DNA of 62,304 nucleotides, counting the filler, from Myxococcota bacterium (GTDB taxonomy: Bacteria > Myxococcota_C > UBA6777), in the NCBI GenBank assembly GCA_023150835.1. It is 3 parts of 3 records of this genome, joined end to end, with 100 filler letters (N's around TTAATTAATTAA, not from the genome) between each part and the next. Parts side by side here need not be neighbours in the genome. Positions count along the whole stretch, not along the records: positions 15,568 to 47,080 come from JAKLKB010000151.1; 2 more parts are not named here. The stretch is one strand, 5' to 3'. Under the pieces are notes generated by a model, which searched no databases, had not been told where the DNA came from, and saw nothing but the letters and a program-made list of their open reading frames with translations. This document shows, piece by piece, positions 1 through 62,304 of this stretch; the first letter of the stretch is position 1, and each line of letters opens with the position of its first letter. A program made the position numbers and the translations under genes.

Positions 1-337
1 GGCTGACGGTGACGTTGATTTGGCTTTGTTTGGGGATGCGGATGCCTGGGGGGGGGGTTTGTTTGAGGATATTGCCGGCGGGTTGGTTGCGATCGTGTTC
101 TTGGCCAGCGAGCTTCATGCGGAAGCCGGTTTCTTGGATCATGGCGCGAGCCTGCGTCAAAGGAAGCCCAACGACAGGAGGGACAGGAAGATTTGCATCG
201 GTTGCTGCTGAGGGGGTTTGTGCAAAGCCCGGGATACGGGGCAACACAAACATCTGCATCAATACTGTAGTTCCCGCCGAAACCACCAACGCCGTGAGAA
301 AGGCGACGAAAAAACTGCTGTCTTGGCTGCGAGCCAT
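1..337 (-). CDS. PASTA-domain membrane protein (3' end runs off the window; absent from the ORF track)
   Basis: Manual translation from ATG 337: MARSQDSSFFVAFLTALVVSAGTTVLMQMFVL (TM helix), then VPPVVGLPLTQARAMIQETGF...GNILKQTPPPGIRIPKQSQINVTVS, which fits the PASTA consensus. Confidence 0.8.
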   Translation of the reverse strand, partial: MARSQDSSFFVAFLTALVVSAGTTVLMQMFVLPRIPGFAQTPSAATDANLPVPPVVGLPLTQARAMIQETGFRMKLAGQEHDRNQPAGNILKQTPPPGIRIPKQSQINVTVS

Positions 338-613
338 GCTGATGCTCCTTATCGCTTGTCCTATCGGGGACATCGTTCGGGAATACTCAAAGGGGATGGA
401 TCGTATTGCACAAGCGATTCTTTGGCAAGTCTCTGCCAGTGAATCGGGTGGAGATCGGCCCTTGCCTTTCGTGGGGTCACTCCCTAGGATAGCAGCGCTT
501 AGGAAGCACAGAAGCAAAAAAAGCGAGGCCCACCTAAGTTTCGGTAGGCCGTGACCAGCAGCGCGGTGGAGTCCATCGCACGCAAACAAAAATCTTGCTA
601 AGGAGGTTTGGTA

Positions 614-1531
614 ATGAGCAACCGCCAGAGGAGTGTTCCCGTCGTTCCTGCCGCACCCGTTCAACAGGGGATGGGGTTTTTTCAATGGGTCGCCTTGATG
701 ATCGTGGGTACAGGTCTGGTCTTGGGCCTGTTTTACCTCTTTGAAAGTCTTGGAACCAACAAACCTTTTATTAGCGCTTTGACAAAGATACTGAGCGCGA
801 TCGTCACGGTGTTTGCGACGTATTTCTTGGTCAACCGCGCCCTGCGTTTGCGTGAGCGCCAAAGCGACACCGTGATCAGTTCTTTTGCAGGATACATCGA
901 CTACCAGATCCGCTTGTTTCGTGGTCTTTATGACGGGGGACCCGAAGACGACGAAGATACTGAAAAAGTACTTTCTGCGGTCAATCGTTTTGAAGAATAC
1001 GAAGAGATCATGGACTACGCTCGCCGTCGGGGTGTGAATGCCCAGTCGCTTCCGAACTTTTTGTTGGATACGCTGTGCTGGCCGAGTTATATGGCGACCG
1101 CCGAAGAACGACTGGTCGATATCTATGACGCAACGCGCCAGATCACGATCCTTTCGGGCGTTGCGACACCCAAGCTGGCGATCGATGCGATCAAGATCGT
1201 CGATGAGTACAGCGATCTGTATCGTGACGATCTGCCTGTGATCCGTCGTGGTCTGCGTGCATACCGCAAACTCGAATGGATCGCCCAGTACGTCAATCAA
1301 ACCCAAGATCCCGCTTATCTTCAATACATGCAAGAAGATATCGTTGAGTCGGTGGCCGCAGCCATCGAAGCGATCAAGTACGTCTTTGTCAAAGTCCCCG
1401 ACTCTCTCGAACACCAGATGCGCACGCCCCTCAATACCTTTCGTGGCAACATCCACAGCCGCTATCACGAAGCCTACGATCTCGAAGTCGCCAACGTCGA
1501 AGCTGATCTCGAAGTCCTCGATATCGATTGA
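614..1531 (+). CDS. Hypothetical membrane protein with two N-terminal TM helices
   Basis: AGGAGG SD at 601-606; long ORF; two hydrophobic segments, then an acidic helical domain. Confidence 0.75.
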   Translation: MSNRQRSVPVVPAAPVQQGMGFFQWVALMIVGTGLVLGLFYLFESLGTNKPFISALTKILSAIVTVFATYFLVNRALRLRERQSDTVISSFAGYIDYQIRLFRGLYDGGPEDDEDTEKVLSAVNRFEEYEEIMDYARRRGVNAQSLPNFLLDTLCWPSYMATAEERLVDIYDATRQITILSGVATPKLAIDAIKIVDEYSDLYRDDLPVIRRGLRAYRKLEWIAQYVNQTQDPAYLQYMQEDIVESVAAAIEAIKYVFVKVPDSLEHQMRTPLNTFRGNIHSRYHEAYDLEVANVEADLEVLDID

Positions 1532-1620
1532 TTTTCGTCGAGCGTTGTTGTTTCGATTCTCCTCGACAATGCGCCGATTCCGCCGTTTCGATCCTTTCCG
1601 AAAATGCGCGGCTTGTTTGG

Positions 1621-2526
1621 TTATCGGGGACGCGGGAGGGGGGAGCCTTTTTGAGCGGGGGTAGGGAGTACAGGTCGAAGTTGCCACCATTGGATGACGA
1701 AGTGCTCGGGTTGTCTGGCAAAGATCACTTGGAGTTGGGTGTGGGCTTGTTTGGAAAACTTGGCCTGATAGCGCAAGATCAAGTGACCTTCGGGCTGGAG
1801 TTGGTGCGTGCTGATCAAGGTTCGTGTTTGGTAAGCCCCAAAGCGCGAAAAGAGGGCTTTGCGGATCAACGCAAATCGCGGAGGACGCAGGGTGAGGCGC
1901 AACACTTCACCGCAAGGTTGGCTGAATCGCGCCCAATCGCCTTGGTTGTAGCCTTGCATCAGTTGGTCGATGGCTTGTTCGATCTGTTGGCGCAAGATGC
2001 CTGTAGGCTGGGGCTTTGTGAGTTCTTTGCGCATCTGCTGTTGGATGCGCAGCGATTGGATCACGAAGCCTTGGATCTGCCACGATGTCGGATGAAACAG
2101 CACAACGACTTCGGGACGATCCTGCTTGAATTGCGCCTGCCAAAGAAAGCGCACAGACCCGCTTTCTTTGTGGACGCTTTGTAGGCGCAAGCTCTTGGGT
2201 TGATAAGGGCCTGTAATGCGAAAGATCCGTTCGATATAAGCGCCTAACTGTTCGACTGTCAGCGTTCTTCGCAACGAAGGGTGAAGTTGTTGGATGACTT
2301 CGGCGTATTCTTGGGCAACGAAGGCACGCAACAAGGCTTCGGTGCGTTGTGTGGCTTCGGTGCGTTGCGCTGGCAAGATTTCGGAACCTACCGACGATGC
2401 GGTGCTGAGCCATCCGAAGATCAGCACCGCAAAAAGGACGACGGGCCTTTTTTGGGATCTGGGCGTAGGCGTGTTATGTTGTCCGTTGCCTTGGTGGATG
2501 GGGCGGATGGCGTGTGGGTCTTGCAT
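1621..2526 (-). CDS. Hypothetical exported protein with two similar domains (DUF3887-like); start uncertain
   Basis: Hydrophobic signal VVLFAVLIFGWLS; duplicated pattern ending xAxFx...xxFxI (QAQFKQ..IQGFVI and QAKFSK..IQWWQL). Confidence 0.55.
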   Translation of the reverse strand: MQDPHAIRPIHQGNGQHNTPTPRSQKRPVVLFAVLIFGWLSTASSVGSEILPAQRTEATQRTEALLRAFVAQEYAEVIQQLHPSLRRTLTVEQLGAYIERIFRITGPYQPKSLRLQSVHKESGSVRFLWQAQFKQDRPEVVVLFHPTSWQIQGFVIQSLRIQQQMRKELTKPQPTGILRQQIEQAIDQLMQGYNQGDWARFSQPCGEVLRLTLRPPRFALIRKALFSRFGAYQTRTLISTHQLQPEGHLILRYQAKFSKQAHTQLQVIFARQPEHFVIQWWQLRPVLPTPAQKGSPLPRPR

Positions 2527-2732
2527 GTTCTCTTGATCCTGTCCTTGATTTTGGGATGCTTTTTGATGTAACGTCAGCGAGGTCATGCGCTTGATAGAGC
2601 GCCCATACGGCGAAAAACCCAATCGCTTTTGCGCAGGGGGTTTCGGATGCTTCTGGGATTTGGCCTCTCTCTCCATGACTCTCCGTTAGAAGTATACGCC
2701 AGCACGCACGGGCGAAGGAGTGCAAAGCCACA

Positions 2733-4757
2733 ATGGCTGCAACAGATCCGCTAATCGGAAAAGAATTCAAGTTTTACCGCATCGTCGATAAGATTGGTGG
2801 TGGTGCGTTCGGGGCGGTCTATCGAGCAGAACACACCCGCGTTCCAAAGCCTTTTGCGATCAAAATTCTCCATCCTCATATCGCTTCAGACGAGTTGATC
2901 GTCGGTCGTTTTGAGCGCGAAGCGCGCACTCTTGCAACGCTGAACCACCCGAATATCGTGCAGTTGGTCGACTTTGACCGCGACGATGAAGTCGGCCTCT
3001 ACCTTGTGATGGAATGGCTGCGCGGCGCTTCGATGAAGCAGATCATCCAAAAAAAGAAGCGTCTGCCCTTGGATGTCACTTGCGAATTTTTCCAGCATTT
3101 GTTGTCTGGCCTTCAAGAAGCCCATGAACATGGGATTGTTCACCGCGATCTCAAACCCGCCAACTTGATGATCATCCCCGCAGGAGGACACCAGATCCTC
3201 AAGATCCTTGACTTTGGTGTTGCTTCGCTCAGCAGCGATGATCGCGATCTCACGATGGTTGGGGCCGCGATGGGAAGCGCCAACTACATGTCTCCCGAAC
3301 AAGCGATGGGTAATATCAAAGAGGTCGATAACCGCTCCGATCTGTATTCTTGTGGTGTGATCCTTGGTCATTGCTTGACAGGCAAGCGCGTATTTTTGGG
3401 CGATACCCCAACACAAACTTTGATGAAGCACATCCACGAAACACCCCGATCTCTACATGAGATGTGTCCCGAAGAAGAATTCTCTCCACAGATCGAGGCC
3501 GTCTTTGCGCGCTCTCTCGCTAAGCGAAAAGAAGATCGTTACCAAAACGCCCGCGAATTTCTGGACGCCGTCGTCGACGCCTCCAAAGCTATTGCAGGGG
3601 GACGTCCTCGGCGGGGTGGACCTCCAAGTGTCACCGGCATCTTTCAGATGCCCACACAAACGGGAACCTTTCAAGCCCCCAATATGACGGGCACGTTTAT
3701 GCCTCCCCCTCAGTTTTCTTCTTCACCTGCGGCTTCTTATCCTCCTGCAACTCATTCAACAGGTTCTTTTACTCCCTTGCCACAAGGCGGAAGCAGCAGC
3801 GGAAACGTCGCCGCTGCGCCTCGTCCACCCACAACCCGCCCGCATACAGGCTCGTTTGCAGGGCTGCCCGACCCCTTGGCAGGTTCTTTTCGCCCCACTC
3901 CTTTGCCTCACTCTCCTGCCTCTGGAAGCCCGCCTATCGCGGGTTTTCGCTCTACCTACGATCATTTTCCTGCACAATCCGCCCCGTCCGCTCCTTCTTT
4001 TTCAAGCGACGAACAAGATGCGCTGTTTTCCGACTTACAATCACCCCATCCCCCACGTTCGCAGACGTATCCTCACACGGGAGCGGCTCCTTCTTTTTCC
4101 TCGGGAAGTGCAGGCGGAGGCATGAGCATTTCTGAGATGCGGATGGCACGTGAGCAGATGGACAACGAACGCGCTGCCGCACCCAAGTACGCCCGCGAAG
4201 TTCTTTCTTTGCCCACACCTGTCGCCGCACAAGTCGGAGCCGATCTGCTTGCGGATGCGCCACAACGCGAACCCACCCGCGCTCGTCGCGATTGGCGCGC
4301 TCAAGACTTCTCCGTCCAAACGCAGCCCCCCTCCGAAGGACCTTGGGAACGCATCGAGCGCATCCTCGACAAGCACTTGCGTGAATTGATTCTCGCTGTG
4401 GTGCTGGTTGCTGTCGTTGGCTTGGGCTTGTTGGCTTGGCGCTTGTCATCGCCTCGAAAAGTCGAACCCCAAAAAACCAACTCGCATATGCTCACCCCCC
4501 AGATCTTGCCCGAACCGATCCCCACTCCCCGCTCACGCCAACAGCTTTTCCCGCGACGGGATGAACCCAAACCCGCCGCCAAGACCCCACAACCAGCCAA
4601 AATCACCGATCCCAAAACCACCGATCCCAAAACCGCCGATCCCAAAACCACCGATCCCAAAACCACCGATCCCAACAAATCGGCTCCCCCAAGCCGTGAT
4701 TCGGGTGATTCCACACAACCTTCCCCTCCCACAAATCCCCCCACACAACCTCGCTAA
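2733..4757 (+). CDS. Membrane-anchored Ser/Thr protein kinase
   Basis: IGGGAFGAVY, AIK, HRDLKPAN, DFG, YMSPEQ and DLYS motifs; Pro/Ser-rich linker; one TM helix near the C-terminus. Confidence 0.95.
   Translation: MAATDPLIGKEFKFYRIVDKIGGGAFGAVYRAEHTRVPKPFAIKILHPHIASDELIVGRFEREARTLATLNHPNIVQLVDFDRDDEVGLYLVMEWLRGASMKQIIQKKKRLPLDVTCEFFQHLLSGLQEAHEHGIVHRDLKPANLMIIPAGGHQILKILDFGVASLSSDDRDLTMVGAAMGSANYMSPEQAMGNIKEVDNRSDLYSCGVILGHCLTGKRVFLGDTPTQTLMKHIHETPRSLHEMCPEEEFSPQIEAVFARSLAKRKEDRYQNAREFLDAVVDASKAIAGGRPRRGGPPSVTGIFQMPTQTGTFQAPNMTGTFMPPPQFSSSPAASYPPATHSTGSFTPLPQGGSSSGNVAAAPRPPTTRPHTGSFAGLPDPLAGSFRPTPLPHSPASGSPPIAGFRSTYDHFPAQSAPSAPSFSSDEQDALFSDLQSPHPPRSQTYPHTGAAPSFSSGSAGGGMSISEMRMAREQMDNERAAAPKYAREVLSLPTPVAAQVGADLLADAPQREPTRARRDWRAQDFSVQTQPPSEGPWERIERILDKHLRELILAVVLVAVVGLGLLAWRLSSPRKVEPQKTNSHMLTPQILPEPIPTPRSRQQLFPRRDEPKPAAKTPQPAKITDPKTTDPKTADPKTTDPKTTDPNKSAPPSRDSGDSTQPSPPTNPPTQPR
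4605..4677 (+). repeat. 15-bp tandem repeat (~5x) encoding TDPK(T)
   Basis: accgatcccaaaacc units read directly in the kinase tail. Confidence 0.85.
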
Positions 4758-4833
4758 TTCGTCTCTCGCCAAGCAATATGGCGAAGAGGGGGGCGGGATA
4801 GGGTCGATGTCGATCTTTGGAGGCTTTTTGATC

Positions 4834-6363
4834 ATGTTTTCACGCATTACTCGGCTTTTTCTTTGTCGTCTCTGGCAACTGATTCGCACTCTCGGTTTCT
4901 TTTCTCTTTTCTTGGGGGTCGCCTTGGTCGCTTGCGACAAAGGTACTCCCCAAACGCCCGTCTGTACGGCTGCACAGACCCAAACATGCACTTGCACCGA
5001 TAGCAAAACAGGCACCCAATCCTGCAACACCGATGGTCTCGCTTGGAGCGCTTGTAAGTGCGAAACGCAGCCCAACGCTTGCTCTCTCGGCCAGACCCGT
5101 GAGTGCGACTGCGGCTCCACAAGCAAAGGACAACAAGCCTGCATCGGCAACAATCAGTGGGGCGTTTGCACTTGCCCAAGCTGCACGCCCAACGCCAAAG
5201 AAGGCTGTGATTGCACAACAGGCGGGGTGGGCAGCAAGACCTGTAATGCCGATGGCAAGGGATATTCCGCGTGTGATTGTCAAGTCGGTGGCTGCCGTGA
5301 AAATGACACCAAAGGCTGTCAATGCGCGAATCTCGAAAAGGGCGTACAGACTTGCAAAGACGCAAAATGGGGGGCTTGCGAGCAATGCGGCGTGGTCAAC
5401 AACAAGTGCCGCGCCAAGGGAGATATCGAAAACTGCACTTGCCCGAATACGGCTGCAAGTGTTCGCGTTTGCCAAGAGAACCTCACATGGGGGCTTTGCA
5501 AGTGCGATGCTCCCCCGTGTAAGCTCGGTGATACGGAAGAAGGACTTTGCGTCTGTCCGATCGGGATCAAAGGAAAGCGCACTTGCGTTGCGGATGCTCG
5601 AGGATTTCCAGAGTGGGGGACCTGCGAGTGTGCGTGCAAAGAAGGCGATAAGCTCGATTGTGCCTGCCCCAACGGAACCAAAGGCCAACGCTCGTGCGGT
5701 TGTACTGGCGGAAAGTGCGAGTGGATGGCGTGCAGTTGTGCGCGTTGCGCCACCAACGAGGATTGCAAAAAAGATCCGCTCTATCCCCATTGCAACGCGA
5801 CACTCAACCTCTGTGTCGCTTGTCTTGACGACACCCATTGCTCCGCTTCTACCGCAGGAAAGCGCTGTCAAAAGTTTACTGGAAACTGTGTTGCTTGTCT
5901 CGAAGATGCCGATTGTACGGGCGGAAACGCATGCGATCCTTCTTCCGCAAGCTGCCAGATGATCCAAAAGGTCGATCTCGAAGGAACACTCCGACGCTGC
6001 GATGACAACGCCAGCGGTGCCTCCCGCTGTCGTGGCTCGACGCGAACGGGCGATGACAAAGGGCCGATCTATTTCTTGTTTTACACAGGAACGGCTTTCC
6101 CGCCGCCCCAAACACAACGCCCCTTTTATTGGTACAAACTCCCTGAAACCGATTTCTCGGATCCCAAAAAAGAGATCACCTACAAAGTCCCTGCCATCCC
6201 CCCCGGTACATGGATCGTGTACGTCTTCATCGACGACAACAACAACTGGTCGGAAAATCGGTTCTTGCCTGATCCCGGCGATCTCGTCGGTTTTCTCAGT
6301 TCTGTGGAGATCAAAAGCGGGCAAACCAACAGCCGCGATTTCTATCTCGTCGATCGTTATTAA
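4834..6363 (+). CDS. Cys-rich repeat lipoprotein
   Basis: LVAC lipobox-like motif; about 7 repeats of C-x-C-x4-G-x3-C-x4-6-W-x2-C-x-C; Cys-poor C-terminal beta domain. Confidence 0.8.
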   Translation: MFSRITRLFLCRLWQLIRTLGFFSLFLGVALVACDKGTPQTPVCTAAQTQTCTCTDSKTGTQSCNTDGLAWSACKCETQPNACSLGQTRECDCGSTSKGQQACIGNNQWGVCTCPSCTPNAKEGCDCTTGGVGSKTCNADGKGYSACDCQVGGCRENDTKGCQCANLEKGVQTCKDAKWGACEQCGVVNNKCRAKGDIENCTCPNTAASVRVCQENLTWGLCKCDAPPCKLGDTEEGLCVCPIGIKGKRTCVADARGFPEWGTCECACKEGDKLDCACPNGTKGQRSCGCTGGKCEWMACSCARCATNEDCKKDPLYPHCNATLNLCVACLDDTHCSASTAGKRCQKFTGNCVACLEDADCTGGNACDPSSASCQMIQKVDLEGTLRRCDDNASGASRCRGSTRTGDDKGPIYFLFYTGTAFPPPQTQRPFYWYKLPETDFSDPKKEITYKVPAIPPGTWIVYVFIDDNNNWSENRFLPDPGDLVGFLSSVEIKSGQTNSRDFYLVDRY

Positions 6364-6368
6364 AAGGC

Positions 6369-6440
6369 ACCCTCACCCCGTCGCTGTGCGCCACCCCTCT
6401 CCCTGCGGCGCTCGCAAAGCCTCGCTGCTGCCGCGAGGAG
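6369..6440. repeat. GC-rich REP-like intergenic element between convergent genes
   Basis: ccctcacccc...cccctctccc pattern resembles the hairpin module inside the MITEs at 15317 and 30838. Confidence 0.35.
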
Positions 6441-6471
6441 AAAACCGAGGGGGAGCCGAATGGAGCCACGT

Positions 6472-8001
6472 TCAGCGAGGCGGAACTTTTGACATATTTC
6501 TAGGTTGGAGATCGATGGGGTGTTTGAGGCGGTGGATCTGGACGGTGTTGGGGAGAGGGGCGCGTCGGATGATGTATCCTTCGGGGATCTTGCGGAATTG
6601 ATGGATGGTTGGCGCGGGGGCTTTGGGGATCTTGGGGGCTTGGGGGAGAGGAACGTTGCGCGGGAGGGGTTGAGCGGCGGGGAGCGCGTGCGTGGGGACG
6701 GGGCGCGGTGCAGGGGCGAGTAGATCGCGGGTGGAGAATCGAAGTGTTCCAAAACGAGCGAGGTTGTGGTAATCGCCGCCGATGCCGGTGGTCACTGGAC
6801 TCCAAGCGTGATCTTCGTTGGCGCTGTGGCGTGAGCGTTCGAGGCGGTACATGTTGATCGACCATTCGTCCCCGTCGATCGGGGGAAGGTTGCGTGCAGG
6901 ACCCAGCCGTTCAAAGGGCAGCCGCATCTCGACACTCCATCCTTGATCGCGGTCGCTGCGTTGGTTCAGGGTTCCGCGCACATCGACGGCGACGGTCATC
7001 CCGCTGTCATAGGCCAGCCGGCCCCACGGACGGGGAGATCGGTACGTATCAAAAAAGGAATCGAAGATCATCCCTGCGGGAGAGACTTGGAGTTCGATGT
7101 AGTCGCGGCGATTGCGGTTGGCGTCGATATAAAACTCGACGACTTCTTGCTGAAACAACGGATCATCGCGGCGTTTGTACGTGCTAAAGATATCGTCGTC
7201 ATCCATATCAAATGCGATATAAAGATGACGCGCATCCCAAGCGACTTTGGCTTCGGTGCGTTTTTGAGCGGCTCGGTTGTTGTAAGTCCGAAACCGCCCT
7301 GTCGAGGGGGCTTTTTGCCACACAGGATCGTTGAGTTTTCCGTCTATCACGGGTGGGACGCTGGTGCGATAAGCGACGTAGATCGGTCGTTCTAGCTCTT
7401 GGCCGGCCAACAAGATCGGGCCTACCGCAACGCGATTTTGTCCGTCGGTCGGGACATTCGCGGCTGCGGTCATTCGAGCATCGCCGTTCCAAAAGCCCGT
7501 CATCAGGTAGGCTTGGTTGTTGGGCAGATCGGCAGGGCAAGTAAAGCGAAACGTGTAACCGAAGAACTTGCCGACTTGCCAATTGCGGCTGTGATACAGC
7601 CGTGCGGTCGGATCTTGCGCTTCGTCGAGGTTGGTAAAGGCACCGCGTGGGCCGCGATCACCTTGAAGATGGAGGAAGGTTCGCCACAACAGCTTCATTT
7701 GACGCAAGGGCTTGTAGTACAGCGTCACTTCTGCGGCTTCGCCTCGTCGCATCGGCCAAGGCTTGATATCGGCCCCGTATAGCACCACTGCAGGGCCTTG
7801 CCCGGGTTCGGTGAGTGTGGCGTTGAGCAACAAGCGCGGCTTGGGGGTTCCTTGGAGCAAGATCTGTTGGACGGCTTTGGCTTCTCTTGCGTTGAGTTTG
7901 CGATCGACGTAGCGCTTGGGACTGGGGCTTTGATCGATACAGCCCCACGTTGTGAGTAGGAGCGCTCCAAAGATGCCGAAGCATCGCGCAAATGGCTTCA
8001 T
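6472..8001 (-). CDS. Carbohydrate-binding family 9-like (sugar-binding DOMON) lipoprotein
   Basis: TWGC lipobox; PPVIDGKLNDPVWQKAP, WDARHLYIAF, EVVEFYID, YIELQVSPAG and WSVEMRLPF motifs. Confidence 0.85.
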   Translation of the reverse strand: MKPFARCFGIFGALLLTTWGCIDQSPSPKRYVDRKLNAREAKAVQQILLQGTPKPRLLLNATLTEPGQGPAVVLYGADIKPWPMRRGEAAEVTLYYKPLRQMKLLWRTFLHLQGDRGPRGAFTNLDEAQDPTARLYHSRNWQVGKFFGYTFRFTCPADLPNNQAYLMTGFWNGDARMTAAANVPTDGQNRVAVGPILLAGQELERPIYVAYRTSVPPVIDGKLNDPVWQKAPSTGRFRTYNNRAAQKRTEAKVAWDARHLYIAFDMDDDDIFSTYKRRDDPLFQQEVVEFYIDANRNRRDYIELQVSPAGMIFDSFFDTYRSPRPWGRLAYDSGMTVAVDVRGTLNQRSDRDQGWSVEMRLPFERLGPARNLPPIDGDEWSINMYRLERSRHSANEDHAWSPVTTGIGGDYHNLARFGTLRFSTRDLLAPAPRPVPTHALPAAQPLPRNVPLPQAPKIPKAPAPTIHQFRKIPEGYIIRRAPLPNTVQIHRLKHPIDLQPRNMSKVPPR

Positions 8002-8639
8002 CGTGTCTGTTTCTCCTCGGTCTGTCTTTTTTGGGCTTCGAGTTCAAGGCGTTTTTGATCGATGATCTGTTGAAAACGATAGGAACATCCGTTGTCTGCG
8101 GGGCGATCGACGCTGATCAACTCGACCGTTTTGGGATCGATCGGGAACGTGCGGCAGGGCAACGGACGAGATTTGTGTACGCTACAATACGAGTTCTTGG
8201 TTTCTTTGTCTGTGCGCAAAAAAGGACATCGCCAGAGGATCTCGCAGCAAGCGCCACAATGCGCACACTCGCCTTGTCTCCATGCTTCGTGGCGCGTGAC
8301 ATAGGCCCGATCAAAGAAGCTGCGCCATGTGTTGTTCAATTTGATGCGGTAATGGCGGGTGCGACGACCGATGCCTTTGATATCCCACAACATCACCATC
8401 CAGTACAGCGCGCCCACAAAGACCACAAACCACAGCGAAACAAGTCCCTTGGAGTAGTGTACGATCTCCGAGGCCAGCGTTTTCTTTTGCTCTTGCGTTG
8501 CTTCCGAAGCGGGCGATGGCGCGCTCTCGTGTGCGGTAGAGGGTTGAGGAGAAGATGATTTTTCTTGACCGTCCATAGTTGCTCTTTCGCTCCTTTGCGT
8601 GATCTCTTCTGGTGATGGACCTTTTTGCAAGTCGGCCAT
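7998..8639 (-). CDS. YkgJ-like Cys-cluster (Fe-S/Zn) membrane protein
   Basis: CAHCGACC...CPFL...CSVHKSRPLPCRTFP; 4-bp overlap with the downstream gene. Confidence 0.75.
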   Translation of the reverse strand: MADLQKGPSPEEITQRSERATMDGQEKSSSPQPSTAHESAPSPASEATQEQKKTLASEIVHYSKGLVSLWFVVFVGALYWMVMLWDIKGIGRRTRHYRIKLNNTWRSFFDRAYVTRHEAWRQGECAHCGACCEILWRCPFLRTDKETKNSYCSVHKSRPLPCRTFPIDPKTVELISVDRPADNGCSYRFQQIIDQKRLELEAQKRQTEEKQTR

Positions 8640-8781
8640 TATGCCCAGAACCCAAACAGACACAAGCCTTTTGTGTGCGTTGTGGTTGGGTGCAACCTAT
8701 CCTTCGCGCTGTGGCGCGATGGGTTCGCACCCTCCGATATCGCCGCGATTTGGTCTTCTTCGCTGTTTACCTTGTCGGGAG

Positions 8782-9495
8782 TCAGGAGAGCGGATCATAG
8801 GGGGCGTGGGTGTTCTTGGCTACAGCGGAGGACGCATCTTCGGGCGTTGCATCTGTGGATATGTCGCCCTCTTGCGGGCTTTCGGGGGCTTGTACAAGCG
8901 GCGTGCCGCGAAACTGGGTGGCGATGACGTAGACCTCAGAAGAGGTTTTTCGTGTGGCTTCGGGGCGGGTGGTTCGGACTTTTTTGAAAAGGTTTTTGGT
9001 GGCAAAGAGAAAGTTATCGATGTCGTCACCCGGAAAGATCTTGACCACCATTGAGCCACCCGGCAACAACATCTTTTGCGCGATCTGTAGGGCGATTAGA
9101 GCGAGTTCATACGAGCGTGCGCAGTCGGTGACGCGGATCCCTGAGATGTTGGGAGCCATATCGGAGAGGACTGTATGCGCCTTGCCTTCGAGCGCGTCCA
9201 TCGCTTGTTTTTGCACCGTTTCATCCAAAAGATCGCCTTGCAAAAGCGTGATCTGGCGATACGGTAGCGGGTCGATGGGAAGCAGATCGATCCCAACGAT
9301 CCTTCCCGAAGGACCGACGATCTCGGCTGCGATCTGCAACCAGCCGCCCGGAGCTGCCCCAAGGTCCAACACCCGCCCTCCCTTTGGGAAGATCTGAAAG
9401 CGCTTGTGGAGTTCTTCGAGTTTGTAGGCTGCACGAGAACGCAACCCCTCTTCTTTGGCTTGCTTGTAAAAGTGATCTTTTCGATGAAAGGCCAT
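8782..9495 (-). CDS. rlmE: 23S rRNA Um2552 2'-O-methyltransferase
   Basis: GLRSRAAYKLEEL, VLDLGAAPGGW, LSDMAPN, VVKIF and TRKTSSEVY motifs. Confidence 0.95.
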   Translation of the reverse strand: MAFHRKDHFYKQAKEEGLRSRAAYKLEELHKRFQIFPKGGRVLDLGAAPGGWLQIAAEIVGPSGRIVGIDLLPIDPLPYRQITLLQGDLLDETVQKQAMDALEGKAHTVLSDMAPNISGIRVTDCARSYELALIALQIAQKMLLPGGSMVVKIFPGDDIDNFLFATKNLFKKVRTTRPEATRKTSSEVYVIATQFRGTPLVQAPESPQEGDISTDATPEDASSAVAKNTHAPYDPLS

Positions 9496-9793
9496 CGGTC
9501 TTGTCTTTCCGTGATTTGTGGTGTTCCGTGTTTTGAGGTCGGCGCGGTTGGCGGGCGTGTTCTCTTTTGAACGGATAGAGGTCTCGCCGCACAAGATACA
9601 GAATCACTCGATTTTTACAAGCAAAACTGCTCCCCTGTCTTGCCCATGTCTCAAAGATCAGAAAGGGTGGCTTGCAAGGAGACGCTCTATCGCTATATTG
9701 CACATTCCAAAAACAAAGTTCATTTTCTTTTGCGCTGAAACACAAGGTAAAGAATCTTTTCTTTGGGTTCCAAACCGCAAGACGGAGGGTCGG

Positions 9794-10771
9794 ATGTTTG
9801 GTTGGTTACGACGGCTTTTTGGTGGCGCAAAGTCACAAGAGCAAGAGCTTCGCGGGATGTTGCCTCCCTTTCAAGTCGAAGCGATCTCTCGCGAAGAGGT
9901 CAAGGAGATCATCGACTGGGGACTCCAATCGCTCGGCATCCCCGATATATGGAAGATCACACAAGGCGAAGGCATCAAGGTGGCGATCTTGGATACAGGC
10001 GTCGCCACGACGCACCCCGATCTCAAAGATCGCGTGATCGCTACCAAAGATTTTACCAACGACGGCATCGAAGACGCCAACGGACACGGCACACATTGCG
10101 GTGGGATCGTGGCCGCAAGTCAAAATGATCTCGGGGTGGTGGGCGTTGCACCCAAAGCCCAATTAATTATTGGCAAAGTCCTCAACGACGGTGGATACGG
10201 AACGCTCGAATGGATCGCTGCGGGGATGGAATGGGCCGTCGAAGCAGGGGCCGATATCATCTCGATGAGCCTCGGCGCATCCACAGGTTCGGAGCGCCTC
10301 AAACAAGCCACCCAAAAAGTCATCGACCAAGGAAAGATCTTGATCGTTGCCGCTGGAAACTCTGGCGAAGGCGCAGACACCATCAAGTTCCCGGGCGGTT
10401 ATCCCGACGTGATCTGTGTGGGTTCGATCAACCGCGAGATGCGGCGCTCTTCTTTTTCTTCGACAGGGCGCAACCTCAGCATCATGGCCCCCGGTGAAAG
10501 CATCTTGTCGTGTTATCCGCCTGATCAATATGCTCGGCTGTCTGGAACGTCGATGGCAACACCTTTTGTTGCAGGTGTCGCCGCTTTGATCTTGTCCAAA
10601 CACCGCACGCATGGCGGAAAAACACCTTGCGAAAATCAAAAGCAGATGTACGAACACTTGACCAAAGTGGCGGTGGATGCTGAAGATCCCGGCTGGGATA
10701 AGAATACAGGTTGGGGGATCGTCAACCCGAAAAAAAGTATCGAAGAAAAGCACGCCCATCCAAAGCCCTAG
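9794..10771 (+). CDS. S8 subtilisin-like serine peptidase, intracellular type
   Basis: Catalytic triad ILDTG / NGHGTHCGG / SGTSMATP; no signal peptide; LPPF N-terminal motif like the intracellular-subtilisin LIPY/F extension. Confidence 0.93.
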   Translation: MFGWLRRLFGGAKSQEQELRGMLPPFQVEAISREEVKEIIDWGLQSLGIPDIWKITQGEGIKVAILDTGVATTHPDLKDRVIATKDFTNDGIEDANGHGTHCGGIVAASQNDLGVVGVAPKAQLIIGKVLNDGGYGTLEWIAAGMEWAVEAGADIISMSLGASTGSERLKQATQKVIDQGKILIVAAGNSGEGADTIKFPGGYPDVICVGSINREMRRSSFSSTGRNLSIMAPGESILSCYPPDQYARLSGTSMATPFVAGVAALILSKHRTHGGKTPCENQKQMYEHLTKVAVDAEDPGWDKNTGWGIVNPKKSIEEKHAHPKP

Positions 10772-10842
10772 CGTGTTTGCAAAACATTCGCCCGCATCAG
10801 ACAACATACGCCCATCCAAAGTCTTCGCGTGTTCGCAGCACG

Positions 10843-12978
10843 TTAACTTGCGCCGGACGCCAAAGCCCGCTGGAGCATCACACGGATACGCTGGCCTACC
10901 CGAAACGCTTGTTCTGCCGAAGCCTCCCCATCCATCGCCACCACCAACATCCAACGCTGCTCTTGTGGGGCGTAGTAAAACGAGAAATCTTCTTGTCGAT
11001 GCAGCCCTTCCACAACAAATTCCAGTCCTCGTGTGCCATCGCTTGGAGTATGCAGATCGTGAAATGCACGAAGCATCAATCGAAACTGCAAAAAGCCTGT
11101 GTATCCGCTGTTTGTTGCGTGGTTAACCTTCCACGACTGAGCTTCCAGATCGTACAAGCCGATCCCGTGTACTTCCTGAAATGTCCTCTGCATCCGCGTA
11201 AAAAAATCTACCCAAGAAAAAGACGATCGAGGCAAGTGGGCTTGTTTTATCGGCGTCGGCGTAGAAAACAAACGCCCTTTGACTTGGGGAGCCTCCTCAG
11301 CGGAGCGCCCTTTGACTCGCGAAACCTCCTCAAAGGAGCGCCCTTTGACCTGTGAAACCTCCTCAAAGGAGCGCCCTTTGACCTGTGAAACCTCCTCAAA
11401 GGAGCGCCCTTTGACCTGTGAAACCTCCTCAACTGAACGTCCCTTGGCTCGGGGTGCCTCCTCGAACGAGCGCTCTTTGAGACGGGGAACTTCCTCAAAC
11501 GAATATTCCTTTGTTTTCGCCTGAGCGGTCCGGTGAGGGTGGGCTTGTGCGTACACCAACGGTTTTTCGTGGCGTGGGGTAGCGTGCGGATGCCAAGAGG
11601 TTTCTTGCGTGGAATGAGGCGGTTCTGTTGTGTGGCGTGGGGCGGGGGTTTGCGCTGCAAACAAAGACAGATCCGCTGGGGTATGTTTGTGAAACGACGA
11701 AGGCGCGGTGGAGCGGCGATCGGTGGCCTCATCGCGTGGGGGACGCTCGGAGCGCGTGGACTGTGCGTGGAGCCAGTCGGATGCGTTGGGGTGGGCTTGT
11801 GGGGGGGTGGGGGCCTCTGGATGAAGCGGCAGATCGGCTTCTGACAAAGCGCGTTGGAAAGCCTCGAATGATCGAGGGGTGGAGTTTTGAGGAGGCAGAC
11901 GCGCCAAGTCAGAAGGCTTGGGCAAGACAGCGATCGGTTCGGATTGATGACCATTTTGTGGCCTTGGTGTAGGCGCTTCGGGGTGCAATGGGAGTCCAAG
12001 AAAATCTTCGGATTCTTCCAAGTCTTCCCATGCGTTTGGCCTTGCTTGGAGGTCAAGGGCAGCGGCTTCGTCAGGGGTGTTCAGCGTCGGAAGATCCTCG
12101 TGGGTGATCATGCCGTATTGCAAAAACGATCCGAGCAAGGTGCTCCAAAAAGTCCAGACATCCGCAGGGCGGTGCGATGGGGACTTTTCAAGCGCCCACA
12201 ACAGCACACGTTCGATCTCTGGCATGGATTGAAAGATCGGGGCAAATTCCCTTGGCAGCGGCGGTGGAACGTGTACATGGCCCGCCATAATGCTGTAGAT
12301 GCTGTCGCCTTGGAAAGGGGTAAAGCCCGTCAATGCCTCAAAAAGGATCACGCCCAAGGCGTAGATATCACTGGCAGGGCCGATGTTTGGTAGATTTTGC
12401 GCTTGTTCGGGCGACATATACAACGGTGTACCCAACGCATAAGGCTCGATTTCTTGTTTTCTTGGCATTTGAAAAAGATGGGCGATGCCAAAATCTAACA
12501 ACAAGGCTTGGGCTTGGCCTGTTGGGGAATTGGGTTCGGATGCAACCAAAACATTCGCAGGTTTCAGATCGCGGTGGACGATACCTAGTTGATGTAAGTA
12601 AGAGAGCGCATCCACAATACCCGTCACGATCGGCACCAACTGCTTGATGGATGAAAAGCACGAGCTTTTTAACCAGTCGCGTAAACTCGGCCCTTCAGCC
12701 CAAGCCGTGATGAAAAAAGGCCGATCTTCTTTGAGATAGCCTCGATCCAGAAAACGTAAGATATGGGGGTGGTGAAGGCGTTGAAGCAGATTGGATTCTT
12801 CTTCAAAACGCTCTCTCCAGTGCATCGATTGGTTTTTTTCTTCGTTCAATACTTTGATCGCAACAGGCCGCTGGCTTTGGCGCTCGACCCCCCGATACAC
12901 CGAAGACATCGCGCTGTCGTAGATCTTCTCTAAACAAATCCAGCGCTCTCCCAACACTTTTCCTTGTGTTGCTTGCAT
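10843..12978 (-). CDS. Ser/Thr protein kinase (alternative GTG start at 13092)
   Basis: VAIK, HRDLKPANV, LLDFG, GTPLYMSPEQ and DIYALG motifs; degenerate Gly loop; long low-complexity linker. Confidence 0.92.
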   Translation of the reverse strand: MQATQGKVLGERWICLEKIYDSAMSSVYRGVERQSQRPVAIKVLNEEKNQSMHWRERFEEESNLLQRLHHPHILRFLDRGYLKEDRPFFITAWAEGPSLRDWLKSSCFSSIKQLVPIVTGIVDALSYLHQLGIVHRDLKPANVLVASEPNSPTGQAQALLLDFGIAHLFQMPRKQEIEPYALGTPLYMSPEQAQNLPNIGPASDIYALGVILFEALTGFTPFQGDSIYSIMAGHVHVPPPLPREFAPIFQSMPEIERVLLWALEKSPSHRPADVWTFWSTLLGSFLQYGMITHEDLPTLNTPDEAAALDLQARPNAWEDLEESEDFLGLPLHPEAPTPRPQNGHQSEPIAVLPKPSDLARLPPQNSTPRSFEAFQRALSEADLPLHPEAPTPPQAHPNASDWLHAQSTRSERPPRDEATDRRSTAPSSFHKHTPADLSLFAAQTPAPRHTTEPPHSTQETSWHPHATPRHEKPLVYAQAHPHRTAQAKTKEYSFEEVPRLKERSFEEAPRAKGRSVEEVSQVKGRSFEEVSQVKGRSFEEVSQVKGRSFEEVSRVKGRSAEEAPQVKGRLFSTPTPIKQAHLPRSSFSWVDFFTRMQRTFQEVHGIGLYDLEAQSWKVNHATNSGYTGFLQFRLMLRAFHDLHTPSDGTRGLEFVVEGLHRQEDFSFYYAPQEQRWMLVVAMDGEASAEQAFRVGQRIRVMLQRALASGAS
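11273..11503 (-). repeat. 33-bp tandem repeat (7x) encoding S[FVA]EE[VA]xxxK[GE]R
   Basis: gagcgccctttgacctgtgaaacctcctcaaag units read directly. Confidence 0.9.
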
Positions 12979-13177
12979 CGACCACCTGCCTTTCGCTCGC
13001 CCGCTGTGCGGCGCGCACCTCGGCCCAAAAAGAAGCGAGGCTTTAGCGCGCTGCGATGCGCTGACCTTTGCCTTCTTTGCCGTTCCCGCCACATCAAAAC
13101 ATCTTCCTGTTTAGATCGAAACGGAAAGTGCGCCGACTTCTTGAGTGTGTGGCAAAAAAACGGTGGTGTGGTGTGGA

Positions 13178-14176
13178 TTAGAGGAAGGATTCTCCCGCGT
13201 GGAGGGGGCGTTCGAGCAGCTTGGTGGAAGGGAAAAGCTGTTGGGCAAACTGTGTTGCTTTGTCGAGTAGGCGTGTGGCGGCATCGCGCAGGGGACGGGG
13301 GTCTTCTTCTTCTTGAAGCTGATCAAGCAACGCCTGCATCTGTTCGCGTGTATGCTGATCGATCTTTTCGATCAACGCATCATCGGGAGTTTCGCGCCAC
13401 GTCTTGCGCGGCATCTCGATCAGGTTGCCGATCTTGTAGCGAAGTTTGGTCGGTGGAGGCAGTTGAGGCAACGGGCCGATCGAAAGTCCCCACGGGAAAC
13501 ACAGGTAGATCGGGAAGATCTGCGCACGGATCAATCTGGGCAAGCCCATTTTTTCGGCGATGCGTTTGCCCGACGAAAGCACGATCAACGTCTCGTGCGC
13601 TCCCGCGTGTGCGATCGGTCGGATCGGTGCGCCAGATTCCAGCGCAAGCCGCGTATAGCCCTTGCGCCCCGCAAAGTTCACTTTGTAGCGATCCTTGTAT
13701 GGCCGAAAGGTATCGACATCTCCCCCCGGATACAACAACAGATCACGTTGTTCGTCGCGCAAGATCCGAAGCCCCATCTCAAAGTCTGCTCTTAAACCCC
13801 CAAGGCGCGCCAAGCGCTGCGCAAGCGCAGGCAGCGAAAACACCGCATCATGCGCAAGCATGTGGATCGGTCGCGACAGCGACAGATGTCCATACCACGC
13901 AGTCACCCATCCCCACGCATCCAACGTCAACAATCCCCCCGAATGGTTCGATATCGTCAACGCATGGCTTGGCTCTTGTTCGAGCTTTTCCCACCCATCG
14001 ACTTGCAGATCAAAATAACGCCCCGGCCCAAATAGTTTGGAGGTCTTTTCTAACGTGCTTTGCACAAAACGCCCGTCAAAATGCGCGGGATCGTGCCCCC
14101 ATGTCCCTTCCGTCCCTGCCAACTTCTGGCAAAAGGACACAAAAGACGATGTTTGATTTGCTTTGCGCTGCGCCAT
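13178..14176 (-). CDS. Lysophospholipid/PlsC-family acyltransferase
   Basis: SNHSGG acyltransferase motif, YPGG, FAGRKGYTRLALESGAPIRP. Confidence 0.88.
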   Translation of the reverse strand: MAQRKANQTSSFVSFCQKLAGTEGTWGHDPAHFDGRFVQSTLEKTSKLFGPGRYFDLQVDGWEKLEQEPSHALTISNHSGGLLTLDAWGWVTAWYGHLSLSRPIHMLAHDAVFSLPALAQRLARLGGLRADFEMGLRILRDEQRDLLLYPGGDVDTFRPYKDRYKVNFAGRKGYTRLALESGAPIRPIAHAGAHETLIVLSSGKRIAEKMGLPRLIRAQIFPIYLCFPWGLSIGPLPQLPPPTKLRYKIGNLIEMPRKTWRETPDDALIEKIDQHTREQMQALLDQLQEEEDPRPLRDAATRLLDKATQFAQQLFPSTKLLERPLHAGESFL

Positions 14177-14450
14177 CTTTTGGCCTCCACTGTACAGGCA
14201 ACGCTTGCCGTTGCCGTCTTTTCCACGCCGACAACACCCACAGTTGCCGCCTTTTCGATCACACCGCCTGATCCGCCTGTGCAAATAACCTCGAACATCG
14301 CTCGTTTTCGCGGCTGCGTTGTGATCGTCCTTTCACCAATGTGGCTCTTATAGCACAGTGTCGCAAAAAAGAAACTGTCATTTTTCTGTCACCCCTGTTT
14401 TTCCCCTTCCTGCCTGCCCCCACAAGCCCCCGCATCGGTGTTGTTTTTTT

Positions 14451-15218
14451 TCACGGACAGCCTTCATCGACTTTGCCGTCGCAATTGTTGTCGAGTCCGT
14501 CGCAGATCTCAGGGCCTTTGCTGAAGGACAGACATTCGAGTATGCCTTTGGCGCTGTTGCAACTAAGCTTTCCGCTCGCGCACACCCCGGGGAGTCCCGT
14601 AATGCAGTTTTGTCCCTGTTGTGGGATATCTTCGTCGACTTTGCCGTCGCAATCGTTGTCTTGGCCGTCGCACTTTTCGGGCTGTGGCTGTCGTTCGTTG
14701 GCACAAGCGCCCCATTGACCGCCTTCACAGGTCTGTACGCCGTCTCGGCAAGCCCCGATCCGTTGGGTCTGGATCGGCCCTGTATAACAGGGCTTTTGCG
14801 CTCCGTTTGTGCAGACAGGCGGCGGAGGTTCGGGCATCGGTTCGCTCGCAGAGTCGGGCTGGATGGTTTCGATACTTTTTTCGGCGGCTGGTTCAGGCGT
14901 CACTTCCTCGGTGGATTCGGGTGTTGGTTCGGTCGTTGGCTCTGATCCGTCTTGGGCGGTGTGTTCGGTTTTTGCTTCGGAGGTCGTTTCGGTGGCTTCG
15001 TCTGTTCCTTCGGAGGGGAGGGTGTCTTTTTGGATCTCCGCGCTTGGCTCGGTCGGATCGCTTGCGTCGGAGATCTCACAACGGCCTGCGATGCACTTCG
15101 CAGGAGCGGTGCATTGGGCGTCTTGTTGGCATACCAGCGGATCATTGCACGTGCAACGACTCGACCCCACCCCCACAAACAACAAACAAATCCACCACAA
15201 ACGACAAATGCGATCCAT
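14451..15218 (-). CDS. Secreted Cys-rich protein with MopE-related putative metal-binding repeats
   Basis: Two copies of E[KI]CDGxDN[DN]CDGKVDE; Glu/Pro/Thr linker; SD aaaggag. Confidence 0.85.
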   Translation of the reverse strand: MDRICRLWWICLLFVGVGSSRCTCNDPLVCQQDAQCTAPAKCIAGRCEISDASDPTEPSAEIQKDTLPSEGTDEATETTSEAKTEHTAQDGSEPTTEPTPESTEEVTPEPAAEKSIETIQPDSASEPMPEPPPPVCTNGAQKPCYTGPIQTQRIGACRDGVQTCEGGQWGACANERQPQPEKCDGQDNDCDGKVDEDIPQQGQNCITGLPGVCASGKLSCNSAKGILECLSFSKGPEICDGLDNNCDGKVDEGCP

Positions 15219-15231
15219 CTTTTTTTCTCCT

Positions 15232-15316
15232 TTAACGCGGCTTGGTGGGGGCTTCTTTTGTAGGGGCTTCTTTTGTGGGGGCTTCTTTTGTGGGGGCTTC
15301 TTTTGTGGGGCGCTGC
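15232..15316 (-). pseudogene. 3' end of a gene (…QRPTKEAPTKEAPTKEAPTKEAPTKPR*) cut by a MITE; contains a 15-bp repeat x4
   Basis: gggggcttcttttgt x4 at 15247-15310; in-frame TAA at 15232-15234 just before the SD of the next gene. Confidence 0.55.
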
Positions 15317-15467
15317 CCCATAGGCGTTAGGTTAAGGTGGAAACACCGGAGGGTCGAGGATGATCGCCGTTTTGGGTGTTGGCCCCCCCTCAATCCCCCC
15401 GTGAACGGGGGGAAGTTGGAACGGGTAGCGTCTGCGTCTCGTGCATACAGCGTGCGTCACGAAAAAA
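15317..15467. mobile_element. MITE family A copy, truncated by the contig end
   Basis: Starts CCCATAGGCGTTAGGTTAAG, identical to 30838-30857; 15427-15467 nearly matches the reverse complement of 30935-30975. Confidence 0.75.
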
Positions 15468-15567
15468 NNNNNNNNNNNNNNNNNNNNNNNNNNNNNNNNN
15501 NNNNNNNNNNNTTAATTAATTAANNNNNNNNNNNNNNNNNNNNNNNNNNNNNNNNNNNNNNNNNNNN
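15468..15567. other. Artificial contig linker
   Basis: N44-TTAATTAATTAA-N44 (stops in all six frames). Confidence 0.98.
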
Positions 15568-15584
15568 TCCCCAAGGAGCCAAAG

Positions 15585-15821
15585 ATGAGTAGCAAGAAGA
15601 AGCAAGCCCAGCCCGAAGTTGCGGAAAACACAAGCGCAAGTGAAAGCACCGAGCCATCGAGCGGTGTGGTCAACAAAGGCGCTTGGCGCTTGTATGCCCG
15701 TGAAGAAGACGGCACCGAAACACACGTTCTCTCCTTGGGGATCAACGGATGCTTGGTTCGTTCTGGCGGCGCTTTGGCCTCTGTGGGAGCGCCTTACAGC
15801 AAGTTTTTCCCCAACAAGTAA
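15585..15821 (+). CDS. Small hypothetical protein
   Basis: aaggag SD; 78-aa ORF; no recognisable motif. Confidence 0.6.
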   Translation: MSSKKKQAQPEVAENTSASESTEPSSGVVNKGAWRLYAREEDGTETHVLSLGINGCLVRSGGALASVGAPYSKFFPNK

Positions 15822-15884
15822 AGCACACCTCATCCCCCCGAAATCACATCACCTCATATCCCCGAACCCTTGGAGGTTTTCAGC

Positions 15885-16877
15885 ATGTCAACAAAGATGA
15901 CACCAGAACAGATCGATAGTCTGAGACAATCACTCGACGAAAGCATCCAAGCAGTAGAGCGTGGCACCGGAATCGCTATCGCTTACCCGCCACTGCCAAC
16001 ACTTACGCAGCGTCTCAAACACTCGATGTATTCGTTCTTTGGGGCGTTCAACGATCCATTTTTTATGATGATGTTGTTTTTCTGCGTTGGCGCAAGCGCA
16101 GCTTTGACCGAAACATACCGAACGGGCGGGATCGTGTTGCTTTTTTGCTCAACGCTTTTGTTGGCGCACTTTCACTACGCAATGGAGCGAAAAGATCGGC
16201 AGCGGCGGATGCTCTCGGCCTTGGGGGAGGTCGCCGTCATGATCTCGCAAAAGTTTCAGCCGCAAGGATGGCTTGCAAACCAAGTCACCGAGGAGCCAGA
16301 GTCAAAGCAAAAGCCTCCTTTCGGCAAGATCACCTTGATAGCGACCAAGCGACGACTTGCCAGACTCATCCTTTCCAGACTAGCCGATGCCTTGGGTGGG
16401 TTGATGATGCAAAGAAATGGTGGTGAAGTTGAAGCGATCAACGTGAGGAGGCAATCTATCATCTTGATGGAGCGAGCGTTTTGGAAGGTCGCAAACCTTA
16501 TCGATTTCCTCCCCAAAGAGGAGAACGATCTCGATATCGGCGCTGTATCCAAAACATCAGACAAGTCCGAGTATTTGGATTCTGTGATCGATTTCATCTA
16601 CGGCATCCTCGATGAGAGCGGAGCAACCATAAGCATCCGACAAAAAGTGATCGCCCTTTTTTTGGCGCTCCAGATCACTCGAAAGCTCGAATATCTCCCA
16701 CCTTTGGAGCAGACCGAAGAGTGGAAAGCATGGAAAGAACGCAATCGAAAAAAAGCCGAAGGTTGCGAAGGTTGCGAAGGTTGCGAAGGTTGCGAAGGTT
16801 GCGAAGGTTGCGAAGGTTGCGAAGGTTGCGAAGGTTGCGAAGGTTGCGAAGGTTGTCGGGAAAGCGTTGACGTTTGA
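15885..16877 (+). CDS. Hypothetical membrane protein with an (EGC)11 C-terminal tail
   Basis: ggagg SD; two hydrophobic segments; 9-bp repeat tail. Confidence 0.7.
   Translation: MSTKMTPEQIDSLRQSLDESIQAVERGTGIAIAYPPLPTLTQRLKHSMYSFFGAFNDPFFMMMLFFCVGASAALTETYRTGGIVLLFCSTLLLAHFHYAMERKDRQRRMLSALGEVAVMISQKFQPQGWLANQVTEEPESKQKPPFGKITLIATKRRLARLILSRLADALGGLMMQRNGGEVEAINVRRQSIILMERAFWKVANLIDFLPKEENDLDIGAVSKTSDKSEYLDSVIDFIYGILDESGATISIRQKVIALFLALQITRKLEYLPPLEQTEEWKAWKERNRKKAEGCEGCEGCEGCEGCEGCEGCEGCEGCEGCEGCRESVDV
16758..16856 (+). repeat. 9-bp tandem repeat gaaggttgc x11
   Basis: Read directly; the last unit is gaaggttgt. Confidence 0.97.
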
Positions 16878-17047
16878 TCTTGCAGTTTGACCCGCCGACC
16901 CATACCCACACGCCCGACAGGAGGCCGCCTTGACACCCAAAGCATACAAGGTCGAGCGAAAAGCCGAGACCATCGTTGTTTCACTCGGATTCAACAAACG
17001 ATTTGTGTTCCCATACACTTTGAATCGAGAAATTCCAAGCCATCGAA

Positions 17048-17392
17048 TCAAGAAATTCCAAGCAATGCAGCGAGTTTTGCGCGAACATCCTCGACGATCT
17101 CATCGTCCGCTTTTTCGATGAAAGAGGCTTGGCGCACTCTCCAGTCGAGACTCTTGACTTGGTCGGAAAGCACGCATCCTGTGGTTTTCATCCTCGGACT
17201 CAGGAGGACAAGGAAATGGCTTCTCGTTTTTTGGCTTGTGATGGGGCAAACGATCACAAGGCTGCTGAGTTGGTTGTAGCTGGCGGGAGACAACACAAGA
17301 GCAGGACGACGTTTGGCTTGTTCTCGTCCAGCTTGGGGGTTGAAGTCGATAGAAACGATATCTCCGATGTCTGGGATGTAGGGTGTGCTCAA
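17048..17392 (-). CDS. mazF: MazF/PemK endoribonuclease toxin
   Basis: GDIVSIDFNPQAGREQAKRRPALVLS, VCPITS, LSDQVKSLDWRVR; TTG start overlaps the mazE stop. Confidence 0.95.
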   Translation of the reverse strand: MSTPYIPDIGDIVSIDFNPQAGREQAKRRPALVLSPASYNQLSSLVIVCPITSQKTRSHFLVLLSPRMKTTGCVLSDQVKSLDWRVRQASFIEKADDEIVEDVRAKLAALLGIS

Positions 17393-17640
17393 TCGATGAC
17401 CTCCGCCCCCACTTCTTCACCTACGCCGATTTCTTCGTGAAAGTCTTCGGGCGTCAGGCCAGCAAGAAGCTCTTCAAGTATGTAATGTCGGCGTTTTTTG
17501 ACGGGCTTGATCACCAGATTGCCATCTGATATCTCCATCTGCACACTTGTTTTCGCCGAAAGCTCTAGCTCTTTTACGATGTCTGCGGGGATTCTCAGCG
17601 CCAAACTGTTGCCCCACACGGAGATGGACGCTTTGCGCAT
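17389..17640 (-). CDS. mazE: MazE/AbrB-family antitoxin
   Basis: WGNSLALRIP, LVIKP, LEELL, VGAE; SD aaggagg. Confidence 0.95.
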   Translation of the reverse strand: MRKASISVWGNSLALRIPADIVKELELSAKTSVQMEISDGNLVIKPVKKRRHYILEELLAGLTPEDFHEEIGVGEEVGAEVID

Positions 17641-17693
17641 ACGATGCCTCCTTTCCATGTCTTCTTGCTGCTCACAAAACGGCAGAGAAGAAC

Positions 17694-17705
17694 ATGTATA
17701 TACAT
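17694..17705. promoter_or_regulatory. Palindrome ATGTATATACAT, probable MazEF autoregulatory operator
   Basis: Perfect 12-bp palindrome about 55 bp upstream of the mazE start. Confidence 0.55.
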
Positions 17706-17917
17706 CGTATATCCGTTCAAAGTTCTGGCGTCAAACACTTTGTCCGTTAAGTGTGTATTAACGGACTTGACTAGAAGATAGCGGTTTCAACGGTGTGGTG
17801 TAGAAAAAGTAAAGAGAGGATGATGAGCCTTGGTTCTTCGCATTTAGGTTGTGTCTTTGAATTCTAACGGCCTCATAGCGCTCCCCGATCAAAATAAGTA
17901 CAAATACGCAGCAAAGA

Positions 17918-17946
17918 CCTCGGAACATCCGAGGGTTGTTTTTTTT
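17918..17946 (+). terminator. Intrinsic terminator-like hairpin on the + strand
   Basis: CCTCGGA-aca-TCCGAGG followed by GTTGTTTTTTTT. Confidence 0.6.
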
Positions 17947-18073
17947 GACCGCACTTATGGGCAAAGGGGAGCGCTATCAATAGCGCTTTGAAGCCGAACT
18001 ACAAGGATCTTATTACTTTTGGGTTTGTTCGAGTGTGGTAGTGATGGTTTGGTTTGTTGTATGAAAATGTTGG

Positions 18074-18658
18074 TTAAGTGGGGTCGTTGCGTCCATCCCC
18101 ACGAACAAAGTAGCGGAGCAAAACACAACTGAACAGATACCATGCTTTTTGTGTCATGCGTGCTTCAGGAAGCTGCTCTCTCAAAGCGTTTTTGTGGATG
18201 GTTACTGGCATCGTCAGATCTGCTTTGTAGATACCACTTGGTTCCGAACCAGGCCAGGGCGGTAGGTAAAAGCTTTTAAAAGGTTTATATCCTCGAAACT
18301 CATCCAGAGCTTTTTGTGAATTTTCTTTATTTGTCTCTTCTTGTTTGATGATCGGAACGATTTGTGTCCAAGGATTCTTGGATATCTCGCGAGTAAAATC
18401 ACAAGTATTGCCCAGAAGCATCCAACGGTAGATGTTGGGAACCTCTGCCGCGATGATCTCTCCTTCCTCATCAATCAGAGCAATCTCAAGACTCTTGGGG
18501 AGGATTATATCACCTTGACATAGGGTAGGTTGACCATGTTTTGGGGATTCGTAAAAAGATCCAAAAATGCTGCCATCCTCAACCGCTTTGCTAATGCTTG
18601 TATTGAGTTCTTTTGCATCGGTGGGTGGAGGCCAGCGAACAGAGCCTTCTTGAGCCAT
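18074..18658 (-). CDS. Hypothetical protein with QGDI...LLGNTCD motifs (possibly PemK-like fold)
   Basis: TAATG coupling to the upstream gene; AT-rich; fold assignment is inference. Confidence 0.65.
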   Translation of the reverse strand: MAQEGSVRWPPPTDAKELNTSISKAVEDGSIFGSFYESPKHGQPTLCQGDIILPKSLEIALIDEEGEIIAAEVPNIYRWMLLGNTCDFTREISKNPWTQIVPIIKQEETNKENSQKALDEFRGYKPFKSFYLPPWPGSEPSGIYKADLTMPVTIHKNALREQLPEARMTQKAWYLFSCVLLRYFVRGDGRNDPT

Positions 18659-19104
18659 TAGACACTCTTTATCGTTTTTTTCTGGATGATTTTTCTTTTC
18701 TTGATGGGCTTTTCTGTTTGGAAAAGCTCATCAACTAGTTCGTCGGCAGCTTCACTGCCCTCGATTGCGCCAACCATGGCCTGAACCCAAACACCATAGT
18801 CATCAATGCTCAGGTCGCGTTTGGGAAGAAGGTTTGCGTCCAGAACGACAGATAAGATTTTTTTTTGCCGTTTTTTGAGCTTCCCAACGTTCGGAAGTTT
18901 AAGTGAATTAGTCGACTTCATTGCAATTGTTTTTTCTGGGACGATGGAAGTCGTTGTGGTTTGTTCATGGATGGGAGGAACCAAACAAAAAATAATGCAC
19001 CCACTCACGGCTTGAAAAAGCTGTTTATCCAAGGCAAAAGAACTTTTTTGCGTTTCTTTTGAAGAAAGAGAGGATTTGTCGATGGAAAGGGGAAAACTCA
19101 CCAT
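18658..19104 (-). CDS. Hypothetical protein
   Basis: ggag SD; coupled to both neighbours. Confidence 0.6.
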   Translation of the reverse strand: MVSFPLSIDKSSLSSKETQKSSFALDKQLFQAVSGCIIFCLVPPIHEQTTTTSIVPEKTIAMKSTNSLKLPNVGKLKKRQKKILSVVLDANLLPKRDLSIDDYGVWVQAMVGAIEGSEAADELVDELFQTEKPIKKRKIIQKKTIKSV

Positions 19105-19106
19105 TT

Positions 19107-19775
19107 TTAATCTCCCACCATATCTATAGATTTTTTTACCATCTGGATTGTTTCATCTGACACTTTGCTTATCGCAGTTCGGAGCTCTTTTAAGGCTTCG
19201 AACCACAAAGCAGTGGAAAGAAAAAAGCGAAGTATGGGTTTAACTTGCGGGACTTTCCCTTGCACCAAACGCTTCGGATTGAGCATCTCGACATCAAAAA
19301 AATCTAATTGCACAACGTCAATACCATACAGCACGGCTACGAGCGGTGCTTTTTCCTTCCTAGTGGTTTGTGGATCTACGTTTTGAAGTTCTTCGATGTT
19401 CAGCAATCGCACGGAAGGCCATTCAGATCCGTAAGCTCCATCCATATGTTTTCTCAACTCACCGTCCATTCGGGCAAGCGACTCGTTAAACATAAAGAGA
19501 AACCGAAAAGGCATACACATGGTGACCATACCTTGAAGTTTTCTCTTTACGTTAGGTTCGGACGGAAAGAGTTGAGCAAAGTGCAGTTGGTATAAACCAG
19601 CGTTGTGTGACAAACCAAATCCATCGGCCATGTATTGGTGACTCGGGGTCTCTAAGAGATCAAGATCAATACTCAGTCGACCGTCCTTGAGATGAGCTTG
19701 GTGCCTATTGTTTGCCCTTTCGGTTTTTGGCTTGTTTGTTGTCCTTTGGTTTCTAGAGTTCTTGTTCTTGCTCAA
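19107..19775 (-). CDS. Hypothetical protein, possibly tandem DUF3467-like domains
   Basis: TTG start after AAGGTGG; YMADGF..YQLHFAQ and YGID..QLDFF...ILRFFLS patterns. Confidence 0.6.
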   Translation of the reverse strand: MSKNKNSRNQRTTNKPKTERANNRHQAHLKDGRLSIDLDLLETPSHQYMADGFGLSHNAGLYQLHFAQLFPSEPNVKRKLQGMVTMCMPFRFLFMFNESLARMDGELRKHMDGAYGSEWPSVRLLNIEELQNVDPQTTRKEKAPLVAVLYGIDVVQLDFFDVEMLNPKRLVQGKVPQVKPILRFFLSTALWFEALKELRTAISKVSDETIQMVKKSIDMVGD

Positions 19776-20172
19776 AAGGATACCACCTTACGAAAAGCTT
19801 ATCGGTTTGTGCCGTGTGCATCATATCCAACAGACAGATAAAGTCAAGCATGCTCGGCTTCTACTGTAGCCGTAGACGCACAAAACAAATAAAGTTTCAT
19901 CACGCCTCAAAACATGCATACGGCGCATGCATATTTAACTGTATAACAAGCCCGCTCTCTTGTCCATTCCCTCTTCTCAAAACTCCTTTCTCTTTCATGA
20001 TCTCACACCCATGTCAGACGAATAAGTTTATAAACACCAGAGTTAGCTACTTTTTGGTCTTCGGCACTGATTTCCACGTGGGCTTGAATAAGGAGATTGA
20101 TAAAAATCGAGGGTGTGGGTGTGGTGTTTTTAGATGGGGAGGGGTGGGGGTTTAGGGAGGGTGATCGGGAGG

Positions 20173-23100
20173 CTATGCCTTCCACCAGATGTACTCGATG
20201 TTTTTGCGACCCTTGCCGGACTTGCCGATCTTCACGTCGACCTCGATGCCCTTCTCTTTGTATCCCATCCGCTTGGGTGGTCTCATATTCTCGTATCCTG
20301 TGATCATCACGGGGCCACGAACCTTTGAAAGAGCCGTCAACACTTCGTTGTAGTCGTCCATGTTGTAGCATTTTCCGCGCTCTCCGTAGCCAACATGACA
20401 GGCTTCGGGGTACGGCGGATCGACAAACCACGTCACATCCGAACGATCTTTCAAGTCTTCGATCATGTCCAAGGCATCGGCGTAAATGATTGCCTTGCGC
20501 ATCTCCTTTGCGGCTTCCTTGATCACCTGCAATCGGCTTGACAAGAGCTTGTCCGTTGGGAACTGGAACCGCCCAAAGGGATCACGGAAAATGCGATGAT
20601 GTAGGGCTTTTGCGGCCTTGTACTCATCGCCAAGATCAAGCTCTGTTTGCAGATGATCCTCCACCTCAAACAAGAGCATCTGCCGGAAAAGGGTTTCTGG
20701 ATTGCCTTTTTTGAGTCGCTGAAAGACCTCGCGGATCTCGCTGTTTTGTTCGGCAAGGTAGATCTTCTTTGCGCCGTAGTTTCTGGAGACAACGGCAGAT
20801 CCAGCGAATGGCTCCGCAATGTTGTCTGTACCGATCTTTCCCAAGATATCCCGAATGTGCGGCCAAAGCTGGTTCTTTGCTCCGATGTGATAAAACAGCG
20901 GCGTGGGCTTGTCTCCCTTGAAGAGAGCAGGGTTGTCTCTGTATCCAGAGAGCCAGCTTTCAAAGTGTTCTTTGTAGCTTGTTTCGGCAAGCGGAATCGA
21001 CCGAATCGGCATGATGATGTGAATTTCGCCGTTCCCACGCCGCACACAGATCGGCTTGCCGAAGGCCGATGATTTGTTGATCGGGTCTTGGTGATAGAAA
21101 GATATCTGCGAAACTTCGCTCTCATCGCCGCTTTGGAGGGCTTGAAGAAGATAATTTCCGTTGACGTGGATCTCATGCGCTTGATGATCAGAAGACGCAA
21201 GCGCGTCAGAAGAAAAGTACACACGAAAGAAATCGAATCGTCGGGATAATTTTTCGCTGAAGTCTTCGTGGTACGTCGGAGCGAAATAGACTCCCTTGTG
21301 ATCCACTCCAAGCGTAAGAAAATTAAACCGAAATGCGGAAAGCGTTTTCATCATCAAGGCGAGTATTTGTTGCGCCTTAATTGTGTTGAAAACAACCTTT
21401 ATTCGGGGGATTTGTTTGGCTGTATGCTTTTTAACCTTCTCTTCTTTGCCCAATATATCGAGCATTGCGATCAATGAATTGGTGGGGTAATGCGAAGGCA
21501 GTATTTTTCTCTTCTCCACAGAACCATAGCCAAAATCGTCCATGCGTAGTGTTGTGATCTCTCCGTCGTTTGCGTAAGAGGTCGGGATATAGGCGGCGCG
21601 ATGTCCATTTGTGGCGATGGCATAGGAGTTGTGGAAAAGAATGCCAGTAAGATAGCTCCGAAGCTCCGCGTTGTCGTCATCTTCTTGGAGTGCGAACCTA
21701 TCCGCTCGCTGCATCGCCTCAGTGCGGAGCTTGAGATCAGGTGTGATGTGAAGCGCCTTCTTTGGCTTCCCATCAAATTCTGATGCCGTAAATCGCTCCC
21801 AATCGTCCCCAACCACCTGCTTCCAGTCATCCAATGCGCGAAGCTGAAAAATCACAGCGTCCATATCTTCGGACTTTCGCTCCACAAGCTCGCCTTGTCG
21901 ATTGCGAACCACATCCCCTTTTCGATTGCGGATGGTGTAGAAGTCAACCCACTCTCCAGCGTCCTTGTCATCGGGTTCTGGAACCCACTCTTTGCTTTTC
22001 TCGATGGTGTAAAGGGGCTTGTATGTTTCAACGCTTGCGGGAGAGGATTGCGCGTTTTTTGTCGGATGCGCTGGCGTTATCGCTCCGGATGTGGCGACAC
22101 TGCTTTCAGGCTTTTTTTTCGCTGCCACCTGCAAACTGCTTCCAAAGCTGCACCGCTGAACCCAAAACCCCCAGCGCATCGACCGTTGAATCTGCGGCCT
22201 TTGTACCATAGTGGATAGGTTGCCCAAGCTCCTGTGCGATGCGCTCGACATGGTAGAGATAGACCCATGCTGGGAGATTGCCGTGATCGCTCGCGTTCAA
22301 AAGAGGCTCGATCTCTTCGATGGGAAGGCGCAAATTGGCAAGATCTCGTAAGGCCGCTTGTGTCTCCATCTTGTCAGCCCATCCTGAAAACAGCATGGGG
22401 ATAAATGTTCGTGCAAAGTCCATGATCCCAGCTTTGGGGGGAAACCACGACTTGCCAAGTCCCTCAAGAACTCTCAAGTTCTTGAACTCTGCCTTGTGAA
22501 CATCTGTTAAGAGCTTTTTGTAGTACGCAAAGTGATCGCCATCCATGCTTAGGCCAAGCATGCGCTCCTTGCGCTCCATCGCGGCGAGTTGTTGCAGCGC
22601 ATTCAGTGTCGCTCGGTAGTCGCCTCCGCTGCTTACGAGGTTCTCGTATTCACCCGAAGCGATAAGGGCTTTGTTTTCTTCCCACCAAGCGAGGATGTTT
22701 TGGCCCATCCGTAGATACGGGAACAATTCAATAGCCTCTTCTTCGTCACTGTCTTCGATCTCTTCGACATATTCGGACTCTTGGGCTTTTTCTGCGACGT
22801 CTTTCACCGTGGCTTCTGTTTGGCGCAACGAGTTGAGATGTTCCAAGAAACGCTTTGCGATATCTTGCTCTTTTTTGAGTCTGTTGTTTCCAAGCAGCGC
22901 AGATGCCGCAGGGATCGTTTTGGAGAGCAGTTGCTCCGCAAACATACGGGCATCGACTTCGGAGGAGAGCGTGTGCAAACGCAGGCCCGACTCTTGGTGC
23001 ATCACTTCAAACGCTCCATCGGCGTTCTTGTAATAGCTGAGACCTTTCTTTTCGTACCCATGCGTCTCGAATCCACCGTGATTCTCGCCTTCTACATAGG

Positions 23101-24211
23101 TCGCCACGCGAACATGGTTCACCCTCAACCATCCCTCGCTATCGAGTTCTTGCTGGATCTCGCCCACCTCGCTGTTTCCGCCCTTTGTCGCAGCCTTCTT
23201 TGGTGTGGGCACATGGGCCTTTTGGTTTAGCGTCGTGGTCTTCTTTGTCTTCGGAAGGACGGACTTTTCTTCGTCGGGGATCTCTTTGGGATCGGGTGGC
23301 GGAGTGCCTTTTTTCAAACCTTCCTTGCCGTAAGCCGACTTGAACCGCGCAAGCTCTTGCTCTGCTTTTTCGATCTGCGCCTTGATGCCGCGTTTTTTCG
23401 CCTTCGCGAGCTTTTCTTTTCTGCGTTCGATCCCTGCACGAACAAACGCCGCAAGTTCGGCCTTCCAAGACTTTTTGAGTGTTTCCAAAAAAGCCGACCA
23501 TGTGGACGACTTCGGCTTTCCGTCGAATCTGTCGGCGTATTCGACCTGATCGTTTTCCTTGTCGAGTGCTGTGATGGTGTAGTTGCAAGCTGCGCTGTCG
23601 TGGGGGGCGATGCGTACCACATCCCCTACTTGCAAACGCTCGATCCAGTCGGGGTTCATGCGACCATCGCGCACATAAAAATACCGATTGAGGCGTTTCC
23701 GCGCAAAGGACGGACATTCGGGGTTTTCGCGGTATCCGCTGTAGCGCGTCGGAACCCACACCTCGCGCCCACCCAACAGAATAGCACCCTCTGCGATGCG
23801 AAAGGATGTCTTGTGGTCAACGTAGTGCCATCCGAGATCATCGAATGGGGCATAGCTGACACGGCGAAAGCCCATCCGCTCAATGATCTCCCGCGCATAA
23901 TCGGCATGTTCGACGACTGTGGGAGGATCATGCGAACACAGATAAGCGTGGACGTTGCGTTGGTTCTCAGCCATCGCTCGCTTTTTTCCAGCCTGTTCAA
24001 CGCGAGGAAAGACCACGCCATTGAAGATCACCGCTTGATCTGCCGAAAGATGCTCGATCACCTTGCCCTTGAAACGCAAAGACCAGCCGCCTGTATGCAG
24101 ATTGCGATAGAGGCAATACGCAGCGCCTTTTTTGGCAGGTTTTCCCGAAGATTCTTGTTCTTCAAACCAGCGATCCACGGGGTTGTTTTTGTCGTTTGCA
24201 CCGTCGTACAT
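20173..24211 (-). CDS. Polyvalent protein (~1345 aa if the A8 frameshift at 22112-22119 is corrected): YRNLH phage domain, beta-clamp-like domain, Dam-like DNA adenine methyltransferase
   Basis: ORF 24211-22106 and ORF 22251-20173 join by removing one A. Motifs: YRNLH..WS..RNVHA; RSYLTGILF..ATNGHR..NYLLQAL..IIMPIR; YHIGAK..EPFAGS..FVDPPY. Confidence 0.7.
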
Positions 24212-24221
24212 GGTCTTTTCC

Positions 24222-27200
24222 TCACGAATAAAGGGCTTCTTCGAGATCTTCTTTGTATTTTTCGGTGGAGAGGATGCCGCGTGGGACTTTTCGAGCAAAC
24301 CAAAAGTCCGCAGCGTCTTGGAGGTCGGTGTGGCTGAGTGATTTGTCCAAGAGGCCCTGCTCGGCCATCTGCAAAAACGCACGCCATCCGTCGAGATGGA
24401 ACGCCAAGACCCGTCCGTCTCTGATCCCTTCTTGTTTGGCGATCACGAGCTTGCCTTGTTTCACCACAGGAACACGTTGGCCGCGACTGTAATATCCAGC
24501 CGTACCTGCGAGTGCTTCCGTGATCTTGGCCCCCAGCCGCTCCCATACGCGGCGCATGAACTGATCGGAGGCATACTGCCAAGAAAAAGAGGAGCTTGCG
24601 ATGCCTTCTGAGAGCCTCCAGTCCCAACCGCCGAGAGCTTCTAGCCCTCTCAGCGCCCCTTCAAGATCCGCATCAAAGTCCCAAGAAGCATGGAGGTTTT
24701 CTGGCTTCAACATGCTGATCGCAGCGTCTTTCGCTTCGTATGCTACAAAATCGTAGGCTCCGTAGCGTCGAACGCCGACCTTTTCCCCTCGAACGCGCCC
24801 AAATTCCGCATAATCCTTGCGGTCGCTGTAGGCGCTCTTGACGCCCACACGGAGACCTTCGTAGAGAACCACCCCGGCGTCTCCCACCAAAATCTCTTTT
24901 TCCCGAACATTGACAGCCCATGGATAGAACGGCCATGCCTGCGGGTCGAGTTCGCTCAACTCCTCCAATAGCTCCTCACCTTCTGCGCGGAGTTGTGCGG
25001 CGATCTCGCCCGTCTTGTACTCTGCCCTGCGGAAACGAGCGTTGGCCTTGTAAAGCGTTCTTCTTGCATGTTCGGCAATTTTTGCGCGGCGCTCGGCCTC
25101 GGCCTTTTCCTTGAGCGCATCAAGCATTTGGCGGGTTCGCTCCGGGTCGCGTGAGATCATCAGCAGGATCTCGTCGGGGCCAAGGTTCATCTGTGCGCCG
25201 GGGTTGTTGGTGTCGCGGTCTTGGGACTTGATCAAGTTCACCATCCAGCCGCGTTTGCCTTGGATCAGGTTGAAGCGCATCCCGTCTTGGCTGCGTTTGG
25301 CGAAGTAGTAGTTGATGGCGATGGCATCGAGCGTGTTGCCTTGGCGTACCCCACGTCCGTTGCGTTGTTGGAGCGTTGCAGGCTCCCAAGGCAGGTCGAT
25401 GTGGTGGATCTCACAGGTTCGGCGCTGTAGGTCGATACCTTCGTAGGCAACGGCGTTTGCCACCACGACATCGTATATTGGGGCCGTCTCGTCGCTTCCA
25501 TTGAACTCTAGAGCGATGCGTTGACGATCTGCTGTGTTCTTCGCAACGACGGCATTGAGAACGGCGATGCGCTTTTCTGGGACGCCGTGTTTCACAAGGG
25601 TTTGCACGATCCAACGATGGGCTGCGACGTTATCGCAAAACACGATATGACCGCAGTGTTGCGCTGCATTGACTCGTTTGGCCATCGCCTTAAACTTCGG
25701 AGAGATGGGGTCAACATCGGCACTGGCCGCCGTTTTCCAGTCGTAGCCCTCGTCGAGATCGGAGTGAATCGACACCAGCGCCATCCTTGCGAGTAGTCCA
25801 AGGATTTGTGCCTTATCCCGCATGTCCGTGCTTTTGAGCGAATCCTCGATCTCTTCGACGTAGCCTGCGTATTTTCGCTCCTGCGCCTGATCCATGTCCA
25901 CCTCGATCACATTGACCGTAGGTTCTGGCAACACAAGTCCCACATCTTCAGCCGTTTTGAAGTCTGCGTAGCGGAAGATCACTTCTCGCAGCTCATGGAG
26001 GTTCTTAAAGCCGACCACCGCAGACTTTGAGGTGATCTGCATATCGGTTCCGATCACTTGCTTGAGTTCGATCTTCAAGTAGCGGTCGATGAATTGCTCA
26101 GGATCGTAGATGCCCATACGCTCCCAAACCTTGGGATCGATCATCTGGAGCAAGCTGTAAAACTCCAAGGGGCTGTTTTTTGCGGGTGTTGCGGAGAGTA
26201 GAACGATCCCCGTCCCGCCTGTTTTTTTGACGAACAGCGTTGCAACGGAAGTCCATCTGCCAAGCGCGGTTCGAGCCTTCGCCAGCGTTGCCCATGAAAC
26301 GAGGAACCCCACCTTCGCGTGCTTCGGGCATATAGAGGTTCTTAAAGTTTTGCGCCTCATCGACCACGAGCATATCCACGCCGATATCGTCCCACGCGAT
26401 TCCGGGGTCGTACTCCCACGCTTCGGGGATCTCCATCTTTTCCGCGATCCAAGCTGCAACGCCTTCTTTGAGCAGGGCTTCTTGGCGCTCTGTGATATCG
26501 CCCTTGCCTCGATCTCGTTTCTTGGCGTTTCTCTGCCTCAGCTTGATCTCGCGCTTGATCGCCTCGACGCCATCGGCATATTCGCGCAGGGTATCTTCAT
26601 TCATGCGCGTTCGTGCGAGCGCGGAGTAGGTGAGGATCACCACGTCATACTCACCCGCTTGAAAGCGCGTCCACTTTTCAGCCCGATCTTTCGGCGTATC
26701 CGTCTCGCTTGTCACTTGGCCTTTTTTGTCCCCCACCTTCAATCGTTTCATCTTGGAGCCGATCACTGCGACCCGATAGTCGGGAAGGACGCGCTTGATG
26801 TCCGCTGCCCACTTCCATGCAATCGAGTTGGGAACGACGATCACAGGGCGTCTGCACCAGCCTTCTTGACGCGCCCTTGCGATCACGGCGATCCCTGTGT
26901 AGGTCTTGCCCACGCCTACATCGAAAGCCAACATCCCGCCTCGGTTTGTGAGAACGCGCCTTGCCCCCGCAGATTGGTGAGGATGGAGCTTGATATCGCC
27001 CTTTGTCCAACGAGCGATCTGGATGGGTTCGTTGCCGTAGTTTGGCTCCACATAGCCCTTGAAGAGGCGGTTGTAGGTGCGCTCGATCTGAGCCTTTCGT
27101 TCTTCGGAGGCTGTGATCCAAGAACGGAACGATTGTTCCCATGTTTTCGCCTGCTCAAGTCGCTTTTCGTCAAGATCGTCGTTCTTTTTCTTCTTGAGCT

Positions 27201-29811
27201 TGAAGTTGCTCATATCATGGTTAATCCACCCCAATATCGGGCGAATGGAGTCATAGATATACGAGCCTTTGAGGTGGGTGTCGTCGAGGTTGTCGTAGTC
27301 GATTTGTTCGTGATCGAGCGTGACGATGCCGTCTTTGCGTATCAGCGTGTTGATTTGTCTTGAGCCGTAGATCGTGACCGTTTCGTTGATCCACTGCGTG
27401 ACCAACTCCAAGGGAACCCAACCCTGACGCGGGGAAATGTCTTCGATATCCTCAAACACGGATGGATTGATGGCTTTGAGAAGGCGCTGTTCTTGGAATT
27501 CAAGTTGGCTTTGGAGAGCTTTGTCGTTCTTGTCATCCTTCATCTTGGCGCGTAGTGCGTCATATTTGAGCCACAGATCGCCGCTGAGGTAGTCTTGTTC
27601 GGGGTAGAGATGAGTGCCATCGATGCACCATCCACCTTTGAACAACTCAGCCAAGCCCGTCTTTTTGAGATACGAAAGCGCGACTTGCTGATCCACCCGT
27701 GTTTGTTGGCTCCAAGCCTCGGCGATCTGGTTCAAAGAAAGCTCTTTGTTGGCCCTGTACGCCCACTCTGCTACCGCGAGGATGTCGCCTGCTTTCCCGG
27801 TGAATCGAGGTGTCCACACAGGCTTGTTCTTGATGCCCTCGATCACGTCGCCTGTTCTCGTAAATGCCGAGAGAAAGCGTTGTACCGCCGTGTTGTCTTT
27901 CTTGATCAGGGCGTTCAGCCCTTTGTGGACGTGAGGGTTTCCATACGAGCGAACCCACGCTTGCAAAGAGGCCGACAGTTCGGGCCACAACTGGACGTGT
28001 TCGTCGCTTTCTTGGGAGGAGAGAGCGGCAAGGTAGCGATCCACCCGCGCACCAAGCTGGACGGCCAGTGCTTCCGCTTGTGAGAGACCGTCTGTATCGG
28101 TGCTGATGCTTCTCGTCACACCCGAAACAAGGGCGTTGGCTTTCTTCTTGGGCTTTGTTTTGGGGCGTAGGGAGTCTGCCAAAGCCTCCTCTGCCTCGAA
28201 CGAGCGGACGTAGTGGGCTGCTTCCACATACGTCCCTTTGGGCATCTCGCGCTCGACAAGTTCGGGCAATCGGTCAAACTCACCCACAACCTGATAGCCC
28301 CATCGAGGCTTCTTGGTTTGGTCGTCTTCTCCGCCATCTTTGCCAACTTCGATACCAAGGATGTGTTGTGGGTAAAGCTCGAAGTAGCGGCCCTCAAGGA
28401 TCTCTTTGTCGGTCTCATGCACTTCTGTGAGTTCAACGCCACGCGCACGGAAAAACAACAGATCCGTGACCAGTTCCGCCCCCGGAAAGATCCCCGAAGG
28501 CAGGCGATACGCGGCGGAAAGATGGTGTCGTTTGAGGATGGTTTCTCTGAGCGTGATCGCTGGCTTTCCTTGGCCCGTCATAAACCCGCTGGGGATCAGA
28601 AATACGCCCATCCCTTCGGGGGCCAAGAGATCAAGACCACGGCGCAGAAAGTAGGCATAGGCGCGTTTCTCTCGGTATTCTCGATTGGGATCTTCTGTGA
28701 TCGATGCACCACGCGGCCCGTAGGGAGGGTTGGACAAGACCAATCCGATCTTGCCGTAGAATTTGTCTTCGCTTGCACGAACCCACCGCTCGAACGGCCC
28801 TTCAAAGACGTGTAGATCGGGACGCATCGCTTGGAGCATCCGCGCAGACAACGCCGACCACTCGACCACTTGCCAGTCCAAAGACGAAAAGCCTTCTCCA
28901 CTGGCGGCTTGCACAAAGCGCCCGATGCCTGCGGAGGGTTCGAGCACAACAACCTTCTCATTCACCTTGGGAAGTTGATGGATGTAGGGACGGATCACAC
29001 GCGCCACTTCGCGCACGATCTTTGTGGGGGTGTAGTATTCGTGGATCAATCCGCGTTCTTCGGGTATGGGGAACCCTTCGGGAAACTTGTCAGCATACTT
29101 CTTCATCGAAAGACCACCCCAGCCCGAATACTGCGAGAGGATCACAAAGTCCTCTTGGGTCATCTCTTGCGGAGATTTTGTGGCCGCAAGTCGCATCGCG
29201 GCGAGGTTGGCTGCTTCACGCTCTTTGGCTCCCCAAAGGTCGGGGGAGTCGGTCGAAACCTCAAAGCCCCTCTCGATACGTTCTCCACGCCGCTCTTGTT
29301 GAACCTCGAAGGTTGTCGCCTTCGCTGTGGTGCTTGTCGATGCTTTGGAGAGCGACGCTTTGGGCTTCTTGGCCGCTTCTTTGATCTCGAAGGTTCCCTC
29401 GGTGCGGTCGCCTTCCTCTTGTTGCTCTCTGTATGCAAGTAGCTCTTTGGCAAATTGTTCGGCAGCTTCTTGGCTCTTGAATAGAAAGCCGTGTTCTTTC
29501 TTGTACCAACCGTAGGTCGCACGAGCCTTTTCAAGCCACCACTGGAAAGCATCACCCAACGGACGTGGTTGACGCACCACCCACGCCTTGATCTGTTGCC
29601 CCTTGGCGGTGGTGTATTCGATTTGTGCAAGTCTCCCCCGTCTCTGCGAAGGTAGAGCTTTTGGGGTAGCCTTTTGGGAGCTTCCCTTGGTCGGGCTGGC
29701 CTTGGCCTTTGCTTGGGAGGGTTTTGCGTTGGACGGAGCCTTGAGCCCTGTTTCGCTGAAAAGGTCAAGGTCTTCCAGTCCTTTGAAAAGATCCAGTTTG
29801 TCGAGATCCAT
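24222..29811 (-). CDS. DarB-like giant N6-adenine methyltransferase plus SF2/SNF2 helicase (~1860 aa; frameshift at A7 run 26222-26228)
   Basis: YSGWGG, EYYTP, LEPSAGIGRF, SNPPY; FDVGVGKT, VVDEAQNFKN, then in the next frame LLSATPAKNSPLE, EGIDLQ, PWEPATLQQRNGRGVRQGN. Confidence 0.88.
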
Positions 29812-29846
29812 GCTTCACTCCAAAGATCGGGGCGTGGCGCGCCATG

Positions 29847-30431
29847 TTACGCAGCTTCCGTCAGTTGCTTGGGTTCGTTCGCAGGGGTGAGTTCCTTGGC
29901 CTTGGCTTGTTGGCGTATCTTCCAAAGCCACGTGGCGACCGATGCAGCCACAGCACCCGCAACAGAGGCTCCGACGTATTTGGCCAACTGTACCCAGCGC
30001 GAAGGTTCTTCTTTCGGCGGATCGGCCAAGGTTTCGAGAAGATTGAAGAGGGTACACAGATCGACGGTGAGAGATTCATCGCCCGAAACATGCGCGGTAC
30101 GTTGTTCAAAGAAGATGGCGATCAAGCGGTTCTGCTCGGCTTGTCGCTCTTTGGCTTTCTCGCTGGGGCGTTGGCACTGTTGGAGGTGTAACAGTCGGGT
30201 GTGCGTAGGGAGTCCTGCGCTCCGAGCGATCTGGTTGAGCTGCGCTTGGAAGTCGATCATATCGGATTCAAGGCCGCGTCGGACTTCGTAGCTTCGTGCA
30301 AAAGCGTCCTCAAACACGGGTCGCGCATCGGCGGCTTGTTGAAGAACCAGCAAAGCAGCCATGTGACGGTTGATGAAGCGTTGTTCTTGTTCGAGAAGTT
30401 GTTGGATATGGTGTTGCAATGCTGCGGACAT
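29847..30431 (-). CDS. Helical protein with C-terminal TM anchor
   Basis: TAATG coupling; YVGASVAGAVAASVATWLW followed by KIR. Confidence 0.7.
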   Translation of the reverse strand: MSAALQHHIQQLLEQEQRFINRHMAALLVLQQAADARPVFEDAFARSYEVRRGLESDMIDFQAQLNQIARSAGLPTHTRLLHLQQCQRPSEKAKERQAEQNRLIAIFFEQRTAHVSGDESLTVDLCTLFNLLETLADPPKEEPSRWVQLAKYVGASVAGAVAASVATWLWKIRQQAKAKELTPANEPKQLTEAA

Positions 30432-31475
30432 TAGCGGCGTCCTTTCGTGGTCGCGGGGAGTCGGGCGGGTTCGACGTTGACGTTGACGGTAGGACGGCGA
30501 AGTGCAAAGCGAAGAATGCCCCAGATCAAGGCAGCGACGACAAGCGAAACGCCCGTATAAAGCGCGATTTTCTTGATCTGATCGATGGCAGTGTTCGCGG
30601 TGTTTTTCAGGTCTTGACTGAGCTTGTTCGGATCGATCCCCGCTCCTTTGAGGCCATTCTGCAACGCCGATAAAAGGGATTTTCCGGCCTCTTCGGTGAT
30701 CTTTGTGATCCCCTGTCCAGTCGAGTGCGACAAGCGCCCGATGATTCCGGGGTCTTTGCTTTCGATCTGCTTCCACTCTTCATCGGTGACGCCAAGCGCA
30801 AGGCCCATCCATGCCTGATCGAAGGCGTGGGCTGTCCCCCATAGGCGTTAGGTTAAGCGCTTGTTGGCCCCCCCACCCCAGCCCTCCCCCGTGAACAGGG
30901 GAGGGAGCGAAAGTCGGAAGCAGCGGGGATTTTGTTTTTTCATGACACACGCTGTATGCACGACGCGCAGACGCTTTTCCACCTTAACAAGGCGCGTATG
31001 GGGCTGTCCCCCACAGATTGCTCCAAAATCCGCGATAGGTTTTACGCCAATCTTGGATCGACACGTCGACATTGATGTTGTTCATCCACGAGATATCGTC
31101 TGGCTCCCCGTCCCCGTCGTAGTCGGTGGTTTCAGACTTTGCGAGTTCGCGTAAGAGTCGTTGAAGCGAACCACCCCAACCCAACAAAAAGCGTTGTAAG
31201 AAAAGGGCTTTTTTGTAGGGAATCTCGACGTAAGCAGTGCTTTCCTTGGTGCCTTCTTTCGCTTCGGGCAGAAACTTGAGAAACACTTCGGCGCGCTCGT
31301 CGATGTCTCCGCGACTTCGCAGCGCCTTGATCACTTCGCGCAGCGCGTTGATGTCGCCTTTCGCGGTGACAAGGTAGTAGGGTTTGCCAAGCGAGCGATC
31401 AGCCTCTTCGTTGCGAAGATCTCCGACAAAATCGAAGAGAATGCCTTTTTGTTGGACGGCGTTGGTGGCGGTCAT
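30431..31475 (-). pseudogene. 290-aa C-terminally anchored protein split by a MITE insertion
   Basis: Removing 172 bp between the direct repeats at 30829-30841 and 31001-31013 restores GFWSNLWGTAHAFDQAWMGLALG in frame; TM IALYTGVSLVVAALIWGIL. Confidence 0.85.
30838..31002. mobile_element. MITE family A, complete 165-bp copy with a 7-bp target duplication
   Basis: Imperfect TIRs CCCATAGGCGTTAGGTTAAG / CCCATACGCGCCTTGTTAAG; gctgtcc at 30831-30837 and 31003-31009; internal GC hairpin ccctcccc..ggggaggg. Confidence 0.85.
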
Positions 31476-31786
31476 GGCGTTTCCTTGGTGAAGAAAGGTT
31501 TGATCAAGGCCCAAAGGATAGCGGCGATGGTTCCGCCGATGGCGAGGTAGTCCACGTTGCGCTGAGAGAGAGGCTGGATGATGTCGAAGTAGCGCACGAT
31601 CATTCCGCGCACTTCGCCGCTGGTTTCGACGAAATGGGCGTCTGTTGGTAGATGGACTTCCAGTTCGTCCCAATGCACAAAGGGCGCACTCTCCCAACGC
31701 GAAGAGACCGTCACGCGGGGTTTATTGCGTCGGCTGGAGTACACCAACCAGCGGCGCGTCGGAGGTTCATACGCCGAGTACAACAT
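31472..31786 (-). CDS. 104-aa protein with C-terminal TM anchor (MLYSAYEP...LPTDAHFV...RGMIV)
   Basis: TGATG and ATGA overlaps with both neighbours; YLAIGGTIAAILWALIK. Confidence 0.7.
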   Translation of the reverse strand: MLYSAYEPPTRRWLVYSSRRNKPRVTVSSRWESAPFVHWDELEVHLPTDAHFVETSGEVRGMIVRYFDIIQPLSQRNVDYLAIGGTIAAILWALIKPFFTKETP

Positions 31787-32397
31787 CACGCGGCCTTTGC
31801 TGCTTGTTGGCGTTTGTAGAGATACACGCCGAGGGCGGTTGCGAGGGTTGTGGCGACGGCCCCTGCGAGATACTTGCCCCAATGCCGTTGAAAATGACTG
31901 CTGCTTGTGGTGCGGATAGCCTTTTTCTTGGCGGCAGATTGGGCGGCTGCGAACTTGGCTGCGTTGGCTTGGGCGGCAAGTTGCGCTTGGCGCTGGAGAG
32001 CCGCTGCTTCTGTGGTACTTTTGGCTTGGGCGATCTTGAGCACGAGTTCTTGTTGCTGCCGTTGGGCATCGGCTTGGAGCGCCGCAACTCCGACTTTGGC
32101 CCCACCCGTAAAGAGAGCATCCAACCCCTTGGACAAGGCATCTGCCCAATCTGCGCCGCTTTCTTCATCGCTGTCATCATCATCCCCAGCGAGAGAACCC
32201 TCTGCACAACGGCAAAGGTAATTCACGCGCCGTTGGTTGGAGTAACCCATCTCAGATGCATAAGATTTTGCCATCTGAAGCAGCTCAAGGGTCTTGGGGG
32301 ATTCGAGGGGCATCTGAGAGATATGCTGCAAGGCCACAGCGCGAACATGTTCGCTTGGATAGGCCAAGGCTTGCTCAATGGTGTGAATGGCTCGCAC
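31786..32397 (-). CDS. Ala/Gln-rich coiled-coil protein with C-terminal TM anchor
   Basis: GTG start with aagga SD; YLAGAVATTLATALGVYLYKR. Confidence 0.7.
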   Translation of the reverse strand: MRAIHTIEQALAYPSEHVRAVALQHISQMPLESPKTLELLQMAKSYASEMGYSNQRRVNYLCRCAEGSLAGDDDDSDEESGADWADALSKGLDALFTGGAKVGVAALQADAQRQQQELVLKIAQAKSTTEAAALQRQAQLAAQANAAKFAAAQSAAKKKAIRTTSSSHFQRHWGKYLAGAVATTLATALGVYLYKRQQAAKAA

Positions 32398-32992
32398 GGC
32401 GAGTTCCTTTCTTTTTCTTCATTTGCTTTGCGGGGAGGCGTCGGAAGGGGTCGATGATGAGGGCGACGTGGATGCGCTTGCACATCTCTTTGGCTCGCTT
32501 GCCAAGACTTGGATCGACGGCAACCCATCGCCCATGATGGCCGTCGATGGCGGGTTGATAGGCTTGTGCAAAGACGTGTTGATAGCGAGGTCGCCCGTTG
32601 GTCTTTTCGGGAGGTTGGTAGCCAGCAAGCACAAGGTAGGATTGGACGCCCAAGGCCCACAACATCGCAAGTGTGAGGCTCGCAAAGCTGTCGCAGTCTT
32701 CGAGAACGGACTCACCCGCAAGCAAACGGGTGTAGATCCGCTCAGGACTGTAGTGTAGCTCAATGCCCTTGGGGTCGCGGATGTAGGTGACTTTCTCCGA
32801 AACAAAGGCATGGACGGCAGCGATCCGTGAACGCACTGAGTGTCCCAAGTCCTCATGTTCGGGAATGGCTTGCTCCACAAGCAATCGACACTCGTTGACG
32901 TATGCCAAGTTGTGTTGGAACCGCAGCGCAGATGCCGCGATCCGTAGACCTGTTTGGATGGGGTTGACCCGCTCGACGCGCTCTACTTCCAT
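32375..32992 (-). CDS. Transglutaminase-like (papain-fold) Cys-His-Asp enzyme
   Basis: VTYIRDP, EDCDSFA (Cys), YQHVF (His), WVAVDPS (Asp); SD aggaga. Confidence 0.85.
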   Translation of the reverse strand: MEVERVERVNPIQTGLRIAASALRFQHNLAYVNECRLLVEQAIPEHEDLGHSVRSRIAAVHAFVSEKVTYIRDPKGIELHYSPERIYTRLLAGESVLEDCDSFASLTLAMLWALGVQSYLVLAGYQPPEKTNGRPRYQHVFAQAYQPAIDGHHGRWVAVDPSLGKRAKEMCKRIHVALIIDPFRRLPAKQMKKKKGTRRASHSHH

Positions 32993-33232
32993 ACTCTCCT
33001 CCTGAGTGGAGGCCGCGTATGATAGGGGGGAGCGTTCGAGGTTTGTGGAGCGGATCGAGTGAACAAAGAAGCGGCGCTTTTCGTGAGGCACCTGAAGAAC
33101 GGCTTTGGTAGCATTAAGCGTTCTACACAGAACGAACTCTCAGCGACCATCGCTGTACAAATTTCTCAGCGTTAGTATCGTCTTTTCGGAGACAAGCCGC
33201 AGATGAGACCAAAGACAAAAAGGATTCCTTGC

Positions 33233-33346
33233 ATGGCAAAGTACACATACCCCCGCCAACCAATACATCCAGGCGTTATCCTGAAGGAGCGGACGGACGA
33301 TTACGGTGTGGGCGTGTCAGACGTCGCATCCTCGTTGAGCGTGTAG
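33233..33346 (+). pseudogene. higA: Truncated HigA-family HTH antitoxin (37 aa)
   Basis: MAKYTYPRQPIHPGVILKERTDDYGVGVSDVASSLSV* matches the HigA N-terminus (PxHPGxIL); the stop codon lies inside a REP. Confidence 0.65.
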
Positions 33347-33426
33347 GGGCGTATTGCATACGCCCTTGCCCCATCCTCGGGGGTTTTTCTCGTTCTATTC
33401 GATCACGCAATATGCGGATTTCGTAT
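33343..33426 (+). repeat. GTAG-type REP hairpin with a family B right end
   Basis: GTAGGGGCGTATTGCATACGCCC at 33343-33365; ends gcggatttcgtat like the copies at 51160 and 61154. Confidence 0.65.
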
Positions 33427-33562
33427 TACGAGCGTTCTGCGTGATGGATTTCTTTCATTTTACACTGATGTCTCTTTTCTTTTACACAATGGACACTTTT
33501 TATGCTAAATATCCAACGATACTTTCGCAAAGATAAATTTCTACTTCTTGCAAGGAGTTCGA

Positions 33563-36500
33563 ATGACATCTCTTCTACAACCAAGAGTGTATGGTTATAT
33601 CTCTCGCTCAGATCAGAACCCTGCACAAGTTTGGGTGCGAGTTTATGATCGGAAGCTTCGAGAAGAACGATTGCTTGGAGAAACTTCTACCACAGCTCTT
33701 GGTTTGTACGAGATCTCTTATGAACTTGCGGGATTTTCCGCGCATGAAGAGGGAATCGCCGATCTTGTTGTGCGCGTCTTTCAAACGGAAACATCGCCGA
33801 GTCCTCTGATCAGTTCGGAGACCCACTTTCGAGCTTCTTACAACGAACGTATCGATCTCCAGATCCCACAGGTTCCGACGCTTTCGATGTTTTCATTTCT
33901 CGAACAAAAAGCACAGCCTTTCCTTACAGAAGCGTCACTTGCTGGACCACAGTTCTTACTGGATGACGATCTGTCCTTTCTTTCGGGGCGTCTGGGATTG
34001 GCAGCCTCTACTTTTGAGGCTTGGCGCTGGAGTTATCAGCAAGATCTCTCAGGGGTCTCGATCCCTCCGATGTGCTTCTATGCTTGGAGCCAACAAGGAC
34101 TTCCTCAAACTCTTTCAGTTTTACTACAACAAAGTCCACAAGAACTCGAATTCACCTTACGACAAGCTGTCGCACAACAGCAGATTCCCTCCGAGATCGT
34201 GGAGCAGATCCCCGCGTTGATGAGCGGACTTTTGCCTGTGCAAATCAACTCGTTGCTCAACGAACCAAACAAGCCCGAAGTGGCTGCGATCGTCGGCTTT
34301 ATGGAATGGATTGAAGTGGGCATCGCAGATCGAGAGATCTTTGCCCAAACCTATCTCCAACACCAAACGTTGGGAGATGCGCTTTGGCTTGATTTACAAG
34401 AGAATCCGGAGTTTCGAGGAGATCTCGAAGTCCTTCAATTTGCCTCCATACTTCAAGGTGTTTGTGAATCCAAGCTCCAGCTTCTTGAACAAGTGTGGAC
34501 AGAGCATGCCCAAAATCTCGTCGAGATGGCTCAGATGAACGTGCAGCAATGGCGGGACTGCCTTGTCTTTGCGGAACTTCCTTCTTCAATCTCAGATGTT
34601 TTGGTCGTCATGGATCGTGTAGAAGATACTGTTCCCACCCTTTTTGTTGCACACCAGATGGTTTTGGAAGACGCAAACTTTTCACAAGTCTTTGCCAGTA
34701 TTCTTGATCCCAACGCAACTGATCTTTTTTCGCTGAAAACGAGTTACCTCGAACAAGTTTTCACAGAACATCCCCAACTCTTCGATGGTCTTGCAAACGC
34801 TACGTCTCTTCAACAACAACTGAAGGCTACGCAGCGGCTGTATAAGCTCATCCCGCGTTATCGACATGCCAAACAACTCCTTGATGATGGACTCCATTCT
34901 GCACAAACCGTGAGCCAACTTGGGCAGAATACCTTTGTCTCACGCTACGCGGAAGATCTTGGTAGCGAGGCGCTCGCCTTGGAGGTTTACCAACGAGCGG
35001 AATCCATCACTGAAACATCTTACCTTCTTCTTGGACAGTTTCATGAGACACTAACGAACCAACGCTTGCCTTCGGTCTCTTCAGGGATCCCGACTCCCCC
35101 CGTAGAGATCCCGAATTGGTCATCCTTGTTTGGGCATTTTGATCTTTGTGCGTGTGCTTCTTGCCAGTCCATGACAAGCCCAGCGGCTTACTTTACTGAC
35201 CTTCTCCACTTTTTTTCATTTCGTAAGAATTCTCCGTCTTCGCCTTCTGCGGAAGAAGTCTTGTTGTCTCGGCGTCCAGACCTTGGAGAGATCGAGCTAA
35301 GTTGCCAAAATACGCACACAAAGATGCTCGCGATCGACCTACTCAACGAGGTCTTAGAAGATCTGCTTGTGCCTCCACCTGCCTTTTCTCCGCCTTCTTC
35401 TGTCGCCTCAAACAGTGATCTCCTTGGCACTCTCGGGCAAAGCAAGCTTCCTTCCTCTTTGGTCTCTGCGTTTGGGCTTGATGAGAGGGATCTTGTGGAA
35501 GTGGTTGTCCCCAAAACAACATGGCGCATCCATACTTCGGCATTCAGTTATTTGCTTGAACATGACAGTGACGCGGGAACTTTGCAACTGACAAAACGCA
35601 GTCGGCAAACCTACGGCGAAGAAAGCGCTTTGCGTATCCACCCAAGCTATCTCAATACGAACGCTTACGCACAGATGAAGGCGTCGAACTATCCATGGGA
35701 CGGGTGTTTTGATTTGTGGGAAGAGACCTCTCGCGTGTTCTTACAGCGTCTTGTTGTACAGCACCATGAACTTCGCCAAGCGTTCCAAGAGCCAATCCAA
35801 GATCTCTCATGCCATTTTCTTTTTACGCAGGAGCAAACAGCGCGATCTTACTTGAAGATCAACGAGTACGAAGCTCTGATCCTTCAAGGAACGAGTGGGG
35901 CCGCGCTCTTTGAGCTTTGGGGGCTGGAAAGTGCAGGGGATGTGGATTCTTTGGACAATCTGGCTATTTTGCTTGAAAGATCCGGGATTTCGTATCAAAA
36001 GCTCCAAGACTTACTTCAAACGCGTACGCTGAATCCCACGCGCTCGATCTCCATCGTTGGCCAAGATCCAAATGACCCGAATGATCTGGATGATCCTGCG
36101 ACGTGCGATCTCGCAAAGTTGTACCTCGCGGGTTATTCACAAGCCTTTGCTGCAAAGTTTGTGCGGTTTGTTCGACTCCAAAGAAAGTTGTCCTGGACAG
36201 CAAGAGAACTCGACCTTGCGTTGGAGATCTTTGCACCTCAGTTGCCAGAAGCACAAGCCACACTGTTTCAAGAGCTTGCTTGCGTGGACTTTCTCTCGAA
36301 AAGGTTGAAACTCTCAGTAGAAGAAGTTTGTCTTTTTTGGGGCGATTTTTCCTTGGAAGGAGAGAAGACGCTCTACCACAAGTTGTTTTTGGAACCGAGC
36401 CAAAGCTATCCGCTTGCCATCTCTTTCTCGCCTGTCGTGACGGTCTCTTCACTGCAACCATCGTTTCATACGACAACGCTTTCTGTGCTGGATGCACTCT

Positions 36501-39500
36501 CGCAAGCCACACTGTTGCGCTCTCTCCATCTCCAAGAAGACGAGCTTTTGTTGATCTTTCCCAACGGATCTCCGCAAGCGACCAACACAACGTTAAGCAC
36601 GTTGGCAAGGCTTGGGATCTTGGCTCGTTCTTTGGGGCTTTCAGCAACTTCTTTGTTACAACTCAAAGATCTCCTTGGACTCGATCCTTTTGACACGAAT
36701 GATCTCCACCAAGCCATGCGTTTTGTGTACGTGGCTGAAACACTTCGAGAACTTGGGATCTCGGTGGATGCGTTTCGCTATCTTGCAAGGGGCGAAGGAT
36801 TCGCGTTTTTTGGAATCCGCGATGAAGAGGTCGCAAACTTTCTCCAACCACTTCGTTTGGCCCTGCGCGCCGTGAACGAAGCTTATACTTTGGGAGAAAT
36901 GGAACATCGAGCGGTTGTTCAGAGCGGGCGAGAACAGCTTGTTTCGCTGATGTGGTCTTCAAGGTTTGTGGATCGACTCCTCCAACATTTGGACGATCAG
37001 GCAGCCTACCACGTCTCGCTTGCTGAACTCCCAGCAGGCTATGTGTTCCCTGCCACGCTCCAAGAACAGATTCACTATTCCACCGACACACAGACACTTT
37101 CTTTTCAAGGTGTGATGTCGGCGAGCCAGAAAGCCATCTTGGATGCCAGTACATCCAACAACCCTTTACTGAACGCTTTCCAAGTCTTGTACAACTCGGC
37201 GCGTGATCTCGTACTTCCTTGGCTCGCTCATCTCGAACCGCCCGACTGCTCGGTTGCCCTGAGTTCTTTGCCATCCTTCACGATCCCTCGTTTGTATCAA
37301 GAGCGATTTTTCTACCCTATCGGAACACAAAGACTTCACTTCATCGGGTGGATGGAGGAAAACGAGAGAGATGAGCTTTTGTCTCTGCATGCCGATGTAG
37401 GCTATCAAGCTGCGGTTCAATCGCTCTATACCGCATCTCACCAAGCCCCAAACCCAGCATTTTACACAACAAGCGAAGGAGAGGCGCTTCTCGAAGAAGA
37501 AAAAGAAGTGCGCTTGCGCTCCTTTGTCGAAAAGGTCTTCGCTTGGGGGCGTCAGAAACAAGCCCGCGCGACAGTCCTACAGCAAACGAGCCAAGCCTTT
37601 TCATTGGAACTTGATGTCACGAAGACACTTCTTTCAGTCTTGCCTTCTGTTTCTCCCGAAGTGCAGAGTGTTTTGGAGACCTTGTCTGGCTCTCGGCTTC
37701 CGCAAAGCCATGACACTCTCGCGTGGACAGAAAGCAACTTTGACGTGTTGTTTCAAGATGTCCGAAACATCGCACGCTTTACTCTTTTCATCCGCCATTT
37801 GAAACTCACGAATCCTTCGGCGCAGATGTTCCTCACGCATGGCGAAAGCAAAGGTTGGTTTTCTTTCTCTCCGCAATCTTCGCTTTCTTTGTGGTTGTCT
37901 GTGCCTAACGGACTCGCGTTGACCTCTCTCCAAAGCTCTATCTCCTCGAAAGGTTTGGAGGAGATATGGGGGGTCGCTTTTGCTGAGAACACGACAAAGG
38001 CAGCCATCCACGCTGTGCTCGTGCGTGTGATAGGCCTGACAACAAACGATCTGATGGAGTTGGATGCAGCGTTCAGCTTGGTTCTCTCGTCCTACCAAGC
38101 TCCTGAGGTATTGGAGCGACTACAAAGATGTGCCAGATTGCTTGCATCCCTCGGTGTCTCCGCGCAAACAGCGCTTTCATGGTCTCTGACCTTGTCCGAG
38201 ATGGAGACTGCCAATGCGATCAAACAGGCTGTCAGAGAGCGTTTTGGCGACGAGCGGTGGGCAGAGATTGCCACGCCTCTCCAAGATCAACTCCGCGAGC
38301 AACAGCGGGATGCTCTGGTCTCACACTTGTTAGCATCCCCTCACAAGGACGCACAGCAACAACCTCTTTGGCATCACATAGAGGGTCTTTACGCTTATCT
38401 CTTGATGGATCCGCAAATCAGTCCTTGTTTCCAAACCTCTCGACTCAAACACGCGATCAGTTCGGTGCAGTTGTTTGGGCAACGCTGCTTGTTGGGGTTG
38501 GAGTCGCAAGTGACGGCAGATAGCCAGCAAGACGATCAGTGGGAACAGTGGCCGTGGATGAAAAACTATCGTTTGTGGGAGGCCAATCGCAAAGTCTTCT
38601 TGTATCCGGAAAATTGGATCGAGCCGGAGTTGCGACCTGATAAATCGGCTTTTTTTGAAGAGCTGGAAAGCGAACTTTTGCAAAGCGAGATCACCCAGCA
38701 AAGTGCCGAAGATGCTTTGCGCCGTTATCTCGAAAAGCTCGATCAAGTGGCACGTTTGGAGATCGTTGCGTTTTACCACCAAAGAGATGCGCGGCCTCGT
38801 ACTGATATCTTGCATGTTTTTGGGCGAACGCCATCCCACCCACACGCCCACTACTACCGCCAACGTACCACAGAAGGTCGTTGGCTCCCTTGGGAACGCC
38901 TTGATCTCGATATCCAAAGCGAACATCTGCTTCCCGTTTTCTGGAACCAACGCCTTTGTTTGTTTTGGCCGACCTTTGCTGCTATGCCAACCGCCCCAAA
39001 AGAGCCTGCTTCCAACAATGGACTGACTTCGAAGTATTGGGAAGTTGAGTTTCAATGGAGCGAAAGAAGCGGAAAGACTTGGGGGCCTGCTCGTAAGGCC
39101 AACGAAAAACTGGTTCTTCTCCAAGAGAGCGGAACTGCTCAACCGGGTTCCTTTGATCCACAAAGCTATGTTTTCTACGTAGAACCCGACGGGATAGACT
39201 TGGCGATCCTTTATGCACATCGACAATATGCATTGAAATACGATATTTATGCTTTACTTCTTACACCAAATGGGAGTTCCTTTAGGAAGAAAAAAACGTT
39301 CAATCTGAGTCAAAGCCCTTTGAATTTCCGCAATTTCCCCAACACAAGAGAGTACGCCAACCGACTTATCGAAGATCTCTACGACCCATCTTCCGAAGGG
39401 TGGAGCGCCTCAGTGGTCACTTCGACCGCGAAAGGCAAGCCTGTTGAAATGCGGAAGACCTCGGAAGAACGGCGGCAAAACTCCTCTCCTTTTGTGCTGT

Positions 39501-42500
39501 TCCAACGTACCTCGCAAGTGGGCCGTCCTCCCTATCAATTGGTCTTTGGTGCGGATCAATTTCTTTACGATGCAAGCCCACGCGTTCAAGGGTTTCTTTT
39601 TGATGCGCCCGTGTTTTTCCAAGATGATCGTTGCACTTTTCTTCTTACACCAAAACAATCGCTCTCTTACACATCGACGAGAGATGAAAACAACCAACCG
39701 ATCACTTTCGAAAACATCGAAAAAGAAGGATATCAACTCGACTTTTTCTATCATCCTTGGTCAAAGCTTTTTCTTCGGGAGCTTCGCGCACGCGGATTGA
39801 AGGGCCTCTTTCATCGAGAGTTGCAATCCACTCCTACATCATACCCTCATACGGAAGTTCTCGACGTTGTCGCTTCTTACACGCCAACAAAGCGACTCGT
39901 GACGAAGGATGCCTTTGGAGATCCGTTGAGCTTTGACGAAGAAGTCAGTTTTCGACGCGAAGATGTCTACGCTTTTTACAACTGGGAGCTTTTCTTCCAC
40001 GCGCCTTTGTTGATCGCAGAACAGTTGCGGCGGAACCAACGTTTTGCAGAAGCCCAAGCATGGTACCATGCAATCTTTCGCCCCACCGATTCTTCGGGCT
40101 TTTCTGCACCTTCTCGTTACTGGCAAACCAAAGCTTTCTTCGAGGAATCTTCTGGAACACCAAACTTCTCGATTCAGTCGCTGCTACAACAGTTTGCACA
40201 AGGAAAAAGCCTTCCAGCCCTAGAAAATCAAATCAAACAGTGGCGGGCGAATCCCTATCAGCCCCATCTCATCGCGGAATTACGTACCTCTGCGTATATG
40301 AAGACGGTGGTGATGAAGTACATCGACAATCTCTTGGACTGGGGCGATCAATTGTTCCGCCAAGAAACCATCGAAAGCCTTAACGAAGCCGCGCAACTCT
40401 ACATCTTGGCGTCGGAGTTGTTGGGGCCTCGCCCCCAAGTCCTACCTCCCCAAAATAAGCCACAAACGCAGACGTACAACAGCATCAAACCCTCCCTGGA
40501 TGCTTTCTCAAACGCAATGGTTGAGATCGAACATCTTGTTCCTTATCAAGAAACGATCCCACAAAACGGAAGTGTCGCATCGTCGTTTGTCCAATCAAAA
40601 ACACGTTCTCCGATGCCTTCGTTGCCCAAAGTTCTTTCTTTTTGTCTCCCCATAAATGAGCATTTAGCCGGTTACTGGGACCGTTTGGAAGATCGACTCT
40701 TTAAACTGCGGCACTGTATGGATCTTGAAGGTCGGGTGCGCCAGCTACCTTTGTTTGCGCCTCCCATCGATCCCAGCATTCTTGTTCGCGCAGCAGCAAC
40801 AGGTGTAGATATCGGCGAGGCTCTTCACGACACCCACGCAGCGTTGGCTCCCTACCGTTTTGTTTTCTTGCTTGGAAAAGCCCAATCGTTGTGTGCTGAG
40901 GTGCGGCAACTCGGCGAAAAGATCTTGTCTTCTCTGGAGAAAAAAGATGCCGAAGAACTCTCGTTGCTGCGGGCAAATCAAGAAAAGCAATCCCTCGAAC
41001 GCTATCGACAAGTGCGACAGCTTCAAGTTGAGGAAGCAAAAACGGCCCTCGAAAGCCTCCAAAAAACCCGTGACGTCATCCAAGCGCGTTTGGACTACTA
41101 CCAGTCTTTGGAAAAGATCAGTCCCAACGAGCGCACAAACGTGGAAAAGTTAAAACAGGCGCAAGAATACAGCTCTATCGCACAATATATCCAGATGGGG
41201 ATCTCCATCCTGCACGCCTTTCCCAACTTCACTTTTGAGGTGGGCTTATCTCCCACGTTCGCTTCGACTTGGGGAGGAAGCAACATCGGCTCTTCTGCAC
41301 AAGCTGTCGCTACTTTTTTTCAGGCCCAGGCCTCCCATGCAAGCCATGAAGCCGCGATGGCTTCGATTGAAGGTGGACACCAACGTCGTTGGGAGGAGTG
41401 GAAGCAACAAGAGAAACTTGCTGAGAAAGAGCTTGCACAAGTGGAAAAGCAAATCGCTGCTGCAGATCTGCGACTTGCTATCGTAGAGAAAGAGTTGGAA
41501 CAGCACGAGCGGCAAATCAAAAACGCCGAGACCATCGAGGCTTTTCTGCAGGACAAATACACGAACAAAGAGTTGTATCGTTGGATGACAGGACAACTCT
41601 CGAATCTCTACTTCCAGACTTACCAGTTGGCTTATGAGATGTCCAAGCGGGCCGAACGCGCCTACCATTTTGAAGTCGAGACCCAAGAAAAGATGGTGCA
41701 GTTCGGCCATTGGGATCACCTCAAACAAGGTCTTCTTAGCGGTGAACGCTTGGCCCATGACCTGCATCGTATGGAGTCTCGCTATCTTGAACAGCACAAA
41801 CGCACGTTCGAGTTGACCAAACGCATCTCTCTTGCGTCCCTTTCTCCCGCTGCTTTGTTGCAACTCAAGCAAGAAGGGGCTTGTTGGATCGAACTTCCCG
41901 AAGTGTTGTTTGATCTCGATTTCCCCGGCCACTTTATGCGCCGTATCAAGACGCTTCAGGTCACGATCCCCTGTGTGACGGGCCCTTACACGCAAGTCAA
42001 CGCAACGCTGACCCTTCACAAGCATACCATCCGCCACCGCAAAGACAGCACGGGTGATTACGCACGCCAGTCCGAGGAAGATGCGCGCTTTACGGATCGT
42101 TTCGAGGTCACTTCCATTGCGATCAGCCGTGGTCAGGAAGATGGTGGGATGTTTGAAACCAATCTACGCGATGAACGCTATCTTCCTTTCGAGGGGGCGG
42201 GCGTGATCAGTCGCTGGCGTTTGGAAATGCCCACGCCCTATCGCGCTTTCGATTACAACAGCATCTCTGATGTGGTCTTGACCTTGCTCTACACCGCACG
42301 GGATGGGGGAGAACTCCTCAAGCAAAAAGCCCTCGCATCTCTGGATGCTTCTGTCAACGCCATCGCGCAAGCGATCCAAGAAAGCGGCATGTTACGTAGC
42401 TTGAGCCTCAAACAAGAAGCTGGCACCGCATTCCACGCTTTTCTTCATACACCCTTGAGTGGGAATATGGCCCATAACACGACCTTTTCGATAGGGCGTG

Positions 42501-42846
42501 AACACTTTCCCCACCTCTTCCAACACAAGGAGCTCTTGTTGAAACGCGTCTCCCTCTTGGTTGCTTTTCGTGACAAGGAAGCTGGCCAGCTGGGGAGTTC
42601 TCTCTTTACGTTGCGTCTGGCCCGTACTGCGGAAGGAAATGGACAGTCGATCGCTCTGACCCAAACCAGTGGTCTGGCTGGACTCCCGGTGCTCTTGCAA
42701 CACAAGAGACATGGAGATTGTGGGCTGACACCAACGCTCTGTCCTCGTTGCCGAGTTCCTTCCTCACCGCAGAAGGGCAACTCAAACCCGAAGTGGTCGA
42801 AGATATCATCCTTTTGCTTCACTACCAGATCGACACCACAAATTAA
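33563..42846 (+). CDS. Tc toxin complex subunit A-like protein (~3100 aa; frameshift near 42685)
   Basis: CxCxxCxSxxSPAAYFTDLL, RRPDLGEIELSC, YRLWEANRKVFLYPENWIEPELR, YNWELFFHAP, DERYLPFEGAG; the conserved tail VEDIILLLHY lies in another frame ending at 42846. Confidence 0.9.
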
Positions 42847-42930
42847 AAGGCCGAAATCCTAGAAAAAGACTTGCTCTGTCGAGAAGAAAGCCTAGCTTTC
42901 AGAGACTTTTCTCACAAAGGATTCGTGTGG

Positions 42931-45900
42931 ATGCAAAAGAAAGAGACCCAAGCTCCGTTGATCTCGATGAATCGACAAGCCCCATCGCTTCAACTCCCCA
43001 AAGGCGGTGGCGCGATTCGGGGCATCGATGAGCCGTTTTCCGTGAACACTCTTCAAGGAACTGCGGGGCTGCAAGTACCGATCTTTGCCTCTCCCGGGCG
43101 TAGTCTGACCCCTTCGCTTGCGCTGTCTTACGATTCGGGCGCTGGCAACGGTCCTTTTGGTCTGGGCTGGTCTCTGGGACTTCCTTCGATCTCTCGCCGT
43201 ACAGACAAAAAACTCCCGACTTACCGCGATCAAGGGGAACAAGCAGATCGTTATCTGCTTGCGGGGGCGGAAGAGTTGGTGCCGACCTTGCTGCAAATCG
43301 GGCAGGGCTGGCAACCTGACATCTCCGAACGCATCGAAGCTGGGGAGACCTACACTGCCCAGCGTTTTCGACCTCGGATCGAAGGGGACTTTACACGCAT
43401 CGAGCGCTGGACACATCGTAGCACAGGGGAGATCCACTGGCGCACACGGAGCCCTCAAAATATCACGGCGATCTTTGGTCGTTCTGCACAAGCTCGAATC
43501 GCCGATCCTTCGGATGCAAAAAAGATCTTTCGATGGCTGCTTGAAGAAGAGTTTGACGACAAAGGCAACGTCACCCAATACCAGTACGTCGCGGAAGACC
43601 TGAGCGGTCTCTCCAAAGCCGAGCTTGCCGAACACCACCGCTTCGCCCAACCGACGCAGCCCCAACGTTATCTCAAGCGTGTCCTTTACGGAAACAGCGT
43701 CCCTTACCAACGCCAAGGATGGCTGTTTGAAGTAATCTTTGATTATGGTGATCATGCCGAAGAGACGGGAGGGATCGCTTATGCTTCTTCCCAGAATTGG
43801 CCTGCCCGCCTTGACCGGTTTTCTACCTATCGTGCGGGCTTTGAGATCCGTACGCTGCGGTTGTGTCAACGAGCGTTGATGTTTCATCACATCGATGCTT
43901 TGCGTGAAGTCCCCACGTTGGTCAGAAGTACGAACTTTTCTTATGAAGCGTCCGCCATTGCAACGACTTTACAGGGCGTATCGCAAACAGGCTATGTCTG
44001 GAAAGAGGCGCAAAGTCAGTATCTTTCGCGTTCTTTGCCCCCGATGGAGTTCACCTACAGCCAAGCCAACATCGACGATCAAGTCCACGTCTTACCAAAA
44101 GAAAGCCTCTTCGATCTCTCCGAAGGGGCCGCTCATGCGGCGCAGTGGGTCGATCTCGAAGGGGAGGGCCTGCCCGGACTTTTGGTGGAGCAGGACGGAG
44201 CGCTCTACTACAAACACAACCTTGGCTTCTGTCAGTTTGCACCGCTCAAAAAGCTAGAGACCTTGCCCAATCTACGTCCCGGCCAAGGTCGTTTGATGGA
44301 TCTCGCGGGAGATGGGCAGCTTGAGCTGGTTCGGCTGTCTGCTGCGGAGGGCGGATATTACGAGCGTGAGCGAGGAGGGTGGAAGTCCTATAAGCCTTTC
44401 TCCAAACAACCCAACTTGCGTTTTGATGACCCGAACCTGCGTATGATCGACCTTGATGGCGATGGACGTGCCGATCTGTTGTTGGCGGAAGAACAGGTCT
44501 GGCGGTGGTACCCGTCCCTTGGGGAGAAGGGCTACGCGTCCAGTTTGTCCCTGCCGATGGCCCTCAATGAAACAGAGGGGCCGCGATTGGTCTTTCATGA
44601 GTCCGTACAGTCCGTGTTTTTGGCGGATATGTCGGGTGATGGACTGACGGACCTTGTGCGGATCCGCAATGGCGAGGTGTGTTATTGGCCGAACCTTGGC
44701 TATGGTCGTTTTGGGGCCAAGGTCACGATGGCCGATGCACCGCACTTTGCACGCCCCGATCTTTTTCATCCTCAGTATCTGAGGCTTGTGGATGTCGATG
44801 GTTCGGGAACGGCGGATCTGTTGTACCTGCAACCCGATGGGATTCGTCTGTGGTTGAATCAGTCGGGAAATGCTTGGTCTGAAGCGACCACGCTTGCAGC
44901 TTCTTTACCCATCGATGTGCTTTCTGCGGTCTCCACAGCCGATCTCAAGGGACAAGGCACCACTTGTTTGATCTGGTCTTCCCCCCAACCCCAGCAGGGT
45001 GGCGCATCCATCCGATACATCGACTTGATGGGAGGCCAAAAGCCTTACCTGATGACCTCCGTGAAAGACAATATGGGCGGAGAGACGCGGATGATATATG
45101 CCGCCTCCACCAAGTTTTATCTTGCGGACAAGCAGGCCGGTCAACCGTGGGCCACGAGGCTGGCGTTTCCTGTGCATGTCCTTGAACAAGTCGAGGCCTT
45201 CGATCATCTCGCACAAACCAAGCTCTGTTCGCGTTATGCGTACCATCATGGCTACTTTGACGGAGAAGAACGCGCGTTTCGTGGGTTTGGTCGTGTGGAA
45301 CAGTGGGATACACAGACCTATAGCGCCTATGCAGGGGCAGGTTTGTTCACACAAACCCCTACTGTTCATGAGGAACGCTTTCATCTTCCCCCTGTGCGTA
45401 CAGTCACATGCTGCCTTTGAGCAAGAACAACTCGAAGAGATCTACAAAAAAGAATACTATGCGGGTGATACGCAAGCTTACTTGCTTCCCGACACTGCGA
45501 TCCCTGTGGGACTTTCCCCCCAAGAACAACGTGATGCTTACCGTGCCTTGAAGGGAGGGGTGCTTCGTCAAGAGGTGTATGCTGAAGATGACACCCCTCA
45601 ACAGGCACATCCTTTCACAGTGACCGAAAGTTGCGCTCATGTGCGTCTACTTCAACCTACGCAAGATGGCTTTCCTGCGGTCTTTTTGGTCATGCCTTCG
45701 GAGAGTTTGCAGTTCCATTACGAACGCCACCCAGAAGACCCACGCATCCACCACGAGATGACGCTTGAAGTCGATGCCTACGGCCAACCCATCCACACCG
45801 CGAGGATCAGCTATCCCCGACGCAATCCACCTGTGGGAATGCCCGAACAAGCGGTGCTTTCTGTCGTCACCACAGAACATACGCTGATCCACGCAGACCA

Positions 45901-47080
45901 ACAGGTCGGGTGGTATCGCTTGGGGATTCCGCAAGCCTCACGAAGCTACGAAGTGACGGGGCTGAGTATACAACAGTGGACTCCAGCGACCCTTTTGCAG
46001 CAGCTTCAAGCCGCATCGACTCTTTCGTATGAGCAGACCCCCACGCATGGACTTGTGCAAAAACGATTGTTGAGCCGCACACGTGCATTGTACGCCAAAG
46101 ACGATCAGACAGGGCCTTTGGCAGAGGGACAAGTCGAGTCTCTAGCGCTTCCCTACGAAAGTTACGAGCAGATCTTCACTTCGGGTTTGTTGCAAGAGGT
46201 GTTTGACAGCAAGGTCGATGCGACTCTCCTACAAGCTGCGGGCTATCAGTGGTTTGATGGGGTATGGTGGGCTGCTTCGGGTCGTGCGGTCTTGGACGCC
46301 CAACACTTTTATCATCCCATCCAAGAGATCGATGCTTTGGGCCATACCACGACCCTAAGCCATGACAGCGAACACCTATTCCCGACCCAGATCGTCGATG
46401 CCTTGGGCAATACCACCAGCGCCCAGATCAATTATCGCGTTCTTCAACCGTGGGAAGTCACTGATCCAAACGGCAATCGTACCCAAGTCGCCTTTGATGC
46501 ACTCGGCATGACCGTGGCATCCGCTGTGATGGGCAAGAGCAGCGAGACGCTGGGTGATACCTTGGTGGGTGTAGAACCTGATCTGGACCCCACGACGCTT
46601 GCAGCTTTTCTGAGCGATCCCAAGCTCCATAGTGCGACCTTGCTGGGGCAGGCCACGACACGTTTTGTGTACGATGTCACGCGCTATTACCTGAGTGGTC
46701 TGCCCAATGTGACCGCCCAGATCGAACGCGAAACACACGTCTCTGAGTTGGGGCAAGGGGAAACTTCACGCTTGTTCCATAGCTTTGTGTATGCCGATGG
46801 TTCGGGGGGAGAACTGATGAAAAAAGCCCAAGCGGAGGCAGGGATGGCTCCCAAGCGCGATGCCAACGGGGACTTGGTCTTCGATGGCGAAGGTGAGTTG
46901 GTCATGGAGCAGGCCTCCTCGCGTTGGGTGGGGTCTGGGGCGACGATCTACGACAACAAAGGCAACCCGCTGAAAAAGTACGAGCCTTTCTTTAGCAGCA
47001 CGCATGACTTTGAACCTGAAGAAGAACTCCGTCATTGGGGCGTGACGTCGCTGATGGTGTACGATGCGCTTGGACGGGCC
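42931..47080 (+). CDS. Tc toxin subunit B-like (SpvB N-terminus, FG-GAP propeller, RHS/YD repeats); frameshift near 45410; truncated by the gap
   Basis: LPKGGGAIRGI, YDSGAGNGPFGLGW, RAGFEIRT, FRGFGRVEQWD; second frame RALKGGVLRQEVY, DPNGNR, NKGNPLKKYEPFF, YDALGR. Confidence 0.9.
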
Positions 47081-47180
47081 NNNNNNNNNNNNNNNNNNNN
47101 NNNNNNNNNNNNNNNNNNNNNNNNTTAATTAATTAANNNNNNNNNNNNNNNNNNNNNNNNNNNNNNNNNNNNNNNNNNNN
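47081..47180. other. Artificial contig linker
   Basis: N44-TTAATTAATTAA-N44. Confidence 0.98.
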
Positions 47181-47224
47181 TGTAAACGCCCTGTGATTGG
47201 GCAGCCACACCTGTCTGCCCCTAC
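47181..47224 (-). repeat. REP family B, partial copy (degenerate second copy ~47389-47429)
   Basis: tgtaaacgccctgtgattgggcagccacac...ctgcccctac, nearly identical to 61078-61121. Confidence 0.7.
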
Positions 47225-47722
47225 TTTTTCACGTACTTCACGGACGGAACTCGTAGAAACTGTTTGCTTTGAAAAAAGCAGCCGTCGAAGCGAACAGTCC
47301 GGAGCAGAAACCTCGTTACGTAGGGAAAAAAGAGTCGTGTTGTCAGCGAAACGAATCGATTGAGTTGGTCCAAGTGCCCCTGTTGCAGCCCCTACGCTTT
47401 TACGATCATATAATGAGTGGATTTCGTATGCGGTGGCGCTTGTGACAAAAACCCCCGTGTTTGCATCACTTCAAGCGACAGCGTCGCTTTTTATCGCACG
47501 AGACGATTGAACTGGTGATGAAAAGAAGGCCGTAACATCCGTGATCTTCAAGCTTCTACGAATCACCTTTTCAATCGACCTTCGCTATCAAAACAACGAC
47601 GCTCTCTTCGCCAACATGGGGTCAAGGGGGCAGAACTCCCTTGCGGAGCGTGGGGTTCCAACCCCACAAAAACAACCCAAACGCTTCAATCTCATGAGAA
47701 AGATTTTTGTGGAGAGTGTGGA

Positions 47723-48766
47723 ATGATCATTCAGCTAGATCCTTGGATTACAGGGGCGGATCGTCAGGTTTTGGAGGCTGCGCTTGCGGCCATCGATTAC
47801 AAAGCAACAGAAGTTCGGACACAAGAGCGCTTGTATCTTGTTGCCATCGGGAAGAAGGAATTCGATATCCGCAGCATCGGGCATCTGCAAGGTGTTTGGG
47901 ATGTGCATCGCGTCTCAGATGCTTACAAACTGGTATCGAAAAAATGGAAAGTTGGGCATTCAACGATCGAGGTAGGCGATGGGGTAAGCGTTGGAGGCGA
48001 AGAGATCGCGCTGATGGCGGGTCCGTGTTCGATCGAAGGAGAAGCGCAGATCGTCGAGGTGTTGACGCACCTGCGGTCGCAAGGGGTGAAAGTGATGCGC
48101 GGGGGTGTCTTTAAGCCGCGCACTTCGCCGTATGCGTTTCAAGGGATCGGTTTGGACGGACTCAAGCTGTGGCACCAACACGCCCGTGAGTTCGGCATCA
48201 AGATCATCTCCGAAGTGATGTCCGTCCAAGATATCCAACCGATGTATGACTTTTTGGATATCTACCAAGTCGGCGCACGAAACTCGCAAAACTTCGATCT
48301 GCTTCGGGAGTTGGGGAAAGTGGACAAGCCTGTGTTGATCAAACGCGGATTGTCAGGAACGCTCGAAGATCTCTTGCAATCGGCAGAGTACGTCTTTTCG
48401 GGTGGAAACGAGCGCTTGATGCTGTGTGAACGGGGCATCCGCACGTATGAACAAGCCTATCGGAACACGTTGGATATCAACGCGGTGGCGCTGTTGAAGG
48501 ACAAAACGCATCTGCCTGTGATCCTCGATCCTTCGCATGGGATCGGGATTCGGCGCTTTGTGGAGCCCGTTGCGCTTGCGGGAGTGGCGGCAGGTTGTGA
48601 TGGTTTGTTGTTTGAAGTCCACGCGATCCCAGAGAAAGCGTGGTCAGACGGTCAACAAACGCTGAACTTTGCAGAATCACGGCGATTGATCCACAAAGCC
48701 CGCGAGCTGTTTTCTTTTTGTCGCGGCTTGGATCGGGCATTTCCTGTCGACCAAGACCTTGCTTGA
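47723..48766 (+). CDS. aroF: DAHP synthase, class I-beta
   Basis: MAGPCSIE, GGVFKPRTSPYAFQG, QVGARN, LIKRG, LCERGIRT and DPSHG motifs. Confidence 0.95.
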   Translation: MIIQLDPWITGADRQVLEAALAAIDYKATEVRTQERLYLVAIGKKEFDIRSIGHLQGVWDVHRVSDAYKLVSKKWKVGHSTIEVGDGVSVGGEEIALMAGPCSIEGEAQIVEVLTHLRSQGVKVMRGGVFKPRTSPYAFQGIGLDGLKLWHQHAREFGIKIISEVMSVQDIQPMYDFLDIYQVGARNSQNFDLLRELGKVDKPVLIKRGLSGTLEDLLQSAEYVFSGGNERLMLCERGIRTYEQAYRNTLDINAVALLKDKTHLPVILDPSHGIGIRRFVEPVALAGVAAGCDGLLFEVHAIPEKAWSDGQQTLNFAESRRLIHKARELFSFCRGLDRAFPVDQDLA

Positions 48767-48804
48767 AGGCGGAGGCGAGAGACAAACCTTCTGGAGGTCG
48801 GATC

Positions 48805-49938
48805 ATGGGGCAGATACGCAAACGAAGATTGCAGATGTCGGTGTCTGCGGTGGGTTATGATCTGGTGATCGGTGCGGGGATCTTGGAGTCGCTGCCGTCG
48901 TGGCTGGATTTGCGGAGATTTTCGCAAGTGGCGGTGTTGACGGATACGAACGTTGGCCCGTTGTGGTTGGAGGCGGTGGAGCGGGGTGCAGGGCGTTCGT
49001 TGCCTGTGTGGTCGATGCGTGCGGGCGAAGAACACAAGACCTTGGTGTCGTTGGAGGGGATCTGGTCGTGGATGGCGGATATCGGGATGGATCGCAATTC
49101 GCTGTTGTTGAATCTTGGAGGGGGACTGGTGGGTGATGTGGGTGGTTTTGCGGCAAGCTGCTATATGCGGGGGGTGGCGTTTGCACAATTGCCGACTACG
49201 CTATTGGCGCAAGTGGACGCAAGTGTCGGTGGGAAGGTCGGGATCAACTTTCGGGGGTTGAAGAATCTGTTGGGTGCGTTTCAACAGCCGTGTGCGGTGG
49301 GGATGGATATCCGCACGTTTGCGACGTTGCCACGACGGGCTTTTTTGGCGGGTGTTGCGGAGATGTTGAAACATGGACTGATCCGCGACCGCGCTTATTT
49401 TGAGGAGATCGCTGCGTACGAATTCGGAGCGCTCGGCGCGAAAGAAGGCGAGGCATTGGGGGAATTAGGCGATGTGGCGGAGCAGACATGGGTGGATTGG
49501 ATCGATCGTTCGTGTGCGATCAAAGCGGCGATCGTCGAGGCAGACGAACGAGAGAGCGGTGTGCGCAAGCTGTTGAACTTTGGGCATACGGTGGGACACG
49601 CGCTGGAGACGTTGTCGTACACGGCAGATACGCCGTTGTTGCATGGCGAGGCCGTTGGGTTGGGGATGATCGTCGAAGCGGAGATCGCGAGAATGGCGGG
49701 ATTTTTGGAGGAGGGGGTGGTGGATACGCTGGTGGCGGTGTTGGAGCGGGTGGGGCTCCCAACGCGGCTGGGATTTTTGTTGGACGATGGGGCGCTTTGG
49801 TCGGCGATGCGGGCCGACAAAAAGAATGTGCGGGGAGCGATGCGATGGACGCTGTTGCAGTCGATGGGCGAGGGTGTGTTTGATCAACGCGTGGAGGACG
49901 CTGTTGTGGAAGCTGCGCTACAACGGATCCGATCGTGA
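48805..49938 (+). CDS. aroB: 3-dehydroquinate synthase
   Basis: GEEHK, LGGGLVGDVGGF, PTTLLAQVDASVGGKVGIN, LNFGHTVGHALE, LHGEAV and DKK motifs. Confidence 0.96.
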   Translation: MGQIRKRRLQMSVSAVGYDLVIGAGILESLPSWLDLRRFSQVAVLTDTNVGPLWLEAVERGAGRSLPVWSMRAGEEHKTLVSLEGIWSWMADIGMDRNSLLLNLGGGLVGDVGGFAASCYMRGVAFAQLPTTLLAQVDASVGGKVGINFRGLKNLLGAFQQPCAVGMDIRTFATLPRRAFLAGVAEMLKHGLIRDRAYFEEIAAYEFGALGAKEGEALGELGDVAEQTWVDWIDRSCAIKAAIVEADERESGVRKLLNFGHTVGHALETLSYTADTPLLHGEAVGLGMIVEAEIARMAGFLEEGVVDTLVAVLERVGLPTRLGFLLDDGALWSAMRADKKNVRGAMRWTLLQSMGEGVFDQRVEDAVVEAALQRIRS

Positions 49939-50047
49939 TACGGGTGACGTAGCTGATAAAGAGTCCACGGAAATCACGGAAAGAAGACAGAAAGTGGAGC
50001 AGAAAAAGAGTGGGGTGGCGTGGGCCAAAACACGGGCAGTGTGGTGT

Positions 50048-50953
50048 CTATGCTTTTTTCTTGCGGGGGGAAGTGGTTTTGGGAGGAGCGGGTGGTGGTG
50101 AAGGGGGAGGCGCGAGTGCGGCGATCTCGTCGAGGGAAAGGCCGGTGGCGGCGGCGATCAGGGCGTGTGGGAGTTCTTGGGCGAGTAGATTTTTGGCGAT
50201 CTCTTGTCGCTCGACTTTGCGGCCTTCTTCGCGGCCTTCTTCGCGGCCTTCTTCGCGGCCTTCTTCGCGGCTGAGTTGTTTGGTGTGTTCCCAAGCGGCT
50301 TCGTCTTTGAGTTTGGTGAATTCTTCGGATGTGAAGGCTTGCTTTTGAACGGAGAGAAAAGCGTGTTGGAGGGTGGGGTGCTGTTGGTAATGTGCGAGAT
50401 CAACGGAGTTATCGAGGGAGTCTTGGACAGCTTGAAGCCAGAGGCGGAGGTTGGGGGCGATGTGCTCGTTGAGGAGGTTGGGGTTGAGGAAGATCAGACG
50501 GTGAGGAAAGAGGTTGTGCTCGTGTAGGTATTCGTCGATGGATTGGAAAGAGACGTTGAGTGTACCGAAAAGGCGTTCGGTGTCTTTGGGCAGGCTGGTG
50601 AGCATGACGATGGTGTAGACGGTTTTTCCAAAGCGATAGTCACGGAAGTTGTGGACTTGCTCGATCATGCCGATGAGATGGTAGTAGAGAAAACGGTCGA
50701 AGAAGTCGGATTCGTAAGCGTGCTGGACTTCAACGATGATACGGCGCTGTTTGTCCTCGGCGAATAGGTCGTATTTGAGCTTTACGCGACCGATCTGCTC
50801 GTGGTAGCTGTACTCTTGGATGACTTCATCGACTTCAAACTCGATGTTCAGGACATCACGGACAAAGGCGTTGAAGACATCGACCTGACCAAAGGCTTTT
50901 TTGAAGGCGACATCGTAGCGCAGGGGAATGACTTCGATGATGTTGGATGCCAT
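50048..50953 (-). CDS. Rpn-family PD-(D/E)XK nuclease / putative transposase
   Basis: DVAFKKAFG, YDLFAED..IVEVQ, RFLYY; (EEGR)x4 tail; IAKNLL..IAAATGLSLDEI. Confidence 0.9.
   Translation of the reverse strand: MASNIIEVIPLRYDVAFKKAFGQVDVFNAFVRDVLNIEFEVDEVIQEYSYHEQIGRVKLKYDLFAEDKQRRIIVEVQHAYESDFFDRFLYYHLIGMIEQVHNFRDYRFGKTVYTIVMLTSLPKDTERLFGTLNVSFQSIDEYLHEHNLFPHRLIFLNPNLLNEHIAPNLRLWLQAVQDSLDNSVDLAHYQQHPTLQHAFLSVQKQAFTSEEFTKLKDEAAWEHTKQLSREEGREEGREEGREEGRKVERQEIAKNLLAQELPHALIAAATGLSLDEIAALAPPPSPPPAPPKTTSPRKKKA
50219..50270 (-). repeat. 12-bp tandem repeat x4 (EEGR)
   Basis: gcggccttcttc units; typical of Rpn C-termini. Confidence 0.85.
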
Positions 50954-51042
50954 GAGCAAAGACCTCCGTCGGTTGGGCGTTTTTGGGAAGATGAGGTTGC
51001 CACAGCAGAAGCAAGCACGCAAGGGTGGTAGCTGTGAGATGG

Positions 51043-51160
51043 ATATCCAAGTGGTGCATGATCGCGATGTCGACGCGATCCGCTGTAATTGCCCTGTTTT
51101 TGGGCAGCCACAGGGGGCTGCTCCACCATTTTGCGATTACATGATGGGCGGATTTCGTAT
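51043..51160. repeat. REP-containing element, family B
   Basis: atatcc..gtgcat...tgggcagccacagggggctgc...gggcggatttcgtat. Confidence 0.75.
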
Positions 51161-51196
51161 AAGTCCTCTGTGATCAAAATAACGAAGGGAAAAAAC

Positions 51197-53149
51197 ATGG
51201 TGGAAGCGAATCGAGAGCATGGGCGGTGGTCGTTGTTGCGTGCGAGGGGGCCGGTGTGTGGGGAGTGGCGACTGCGTGGTTCGAAAAGTTATACGAATCG
51301 GGCGTTGGTGATGGCGGCGTTGGCGCAAGGCGAGACGCATTTGTGGAATATTTCGGAGGGGGATGACAGTCGGGCGTTGCTTGGGGCGTTTACGCAGATG
51401 GGGATCGGATGGGAGCGGGTGGGTGATGGGTTGCGTGTGTTGGGGCGCGGTGGTGATCTGCCCCGTTATTCGGGAGTGATCGATGTAGGGGCGGCAGGAA
51501 CGACGATGCGTTTTTTGATCGCGCTGTGTTCGCTGTTGCCAGAGAGCGAAGTGATCTTGCGTGGGAGTGCGCGGATGCACCAGCGTCCTGTGGGGGATCT
51601 GGTGGGGGCGTTGCGTGCGTTGGGGGCGGATATCGCGTATGTGGGGCGGGAGGGATGTCCACCTGTGCGGATACGCGGGGGAAACGTTCGTGGTTCGGGG
51701 CCAGTGAGGGTGTCGGGAGAGATATCGAGTCAATTTCTGACGGCGATGTTGCAGATCGCGCCTGTGGTGGAGGGGGGATTGGATATCCGCGTGGAAGGGG
51801 CGTTGGTGTCGCGTTCGTATGTGGAGATGACGTTGGCGAGTCTGCGGCATTTTGGTGTGGAAGTGCAGCAGGAAGAGATGCAGCGCTTTGTGGTCCCCGC
51901 ACAGCCGATACGTGGCCGCGATCTGAGGATTGAAGGGGATGCTTCGGGGGCGTCCTATCTGTGGGGGCTTGCGGCGTTGAGTCAGGGTTGTGTGCGTGTA
52001 AGTCCCTTGGGGTTGGACTCTTTGCAAGGGGACGCGCAGTTCTCTCGGATATTGGAGCAGATGGGGTGCATCGTTCGTTCAGGCGAAGGAGAGGCGGGGC
52101 CTTGGATCGAAGTCGAAGGGACGCAAAGGCTGTGCGGTGTGAAGGTGGATATGGAGCAGATGCCCGATACTGCGCAAACATTGGCGGTGATCGCGGCCTT
52201 TGCAGAGGGGCCGACAGAGATGACGGGGCTTCAAACCTTGCGTCACAAAGAGACGGATCGTCTGGCTGCGTTGTGCTGTGAGCTCGGAAAGATGGGGGTT
52301 TTTGCAGAAGCTACCCACGAGGCGTTGCGGATCGTGCCGCCTGTTTCTACCCGAAGAGGCGCGCAGATCGCGACGTATGAAGATCATCGGATGGCGATGG
52401 CGTTTGCGATGGCGGCGACGCGGTTGTCAGGCATGGAGATCCTTGAGGCTCAGGTGGTCAGCAAGTCTTTTCCTGATTATTGGGCGTGTTTGCGTTCTTT
52501 TGGGATCGCTTCTTTGGTGGATATCCCGTTGCGCGTGATCTTGGTGGGGTTTATGGGGAGTGGAAAAAGCGTGGTAGCGCGGGTGTTGTCAGAGCGTTTG
52601 GGGTACGATTGGATCGAAGCGGATCAAGAAATCTTGGCATCTTCGGGGCGAACGTCGATTGCAGAGATCTTTGCTGTGGATGGGGAGCCTCATTTTCGGT
52701 TGTTGGAGCGGGCTTTTCTGGCTTCGGTGGAGAAGCGGCAACGGGTGGTGATCTCGACAGGGGGCGGTGCGGTGATGGAGGATGCGAATGTTCGGGCATT
52801 GCGTGCAGGTGGGGGAGTCTTGTGTTATTTGGAGACACCGTTTGAAGTGATCGCGGAACGCTTGCGTAATATCGCGGATCGTCCGTTGTTTCGGGATGGA
52901 ACGCAAGCCGAAGCCTTGTATCGGCTGCGCGCACCGCGTTATGTGCAAGTCGCCGACCTCACGATCGCAACGGAAAGGCGGGATGTAGAGGGCGTTGTCG
53001 AGGCGTTGTTGGAGGCGCTTGGGCGGTGGGGTGAAGAGGCAGAGGCGGCGGCGGGAGTGAGTGGAACAGCGGCGGTGGATGTGAGCGGAGTAGAGGGCGT
53101 AGGATTTGCGACCGCAGGAGCAGAGGCGGAAGGAGCAGGGGACAGATGA
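51197..53149 (+). CDS. aroA: Bifunctional EPSP synthase / shikimate kinase (AroA-AroK fusion)
   Basis: GSKSYTNRAL, GAAGTTMRF, ISSQF, LRHKETDR, EDHRMAM, KSFPDY; then LVGFMGSGKS, GEPHFR, ISTGGG, RPL. Confidence 0.95.
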   Translation: MVEANREHGRWSLLRARGPVCGEWRLRGSKSYTNRALVMAALAQGETHLWNISEGDDSRALLGAFTQMGIGWERVGDGLRVLGRGGDLPRYSGVIDVGAAGTTMRFLIALCSLLPESEVILRGSARMHQRPVGDLVGALRALGADIAYVGREGCPPVRIRGGNVRGSGPVRVSGEISSQFLTAMLQIAPVVEGGLDIRVEGALVSRSYVEMTLASLRHFGVEVQQEEMQRFVVPAQPIRGRDLRIEGDASGASYLWGLAALSQGCVRVSPLGLDSLQGDAQFSRILEQMGCIVRSGEGEAGPWIEVEGTQRLCGVKVDMEQMPDTAQTLAVIAAFAEGPTEMTGLQTLRHKETDRLAALCCELGKMGVFAEATHEALRIVPPVSTRRGAQIATYEDHRMAMAFAMAATRLSGMEILEAQVVSKSFPDYWACLRSFGIASLVDIPLRVILVGFMGSGKSVVARVLSERLGYDWIEADQEILASSGRTSIAEIFAVDGEPHFRLLERAFLASVEKRQRVVISTGGGAVMEDANVRALRAGGGVLCYLETPFEVIAERLRNIADRPLFRDGTQAEALYRLRAPRYVQVADLTIATERRDVEGVVEALLEALGRWGEEAEAAAGVSGTAAVDVSGVEGVGFATAGAEAEGAGDR

Positions 53150-53982
53150 TCGATGCGAAAACGCAGATCTGTATGATCTTGGGAGATCCTGTTGCGCATA
53201 GTTTGTCGCCAAAGATGCACAATGCGGCTTATCAAGCGTTGGGGATCGCGGAGCGTTTTGTGTATGTTGCGGCGCATGTGGGTTCAGAAGAACTGGGGCA
53301 GGCGGTGGCAGGGGCGCGTGCGATGAAGTTTCGAGGGATCACGTGTACGATCCCGCACAAGACGGCGATCTTGCGATGGTTGGACGAAGTGGATCCGATC
53401 GCACAGCAGATCGGCGCGGTGAATACGGTGGTTTGTGAGCAGGGTTTGTGGGTGGGGTACAATACCGATTGGCAGGGGATCATCGGGCCGCTCAAGCAGC
53501 AGCGATCGCTTGTGGGGGCGCGAGTTGCGGTGATCGGTGCGGGGGGGACGGCGCGAGCAGCGGGATTTGGATTGCGTGAAGAAGGGGCGCGGGTGGTGTT
53601 TTTGAATCGCACCGTCGAACGCGCTAGGGCGTTGGCCGATGCGCTCGGTGGTGAGGCTTATGCGCTCGAACACAGCGAAGTGATCGCGGCGTGTGATATC
53701 GTGATCCAAACGACTTCGGTGGGGATGTCGCCCGAGGTGGAGCGTTCACCGCTGTCGGCTTCGGTATTTCGCTCGTCGCAGCTGGTGATGGATGCGATCT
53801 ATACGCCGATGCAGACGCGGCTTTTGCGCGATGCCCAAGAAAAGGGCGCGTCTGTGATCTCGGGCATCGAGATGTTTTTGCAACAAGGAGCAGCGCAGTT
53901 CGCCCTTTATACGGGTCTTTCTGCTCCGATCGAAGTGATGCGCGCTGTGGTTGTGGAGGCTTTGGGAAAACAGGATGTTTGA
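53146..53982 (+). CDS. aroE: Shikimate dehydrogenase
   Basis: GDPVAHSLSPKMHN, TIPHK, IGAVNT, NTD, GAGGTA and QGAAQF motifs. Confidence 0.96.
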   Translation: MIDAKTQICMILGDPVAHSLSPKMHNAAYQALGIAERFVYVAAHVGSEELGQAVAGARAMKFRGITCTIPHKTAILRWLDEVDPIAQQIGAVNTVVCEQGLWVGYNTDWQGIIGPLKQQRSLVGARVAVIGAGGTARAAGFGLREEGARVVFLNRTVERARALADALGGEAYALEHSEVIAACDIVIQTTSVGMSPEVERSPLSASVFRSSQLVMDAIYTPMQTRLLRDAQEKGASVISGIEMFLQQGAAQFALYTGLSAPIEVMRAVVVEALGKQDV

Positions 53983-54700
53983 GAGAGAGCAAGAAAGCCC
54001 GAAGGGACGAGAGATCGCTTACTGTTTGTCGATTGCATCGGGGACATGGTTGGACGCATCGCGGGCGATGGAGCAGTGCTTTTCGGTGTATCGGTATGTG
54101 GAGTTGTGGCTGGATCTTGTTGAGGGGGTGGAGATCGAGGAAGTCAGGGCGCTTTGTCGGCGTTGGCCAGATCGGATCGTGCTGTTGTTTCGGCGTCCAC
54201 AGCTTGCGGCGATCCAGATGCCTCAGACGCAGCGGGTTGGTTGGTTGGTTGCATTGGCTGCGGAGCCTGTGTGGTTTGATCTGGATACCCCTACACAGGC
54301 CGAAGATCTGCGCGATTGGTTTGCACTGCCCCAACGCCCCAAGCTGATCTTGTCCCATCACGACTATACCACCACGCCTTCCGAAGAGAGGCTTGCTGCG
54401 CTTTTGGCGGAGATGAAAGCGTGTGAGCCGACAGTCATCAAGATCGCGACCTATTGTCAGCAGCCCGAAGATGCTTTGCGATTGTTGCGATGGCAGGTGG
54501 CTTTGCGACGAGAAGGCTTGCGTGTGATCGTCTTGGGGATGGGAGAGCATGGCGTGATCACGCGGATATTTGGGGCGCTATGGGGCAATGAGATGAGTTT
54601 CGCCCCCCCTACCCCAAAACAAGCGTCTGCTCCCGGGCAATTGACGCGGGAACAGATGGAGGCGGTATTTGCGCTGCTGCGGGCGCAAGACGAGATCTGA
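53975..54700 (+). CDS. aroD: Type I 3-dehydroquinate dehydratase
   Basis: ILSHHDY, VIKIA, LGMGEHG..TRI and SAPGQL motifs. Confidence 0.88.
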   Translation: MFEREQESPKGREIAYCLSIASGTWLDASRAMEQCFSVYRYVELWLDLVEGVEIEEVRALCRRWPDRIVLLFRRPQLAAIQMPQTQRVGWLVALAAEPVWFDLDTPTQAEDLRDWFALPQRPKLILSHHDYTTTPSEERLAALLAEMKACEPTVIKIATYCQQPEDALRLLRWQVALRREGLRVIVLGMGEHGVITRIFGALWGNEMSFAPPTPKQASAPGQLTREQMEAVFALLRAQDEI

Positions 54701-54874
54701 GAGAAGTGTACGCGAAACGTCGACACGATCGGCTGTGGCAGCCCTGTTGTTGGGCAGCCACAGGGGGCTGCCCCTACGTGTTGTGATCGTATCATGGGCG
54801 GATTTTGTGATGCAGCACGAGAAAGATCGGGTCGCGGGAAACAAGTTGTGATCGTATCATGGGCGGATTTTGTG
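54694..54874. repeat. REP-containing element, family B, with a duplicated right end
   Basis: tgggcagccacagggggctgcccctac at 54751; ttgtgatcgtatcatgggcggattttgt occurs twice (about 54781 and 54846). Confidence 0.8.
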
Positions 54875-54908
54875 TCTCGTGGGGTTGTTTTGTGGGGGAG
54901 AGATCGTT

Positions 54909-55253
54909 TTAGGCCGCAGAAGGAGAGGCGGAAGGTGCGGGAGATGGGGAAGATGGGGCGGGAGATGGAGCGGAGGAAGGTGGTGTTGAAGAGGTGGAGG
55001 AATCAGAAGACGTAGAAGGAGTGGACTCGGAAGAAGAAGCGGCGGTGGTGTCTTTGTTTGGAGCGGAGCCTTTGCTGTAGCCGTCTTTGTACCAGCCGTC
55101 ACCTTTGAGGATGAAAGAGGTGCGGGAGAGCATTTTTTCCATGGTGGAGGAGCCGCATTTTTCGCAAGCATCGGGGGCTTTGGCGAGGGAAGCGCTTTGC
55201 ATCAATTCGACAATGTGACCACAGGCGGAACAACCATATTCGTAGAGTGGCAT
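54909..55253 (-). CDS. FmdB-family zinc-ribbon protein
   Basis: MPLYEYGCSACG...CEKCG...FILKGDGWY; Ser/Pro-rich tail. Confidence 0.92.
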   Translation of the reverse strand: MPLYEYGCSACGHIVELMQSASLAKAPDACEKCGSSTMEKMLSRTSFILKGDGWYKDGYSKGSAPNKDTTAASSSESTPSTSSDSSTSSTPPSSAPSPAPSSPSPAPSASPSAA

Positions 55254-55393
55254 GATGGAGATCCTTTCGCTGGTTTGGGGGCGAACCCCCTTAGGGAAAT
55301 GCGCAGAAGATATAATCCTTGGGGGTGTGCTTGACAAACGGTATCGGCACAAGACAGCTTTCACCTCCCATGCGCGCCGAGACGAAGGGCGAG

Positions 55394-56959
55394 ATGGGAA
55401 ACGATGATGTGTCCGTGTGGGTAGAGGAAGTGCAGATGTTGTGGTTGATCTTGTTGGTGATCTTTGTGCTGCATGGGGTGGTGTTGAGCTTTTTCGTGTT
55501 GTTGGAGCATCGGCATCCGACGTCGACGCTGGCGTGGATCTTGGCGTTGATCTTTGTGCCGTTTTTTGGGGTGTTGGCGTATTACTTGTTTGGTCGGATG
55601 CGCTATTCTAGGCATCGTCGCAAGCGGGTGCGGCGTTTGGGGGAGATGGGTTCGCAGATGGAAACCTTGGCGCATCCGATGGTGGGTTTGGGGGGGGTGG
55701 AGTTGCCTTGGTGGGAGGCGGATACAGCGGAGCTGTTGCAGATGGAAGAGTCAGGATTGCGGGGGATGTTGGGTGTTGCGGGGGGGCTGCCGCAAGATCC
55801 GCGATTTGGGAGTTTGATGGCGTTGGCGCAGCGGGTTTCGGACGCGCAGATATCATACGACAACAAGATCACGTTGTTGCAGGATGGTCAGGCGACATTT
55901 TCGGCGATGGAGCAGTCGCTGTTGGGGGCGCGGGTGCATATCCACGTCTGTTATTACATCATTCGTCCCGATGAGACGGGGAGATGGTTGCGAGACTTGT
56001 TGGTGAAAAAAGCCAAAGAAGGGGTCGAGGTGCGTGTGCTCTACGATGCGATCGGTTCGTATGCGTTGGGAGAAGACTTTTGGTCATCGCTACGAGCGGT
56101 CGGGGCGAAGGTTTCGGCGTTTTCGCCGATTCGGTTTCAAGCGCGGATGGGCGGGTCGAGTATGAACTTCCGCAACCACCGAAAGATCGTGGTGGTGGAT
56201 GGGGTGGTGGGTTTTACGGGCGGCTTGAATATTGGGGATGAATACAAAGGCTCTTGGGGGGGAGACACACATTGGCGGGATACGCACTTGATGTTGCAGG
56301 GGCCGGCAGTGCGGGATCTACAGTTGGTGTTTGGGGAGGATTGGTATTACACGACCCAAGAAGGTCTGGCCGAGGAGCGGTATTTTCCAGCGAAGATCGC
56401 TTCGGTGGGAGAGGCGCGTGTGCAGATTATTCCATCGGGGCCGGATGAGCCGTGGGATAGTCTGCATCTGATCTTTTTTGTGGCGATCGCGAATGCACAG
56501 GAGCGAGTGTGGATCACGACACCGTACTTTGTGCCGAACGAAGGGATCTTGACGGCATTAAAAACCTCGGCGTTGCGGGGTGTGGATGTGCGTTTGCTGT
56601 TGCCAGAACACAGCGACGAAAAGCTGGTATGGTTTGCGGGGCGCTCGTATTATCGGGATCTTTTGCGTGCGGGGGTGCGGATCTATGAGTACAAAAAGGG
56701 CGTGTTGCACGCGAAGTCGATGTGCATCGATGGTGTTTTTGGGACGGTGGGATCGGCCAATATGGATATCCGCAGTTTTCAGTTGAACTTTGAATTGAAT
56801 GCGTTGATGTACAGCACCGATCTTGCGCAGCAGATGGAAGCGACTTTTCTTGAAGATCTCCAAGACGCCCAAGAAGTCGAGTTGATCGAGTTTTTGCAAC
56901 GGCCTTTGTCGCAACGTTTGATGGAGGCAGGAGCGCGATTGTTGTCGCCATTGTTGTGA
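55394..56959 (+). CDS. cls: Cardiolipin synthase
   Basis: Two N-terminal TM helices; two HKD motifs (NHRKIVVVD and LHAKSMCID); GSANMDIRSF. Confidence 0.95.
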   Translation: MGNDDVSVWVEEVQMLWLILLVIFVLHGVVLSFFVLLEHRHPTSTLAWILALIFVPFFGVLAYYLFGRMRYSRHRRKRVRRLGEMGSQMETLAHPMVGLGGVELPWWEADTAELLQMEESGLRGMLGVAGGLPQDPRFGSLMALAQRVSDAQISYDNKITLLQDGQATFSAMEQSLLGARVHIHVCYYIIRPDETGRWLRDLLVKKAKEGVEVRVLYDAIGSYALGEDFWSSLRAVGAKVSAFSPIRFQARMGGSSMNFRNHRKIVVVDGVVGFTGGLNIGDEYKGSWGGDTHWRDTHLMLQGPAVRDLQLVFGEDWYYTTQEGLAEERYFPAKIASVGEARVQIIPSGPDEPWDSLHLIFFVAIANAQERVWITTPYFVPNEGILTALKTSALRGVDVRLLLPEHSDEKLVWFAGRSYYRDLLRAGVRIYEYKKGVLHAKSMCIDGVFGTVGSANMDIRSFQLNFELNALMYSTDLAQQMEATFLEDLQDAQEVELIEFLQRPLSQRLMEAGARLLSPLL

Positions 56960-57014
56960 AGGTGTGCGGTGTGTGTCGACTGTGGGGACGGTGGTGCGGG
57001 GAGAGATCGTGGGT

Positions 57015-59381
57015 TTAGGTGCGGAGGTTGTGGGGATCGTCAAGAGCGTTTTCGTTGTGGGGGTCGTGTTCATCGTGTTCGTGGTGTTTGGCTTCAGGGG
57101 AAGGGGTATCGAGGGCGGGTGGTGCGAAGTGTTGCCGTTCTTTGGAGTCGTACCAAGTCCAGCGGGGATCGTCGGGTGAAGGGCTTTCTTGGGGAGGGAG
57201 AGAGCCCCATCCCCATCCAGCGAGGACGGGGGTGATGGAGGGTAGCTCGTCTTGGGAGGGCGGAGGAGTTTCGAGAGGTTTGGTGGGGAGGTAGAGTTGG
57301 ACGCGATCGCGCCCGTTGTGTTTGGCTTTGTAGAGGGCTTGGTCGGCGGCTTGGAAGAGCTGACCGAGATCTTGAGCATGTTGTGGAAAGGTGGAAACGC
57401 CGATGGATACGGTGATATGGAAGACTTCGGGGTCGTGGCCATCGGAGCAAATGTTGAGTTCGGCGATCTGTGCGCGCAATCGGTCGGCGAGGCGTAGAGC
57501 GCCGTGTGCGTCGGTTTCTTCGAGGAGGATAGCGAATTCTTCGCCGCCGTATCGGGCAGGGATATCGATTTCGCGGACGGTGGATTGGAGGACTTGGGCG
57601 ACATGGTGGAGGACGCGGTCGCCGGTGGGGTGGCCGTAGGTGTCGTTGATGCGTTTGAAGTGGTCGATATCGAGCATGAGGAAGGAGAGAGGGCGTTTGA
57701 AGCGGCGAGCGGCTTCAAACTGTGTGTGTGCGCGTTCCATGAGGGTACGGTGGTTGAAGAGTCCGGTCAGTCCGTCACGAGAGGCGAGGTATTCCATGCG
57801 TGCGAAGTTTTGGAGATGAGAGAACAGAGGGGCGACGTGGTTGGCGAGAGCGCCGAGATGCTTTTCGGTTTCTTCGGAGGCGAAGGCTTGGGGATCGCGG
57901 GCTCCGAGTGCGATGACGCCGATGGATTGGTCATGAAGGACAAGAGGGAGCAGATAAAGAGAGCCGATTTCTGGGAGATGATCGGGGTCTTCTTGGGCGA
58001 GGAAAGGGCCATGAGATCGGAGGTGTCCACGTTCGGGGAGAGGGCATTTGTGTTTAAGTGCGAGGGCGAGGAGGGAAGGGCCGAGAGGAAGGGTTTGATC
58101 GAGGAGTTGGGTGACAGGACCAGAAGTAGCGAGGATCGCGTGGTGACGTTGATCGGCTTCGATGCGGGAGACAAAGCCCCAATCGAACGAGGCAAAGCAA
58201 GAAGCGGCTTCGAGGGTGAGGGTAGCGAGAGAGCGTTCGGTGGTGGCGCGGTTAAGGCGCTGTCCGACTTCGTGAAGGGTGTGGAGGTATTGGTTGGCGC
58301 GGTCGGAACGGCGGTGAGAGCGTTCGCTTTGAAGGATGCGGGAAAAGAGTATGGCGGCGGCTTGGAGCATACTTTCTTCGCGGGGCGAAAAGGGGACAGG
58401 GTTGATGCGATCAGCGCAGATGGCGCCACGGATCTGTTCGCCTTGTCGGATGGGAACAGCGAGCATAGCGTGAACGACGGTGTGACGGGTGTAATAGGGG
58501 AGGTGAAGGCTGTTGTCGTTCTTGCGGAAGATGCGCAGAGTGTTTTGATGTCTGAAGACGTTGGCGAGCATACCTTGGTGGATGGAGAAGGGACCATCGT
58601 CGATGTGGGGTGCGTTGGTTTCGATGTCAGCGAGGACATAGTTTTGTCCGCTGCTATCGAGCCAAACGAGGGCGCATCCGTGTGCATCGAGTCCTTCGCG
58701 TAGGGTGGAGAGTATGTGTGTGCGTTCTTGTCCGAAGGCTTCGATGGATATCTCCGACATCGTGAGGGGGAGAGGTTCTTCATTGTGTACGGGCGGGGTG
58801 GTGGGCCGTTGTTCGCGGACGCGGCGGAGGTTGCTGCGATGGCGTTGCACGCTCCACAACAATCCATGCAAGCACAGGTGATGCGATATGCCAAAGAGAC
58901 CGAGATACACGAGGTGCAAAGCACCGCGTCCAACGTCGGAGGCAAGGGGAGGTCTGCTCGCGAGCATCGCGGCGATCTCGAGGAGCATGGCGTAACCAAA
59001 CCACACACCACCTTGGGAAGACGTGCCAAAACTGGCAAGGAAAGCAATACTCAAGTAAAACAGCGGATAGAAAGGAGAATAGAGTCCTCCCGTCAAGCGC
59101 AACAAGATCATCACGCCGCCAAGCACCGCAAAGCCGAGTCCTTGCCAAGCTTCAAAGGACGGTTCTTCGCTGCGTTCGAGCCAGAAGCGGACGACGCCAC
59201 AGTAGAGTTCCCACGCGAGCCAGCACACAAAGATCCCCATGACAGGGAGAACGAGTTCGATGCGCGGCGTGGTTTGATCAAGGGTTCCCGATAAGACAAG
59301 CAAAAGCAGCCCTGCTGCGGCGAGCAGGGTGAGCGTGCGTTGATAAGGCTGAGGACGAAGCGTCGTGGCGTAAGAACGCAT
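57015..59381 (-). CDS. Membrane-bound GAF-GAF diguanylate cyclase
   Basis: N-terminal TM bundle; DGLTGLFN, DIDHFKRINDTYGH, RxxD I-site (REID), RYGGEEF. Confidence 0.93.
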   Translation of the reverse strand: MRSYATTLRPQPYQRTLTLLAAAGLLLLVLSGTLDQTTPRIELVLPVMGIFVCWLAWELYCGVVRFWLERSEEPSFEAWQGLGFAVLGGVMILLRLTGGLYSPFYPLFYLSIAFLASFGTSSQGGVWFGYAMLLEIAAMLASRPPLASDVGRGALHLVYLGLFGISHHLCLHGLLWSVQRHRSNLRRVREQRPTTPPVHNEEPLPLTMSEISIEAFGQERTHILSTLREGLDAHGCALVWLDSSGQNYVLADIETNAPHIDDGPFSIHQGMLANVFRHQNTLRIFRKNDNSLHLPYYTRHTVVHAMLAVPIRQGEQIRGAICADRINPVPFSPREESMLQAAAILFSRILQSERSHRRSDRANQYLHTLHEVGQRLNRATTERSLATLTLEAASCFASFDWGFVSRIEADQRHHAILATSGPVTQLLDQTLPLGPSLLALALKHKCPLPERGHLRSHGPFLAQEDPDHLPEIGSLYLLPLVLHDQSIGVIALGARDPQAFASEETEKHLGALANHVAPLFSHLQNFARMEYLASRDGLTGLFNHRTLMERAHTQFEAARRFKRPLSFLMLDIDHFKRINDTYGHPTGDRVLHHVAQVLQSTVREIDIPARYGGEEFAILLEETDAHGALRLADRLRAQIAELNICSDGHDPEVFHITVSIGVSTFPQHAQDLGQLFQAADQALYKAKHNGRDRVQLYLPTKPLETPPPSQDELPSITPVLAGWGWGSLPPQESPSPDDPRWTWYDSKERQHFAPPALDTPSPEAKHHEHDEHDPHNENALDDPHNLRT

Positions 59382-59485
59382 CCTCTCTCCGTGTCTGTCG
59401 CTTCACGGGGTCGGCACGTGAAGGCTGAAGGTCAAAGATGAGAAGGCTTCAAAGGGAGCAAGAAAGCCTGATCGGCAAGCGAGGA

Positions 59486-59770
59486 TCACTTGGGGCAGAT
59501 CACGACGATCTCGTTGGGTTTGGTTAAAAAGAGGTGATCGCGTGCGGCTTGTTCGGCCGCACGTTGGTCGTAACGCAGCGCTGTGATCTTGCGTCGAAGG
59601 ACGTCGTTTTCTCGGCGTGCGAAGTGGTTTTGCTGGTGTTGTTGGTTGATCTGTGCGCGCAGTTGTTGGTACGAACGCTGGGGGCCTGTGGGATGAGTGA
59701 CCCACCATCCGTACGCTGCGGTGATGGCCATGCAAGAGAACAGAAACAGGATGCGGACGCCAACGTTCAT
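59486..59770 (-). CDS. Septum formation initiator (FtsB/DivIC-like)
   Basis: TM helix, coiled coil and EQAARDHLFLTKPNEIV. Confidence 0.85.
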   Translation of the reverse strand: MNVGVRILFLFSCMAITAAYGWWVTHPTGPQRSYQQLRAQINQQHQQNHFARRENDVLRRKITALRYDQRAAEQAARDHLFLTKPNEIVVICPK

Positions 59771-60036
59771 GGGGGGACTCCGTTGCATCGGATATGGATC
59801 ATCGCGGTGGGAAGGCAGCCTTGACGGCTCGGTGACACATTTTCCACAAGATACAAGGCGTACGGGATGGCGTCAAGAAATCCTCTCGTTTTCTTTGGGC
59901 ATCGGATCATCTGGACAGATCACGCCTTCGTTTGAGGACGGTGTAGAAAACGAGAAAAGGCGATGGTGTGGTGGATAGAAAGCCTTGAGGCGTGTCAAGT
60001 TTGTCGGAGTTTACGGTAGGCAAAGGAGAAAAGAGG

Positions 60037-61005
60037 ATGGTGTGGTGGAGAGGACTGGCGTTGTGGTGCGTGGGTTTGGTGCTGTGGGGTTGTCAGCGAG
60101 CCCATTCGGGAGAAAAGCGGACGGATTGTGCGAAGTGTTCGGTCGATGCAGAAGGAGTGGTGCGCTGGCCAGCGCAAGCACGATCAGGCGGCTCGTCAAG
60201 ATTCTGGAAACACTGGGGGGACGGACGGGCGGAGTTGTCGAGTTATCGGGCGCAAGTCGAGCGATACGGGGTTTTGAGAGATGCAGAAGTGGTAAAGATC
60301 TTTGTGACGGAGCCGATGGATCGGCGAACATGGATCAAAGACGATGGCGCTCCTCGTGCGCAACAAGTCCAAGTCCTCAAGTTGAATCAGATGATCAAGT
60401 TCCAAACAGGCATCTACCCGTATTCTGTGATGACCAGTACTTTTTCACCCGCAGGGCGTTGGCGGTCAGAAGCTTTTGCACCCGCGAAGATCACGCTTAC
60501 CGCTCAAGAATGGTGCGGTCATGTGTTTGAGGGGCTCTGGGCAGGGCCTGATCAGATGATGACGCAGGTGCGTTCTTATTTTTCAAGCGAGGGTGAAAAG
60601 ACAGCGATCCAAAAGATCGACGCCAAGACGTTGTATGAGGATGCTTTGTGGATCCAGTTGCGTGAGTGGGAGGGGCCGTTTGCGCAGGGCAAGTCGTGGC
60701 GCGGGCCCGTCGTCCCGTCGCTTTGGCGTGTACGCAAAAAGCACATCGCAACAGCCCCGATACAAGGGGAGATCCAACGTGAAGAAGCGACACGCGAGGG
60801 GGCGGCTGTTCGGCGTTTTACGCTGCGTTATGCGGGTTATTGGAAGCGGATCGATATCGAAGCGGCATGGCCACACCGAGTTCTCGGATGGTCGGCCTCG
60901 GATGGAGAAAAAGCCACCTTACAAGGAAGCAAGAGGCTGGCTTATTGGATGCTCAATGGTCCGAAGGATACGGGATATCGCAAACAGATCGGTCTCAAAG
61001 AGTAG
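60037..61005 (+). CDS. Conserved hypothetical lipoprotein
   Basis: LWGC lipobox; WGDGRAELSSY..RYG..IFVTEP, VLKLN, QEWCGH. Confidence 0.75.
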   Translation: MVWWRGLALWCVGLVLWGCQRAHSGEKRTDCAKCSVDAEGVVRWPAQARSGGSSRFWKHWGDGRAELSSYRAQVERYGVLRDAEVVKIFVTEPMDRRTWIKDDGAPRAQQVQVLKLNQMIKFQTGIYPYSVMTSTFSPAGRWRSEAFAPAKITLTAQEWCGHVFEGLWAGPDQMMTQVRSYFSSEGEKTAIQKIDAKTLYEDALWIQLREWEGPFAQGKSWRGPVVPSLWRVRKKHIATAPIQGEIQREEATREGAAVRRFTLRYAGYWKRIDIEAAWPHRVLGWSASDGEKATLQGSKRLAYWMLNGPKDTGYRKQIGLKE

Positions 61006-61036
61006 AGGGTCGTTGCTATCGATTGGATGTTGTCCG

Positions 61037-61154
61037 ATATCCGAGAGAAGTGCATACAAAGGGTCGATGCGATCTGTTGTAAACGCCCTGTGGTTGGGCA
61101 GCCACAGGGGGCTGCCCCTACATTTTGCGATCACACAACAGGCGGATTTTGTAT
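61037..61154. repeat. REP-containing element, family B
   Basis: atatccgagagaagtgcat...gggcagccacagggggctgcccctac...ggcggattttgtat. Confidence 0.8.
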
Positions 61155-62304
61155 CAGCGTTTGCAGATGACGGCGGCACAGGATTGACGGGCTTGACGGA
61201 TAAGACGGAAGTAGGCTGTGCCTTTTTTGCAACGTGCGCGGACTTGGTGGGCGGGGCAGACGAGGGGGACACATTGCCAACGCAAGCAAGCACGAGGACC
61301 CAAGAAACGCTGAACAGGGACGGCGATGGCCTGTCTGGGGCAGTTGGTTCGTGTGTTCATCGGGGGGCATCCTGCGTGGGCTTGGAGGACCGTTTCTTGG
61401 GGCTGAACACATCGGTACATCGGGCAACCGACGCCACGAAGGATATCTGCGGTTAGGCGCAAGACGCGACCTGTTGGACAACCGACAGGGCGAGGTTGGG
61501 GACAACGCGGATCAGCAGCGTGTTTGGGTGTGGGACGGAAGGTGTGCTGCGGTCGGAAAGTGGGCTGTGTCCGATGTGGTGGTCGGAAGGTGGGTTGTGT
61601 CCGAAGTGTGGGACGCAGCGTGGGATGTGGCCGGTGTGGTGGGCGAAAAGTGGGATGTGGCCGGTGTGGTGGGCGAAAAGTGGGATGTGGCCGGTGTGTC
61701 GGAGTGGGTGGAAGGGTTGCGACAGGGGCAGGGCAGATCCATCGGTAGCAGGTTTGTCGGTGGTGGATGTAGGCTTGTTTGAGGGGAGCGCCAAAAGAGC
61801 AACGCAAGGGCCTGAGGGGAGGGCATGGTGGAGTGGCACAACGCAGGCGAGTGCAGACTTTTCCAAGGAAGGTAAAGGGGGTGGGTCGGGGGCGTTGTCC
61901 TGCGGTGCATTGTGGGGGCGGATAGGTGGGGCATTGGATAGGGACACATCGGAAGCGCTGGCAGGAAAGGCCGAAGTATCGGTAGGGTTCGGCTTTGGGC
62001 ATTTGATTTGGGCGACAAGACGGGGTGACGGGGGGGCATGTGGTGATCGGTGTGCAACGGGTTCGTCTACAGCGAAGTCCTTGGTGAGCAAAGGCTTCGA
62101 TGCGGGGTTGTGTTCCGGGGCGGCAGCGCTGGGGTCGTTCGGCAGGGCAGCGAGCGGGGATGCAGGTGGTTTTTTCGCAACGCAAGGAGGCAAAATTGTA
62201 GGGGGTGCGTTGAAGGAGAAGGCCTGAGCCGCAATAGGTGGGGCCGCTGGGTGGGCATTGGACGCGTTGGCAGATCCAACGTTGGCAGGAGATGCCTTGG
62301 AAGG
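61154..62304 (-). CDS. Cys/Pro/Arg-rich repeat protein (5' end beyond the window)
   Basis: Frame stays open to the window edge; ~33-aa four-Cys repeats; 30-bp HRPHPTFRPP repeats at about 61530-61710. Confidence 0.75.
   Translation of the reverse strand, partial: FQGISCQRWICQRVQCPPSGPTYCGSGLLLQRTPYNFASLRCEKTTCIPARCPAERPQRCRPGTQPRIEAFAHQGLRCRRTRCTPITTCPPVTPSCRPNQMPKAEPYRYFGLSCQRFRCVPIQCPTYPPPQCTAGQRPRPTPFTFLGKVCTRLRCATPPCPPLRPLRCSFGAPLKQAYIHHRQTCYRWICPAPVATLPPTPTHRPHPTFRPPHRPHPTFRPPHRPHPTLRPTLRTQPTFRPPHRTQPTFRPQHTFRPTPKHAADPRCPQPRPVGCPTGRVLRLTADILRGVGCPMYRCVQPQETVLQAHAGCPPMNTRTNCPRQAIAVPVQRFLGPRACLRWQCVPLVCPAHQVRARCKKGTAYFRLIRQARQSCAAVICKR

Follow-up and report, generated by a model that had tools for sequence, protein, structure and literature searches.

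Two genes of the window, by which we mean the whole stretch of 62,304 nucleotides (filler included), each carry one copy of a short peptide, SGYRENP in P0007 and SGYRDNP in P0011, that lies at a joint between protein modules, is kept in relatives and recurs in other multi-module proteins. Sequence comparison makes it probable that this Asn-Pro motif is a true junction motif existing in lineage "dialects", because it is kept in relatives, recurs in unrelated gp82 proteins and has counterparts in hexamers of two further lineages, and its behaviour suits a signal better than an accident. The reading that we put forward, tentatively and at slightly under an even chance, is that these are two copies of a real short linear motif, approximately [G/S]-[Y/F]-[K/R]-[D/E]-Asn-Pro, which would occupy flexible linkers, at the point where an exchangeable module has its N-terminal edge, within polyvalent proteins of the phage type that carry an L5 gp82-like domain, and would be part of neither neighbouring domain family. 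Each related lineage would have its own variant, which again closes with Asn-Pro and mostly shows K, R or Q at the second position ahead of the Asn. We infer that the likeliest job of the motif is readout by another factor, either as a processing site, at which a cut would free the terminal gp82-like domain (~17 kDa) and the terminal Dam-type methylase (~29 kDa), or as a docking tag. An earlier sequence-only reading, which took the repeated motif for a possible polyprotein cleavage or packaging signal, is partly supported by this analysis.

Both peptides are present on the minus strand as that reading had claimed. Six-frame translation gives SGYRENP at 23740-23720, residues 215-221 of the ORF 22106-24382 or, with the ATG at 24211 as the likely start, residues 158-164 of P0007, and SGYRDNP at 20949-20929, residues 435-441 of the ORF 20173-22251 or 394-400 of P0011 (Table 1). 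The pattern GYR.NP has only these two matches in all six frames of the window. Their similarity was said to be at protein level with differing codons, and indeed 14 of the 21 bases are identical between the copies and the Ser and Arg codons belong to different codon families, on which grounds a DNA-level repeat or recent duplication was rejected. At copy 2, the only variant across four metagenomes is synonymous (20929 A>G, CCT>CCC). The two sequences fit neither the beta-clamp-binding consensus nor that of a 2A-like NPGP skip, and a literature search did not find the motif strings FKDNP, YKENP, YRENP, YRDNP, FKENP or YKDNP. The motif-bearing proteins also contain three other short repeats, among them YVEEIEDS, exact over 8 of 8 residues; this repeat is not kept in relatives, so that short repeats do arise in these proteins without conservation.

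Table 1. Features of the motif-bearing genes and their neighbours, in positions of the window.
Feature	Position	Strand	Description
P0007 gene	22106..24211	-	701 aa; gp82-like domain, linker, module X with coiled coil, Lys/Pro-rich linker, two more unnamed modules
Weak site KNNP	24179..24190	-	near P0007 N-terminus; N10-P11 open predicted helix 11-20
L5 gp82-like domain	23753..24127	-	P0007 residues 29-153
Motif copy 1, SGYRENP	23720..23740	-	P0007 residues 158-164; translation
Low-confidence linker holding copy 1	23660..23737	-	P0007 residues 159-184; pLDDT <50 at 159-178 and 180-184 (AlphaFold2)
Weak site RMNP	23651..23662	-	N186-P187 open predicted helix 187-192
Module X	23327..23653	-	P0007 residues 187-295; small beta domain and long helices
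P0011 gene	20173..22128	-	651 aa; N-terminal region, clamp-like region, linker, Dam-type (D12) methylase
Clamp-like region	21001..21831	-	P0011 residues about 100-376; label from the sequence-only reading
Motif copy 2, SGYRDNP	20929..20949	-	P0011 residues 394-400; translation
D12-class N6-adenine DNA methylase domain	20173..20898	-	P0011 residues 411-651
Poly-A run, A8 on coding strand	22112..22119	-	P0007 frame ends, P0011 frame takes over
DarB-like N6-methylase and SNF2 helicase gene	24222..29811	-	overlapping frames 26098-29811 and 24222-26459; Pfam, PHROGs
Poly-A run, A7 on coding strand	26222..26228	-	frame break within helicase
Transglutaminase-like (Cys-His-Asp) protein	32375..32992 (wider range 32375-33091)	-	Pfam PF01841

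The gp82-like domain of P0007, called the "YRNLH" domain in the sequence-only reading, matches Pfam PF25735 (E=1.8e-9, 38 bits against a gathering score of 27) and PHROG 586. Its limits were set with a purpose-built HMM, AlphaFold2 models it at pLDDT >90, and it contains invariant Asn, Ser and His residues. The PF25735 member of the window has 143 HMMER relatives, mostly proteins of ~120 aa. With the model of P0007 residues 1-330, Foldseek found nothing in the PDB at E<=0.001, and VIA-align wide returned helical-hairpin matches only (Z <7, residues 251-302 of the P0007 model); no PDB sequence matches either P0007 or the A5 profile. In P0011, the D12 domain matches Pfam PF02086 (E=5e-10) and PHROG 56, and residues 14-92 of the DpnM chain (2dpm) align with P0011 residues 411-491. 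The clamp-like region matches neither Pfam nor any PDB sequence when E<=10 is allowed, and the fold model of P0011 is unusable (mean pLDDT 36); its ESM Atlas look-alike clusters are named DNA polymerase III beta (scores 0.91-0.93), which serves as a lead only.

This organization recalls the polyvalent proteins of phages and conjugative elements described by Iyer, Burroughs, Anand, de Souza and Aravind (2017; PMC5512222), who proposed that such proteins are cut into modules, with zincin-like metallopeptidases as the proposed cutters. In the part of that paper available to us no cleavage motif is named, and its main text makes no mention of gp82, linker, transglutaminase, papain, NlpC or sliding clamp. 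Like the proteins of that study, those of the window are strings of unrelated enzyme and DNA-binding modules adjoined by a DarB-type methylase and SNF2 helicase pair, and several unrelated domains share one polypeptide both in P0007 (the gp82-like domain plus at least three modules) and in P0011 (clamp-like region plus D12). Unlike the polyvalent proteins as presented there, they have no zincin domain according to Pfam; Pfam and PHROGs likewise detect no built-in peptidase family in P0003-P0006, the only candidate being the separate transglutaminase-like gene. The contig encodes domains typical of phages, with a DarB-like PHROG and, for the gp82 domain, at least 579 matches on viral contigs. 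No phage packaging or conjugation genes were detected with Pfam on the 31.5-kb contig, which also has no capsid, scaffold or prohead protease genes.

As claimed by the sequence-only reading, the peptides lie at module boundaries. Copy 1 is found at the joint between the gp82-like domain and an unnamed module, beginning 5 residues past the end of the domain in a stretch of pLDDT <50 between two confident domains, and copy 2 at the joint between the clamp-like region and the Dam-type methylase, 18 residues past the P0008 end point and ~11 residues ahead of the start of the D12 match. The motif falls outside the flanking folds, because the zincin-bearing P0045 has three instances of module X, none of them with the motif, and the stand-alone gp82 proteins have no copy of it in 14,702 aa. 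Two of the ~7 joints in these proteins carry the motif and ~5 do not, which is at variance with a viral-type polyprotein code present at most domain joints; the DarB-like gene contains no copy, and the relative P0013/P0014 is split at a Lys/Pro-rich linker without Asn-Pro. The weaker RxNP sites listed in the sequence-only reading exist too (KNNP at 24190-24179, RMNP at 23662-23651 and RVNP at 32971-32960, all on the minus strand), but KNNP and RMNP proved to be unlike the main motif, as they form the first turn of predicted helices and change in relatives. The counterparts of RMNP are RLKP in P0008 and QINP in P0013, and that of KNNP is YGNP in P0013, the region being missing from P0008; these sites look like poorly conserved helix caps.

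All four informative relatives (P0013, P0008, P0012 and L003) keep [GS]Y[KR][DE]NP. Copy 1 appears as FSGYRENP in P0013 (82% identity) and as AGYKENP in P0008 (54%), although its conservation says little, because the entire surrounding region is about as conserved as the motif. Copy 2 appears as SGYRDNP in L003, a 98% identical fragment, and SYKENP stands at its position in P0012, a protein whose N-terminal half is unrelated to the window and whose homology to it begins at the motif. In P0009 and P0010, homology to the window ends right after the gp82-like domain and the motif is missing. The P0007 alignment found no related loci among genome, viral and metagenome contigs; the P0011/P0012 alignment had no match among genome contigs and a sole match among metagenome contigs, a 1.4-kb, 98% identical fragment. 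Nothing was returned by blastn of 20173-24382 against plasmids or by tblastn of the linker and Dam part against phages and plasmids, and P0003 is missing from the five other genomes of the phylum that were searched.

The motif is found again in other multi-module proteins, whether related or not, either at joints or as isolated islands. With the lineage of the window left out, non-redundant multi-domain gp82 proteins totalling 17,188 aa contain [FY][KR][DE]NP 3 times against 0.06 expected, and when the five residue classes are arranged in all 120 possible orders, the motif order alone gives 3 matches (109 give none and 10 give one). Two of the three outside matches come from related gp82 lineages. 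P0174 and P0185 share the island P-x-[YF]-G-x-YFKDNP without flanking homology. The motif shows no enrichment at large, with 1 match, rank 37 of the 120 orderings, in 80 viral loci (242,672 aa of ORFs) and with 69 matches of [FYW][RK]xNP against 67 expected in the host genome. An unbiased test of flank similarity around the gp82 domain in 26 multi-domain proteins had Asn-Pro hexamers as all three of its best results: KFKSNP/KFKKNP in P0081 (p=0.003), ERQSNP/TRQSNP in P0010 (p=0.007) and KSNPVD/KSNPTD in P0169 (p=0.007). Since P0081 and P0169 are 68% identical, these represent two independent lineages. Of the 26 proteins, 6 have Asn-Pro within 30 residues of both edges of the gp82 domain, 2 have it at a single edge and 18 at neither (Fisher p=2e-4), and K, R or Q occupies position -2 at 11 of 18 flank Asn-Pro sites against 12 of 53 elsewhere (p=0.007). 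Among 75 further viral loci there are 5 non-redundant multi-domain forms, none with Asn-Pro among the flanks listed. Two large viral sets consist almost entirely of stand-alone or zinc-ribbon-fused gp82 proteins and add no new Asn-Pro junction forms, and neither the P0081/P0169 lineage nor P0174 yielded useful matches in viral scans.

The single polyvalent chain assumed in the sequence-only reading is not borne out in this assembly, where it corresponds to two genes, the DarB-like one and another, both of them interrupted at a poly-A run. The A8 run is two bases longer in the metagenome run X3, producing an in-frame fusion, one base longer in X4 and unchanged in X7; the A7 run is one base shorter in X3 and X4, which restores an intact gene, and is as in the window in X5 and X7. 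P0007 and P0011 are fused in frame in the relative P0008 as well as in X3.

It might be argued that two ordinary linkers share 6 of 7 residues by accident, are kept only via close kinship, and find their outside matches by coincidence; we consider this unlikely, though readily conceivable. In a shuffle test of 3,208 aa from four large ORFs, 76% of 300 shuffles yield at least one heptad pair with 6/7 identities (mean 1.9 windows), and the peptide pair alone is for this reason not significant. The other short repeats of the same proteins, one of them exact and unconserved, the equally conserved flanks of copy 1 and an outside evidence of three matches also speak for accident. Nine 6-of-7 heptad windows, corresponding to 4 distinct peptide pairs, are in fact observed, a number reached by 1 of 300 shuffles, and for [RK]xNP, a pattern picked post hoc, there are 5 matches where 0.64 would be expected (1 of 1000 shuffles). 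Genome-wide, GY[RK][DE]NP is restricted to these two places (4.01 M aa, ORFs >=200 aa, all frames); in the same set, Y[RK][DE]NP occurs 5 times against 1.5 expected. The rarity of GY[RK][DE]NP argues against accident, as do the location of both copies in linkers, though little of the sequence is linker, the permuted-order control (3 matches, with no more than 1 for any of the 119 alternatives), the P0174/P0185 island amid otherwise unrelated sequence, and the start of the P0012 homology at the motif. Asn-Pro can form a rigid Asx-Pro turn, and a purely structural linker, with Asn-Pro as such a turn or as a helix cap, loose preceding residues and no reader, seems rather unlikely to us. Such a role would suit the position of KNNP and RMNP exactly at the first turn of predicted helices, the genome-wide excess of Asn-Pro (8,972 against 7,057 expected) and an Asn-Pro density in the gp82 flanks only about twice that elsewhere. 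A turn, however, leaves unexplained the conserved aromatic-basic-acidic triplet before Asn-Pro, the greater likeness of motifs within a protein than to those of other lineages, and the P0174/P0185 island, and the strong copies lie in low-confidence coil rather than at a helix start.

Beyond the general proposal of a readout, more specific mechanisms have been weighed. In an undescribed Asn-Pro processing code, which we find distinctly improbable, the delivered chain would be broken at Asn-Pro or next to it, through asparagine cyclisation or the action of a dedicated protease, releasing the gp82-like domain and the Dam-type methylase, and one-chain synthesis would be set by the length-variable poly-A tract. 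In P0009/P0010 the gp82 domain is nested within a DUF5824 domain, so that cutting both flanks would also split the host domain. Phage internal proteins have short sites of this sort, cut by the prohead protease (Leu/Ile-x-Glu in T4), as well as capsid-targeting sequences. The motif resembles these sites in being short, in lying in linkers or N-termini, in having specificity residues before the cut and in existing in lineage versions; unlike them, it ends in Asn-Pro rather than Glu and is found at 2 of ~7 joints. Self-cleavage at Asn-Pro by asparagine cyclisation takes place in the NPTH loop of FlhB/YscU and at Asn42-Pro43 of reovirus mu1, and an invariant Asn-Pro at the candidate scissile position is common to those proteins and to the motif. 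Those are folded catalytic loops, whereas the motif lies in a low-confidence linker (pLDDT <50) and is followed by ECPS and ALFK at the two copies instead of Thr-His, so that no NPTH of the FlhB/YscU type in a folded loop is found here. The sequence-only reading proposed a co-encoded Cys-His-Asp enzyme or another protease as the cutter, and the specific form weighed here is cutting or cross-linking at the motifs by the transglutaminase-like enzyme. This enzyme does have a gene (PF01841, Transglut_core, E=8e-7, 29.8 bits with the cut-off at 23), which shares the strand of the motif-bearing genes, stands first in their gene run and lies ~8.6 kb upstream of copy 1; its Cys, His and Asp follow in the usual order when read by eye, and its Atlas look-alike clusters, a lead only, come mostly from tailed phages. 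That it acts on the motif is nevertheless highly unlikely. Transglutaminase cross-linking joins Gln and Lys, a misfit with a motif that has no Gln and has Arg at its basic position, and the available part of PMC5512222 proposes peptidases of the zincin type. A complex prediction combining the gp82-like domain, the transglutaminase-like protein and the 51-residue linker of site 2 scored 0.01 (mark 0.32) and is uninformative either way. The gp82-like domain itself might read the motif, by binding, in an assembly of P0007 with P0011, or by self-excision at the flanking Asn-Pro bonds, a mechanism to which we assign a very low probability. It would account for the presence of the motif and its dialects in gp82-domain proteins, often on both sides of the domain, and would give a use to the invariant Asn, Ser and His. 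This association is nonetheless one of ascertainment, because all examined sets were selected for having the domain; P0011 and P0012 carry the motif without it, and in the monomer model the adjacent motif is undocked on the domain (pLDDT <50).

With readout of a junction motif by another factor as the preferred reading, the consequences concern polyvalent proteins as a group. Since 2017, the cutting of phage and plasmid polyvalent proteins into separate effectors has been proposed without defined cut sites, and a short, exactly placed candidate motif makes this idea testable. The motif would also help to divide giant polyvalent proteins into functional units during annotation; if it were only a structural turn, it would still mark the points at which modules are exchanged.

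Two similar heptapeptides, SGYRENP in the protein P0007 (site 1) and SGYRDNP in P0011 (site 2), are encoded on the minus strand, as is every gene discussed for the motif, and a six-frame translation of the window gives no further match to GYR.NP. At the DNA level, 14 of their 21 bases are identical and the Ser and Arg codons come from different codon families, so that the likeness lies at the protein level, as the sequence-only reading had proposed. Its placement of both peptides at domain junctions is also borne out. In P0007, residues 29-153, the YRNLH domain of that reading, represent the mycobacteriophage L5 gp82-like domain (Pfam PF25735), with boundaries set by an HMM derived from 142 relatives. 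Residues 1-330 were modelled with AlphaFold2 (43 sequences, mean pLDDT 79.8); the model assigns this domain a pLDDT above 90 and is also confident for a second domain, residues 187-295 (module X), with values below 50 for residues 159-184 in between; SGYRENP, at residues 158-164, thus lies in this linker. For P0011, the match to the D12 methylase begins at residue 415 (Pfam) or 411 (DpnM), and the relative P0008, which corresponds to P0007 fused to the front part of P0011, ends at the equivalent of residue 376; SGYRDNP falls between these points. The "clamp-like" label for a region of P0011 was not confirmed, since the region has no Pfam or PDB sequence match and its Atlas look-alikes, which bear the name DNA polymerase III beta, are a lead only.

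Features of the motif locus and of the contig that carries it
Feature	Position	Strand	Remarks
Contig	15568-47080		single 31.5-kb contig
N runs	15468-15567, 47081-47180		bound the contig
SGYRENP	23740-23720	-	P0007 residues 158-164 (translation)
SGYRDNP	20949-20929	-	P0011 residues 394-400 (translation)
Transglutaminase-like protein	32375-32992	-	Pfam PF01841, 29.8 bits (cut-off 23); first in co-oriented run
Two unnamed ORFs	between transglutaminase-like and DarB-like genes	-	co-oriented run
DarB-like N6-methylase and SNF2 helicase gene	26098-29811, 24222-26459	-	two overlapping frames
P0007, 701 aa	22106-24211	-	directly after DarB-like gene in co-oriented run
P0011, 651 aa	20173-22128	-	last in co-oriented run
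YVEEIEDS	22748-22771	-	acidic linker of P0007
YVEEIEDS	25839-25862	-	interior of SNF2 helicase
Poly-A run, helicase	26222-26228	-	window A7, frame broken; X3 and X4 one base fewer, gene intact; X5 and X7 as window
Poly-A run, P0007/P0011	22112-22119 (22111 in the metagenome comparison)	-	window A8, separate frames; X3 two bases more, P0007-P0011 fused in frame as in P0008; X4 one base more; X7 as window; X5 contig without coverage
TcA-like ORF, 3,104 aa	33548-42862	+	Pfam
TcB-like ORF	42871-45420	+	Pfam
TcC/RHS-like ORF	45098-47128	+	Pfam; runs past contig end
ORF closed by Cys-Glu-Gly triplets	15870-16877	+	triplets at about 16780-16877
Small ORF	17389-17658	-	AbrB/MazE-type antitoxin-like (by eye)

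The contig belongs to a 7.56-Mb metagenome-assembled genome, and features of the flanking contigs have no physical linkage to the motif locus. Its other arm carries Tc-toxin-type genes, recognized by Pfam only, in which the TcB-like and TcC/RHS-like frames overlap at 45098-45420. About ten Cys-Glu-Gly triplets (CEGCEG...), a tandem 9-base DNA repeat, close a further ORF.

Inside the window alone, the motif pair is no more than chance would give: 76% of 300 shuffles of the four large ORFs (3,208 aa) yield at least one heptad pair with six of seven identities. Four pairs of this kind are present at the locus (FDGKPK, SGYRxNP, IKEAAK and YVEEIEDS), and the observed number of matching windows was reached by one of 300 shuffles of these ORFs. 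YVEEIEDS, an exact 8-residue repeat sharing 18 of 24 bases, has not been kept by P0008 and P0014, two relatives of P0007; unconserved short repeats therefore do arise at this locus. The case for the motif rests on evidence from outside the window.

The motif is kept in all four informative relatives, as SGYRENP in P0013 (82% identical), AGYKENP in P0008 (54% identical), SYKENP in P0012 and SGYRDNP in the metagenome fragment L003. Conservation at site 1 says little, because its surroundings are equally conserved. At site 2, the N-terminal half of P0012 is unrelated and homology to the window starts at the motif. Module X occurs three times in the zincin-bearing protein P0045, each time without the motif, and stand-alone gp82 proteins contain no match in 14,702 aa; judged from these sequences, the motif is part of neither flanking fold. 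In a replication test, the window served only to define the pattern and its lineage was then excluded. Among the remaining non-redundant multi-domain gp82 proteins (17,188 aa), [FY][KR][DE]NP has three matches against 0.06 expected. Those five residue classes can be arranged in 120 orders; this order alone reaches three matches, with a single match for 10 of the others and no match for 109. Two of the three matches, in P0174 and P0185, form an island P-x-[YF]-G-x-YFKDNP within otherwise unrelated sequence. The pattern is not common in general: the ORFs of 80 viral loci (242,672 aa) contain it once, and GY[RK][DE]NP occurs in the host genome (4.0 M aa) at these two places only. The motif is probably real. 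Its pentapeptide strings were not found in a literature text search.

Putative lineage dialects of the motif, built on Asn-Pro, flank the gp82 domain in other proteins. When the 35 residues before and after it were compared in the 26 proteins with both flanks, the top three matches by significance (p 0.003-0.007) were hexamers with Asn-Pro at the end or inside: KFKSNP/KFKKNP in P0081, ERQSNP/TRQSNP in P0010 and KSNPVD/KSNPTD in P0169. P0081 and P0169 are 68% identical, so the number of independent lineages behind these matches is two. Of the 26 proteins, six carry Asn-Pro within 30 residues of the domain at both flanks, two at one flank and 18 at neither (Fisher p = 2e-4), and K, R or Q stands two residues before Asn at 11/18 flank sites versus 12/53 elsewhere (p = 0.007); both counts overstate independence, because related sequences, as well as the lineage of the window, are among those counted. 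Against the pattern, the 18 proteins with neither site form the majority, and another 75 viral loci yielded no new Asn-Pro junction forms. Within the gp82-like domain itself, Y-N-P-[YF] is nearly invariant in most members and reads Y-A-P-F in the window's lineage; invariant Asn, Ser and His residues of the family suggest a putative active or binding site. The weaker sites KNNP and GRMNP, which the sequence-only reading had listed beside the motif, are better read as ordinary helix caps than as copies: in the P0007 model, KNNP and RMNP stand at the start of the predicted helices 11-20 and 187-192, respectively, RMNP is replaced by RLKP in P0008 and QINP in P0013, and P0008 has no KNNP region.

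What had been taken for a single polyvalent protein corresponds in this assembly to two genes, each interrupted at a poly-A run. The two runs are the sole homopolymers of at least 7 bases within 20173-29811, and both frame breaks of the large minus-strand genes coincide with them. Across contigs from four independent sludge metagenomes (X3, X4, X5, X7) and the window, the tract is A6 or A7 in the DarB-like helicase and A8, A9 or A10 at the P0007/P0011 junction, leaving the helicase gene intact or broken and P0007/P0011 fused or separate. Such variation points to phase-variable tracts more than to simple assembly error, and whether the motifs sit on one chain or two depends on a variable tract.

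The position, conservation and recurrence of the motif are observations; a role as a functional junction signal is possible, falling slightly short of an even chance. Polyvalent proteins have been described by Iyer et al. (2017; PMC5512222), who propose processing by zincin-like peptidases; the main-text passages name no site motif and mention neither gp82 nor transglutaminase. Three observations argue against a general "polyprotein code". The motif occurs at just 2 of about 7 joints, and the relative P0013/P0014 is split at a different linker. In the relatives P0009/P0010, moreover, the gp82-like domain is nested in a DUF5824 domain, so that cuts on both of its sides would also split the host domain. 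RQxNP stands at either edge of this insert; the DUF5824 domain is uninterrupted in Pelagibacter phage HTVC008M gp130. The transglutaminase-like enzyme proposed as the protease is unsupported in that role: co-orientation is its one link to the motif, and its Atlas look-alikes, mostly phage proteins, are a lead only. Cleavage at the motif is a reasonable candidate reading. All conserved residues precede Asn-Pro and none follows it, as would be expected of a candidate protease site with non-prime-side specificity, and a docking motif would look identical. If the two copies were cut, the gp82-like domain would be released from the N-terminus and the methylase from the C-terminus.

Follow-up and report, generated by a model that had tools for sequence, protein, structure and literature searches.

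Polyvalent proteins, as set out in the main text of their survey (Iyer, Burroughs, Anand, de Souza and Aravind, 2017; PMC5512222), carry at least two functionally unrelated domains on one polypeptide, and a gene position in the virion head block is assigned there to members that are packaged and injected (Iyer et al., 2017). A related arrangement, the DarB dyad, joins an EcoKI/TaqI-like methylase to a following SWI2/SNF2 ATPase within one protein. Here, we describe a chain of this general build that is encoded in the window, by which we mean the whole stretch of DNA analysed (62,304 nucleotides from a Myxococcota bacterium, assembly GCA_023150835.1). Its open reading frame lies, together with its upstream neighbours, on a 31.5-kb contig (JAKLKB010000151.1, positions 15,568-47,080) and combines two unrelated domains, a shortened fragment of the beta sliding clamp DnaN and an adenine methylase, an effector that it has in common with the polyvalent proteins of the survey's main text. 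A DarB-like methylase-SNF2 gene is located directly upstream, and a phage relative of the clamp fragment shares with polyvalent proteins an LPD25 domain and a location in the head-gene block. However, the methylase of the window belongs to the D12/Dam class rather than to the EcoKI/TaqI-like class of the DarB dyad, and, unlike in elements with polyvalent proteins, no delivery apparatus is seen among the ORFs scanned on its contig. Compared with other D12-class enzymes (Dam, DpnM), it is distinguished by the clamp fragment at its N-terminal side; compared with DNMT1 and PCNA, the arrangement would, in the most far-reaching reading given below, be reversed, with the methylase bearing the pocket instead of the peptide. 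No printed description of such a clamp fragment was found among the papers listed by full-text literature searches or in the main text of PMC5512222; the terms 'clamp', 'DnaN' and 'PCNA' each occur 0 times in that main text, although its supplements may include the domain under a different designation.

The original prediction had placed the fusion at 20173-21720. The feature lies on the minus strand (Table 1), and its open frame extends further upstream, to position 22251, with the GTG codon at 22128-22126 as the likely start of the gene. All motifs quoted at the time are found in the minus-strand translation of 20173-22251, with RSYLTG starting at residue 198, IMPIR at 413, LFYHIGAK at 452, EPFAGS at 480 and DPPY at 611, and the range then given for the clamp, 21001-21720, was nearly exact.

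Table 1. Features of the clamp-methylase locus and its upstream neighbours (positions refer to the window).
Feature	Position	Strand	Detail
Whole open frame (P0001)	20173..22251	minus	692 aa from longest ATG
Gene-call version of the frame (P0002)		minus	651 aa; GTG start 22128-22126
WHEP-TRS helix-turn-helix repeat-like stretch	21796..21927	minus	~45 residues (109-152)
Shortened beta-clamp (DnaN-like) module	21001..21759	minus	residues ~165-417
Linker from clamp module to methyltransferase	20899..21000	minus	34 residues (418-451)
D12/Dam-class N6-adenine DNA methyltransferase domain	20176..20898	minus	residues 452-692
Stop codon of clamp-methylase ORF	20173-20175	minus
Poly-A tract	22112..22119	minus	A8 in gene sense; two codons past GTG start
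Upstream ORF with Phage_L5_gp82 domain	22106..24382	minus	758 aa
DarB-like adenine methylase-SNF2 helicase, N-terminal piece	26098..29811	minus	1237 aa; PF02384, PF07669, PF00176; phrog_11801, phrog_10089
Same DarB-like protein, C-terminal piece	24222..26459	minus	745 aa; SNF2 + Helicase_C (PF00271)
Second homopolymer	26222..26228	minus	A7 in gene sense; A6 in X4, X6

The relationship of the N-terminal part to DnaN emerges from profile comparisons. Single-sequence scans of the whole ORF against Pfam and NCBIfam gave no DnaN family at E <= 1, and the PHROGs collection gave a weak match to phrog_6615, annotated 'DNA polymerase' (E 0.0059). With a profile built from three family members, the seven best matches in the PDB were all beta sliding clamps, led by 6d46_A (E 4.5e-7), whose residues 150-388, reaching to the end of the chain, align with profile positions 16-219. 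A four-member profile recovered beta clamps as 27 of 28 sequences at E <= 0.01, and hhalign against a DnaN of the same phylum returned a probability of 96.9% (E 1.5e-10), albeit over 51 C-terminal columns only. The DnaN resemblance noted originally is thus more than chance, and the analysis supports the N-terminal part as a true, remote DnaN homologue spanning the region of the client-binding cleft. The homology covers residues ~125-366 of E. coli DnaN (1MMI/2POL; PF00712, PF02767, PF02768) at an overall identity of 21%, with the clamp module, in contrast to DnaN, sitting inside a larger multi-domain protein. The module lies below every Pfam threshold, including the gathering thresholds of the DnaN families, and PF02768 is matched by only one of the four family members (E 0.015). 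A normal dnaN gene of the host genome adjoins recF on another contig.

Structure prediction points in the same direction. An AF2 model obtained without any DnaN row in the alignment was of low confidence (pLDDT 49), and sliding clamps made up all eight Foldseek matches to it at E <= 0.001. Inclusion of DnaN rows raised the values to pLDDT 69 and pTM 0.69, with the clamp fold partly built in because 36 of the 40 alignment rows were DnaN. In a wide VIA-align search with this second model, viral processivity factors and clamps occupied ranks 1-39. The top match, 7ybd_A, aligned over 199 residues (model 5-259, chain 122-364) at Z 11.6 and an rmsd of 4.7 A, and the first unrelated row followed at Z 5.3. 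The two models thus agree on a predicted clamp fold for the region in which it had been anticipated. In size and fold, the module is also similar to two-domain clamps such as the trimeric T4 gp45 (187 residues aligned at Z 11.2 and an rmsd of 3.8 A) and PCNAs (Z 8-9). In contrast to these two-domain clamps (T4 gp45, PCNA, 9-1-1), however, its sequence homology is specific to DnaN domains II-III, and one of its two domains is incomplete.

Relatives of the clamp fragment are few. Apart from the window lineage, the family comprises P0003, a protein from a Myxococcales metagenome-assembled genome, P0009, a short fragment, and the phage protein L013; the methylase is attached in the window lineage only, the other three carrying the clamp fragment without it. 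In P0003, the part homologous to the upstream 758-aa ORF runs unbroken into the clamp module, and both P0003 and P0009 end directly after the IMPV motif, paralleling the end of DnaN after MPMRL. P0009 looks stand-alone, but its start may be an artefact, because its contig measures only 1,320 nt. The phage protein, which has 1,772 aa and the Pfam domain LPD25, is encoded between portal and MuF-like genes on one side and protease and major head genes on the other. An exhaustive phmmer search returned eight proteins at E <= 0.001, among which the clamp part has genuine relatives only in P0003 and P0009; four proteins with WHEP-TRS repeats and a TPR protein matched query residues 21-96 only and were set aside. 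Word-indexed protein searches retrieved only the query itself among 2,941 candidates, only P0009 among 4,400 and, in 'longer' mode, only P0003 and the query among 8,000. None of 235 pattern matches of the family profile in genome contigs was confirmed, tblastn with the clamp part gave no match in plasmid and phage collections, and the sequence is absent from the ESM Atlas. Viral contigs yielded four hits to the family profile, all from one phage lineage and identical in the clamp region. Among six genomes of the order and phylum, a single one (G001) shows a trace, consisting of the final 26 residues, which lie at the edge of a contig and are followed by a stop, with no methylase.

The module combines domain III with a domain II whose first half is present and whose second half is reduced, and it contains the pocket motifs RxxL, TxGHR, N..Y and IMPxR. 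With the 18 E. coli client-pocket positions (subsites I and II) given in PMC11139829, the window protein is identical to E. coli at 13 of the 18, including R152, L155, T172, H175, R176, P242, N320, Y323, M362, P363 and R365, compared with 29 of 183 other aligned positions. The remaining pocket positions show three conservative changes and two differences (A at 177, G at 344), and 10 of the 18 are invariant across all four family members; the alignment is uncertain at positions 246-247, which adjoin a 25-residue insertion that follows the FP motif and distinguishes the module from DnaN. Across 37 DnaN sequences, 31 columns reach a conservation of 80% or more; of these, the fragment retains 8/10 in the pocket, as defined by the same list, but 4/21 elsewhere, although part of this apparent conservation follows from the double role of pocket columns as alignment anchors for remote homologues. 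The comparison, made at the level of sequence, supports a selective retention of the cleft residues, in line with the partner-binding cleft originally proposed. The idea that domains II-III are present holds for domain III, which is complete, but not for domain II, whose second half lacks ~23-30 residues: E. coli residues 188-200 and 217-233 face gaps (188-200 and 223-232 in all four family members). Profile and structural alignments begin at DnaN residue ~120-150, which places the onset of the module at about E. coli residue 125-140, the 164 residues preceding the module gave no clamp match, and a hidden domain I further upstream was rejected after phmmer searches of the PDB with P0003 (residues 1-790) and the 758-aa ORF had likewise produced no clamp match. 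The DnaN layout of domains I, II and III in one chain is therefore not seen here, and the absence of domain I together with the partial deletion of domain II would make the usual dimeric ring impossible. Of the E. coli dimer-interface positions in domain III that could be mapped (272, 273, 298 and 304), one matches.

The C-terminal half is readily classified. It exceeds the Pfam cut-off for PF02086 (39.9 bits against 22), matches phrog_56 over residues 451-688 (E 1.6e-14) and shows motif I (EPFAGS) ahead of motif IV (DPPY), the order typical of the D12 class, bearing out the Dam-type N6-adenine methyltransferase of the original prediction. Its best solved relative is DpnM (2dpm_A). Its score for TIGR00571 lies below the NCBIfam cut-off (42.2 bits against 114.85), so that it does not qualify as a Dam equivalog. 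The cluster ORFs scanned yielded no restriction partner. A search of the cluster's own proteins for a clamp-binding motif gave one match in 5,115 residues, QMLLF at 524-528, which was rejected as a lead because a rough estimate predicts ~2-3 chance matches. The same segment is aligned with a helical region of DpnM.

The fusion of the two parts is real and recurs in two independent assemblies. The linker contains neither an in-frame stop nor an ATG, and in contig L010, which differs from the window at 25 of 1212 nt, a single open frame crosses the junction with a linker that is identical bar one replacement. The pN/pS ratio between the two copies is 0.22 overall (clamp part 0.21, methylase 0.27), values that derive from small counts (14 synonymous and 11 non-synonymous changes). 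A 2,422-nt contig from run X6 spans 20138-22556 and preserves the same frame, its sole indel being a change in the poly-A tract. The joint reading frame thus persists in other assemblies.

Homopolymers that vary in length are typical of phase-variable modification genes (phasevarions). Similarly, the frame of the methylase gene is shifted here by a coding homopolymer whose length differs between populations. The tract, which lies just before the TGA (22108-22106) of the upstream ORF, is A8 in the window and in X3 and X9, A9 in X4 and A10 in X6, as read from contig consensus sequences of low depth (3-14) rather than from reads. By computation of the frames, A8 corresponds to a 758-aa and a 651-aa protein, A9 to a clamp-methylase frame that lacks its start, and A7 or A10 to a fusion of the upstream ORF with the clamp-methylase ORF, of 1402 or 1403 aa, respectively. 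In the second homopolymer, A6 yields a single DarB-like ORF of 1862 aa. All three indel rows found over 12 kb in four runs fall in these two homopolymers, with parts of 18000-20000 having little or no cover in the runs compared. A coding homopolymer of variable length that resets the frame, as in contingency loci, is thus present across five populations. Judging from these frames, the clamp-methylase gene probably represents the C-terminal portion of a longer protein, from which it has been detached at the poly-A tract. In contrast to a phasevarion, in which a gene is simply turned on or off, tract length would set the architecture of the product, with separate proteins at A8, no start at A9 and a protein of ~1,400 aa, as in P0003, at A7 or A10, and the tract may switch reversibly between these states.

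The surroundings are consistent with a setting in which incoming DNA matters, as the original prediction had assumed. The DarB-like pieces overlap in different frames, and their PHROG matches are collinear, with E values of 1.2e-50 and 3.9e-21 for phrog_10089 ('DarB-like antirestriction') and 1e-94 and 9e-77 for phrog_11801. Together, they show the order of the DarB dyad, methylase before ATPase; no LPD family, LPD36 included, was detected in the 1237-aa piece at E <= 0.01. The 758-aa ORF is 52% identical to P0003 over 681 residues; it has no match in plasmids, and in phages only its L5_gp82 domain was matched, in one mycobacteriophage (two accessions). In the A7 or A10 state, this L5_gp82-domain part would be added to the clamp-methylase chain as a further domain. 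No virion, T4SS, integrase or relaxase genes were found among the ORFs scanned on the 31.5-kb contig, so that the case for a mobile element is built on three observations, namely the DarB-like neighbour, the phage relative and a dip in G+C. The cluster is likely a mobile, counter-restriction gene cluster.

Given these data, we see about an even chance that the ORF is a counter-restriction module of polyvalent type from a mobile element, with a clamp fragment that would dock clamp-binding proteins of the host. The orphan methylase half would pre-emptively methylate the element's DNA, and the protein may be delivered together with that DNA. The fragment retains the hydrophobic pocket that receives the clamp-binding motif of polymerases, of the delta subunit of the clamp loader and of repair proteins, and could serve as a docking adaptor that captures such proteins, either to bring the attached methylase to the site where the element's DNA is copied or to keep the captured proteins from reaching the host clamp. 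A predicted complex with residues 1-140 of the host's own delta subunit lends weak support to such binding (score 0.60; best of three controls 0.00), although the pass may reflect memorisation by the predictor, because the structure of a comparable complex of beta and delta has already been solved. At least 79% of contacts are shared between the runs, with a partner pLDDT of at least 73; the mark was reached by 58 of the 80 solved complexes, compared with 2 of the 110 mismatched pairs, but at scores of 0.60 or below only by 7 of those 80 and by both mismatches.

Other functions of the fragment have to be weighed against docking. It could act as a DNA-holding accessory, binding DNA or closing part of the way around it, either singly or as a PCNA-like oligomer built from two-domain units, and so keep the methylase on incoming DNA for many sites per encounter. 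The DNA-clamp fold, the T4 gp45 alignment, which is as good as that with DnaN, and the methylase fused immediately behind the fragment would suit this role. However, the shortened domain II leaves six equal ring domains unavailable, conserved DnaN columns outside the pocket are mostly lost, the dimer interface is poorly matched, and the module is buried in chains of 1,000-1,800 residues in P0003 and the phage protein. Considering also that three of the four family lineages lack a methylase, we regard such a role as unlikely, and the processivity aid for methylation, put forward as an alternative at the outset, is weakened by the same absence of methylases, the missing domain I and the cut in domain II. 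A clamp poison is more doubtful still. In that case, domain III of the fragment would pair with domain I of host DnaN, or the fragment would titrate the clamp loader, blocking host clamp loading in the course of a host takeover, with the methylase as an unrelated passenger. Phages are known to target the clamp, 7evp (Gp168 with beta clamp) is among the structural matches, and both the complete domain III and the kept pocket, which delta uses, as well as the weakly supported delta prediction, subject to the caveats given above, are compatible with this idea; yet E. coli interface positions 272/273 are T/L here and vary within the family, and a chronic replication poison on the chromosome would be costly.

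The state of the locus raises the further question of whether the protein is still made; RNA-labelled runs contain little of this stretch. The split tract in three of the five populations (window, X3, X9) and the insertion in X4, an IS-like element within the clamp region (21469-21475) that accompanies A9, could reflect decay rather than switching. The ORF would then be the remnant of a dead phage or conjugative element, with the homopolymers as inactivating frameshifts, and both the DarB-like gene and a TcB-like gene indeed occur in two overlapping frames in the window, on a contig on which no mobility genes were found. Against this stand the low pN/pS across clamp, linker and methylase, small as the counts are, and the state of X6, in which both genes are in frame and A10 equals the in-frame A7 plus three, as reversible slippage gives; moreover, A8 is still predicted to yield a 651-aa product from the GTG two codons before the tract. 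Overall, decay appears rather improbable to us. Least probable, and only slightly credible, is a host defence locus, either DISARM-like or of another restriction-modification type, that would comprise the two methylases and the SNF2 helicase and use the clamp fragment to sense foreign replication. PADLOC DrmD models match the SNF2 piece, at best with E 2.5e-22, models for methylases of Types I and II match both methylases, and the variable homopolymers would fit modification genes. However, the PHROG matches, DarB-like and phrog_11801, surpass these by a wide margin (E 1e-50 to 1e-94) and run collinear with a single protein of phage type, the ten cluster ORFs scanned include no nuclease, DrmB or DrmC, and the sole distant relative with a readable context sits in a phage head module.

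If the docking of host proteins by a counter-restriction module is the correct reading, its most far-reaching form would be a portable 'client pocket' on mobile-element effectors that ride on clamp-binding proteins of the host. A Dam-type methylase would then be placed at the fork copying the incoming element and would methylate each restriction site once it becomes double-stranded, with a three-state poly-A switch (fused 1,403-aa, split or off) tuning the form of the protein; taken as a whole, this scenario is a rather long shot. The module, at ~250 residues, is small and its pocket residues are identifiable, so that the hypothesis is directly testable. It is known that mobile elements gain access to the host replisome via short clamp-binding peptides, and a clamp pocket carried by the element itself would, if confirmed, represent the mirror strategy. 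The clamp module would add to the domain repertoire known from polyvalent proteins, and the poly-A tract is a possible example of a homopolymer that switches protein architecture, beyond turning a gene on or off. Should the proposed function hold true, the fragment would define a new class of host-factor capture modules in injected or transferred counter-defence proteins.

The clamp-methylase gene is a single open reading frame, encoding 692 residues from the longest ATG and 651 residues in the gene call P0002, which starts at the GTG at 22128-22126 in the same frame. All sequence motifs quoted in the original prediction are present, namely RSYLTG (residue 198), IMPIR (413), LFYHIGAK (452), EPFAGS (480) and DPPY (611). 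Its assignment of the C-terminal half to the Dam-type methyltransferases is confirmed by a match of residues ~452-692 to MethyltransfD12 (PF02086) above the family threshold (E 5.2e-10; 39.9 bits versus 22), and the PHROG family phrog_56 ('DNA methyltransferase') matches residues 451-688 (E 1.6e-14). This half also matches several PADLOC models for type II and orphan methylases, and its best solved relative is DpnM. Its score against TIGR00571, the Dam subfamily, is far under the cut-off (42.2 versus 114.85), so that GATC cannot be assumed to be its target. PADLOC nuclease models gave no match in a scan of ten ORFs of the cluster. Residues 109-152 (21796-21927, minus strand) resemble eukaryote-type WHEP-TRS repeats: four WHEP-repeat proteins match this region with whole-library E-values of 8e-7 to 7e-5, with 36% identity over 45 residues in pairwise BLASTP, and the protein has no match to the Pfam model for WHEP-TRS at E <= 1.

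The predicted fusion is real, as an independent metagenome contig (L010) carries clamp part, linker and methylase end in a single open frame, with 25 differences from the window in 1,212 nt and the same linker. The fusion, which lies beside a DarB-like gene, is under purifying selection, with a pN/pS between the two copies of 0.22 overall (14 synonymous, 11 non-synonymous), 0.21 for the clamp and 0.27 for the methylase. A 2,422-nt contig from a sequencing run of another study (X6) spans 20138-22556 with 35 substitutions and, as its sole indel, a change in a poly-A tract. Runs containing the stretch come from nine studies of sludge and wastewater. The fusion is specific to this lineage: in G001, a genome from this genus, the clamp part is represented by its last 26 residues, after which come a stop codon and unrelated genes; P0003 and P0009 terminate after the clamp part, and the phage relative lacks a methylase.

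The relationship of the N-terminal module to DnaN is remote. With the single sequence, no DnaN family in Pfam or NCBIfam is matched at E <= 1, and when phmmer was run exhaustively against 1.84 billion representatives, only P0003 and P0009 emerged as true relatives of the clamp part. Both stop a few residues past an IMPV motif, much as the DnaN of the source genome stops after IMPMRL. The seven best PDB matches of a three-sequence profile are beta sliding clamps (best E 4.5e-7, profile positions 16-219 against chain residues 150-388); once the phage member is added, beta clamps make up 27 of the 28 PDB sequences at E <= 0.01. An hhalign comparison with the DnaN proteins of six genomes of the phylum gave 96.9% probability in an alignment confined to the last 51 columns, and BLASTP against the source genome's DnaN aligns two segments, RxYLxG...ATxGHR (E 2e-4) and the C-terminus (E 0.019). 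The predicted clamp fold also held up in structure models. With only the three family sequences as input, the model is of low quality (pLDDT 49), yet all eight of its Foldseek matches at E <= 0.001 are sliding clamps. A second model (pLDDT 69, pTM 0.69) is partly circular, as 36 of the 40 rows in its alignment are DnaN fragments; when searched independently of Foldseek, it returned clamps or viral processivity factors at each of ranks 1-39. Alignments with DnaN chains cover ~200 residues (model 5-259, DnaN ~120-366) at Z 11.6 to 9.4, T4 gp45 reaches Z 11.2, and the first unrelated chain Z 5.3.

The clamp fragment is probably unable to form the canonical ring, and its client pocket is conserved. 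The module starts where domain II of DnaN starts; domain I is missing, and no clamp match was found in the preceding 164 residues, the upstream ORF or the first ~790 residues of P0003. With E. coli DnaN added to the alignment for numbering, all four family members have gaps opposite residues 188-200 and 223-232; in the window protein they fall at 188-200 and 217-233, and a 25-residue insertion follows the FP motif. The module thus consists of domain III preceded by a domain II whose first half is present and whose second half is reduced, so that the original assignment to domains II-III stands for the first half of II and for III, and only in part for the rest of II. Using the 18 residues of pocket subsites I and II as named in the text of a 2024 review (PMC11139829), we found identity with E. 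coli at 13 of the 18 positions, as against 29 of 183 other aligned positions, and invariance across the four members at ten. As a control for general conservation, we considered the 31 columns at least 80% conserved among 37 DnaN sequences: the window protein retains 8/10 pocket versus 4/21 non-pocket columns, and the other three members 7-8/10 versus 8/21, although pocket columns also anchor the remote alignment and positions 246-247 are uncertainly aligned. This preferential retention indicates that the pocket is what selection has held on to.

Features of the clamp-methylase locus, its relatives and its surroundings
Feature	Position	Strand	Remarks
Clamp-methylase ORF	20173-22251	-
Upstream ORF	22106-24382	-	758 aa; Phage_L5_gp82 domain
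A8 run	22112-22119	-	in overlap of the two frames; two codons past downstream GTG, just before upstream TGA
Same run, A8 (window, X3, X9)	22112-22119	-	two ORFs, 758 aa and 651 aa
Same run, A9 (X4)	22112-22119	-	upstream ORF 768 aa; downstream frame without start at GTG
Same run, A10 (X6)	22112-22119	-	single ORF, 1,403 aa
Same run, A7 (not observed)	22112-22119	-	single ORF, 1,402 aa (computed)
A7 run	26222-26228	-	overlap region of pieces 26098-29811 and 24222-26459
TcA-like ORF		+	3,104 aa; TcA_TcB_BD, ABC_toxin_N, neuraminidase-like, VRP1
SpvB/TcdB-midN ORF	42871-45420	+	overlaps TcdB-midC/RHS ORF in another frame
TcdB-midC/RHS ORF	45098 to contig end	+
N spacers between joined contigs	15468-15567 and 47081-47180
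P0003, relative of clamp part	146-kb contig, Myxococcales MAG		1,011 aa
P0009, relative of clamp part	1.3-kb contig		279 aa
Phage polyvalent protein gene	L013 7265-12583	+

The window being a concatenation of three contigs, the contig that bears the gene covers only 15568-47080 (31.5 kb); the source genome comprises 7.56 Mb in 239 contigs and is 93% complete. The pieces at 26098-29811 and 24222-26459, further upstream, have methylase domains (N6_Mtase and Eco57I) as well as SNF2 and Helicase_C. Both match phrog_10089, 'DarB-like antirestriction' (E 1.2e-50 and 3.9e-21), and phrog_11801 (E 1e-94 and 9e-77), the latter at profile positions 526-1100, then 1339-1559. They contain the methylase-helicase dyad that Iyer et al. 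(2017; PMC5512222) describe as a core of polyvalent proteins in phages and conjugative elements. Relatives of the clamp fragment form part of long proteins with several domains, and one of these proteins is encoded in a phage head module. This sole distant relative with context is 1,772 aa long, is encoded on four IMG/VR contigs from a single phage lineage, and carries the fragment in mid-chain (phrog_947, 'DNA polymerase processivity factor', 815-959, E 4.4e-8) together with an AAA+-like stretch and Pfam LPD25, and its gene sits between portal/MuF-like and head protease/major head genes. A basic motif of ~30 residues (FSDL..KPTKY..RKRGK.GR..YTYAE) occurs both before and after its clamp fragment, and the protein ends, at its C-terminus, in a shortened copy.

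No genes for virions, transfer or integration were found on the 31.5-kb contig. Its G+C content is 0.43-0.50 across 16-22 kb, compared with ~0.55 around. Downstream of the methylase lie three small ORFs (18074-19775, minus strand; 194, 148 and 222 aa; G+C 0.43, several T7-T9 runs) that match neither Pfam nor PADLOC families and hit PHROGs of unknown function only weakly. Upstream of the DarB-like gene, 29847-33091 (minus strand) holds ORFs of 309 and 237 aa without family and a transglutaminase-core ORF (cysteine-protease fold), all possibly part of the same element. Next come Tc-toxin-like genes on the opposite strand (33548-47080); the frame overlap in the B-like gene makes it look split in this assembly. 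In the right-hand contig (48-62 kb), the GC skew is strongly positive (0.25-0.37).

P0003 aligns collinearly with the upstream ORF, at 52% identity over 681 residues, and then runs continuously into its clamp part. In the window, the frames meet at a poly-A tract whose length differs between populations, as read from low-depth contig consensus sequences (see table). The tract at 26222-26228 reads A6 in X4 and X6, giving a single 1,862-aa ORF; over 12 kb in four runs, indels form three rows, all in these two homopolymers. In X4, two contigs diverge at 21469-21475, inside the clamp-coding region, where they overlap by 7 bp; the loose ends form mutual inverted repeats over ~25 nt on a contig of higher depth (17.7), which looks like an insertion sequence in that population. 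At 20326 in X3, X4 and X9, a contig with the last ~51 methylase codons continues rightwards into sequence unlike the window. A second allele occurs at 20278 in these runs and at 20203-20236 in X3 and X9. Both observations suggest that the gene's 3' end also exists in a second context or as a recombinant copy.

The fragment could help the methylase hold DNA, as the original prediction allowed, a role that we consider improbable given that three of the four lineages lack a methylase and that a ring would need domains which the fragment does not have. In favour of a decaying remnant are the split states and the putative insertion sequence; the low pN/pS and the in-frame X6 copy argue against this reading, which we regard as slightly less probable still. 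A poison of the clamp or clamp loader is quite unlikely. A host defence locus appears the least likely: PADLOC models for DrmD and ZorD match the helicase with a best E of 2.5e-22, more weakly than PHROGs do, and scanning the cluster ORFs with PADLOC detected no further DISARM or Zorya parts.

There is about an even chance that the fragment is a docking adaptor for proteins with clamp-binding motifs. One complex prediction, in which the fragment was paired with residues 1-140 of the delta subunit encoded in this genome, lends this weak support (0.60 versus 0.00 for the best control), although such passes are more often wrong than right unless the pairing was likely beforehand, and the score may stem from memorisation of the solved beta-delta complex. 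Polyvalent proteins are already known, as are DarB and Dam methylases; a truncated clamp that keeps its client pocket was not found described as a polyvalent-protein module in the literature searched, and the main text of Iyer et al. contains none of the terms 'clamp', 'DnaN' or 'PCNA', although its supplements could use another domain name. As a docking adaptor, the fragment would bind proteins with clamp-binding motifs and may thereby bring the attached effector to the machinery copying the element's DNA; alternatively, docked proteins might be withheld from the host clamp. The methylase, in turn, would shield the element's DNA from restriction.
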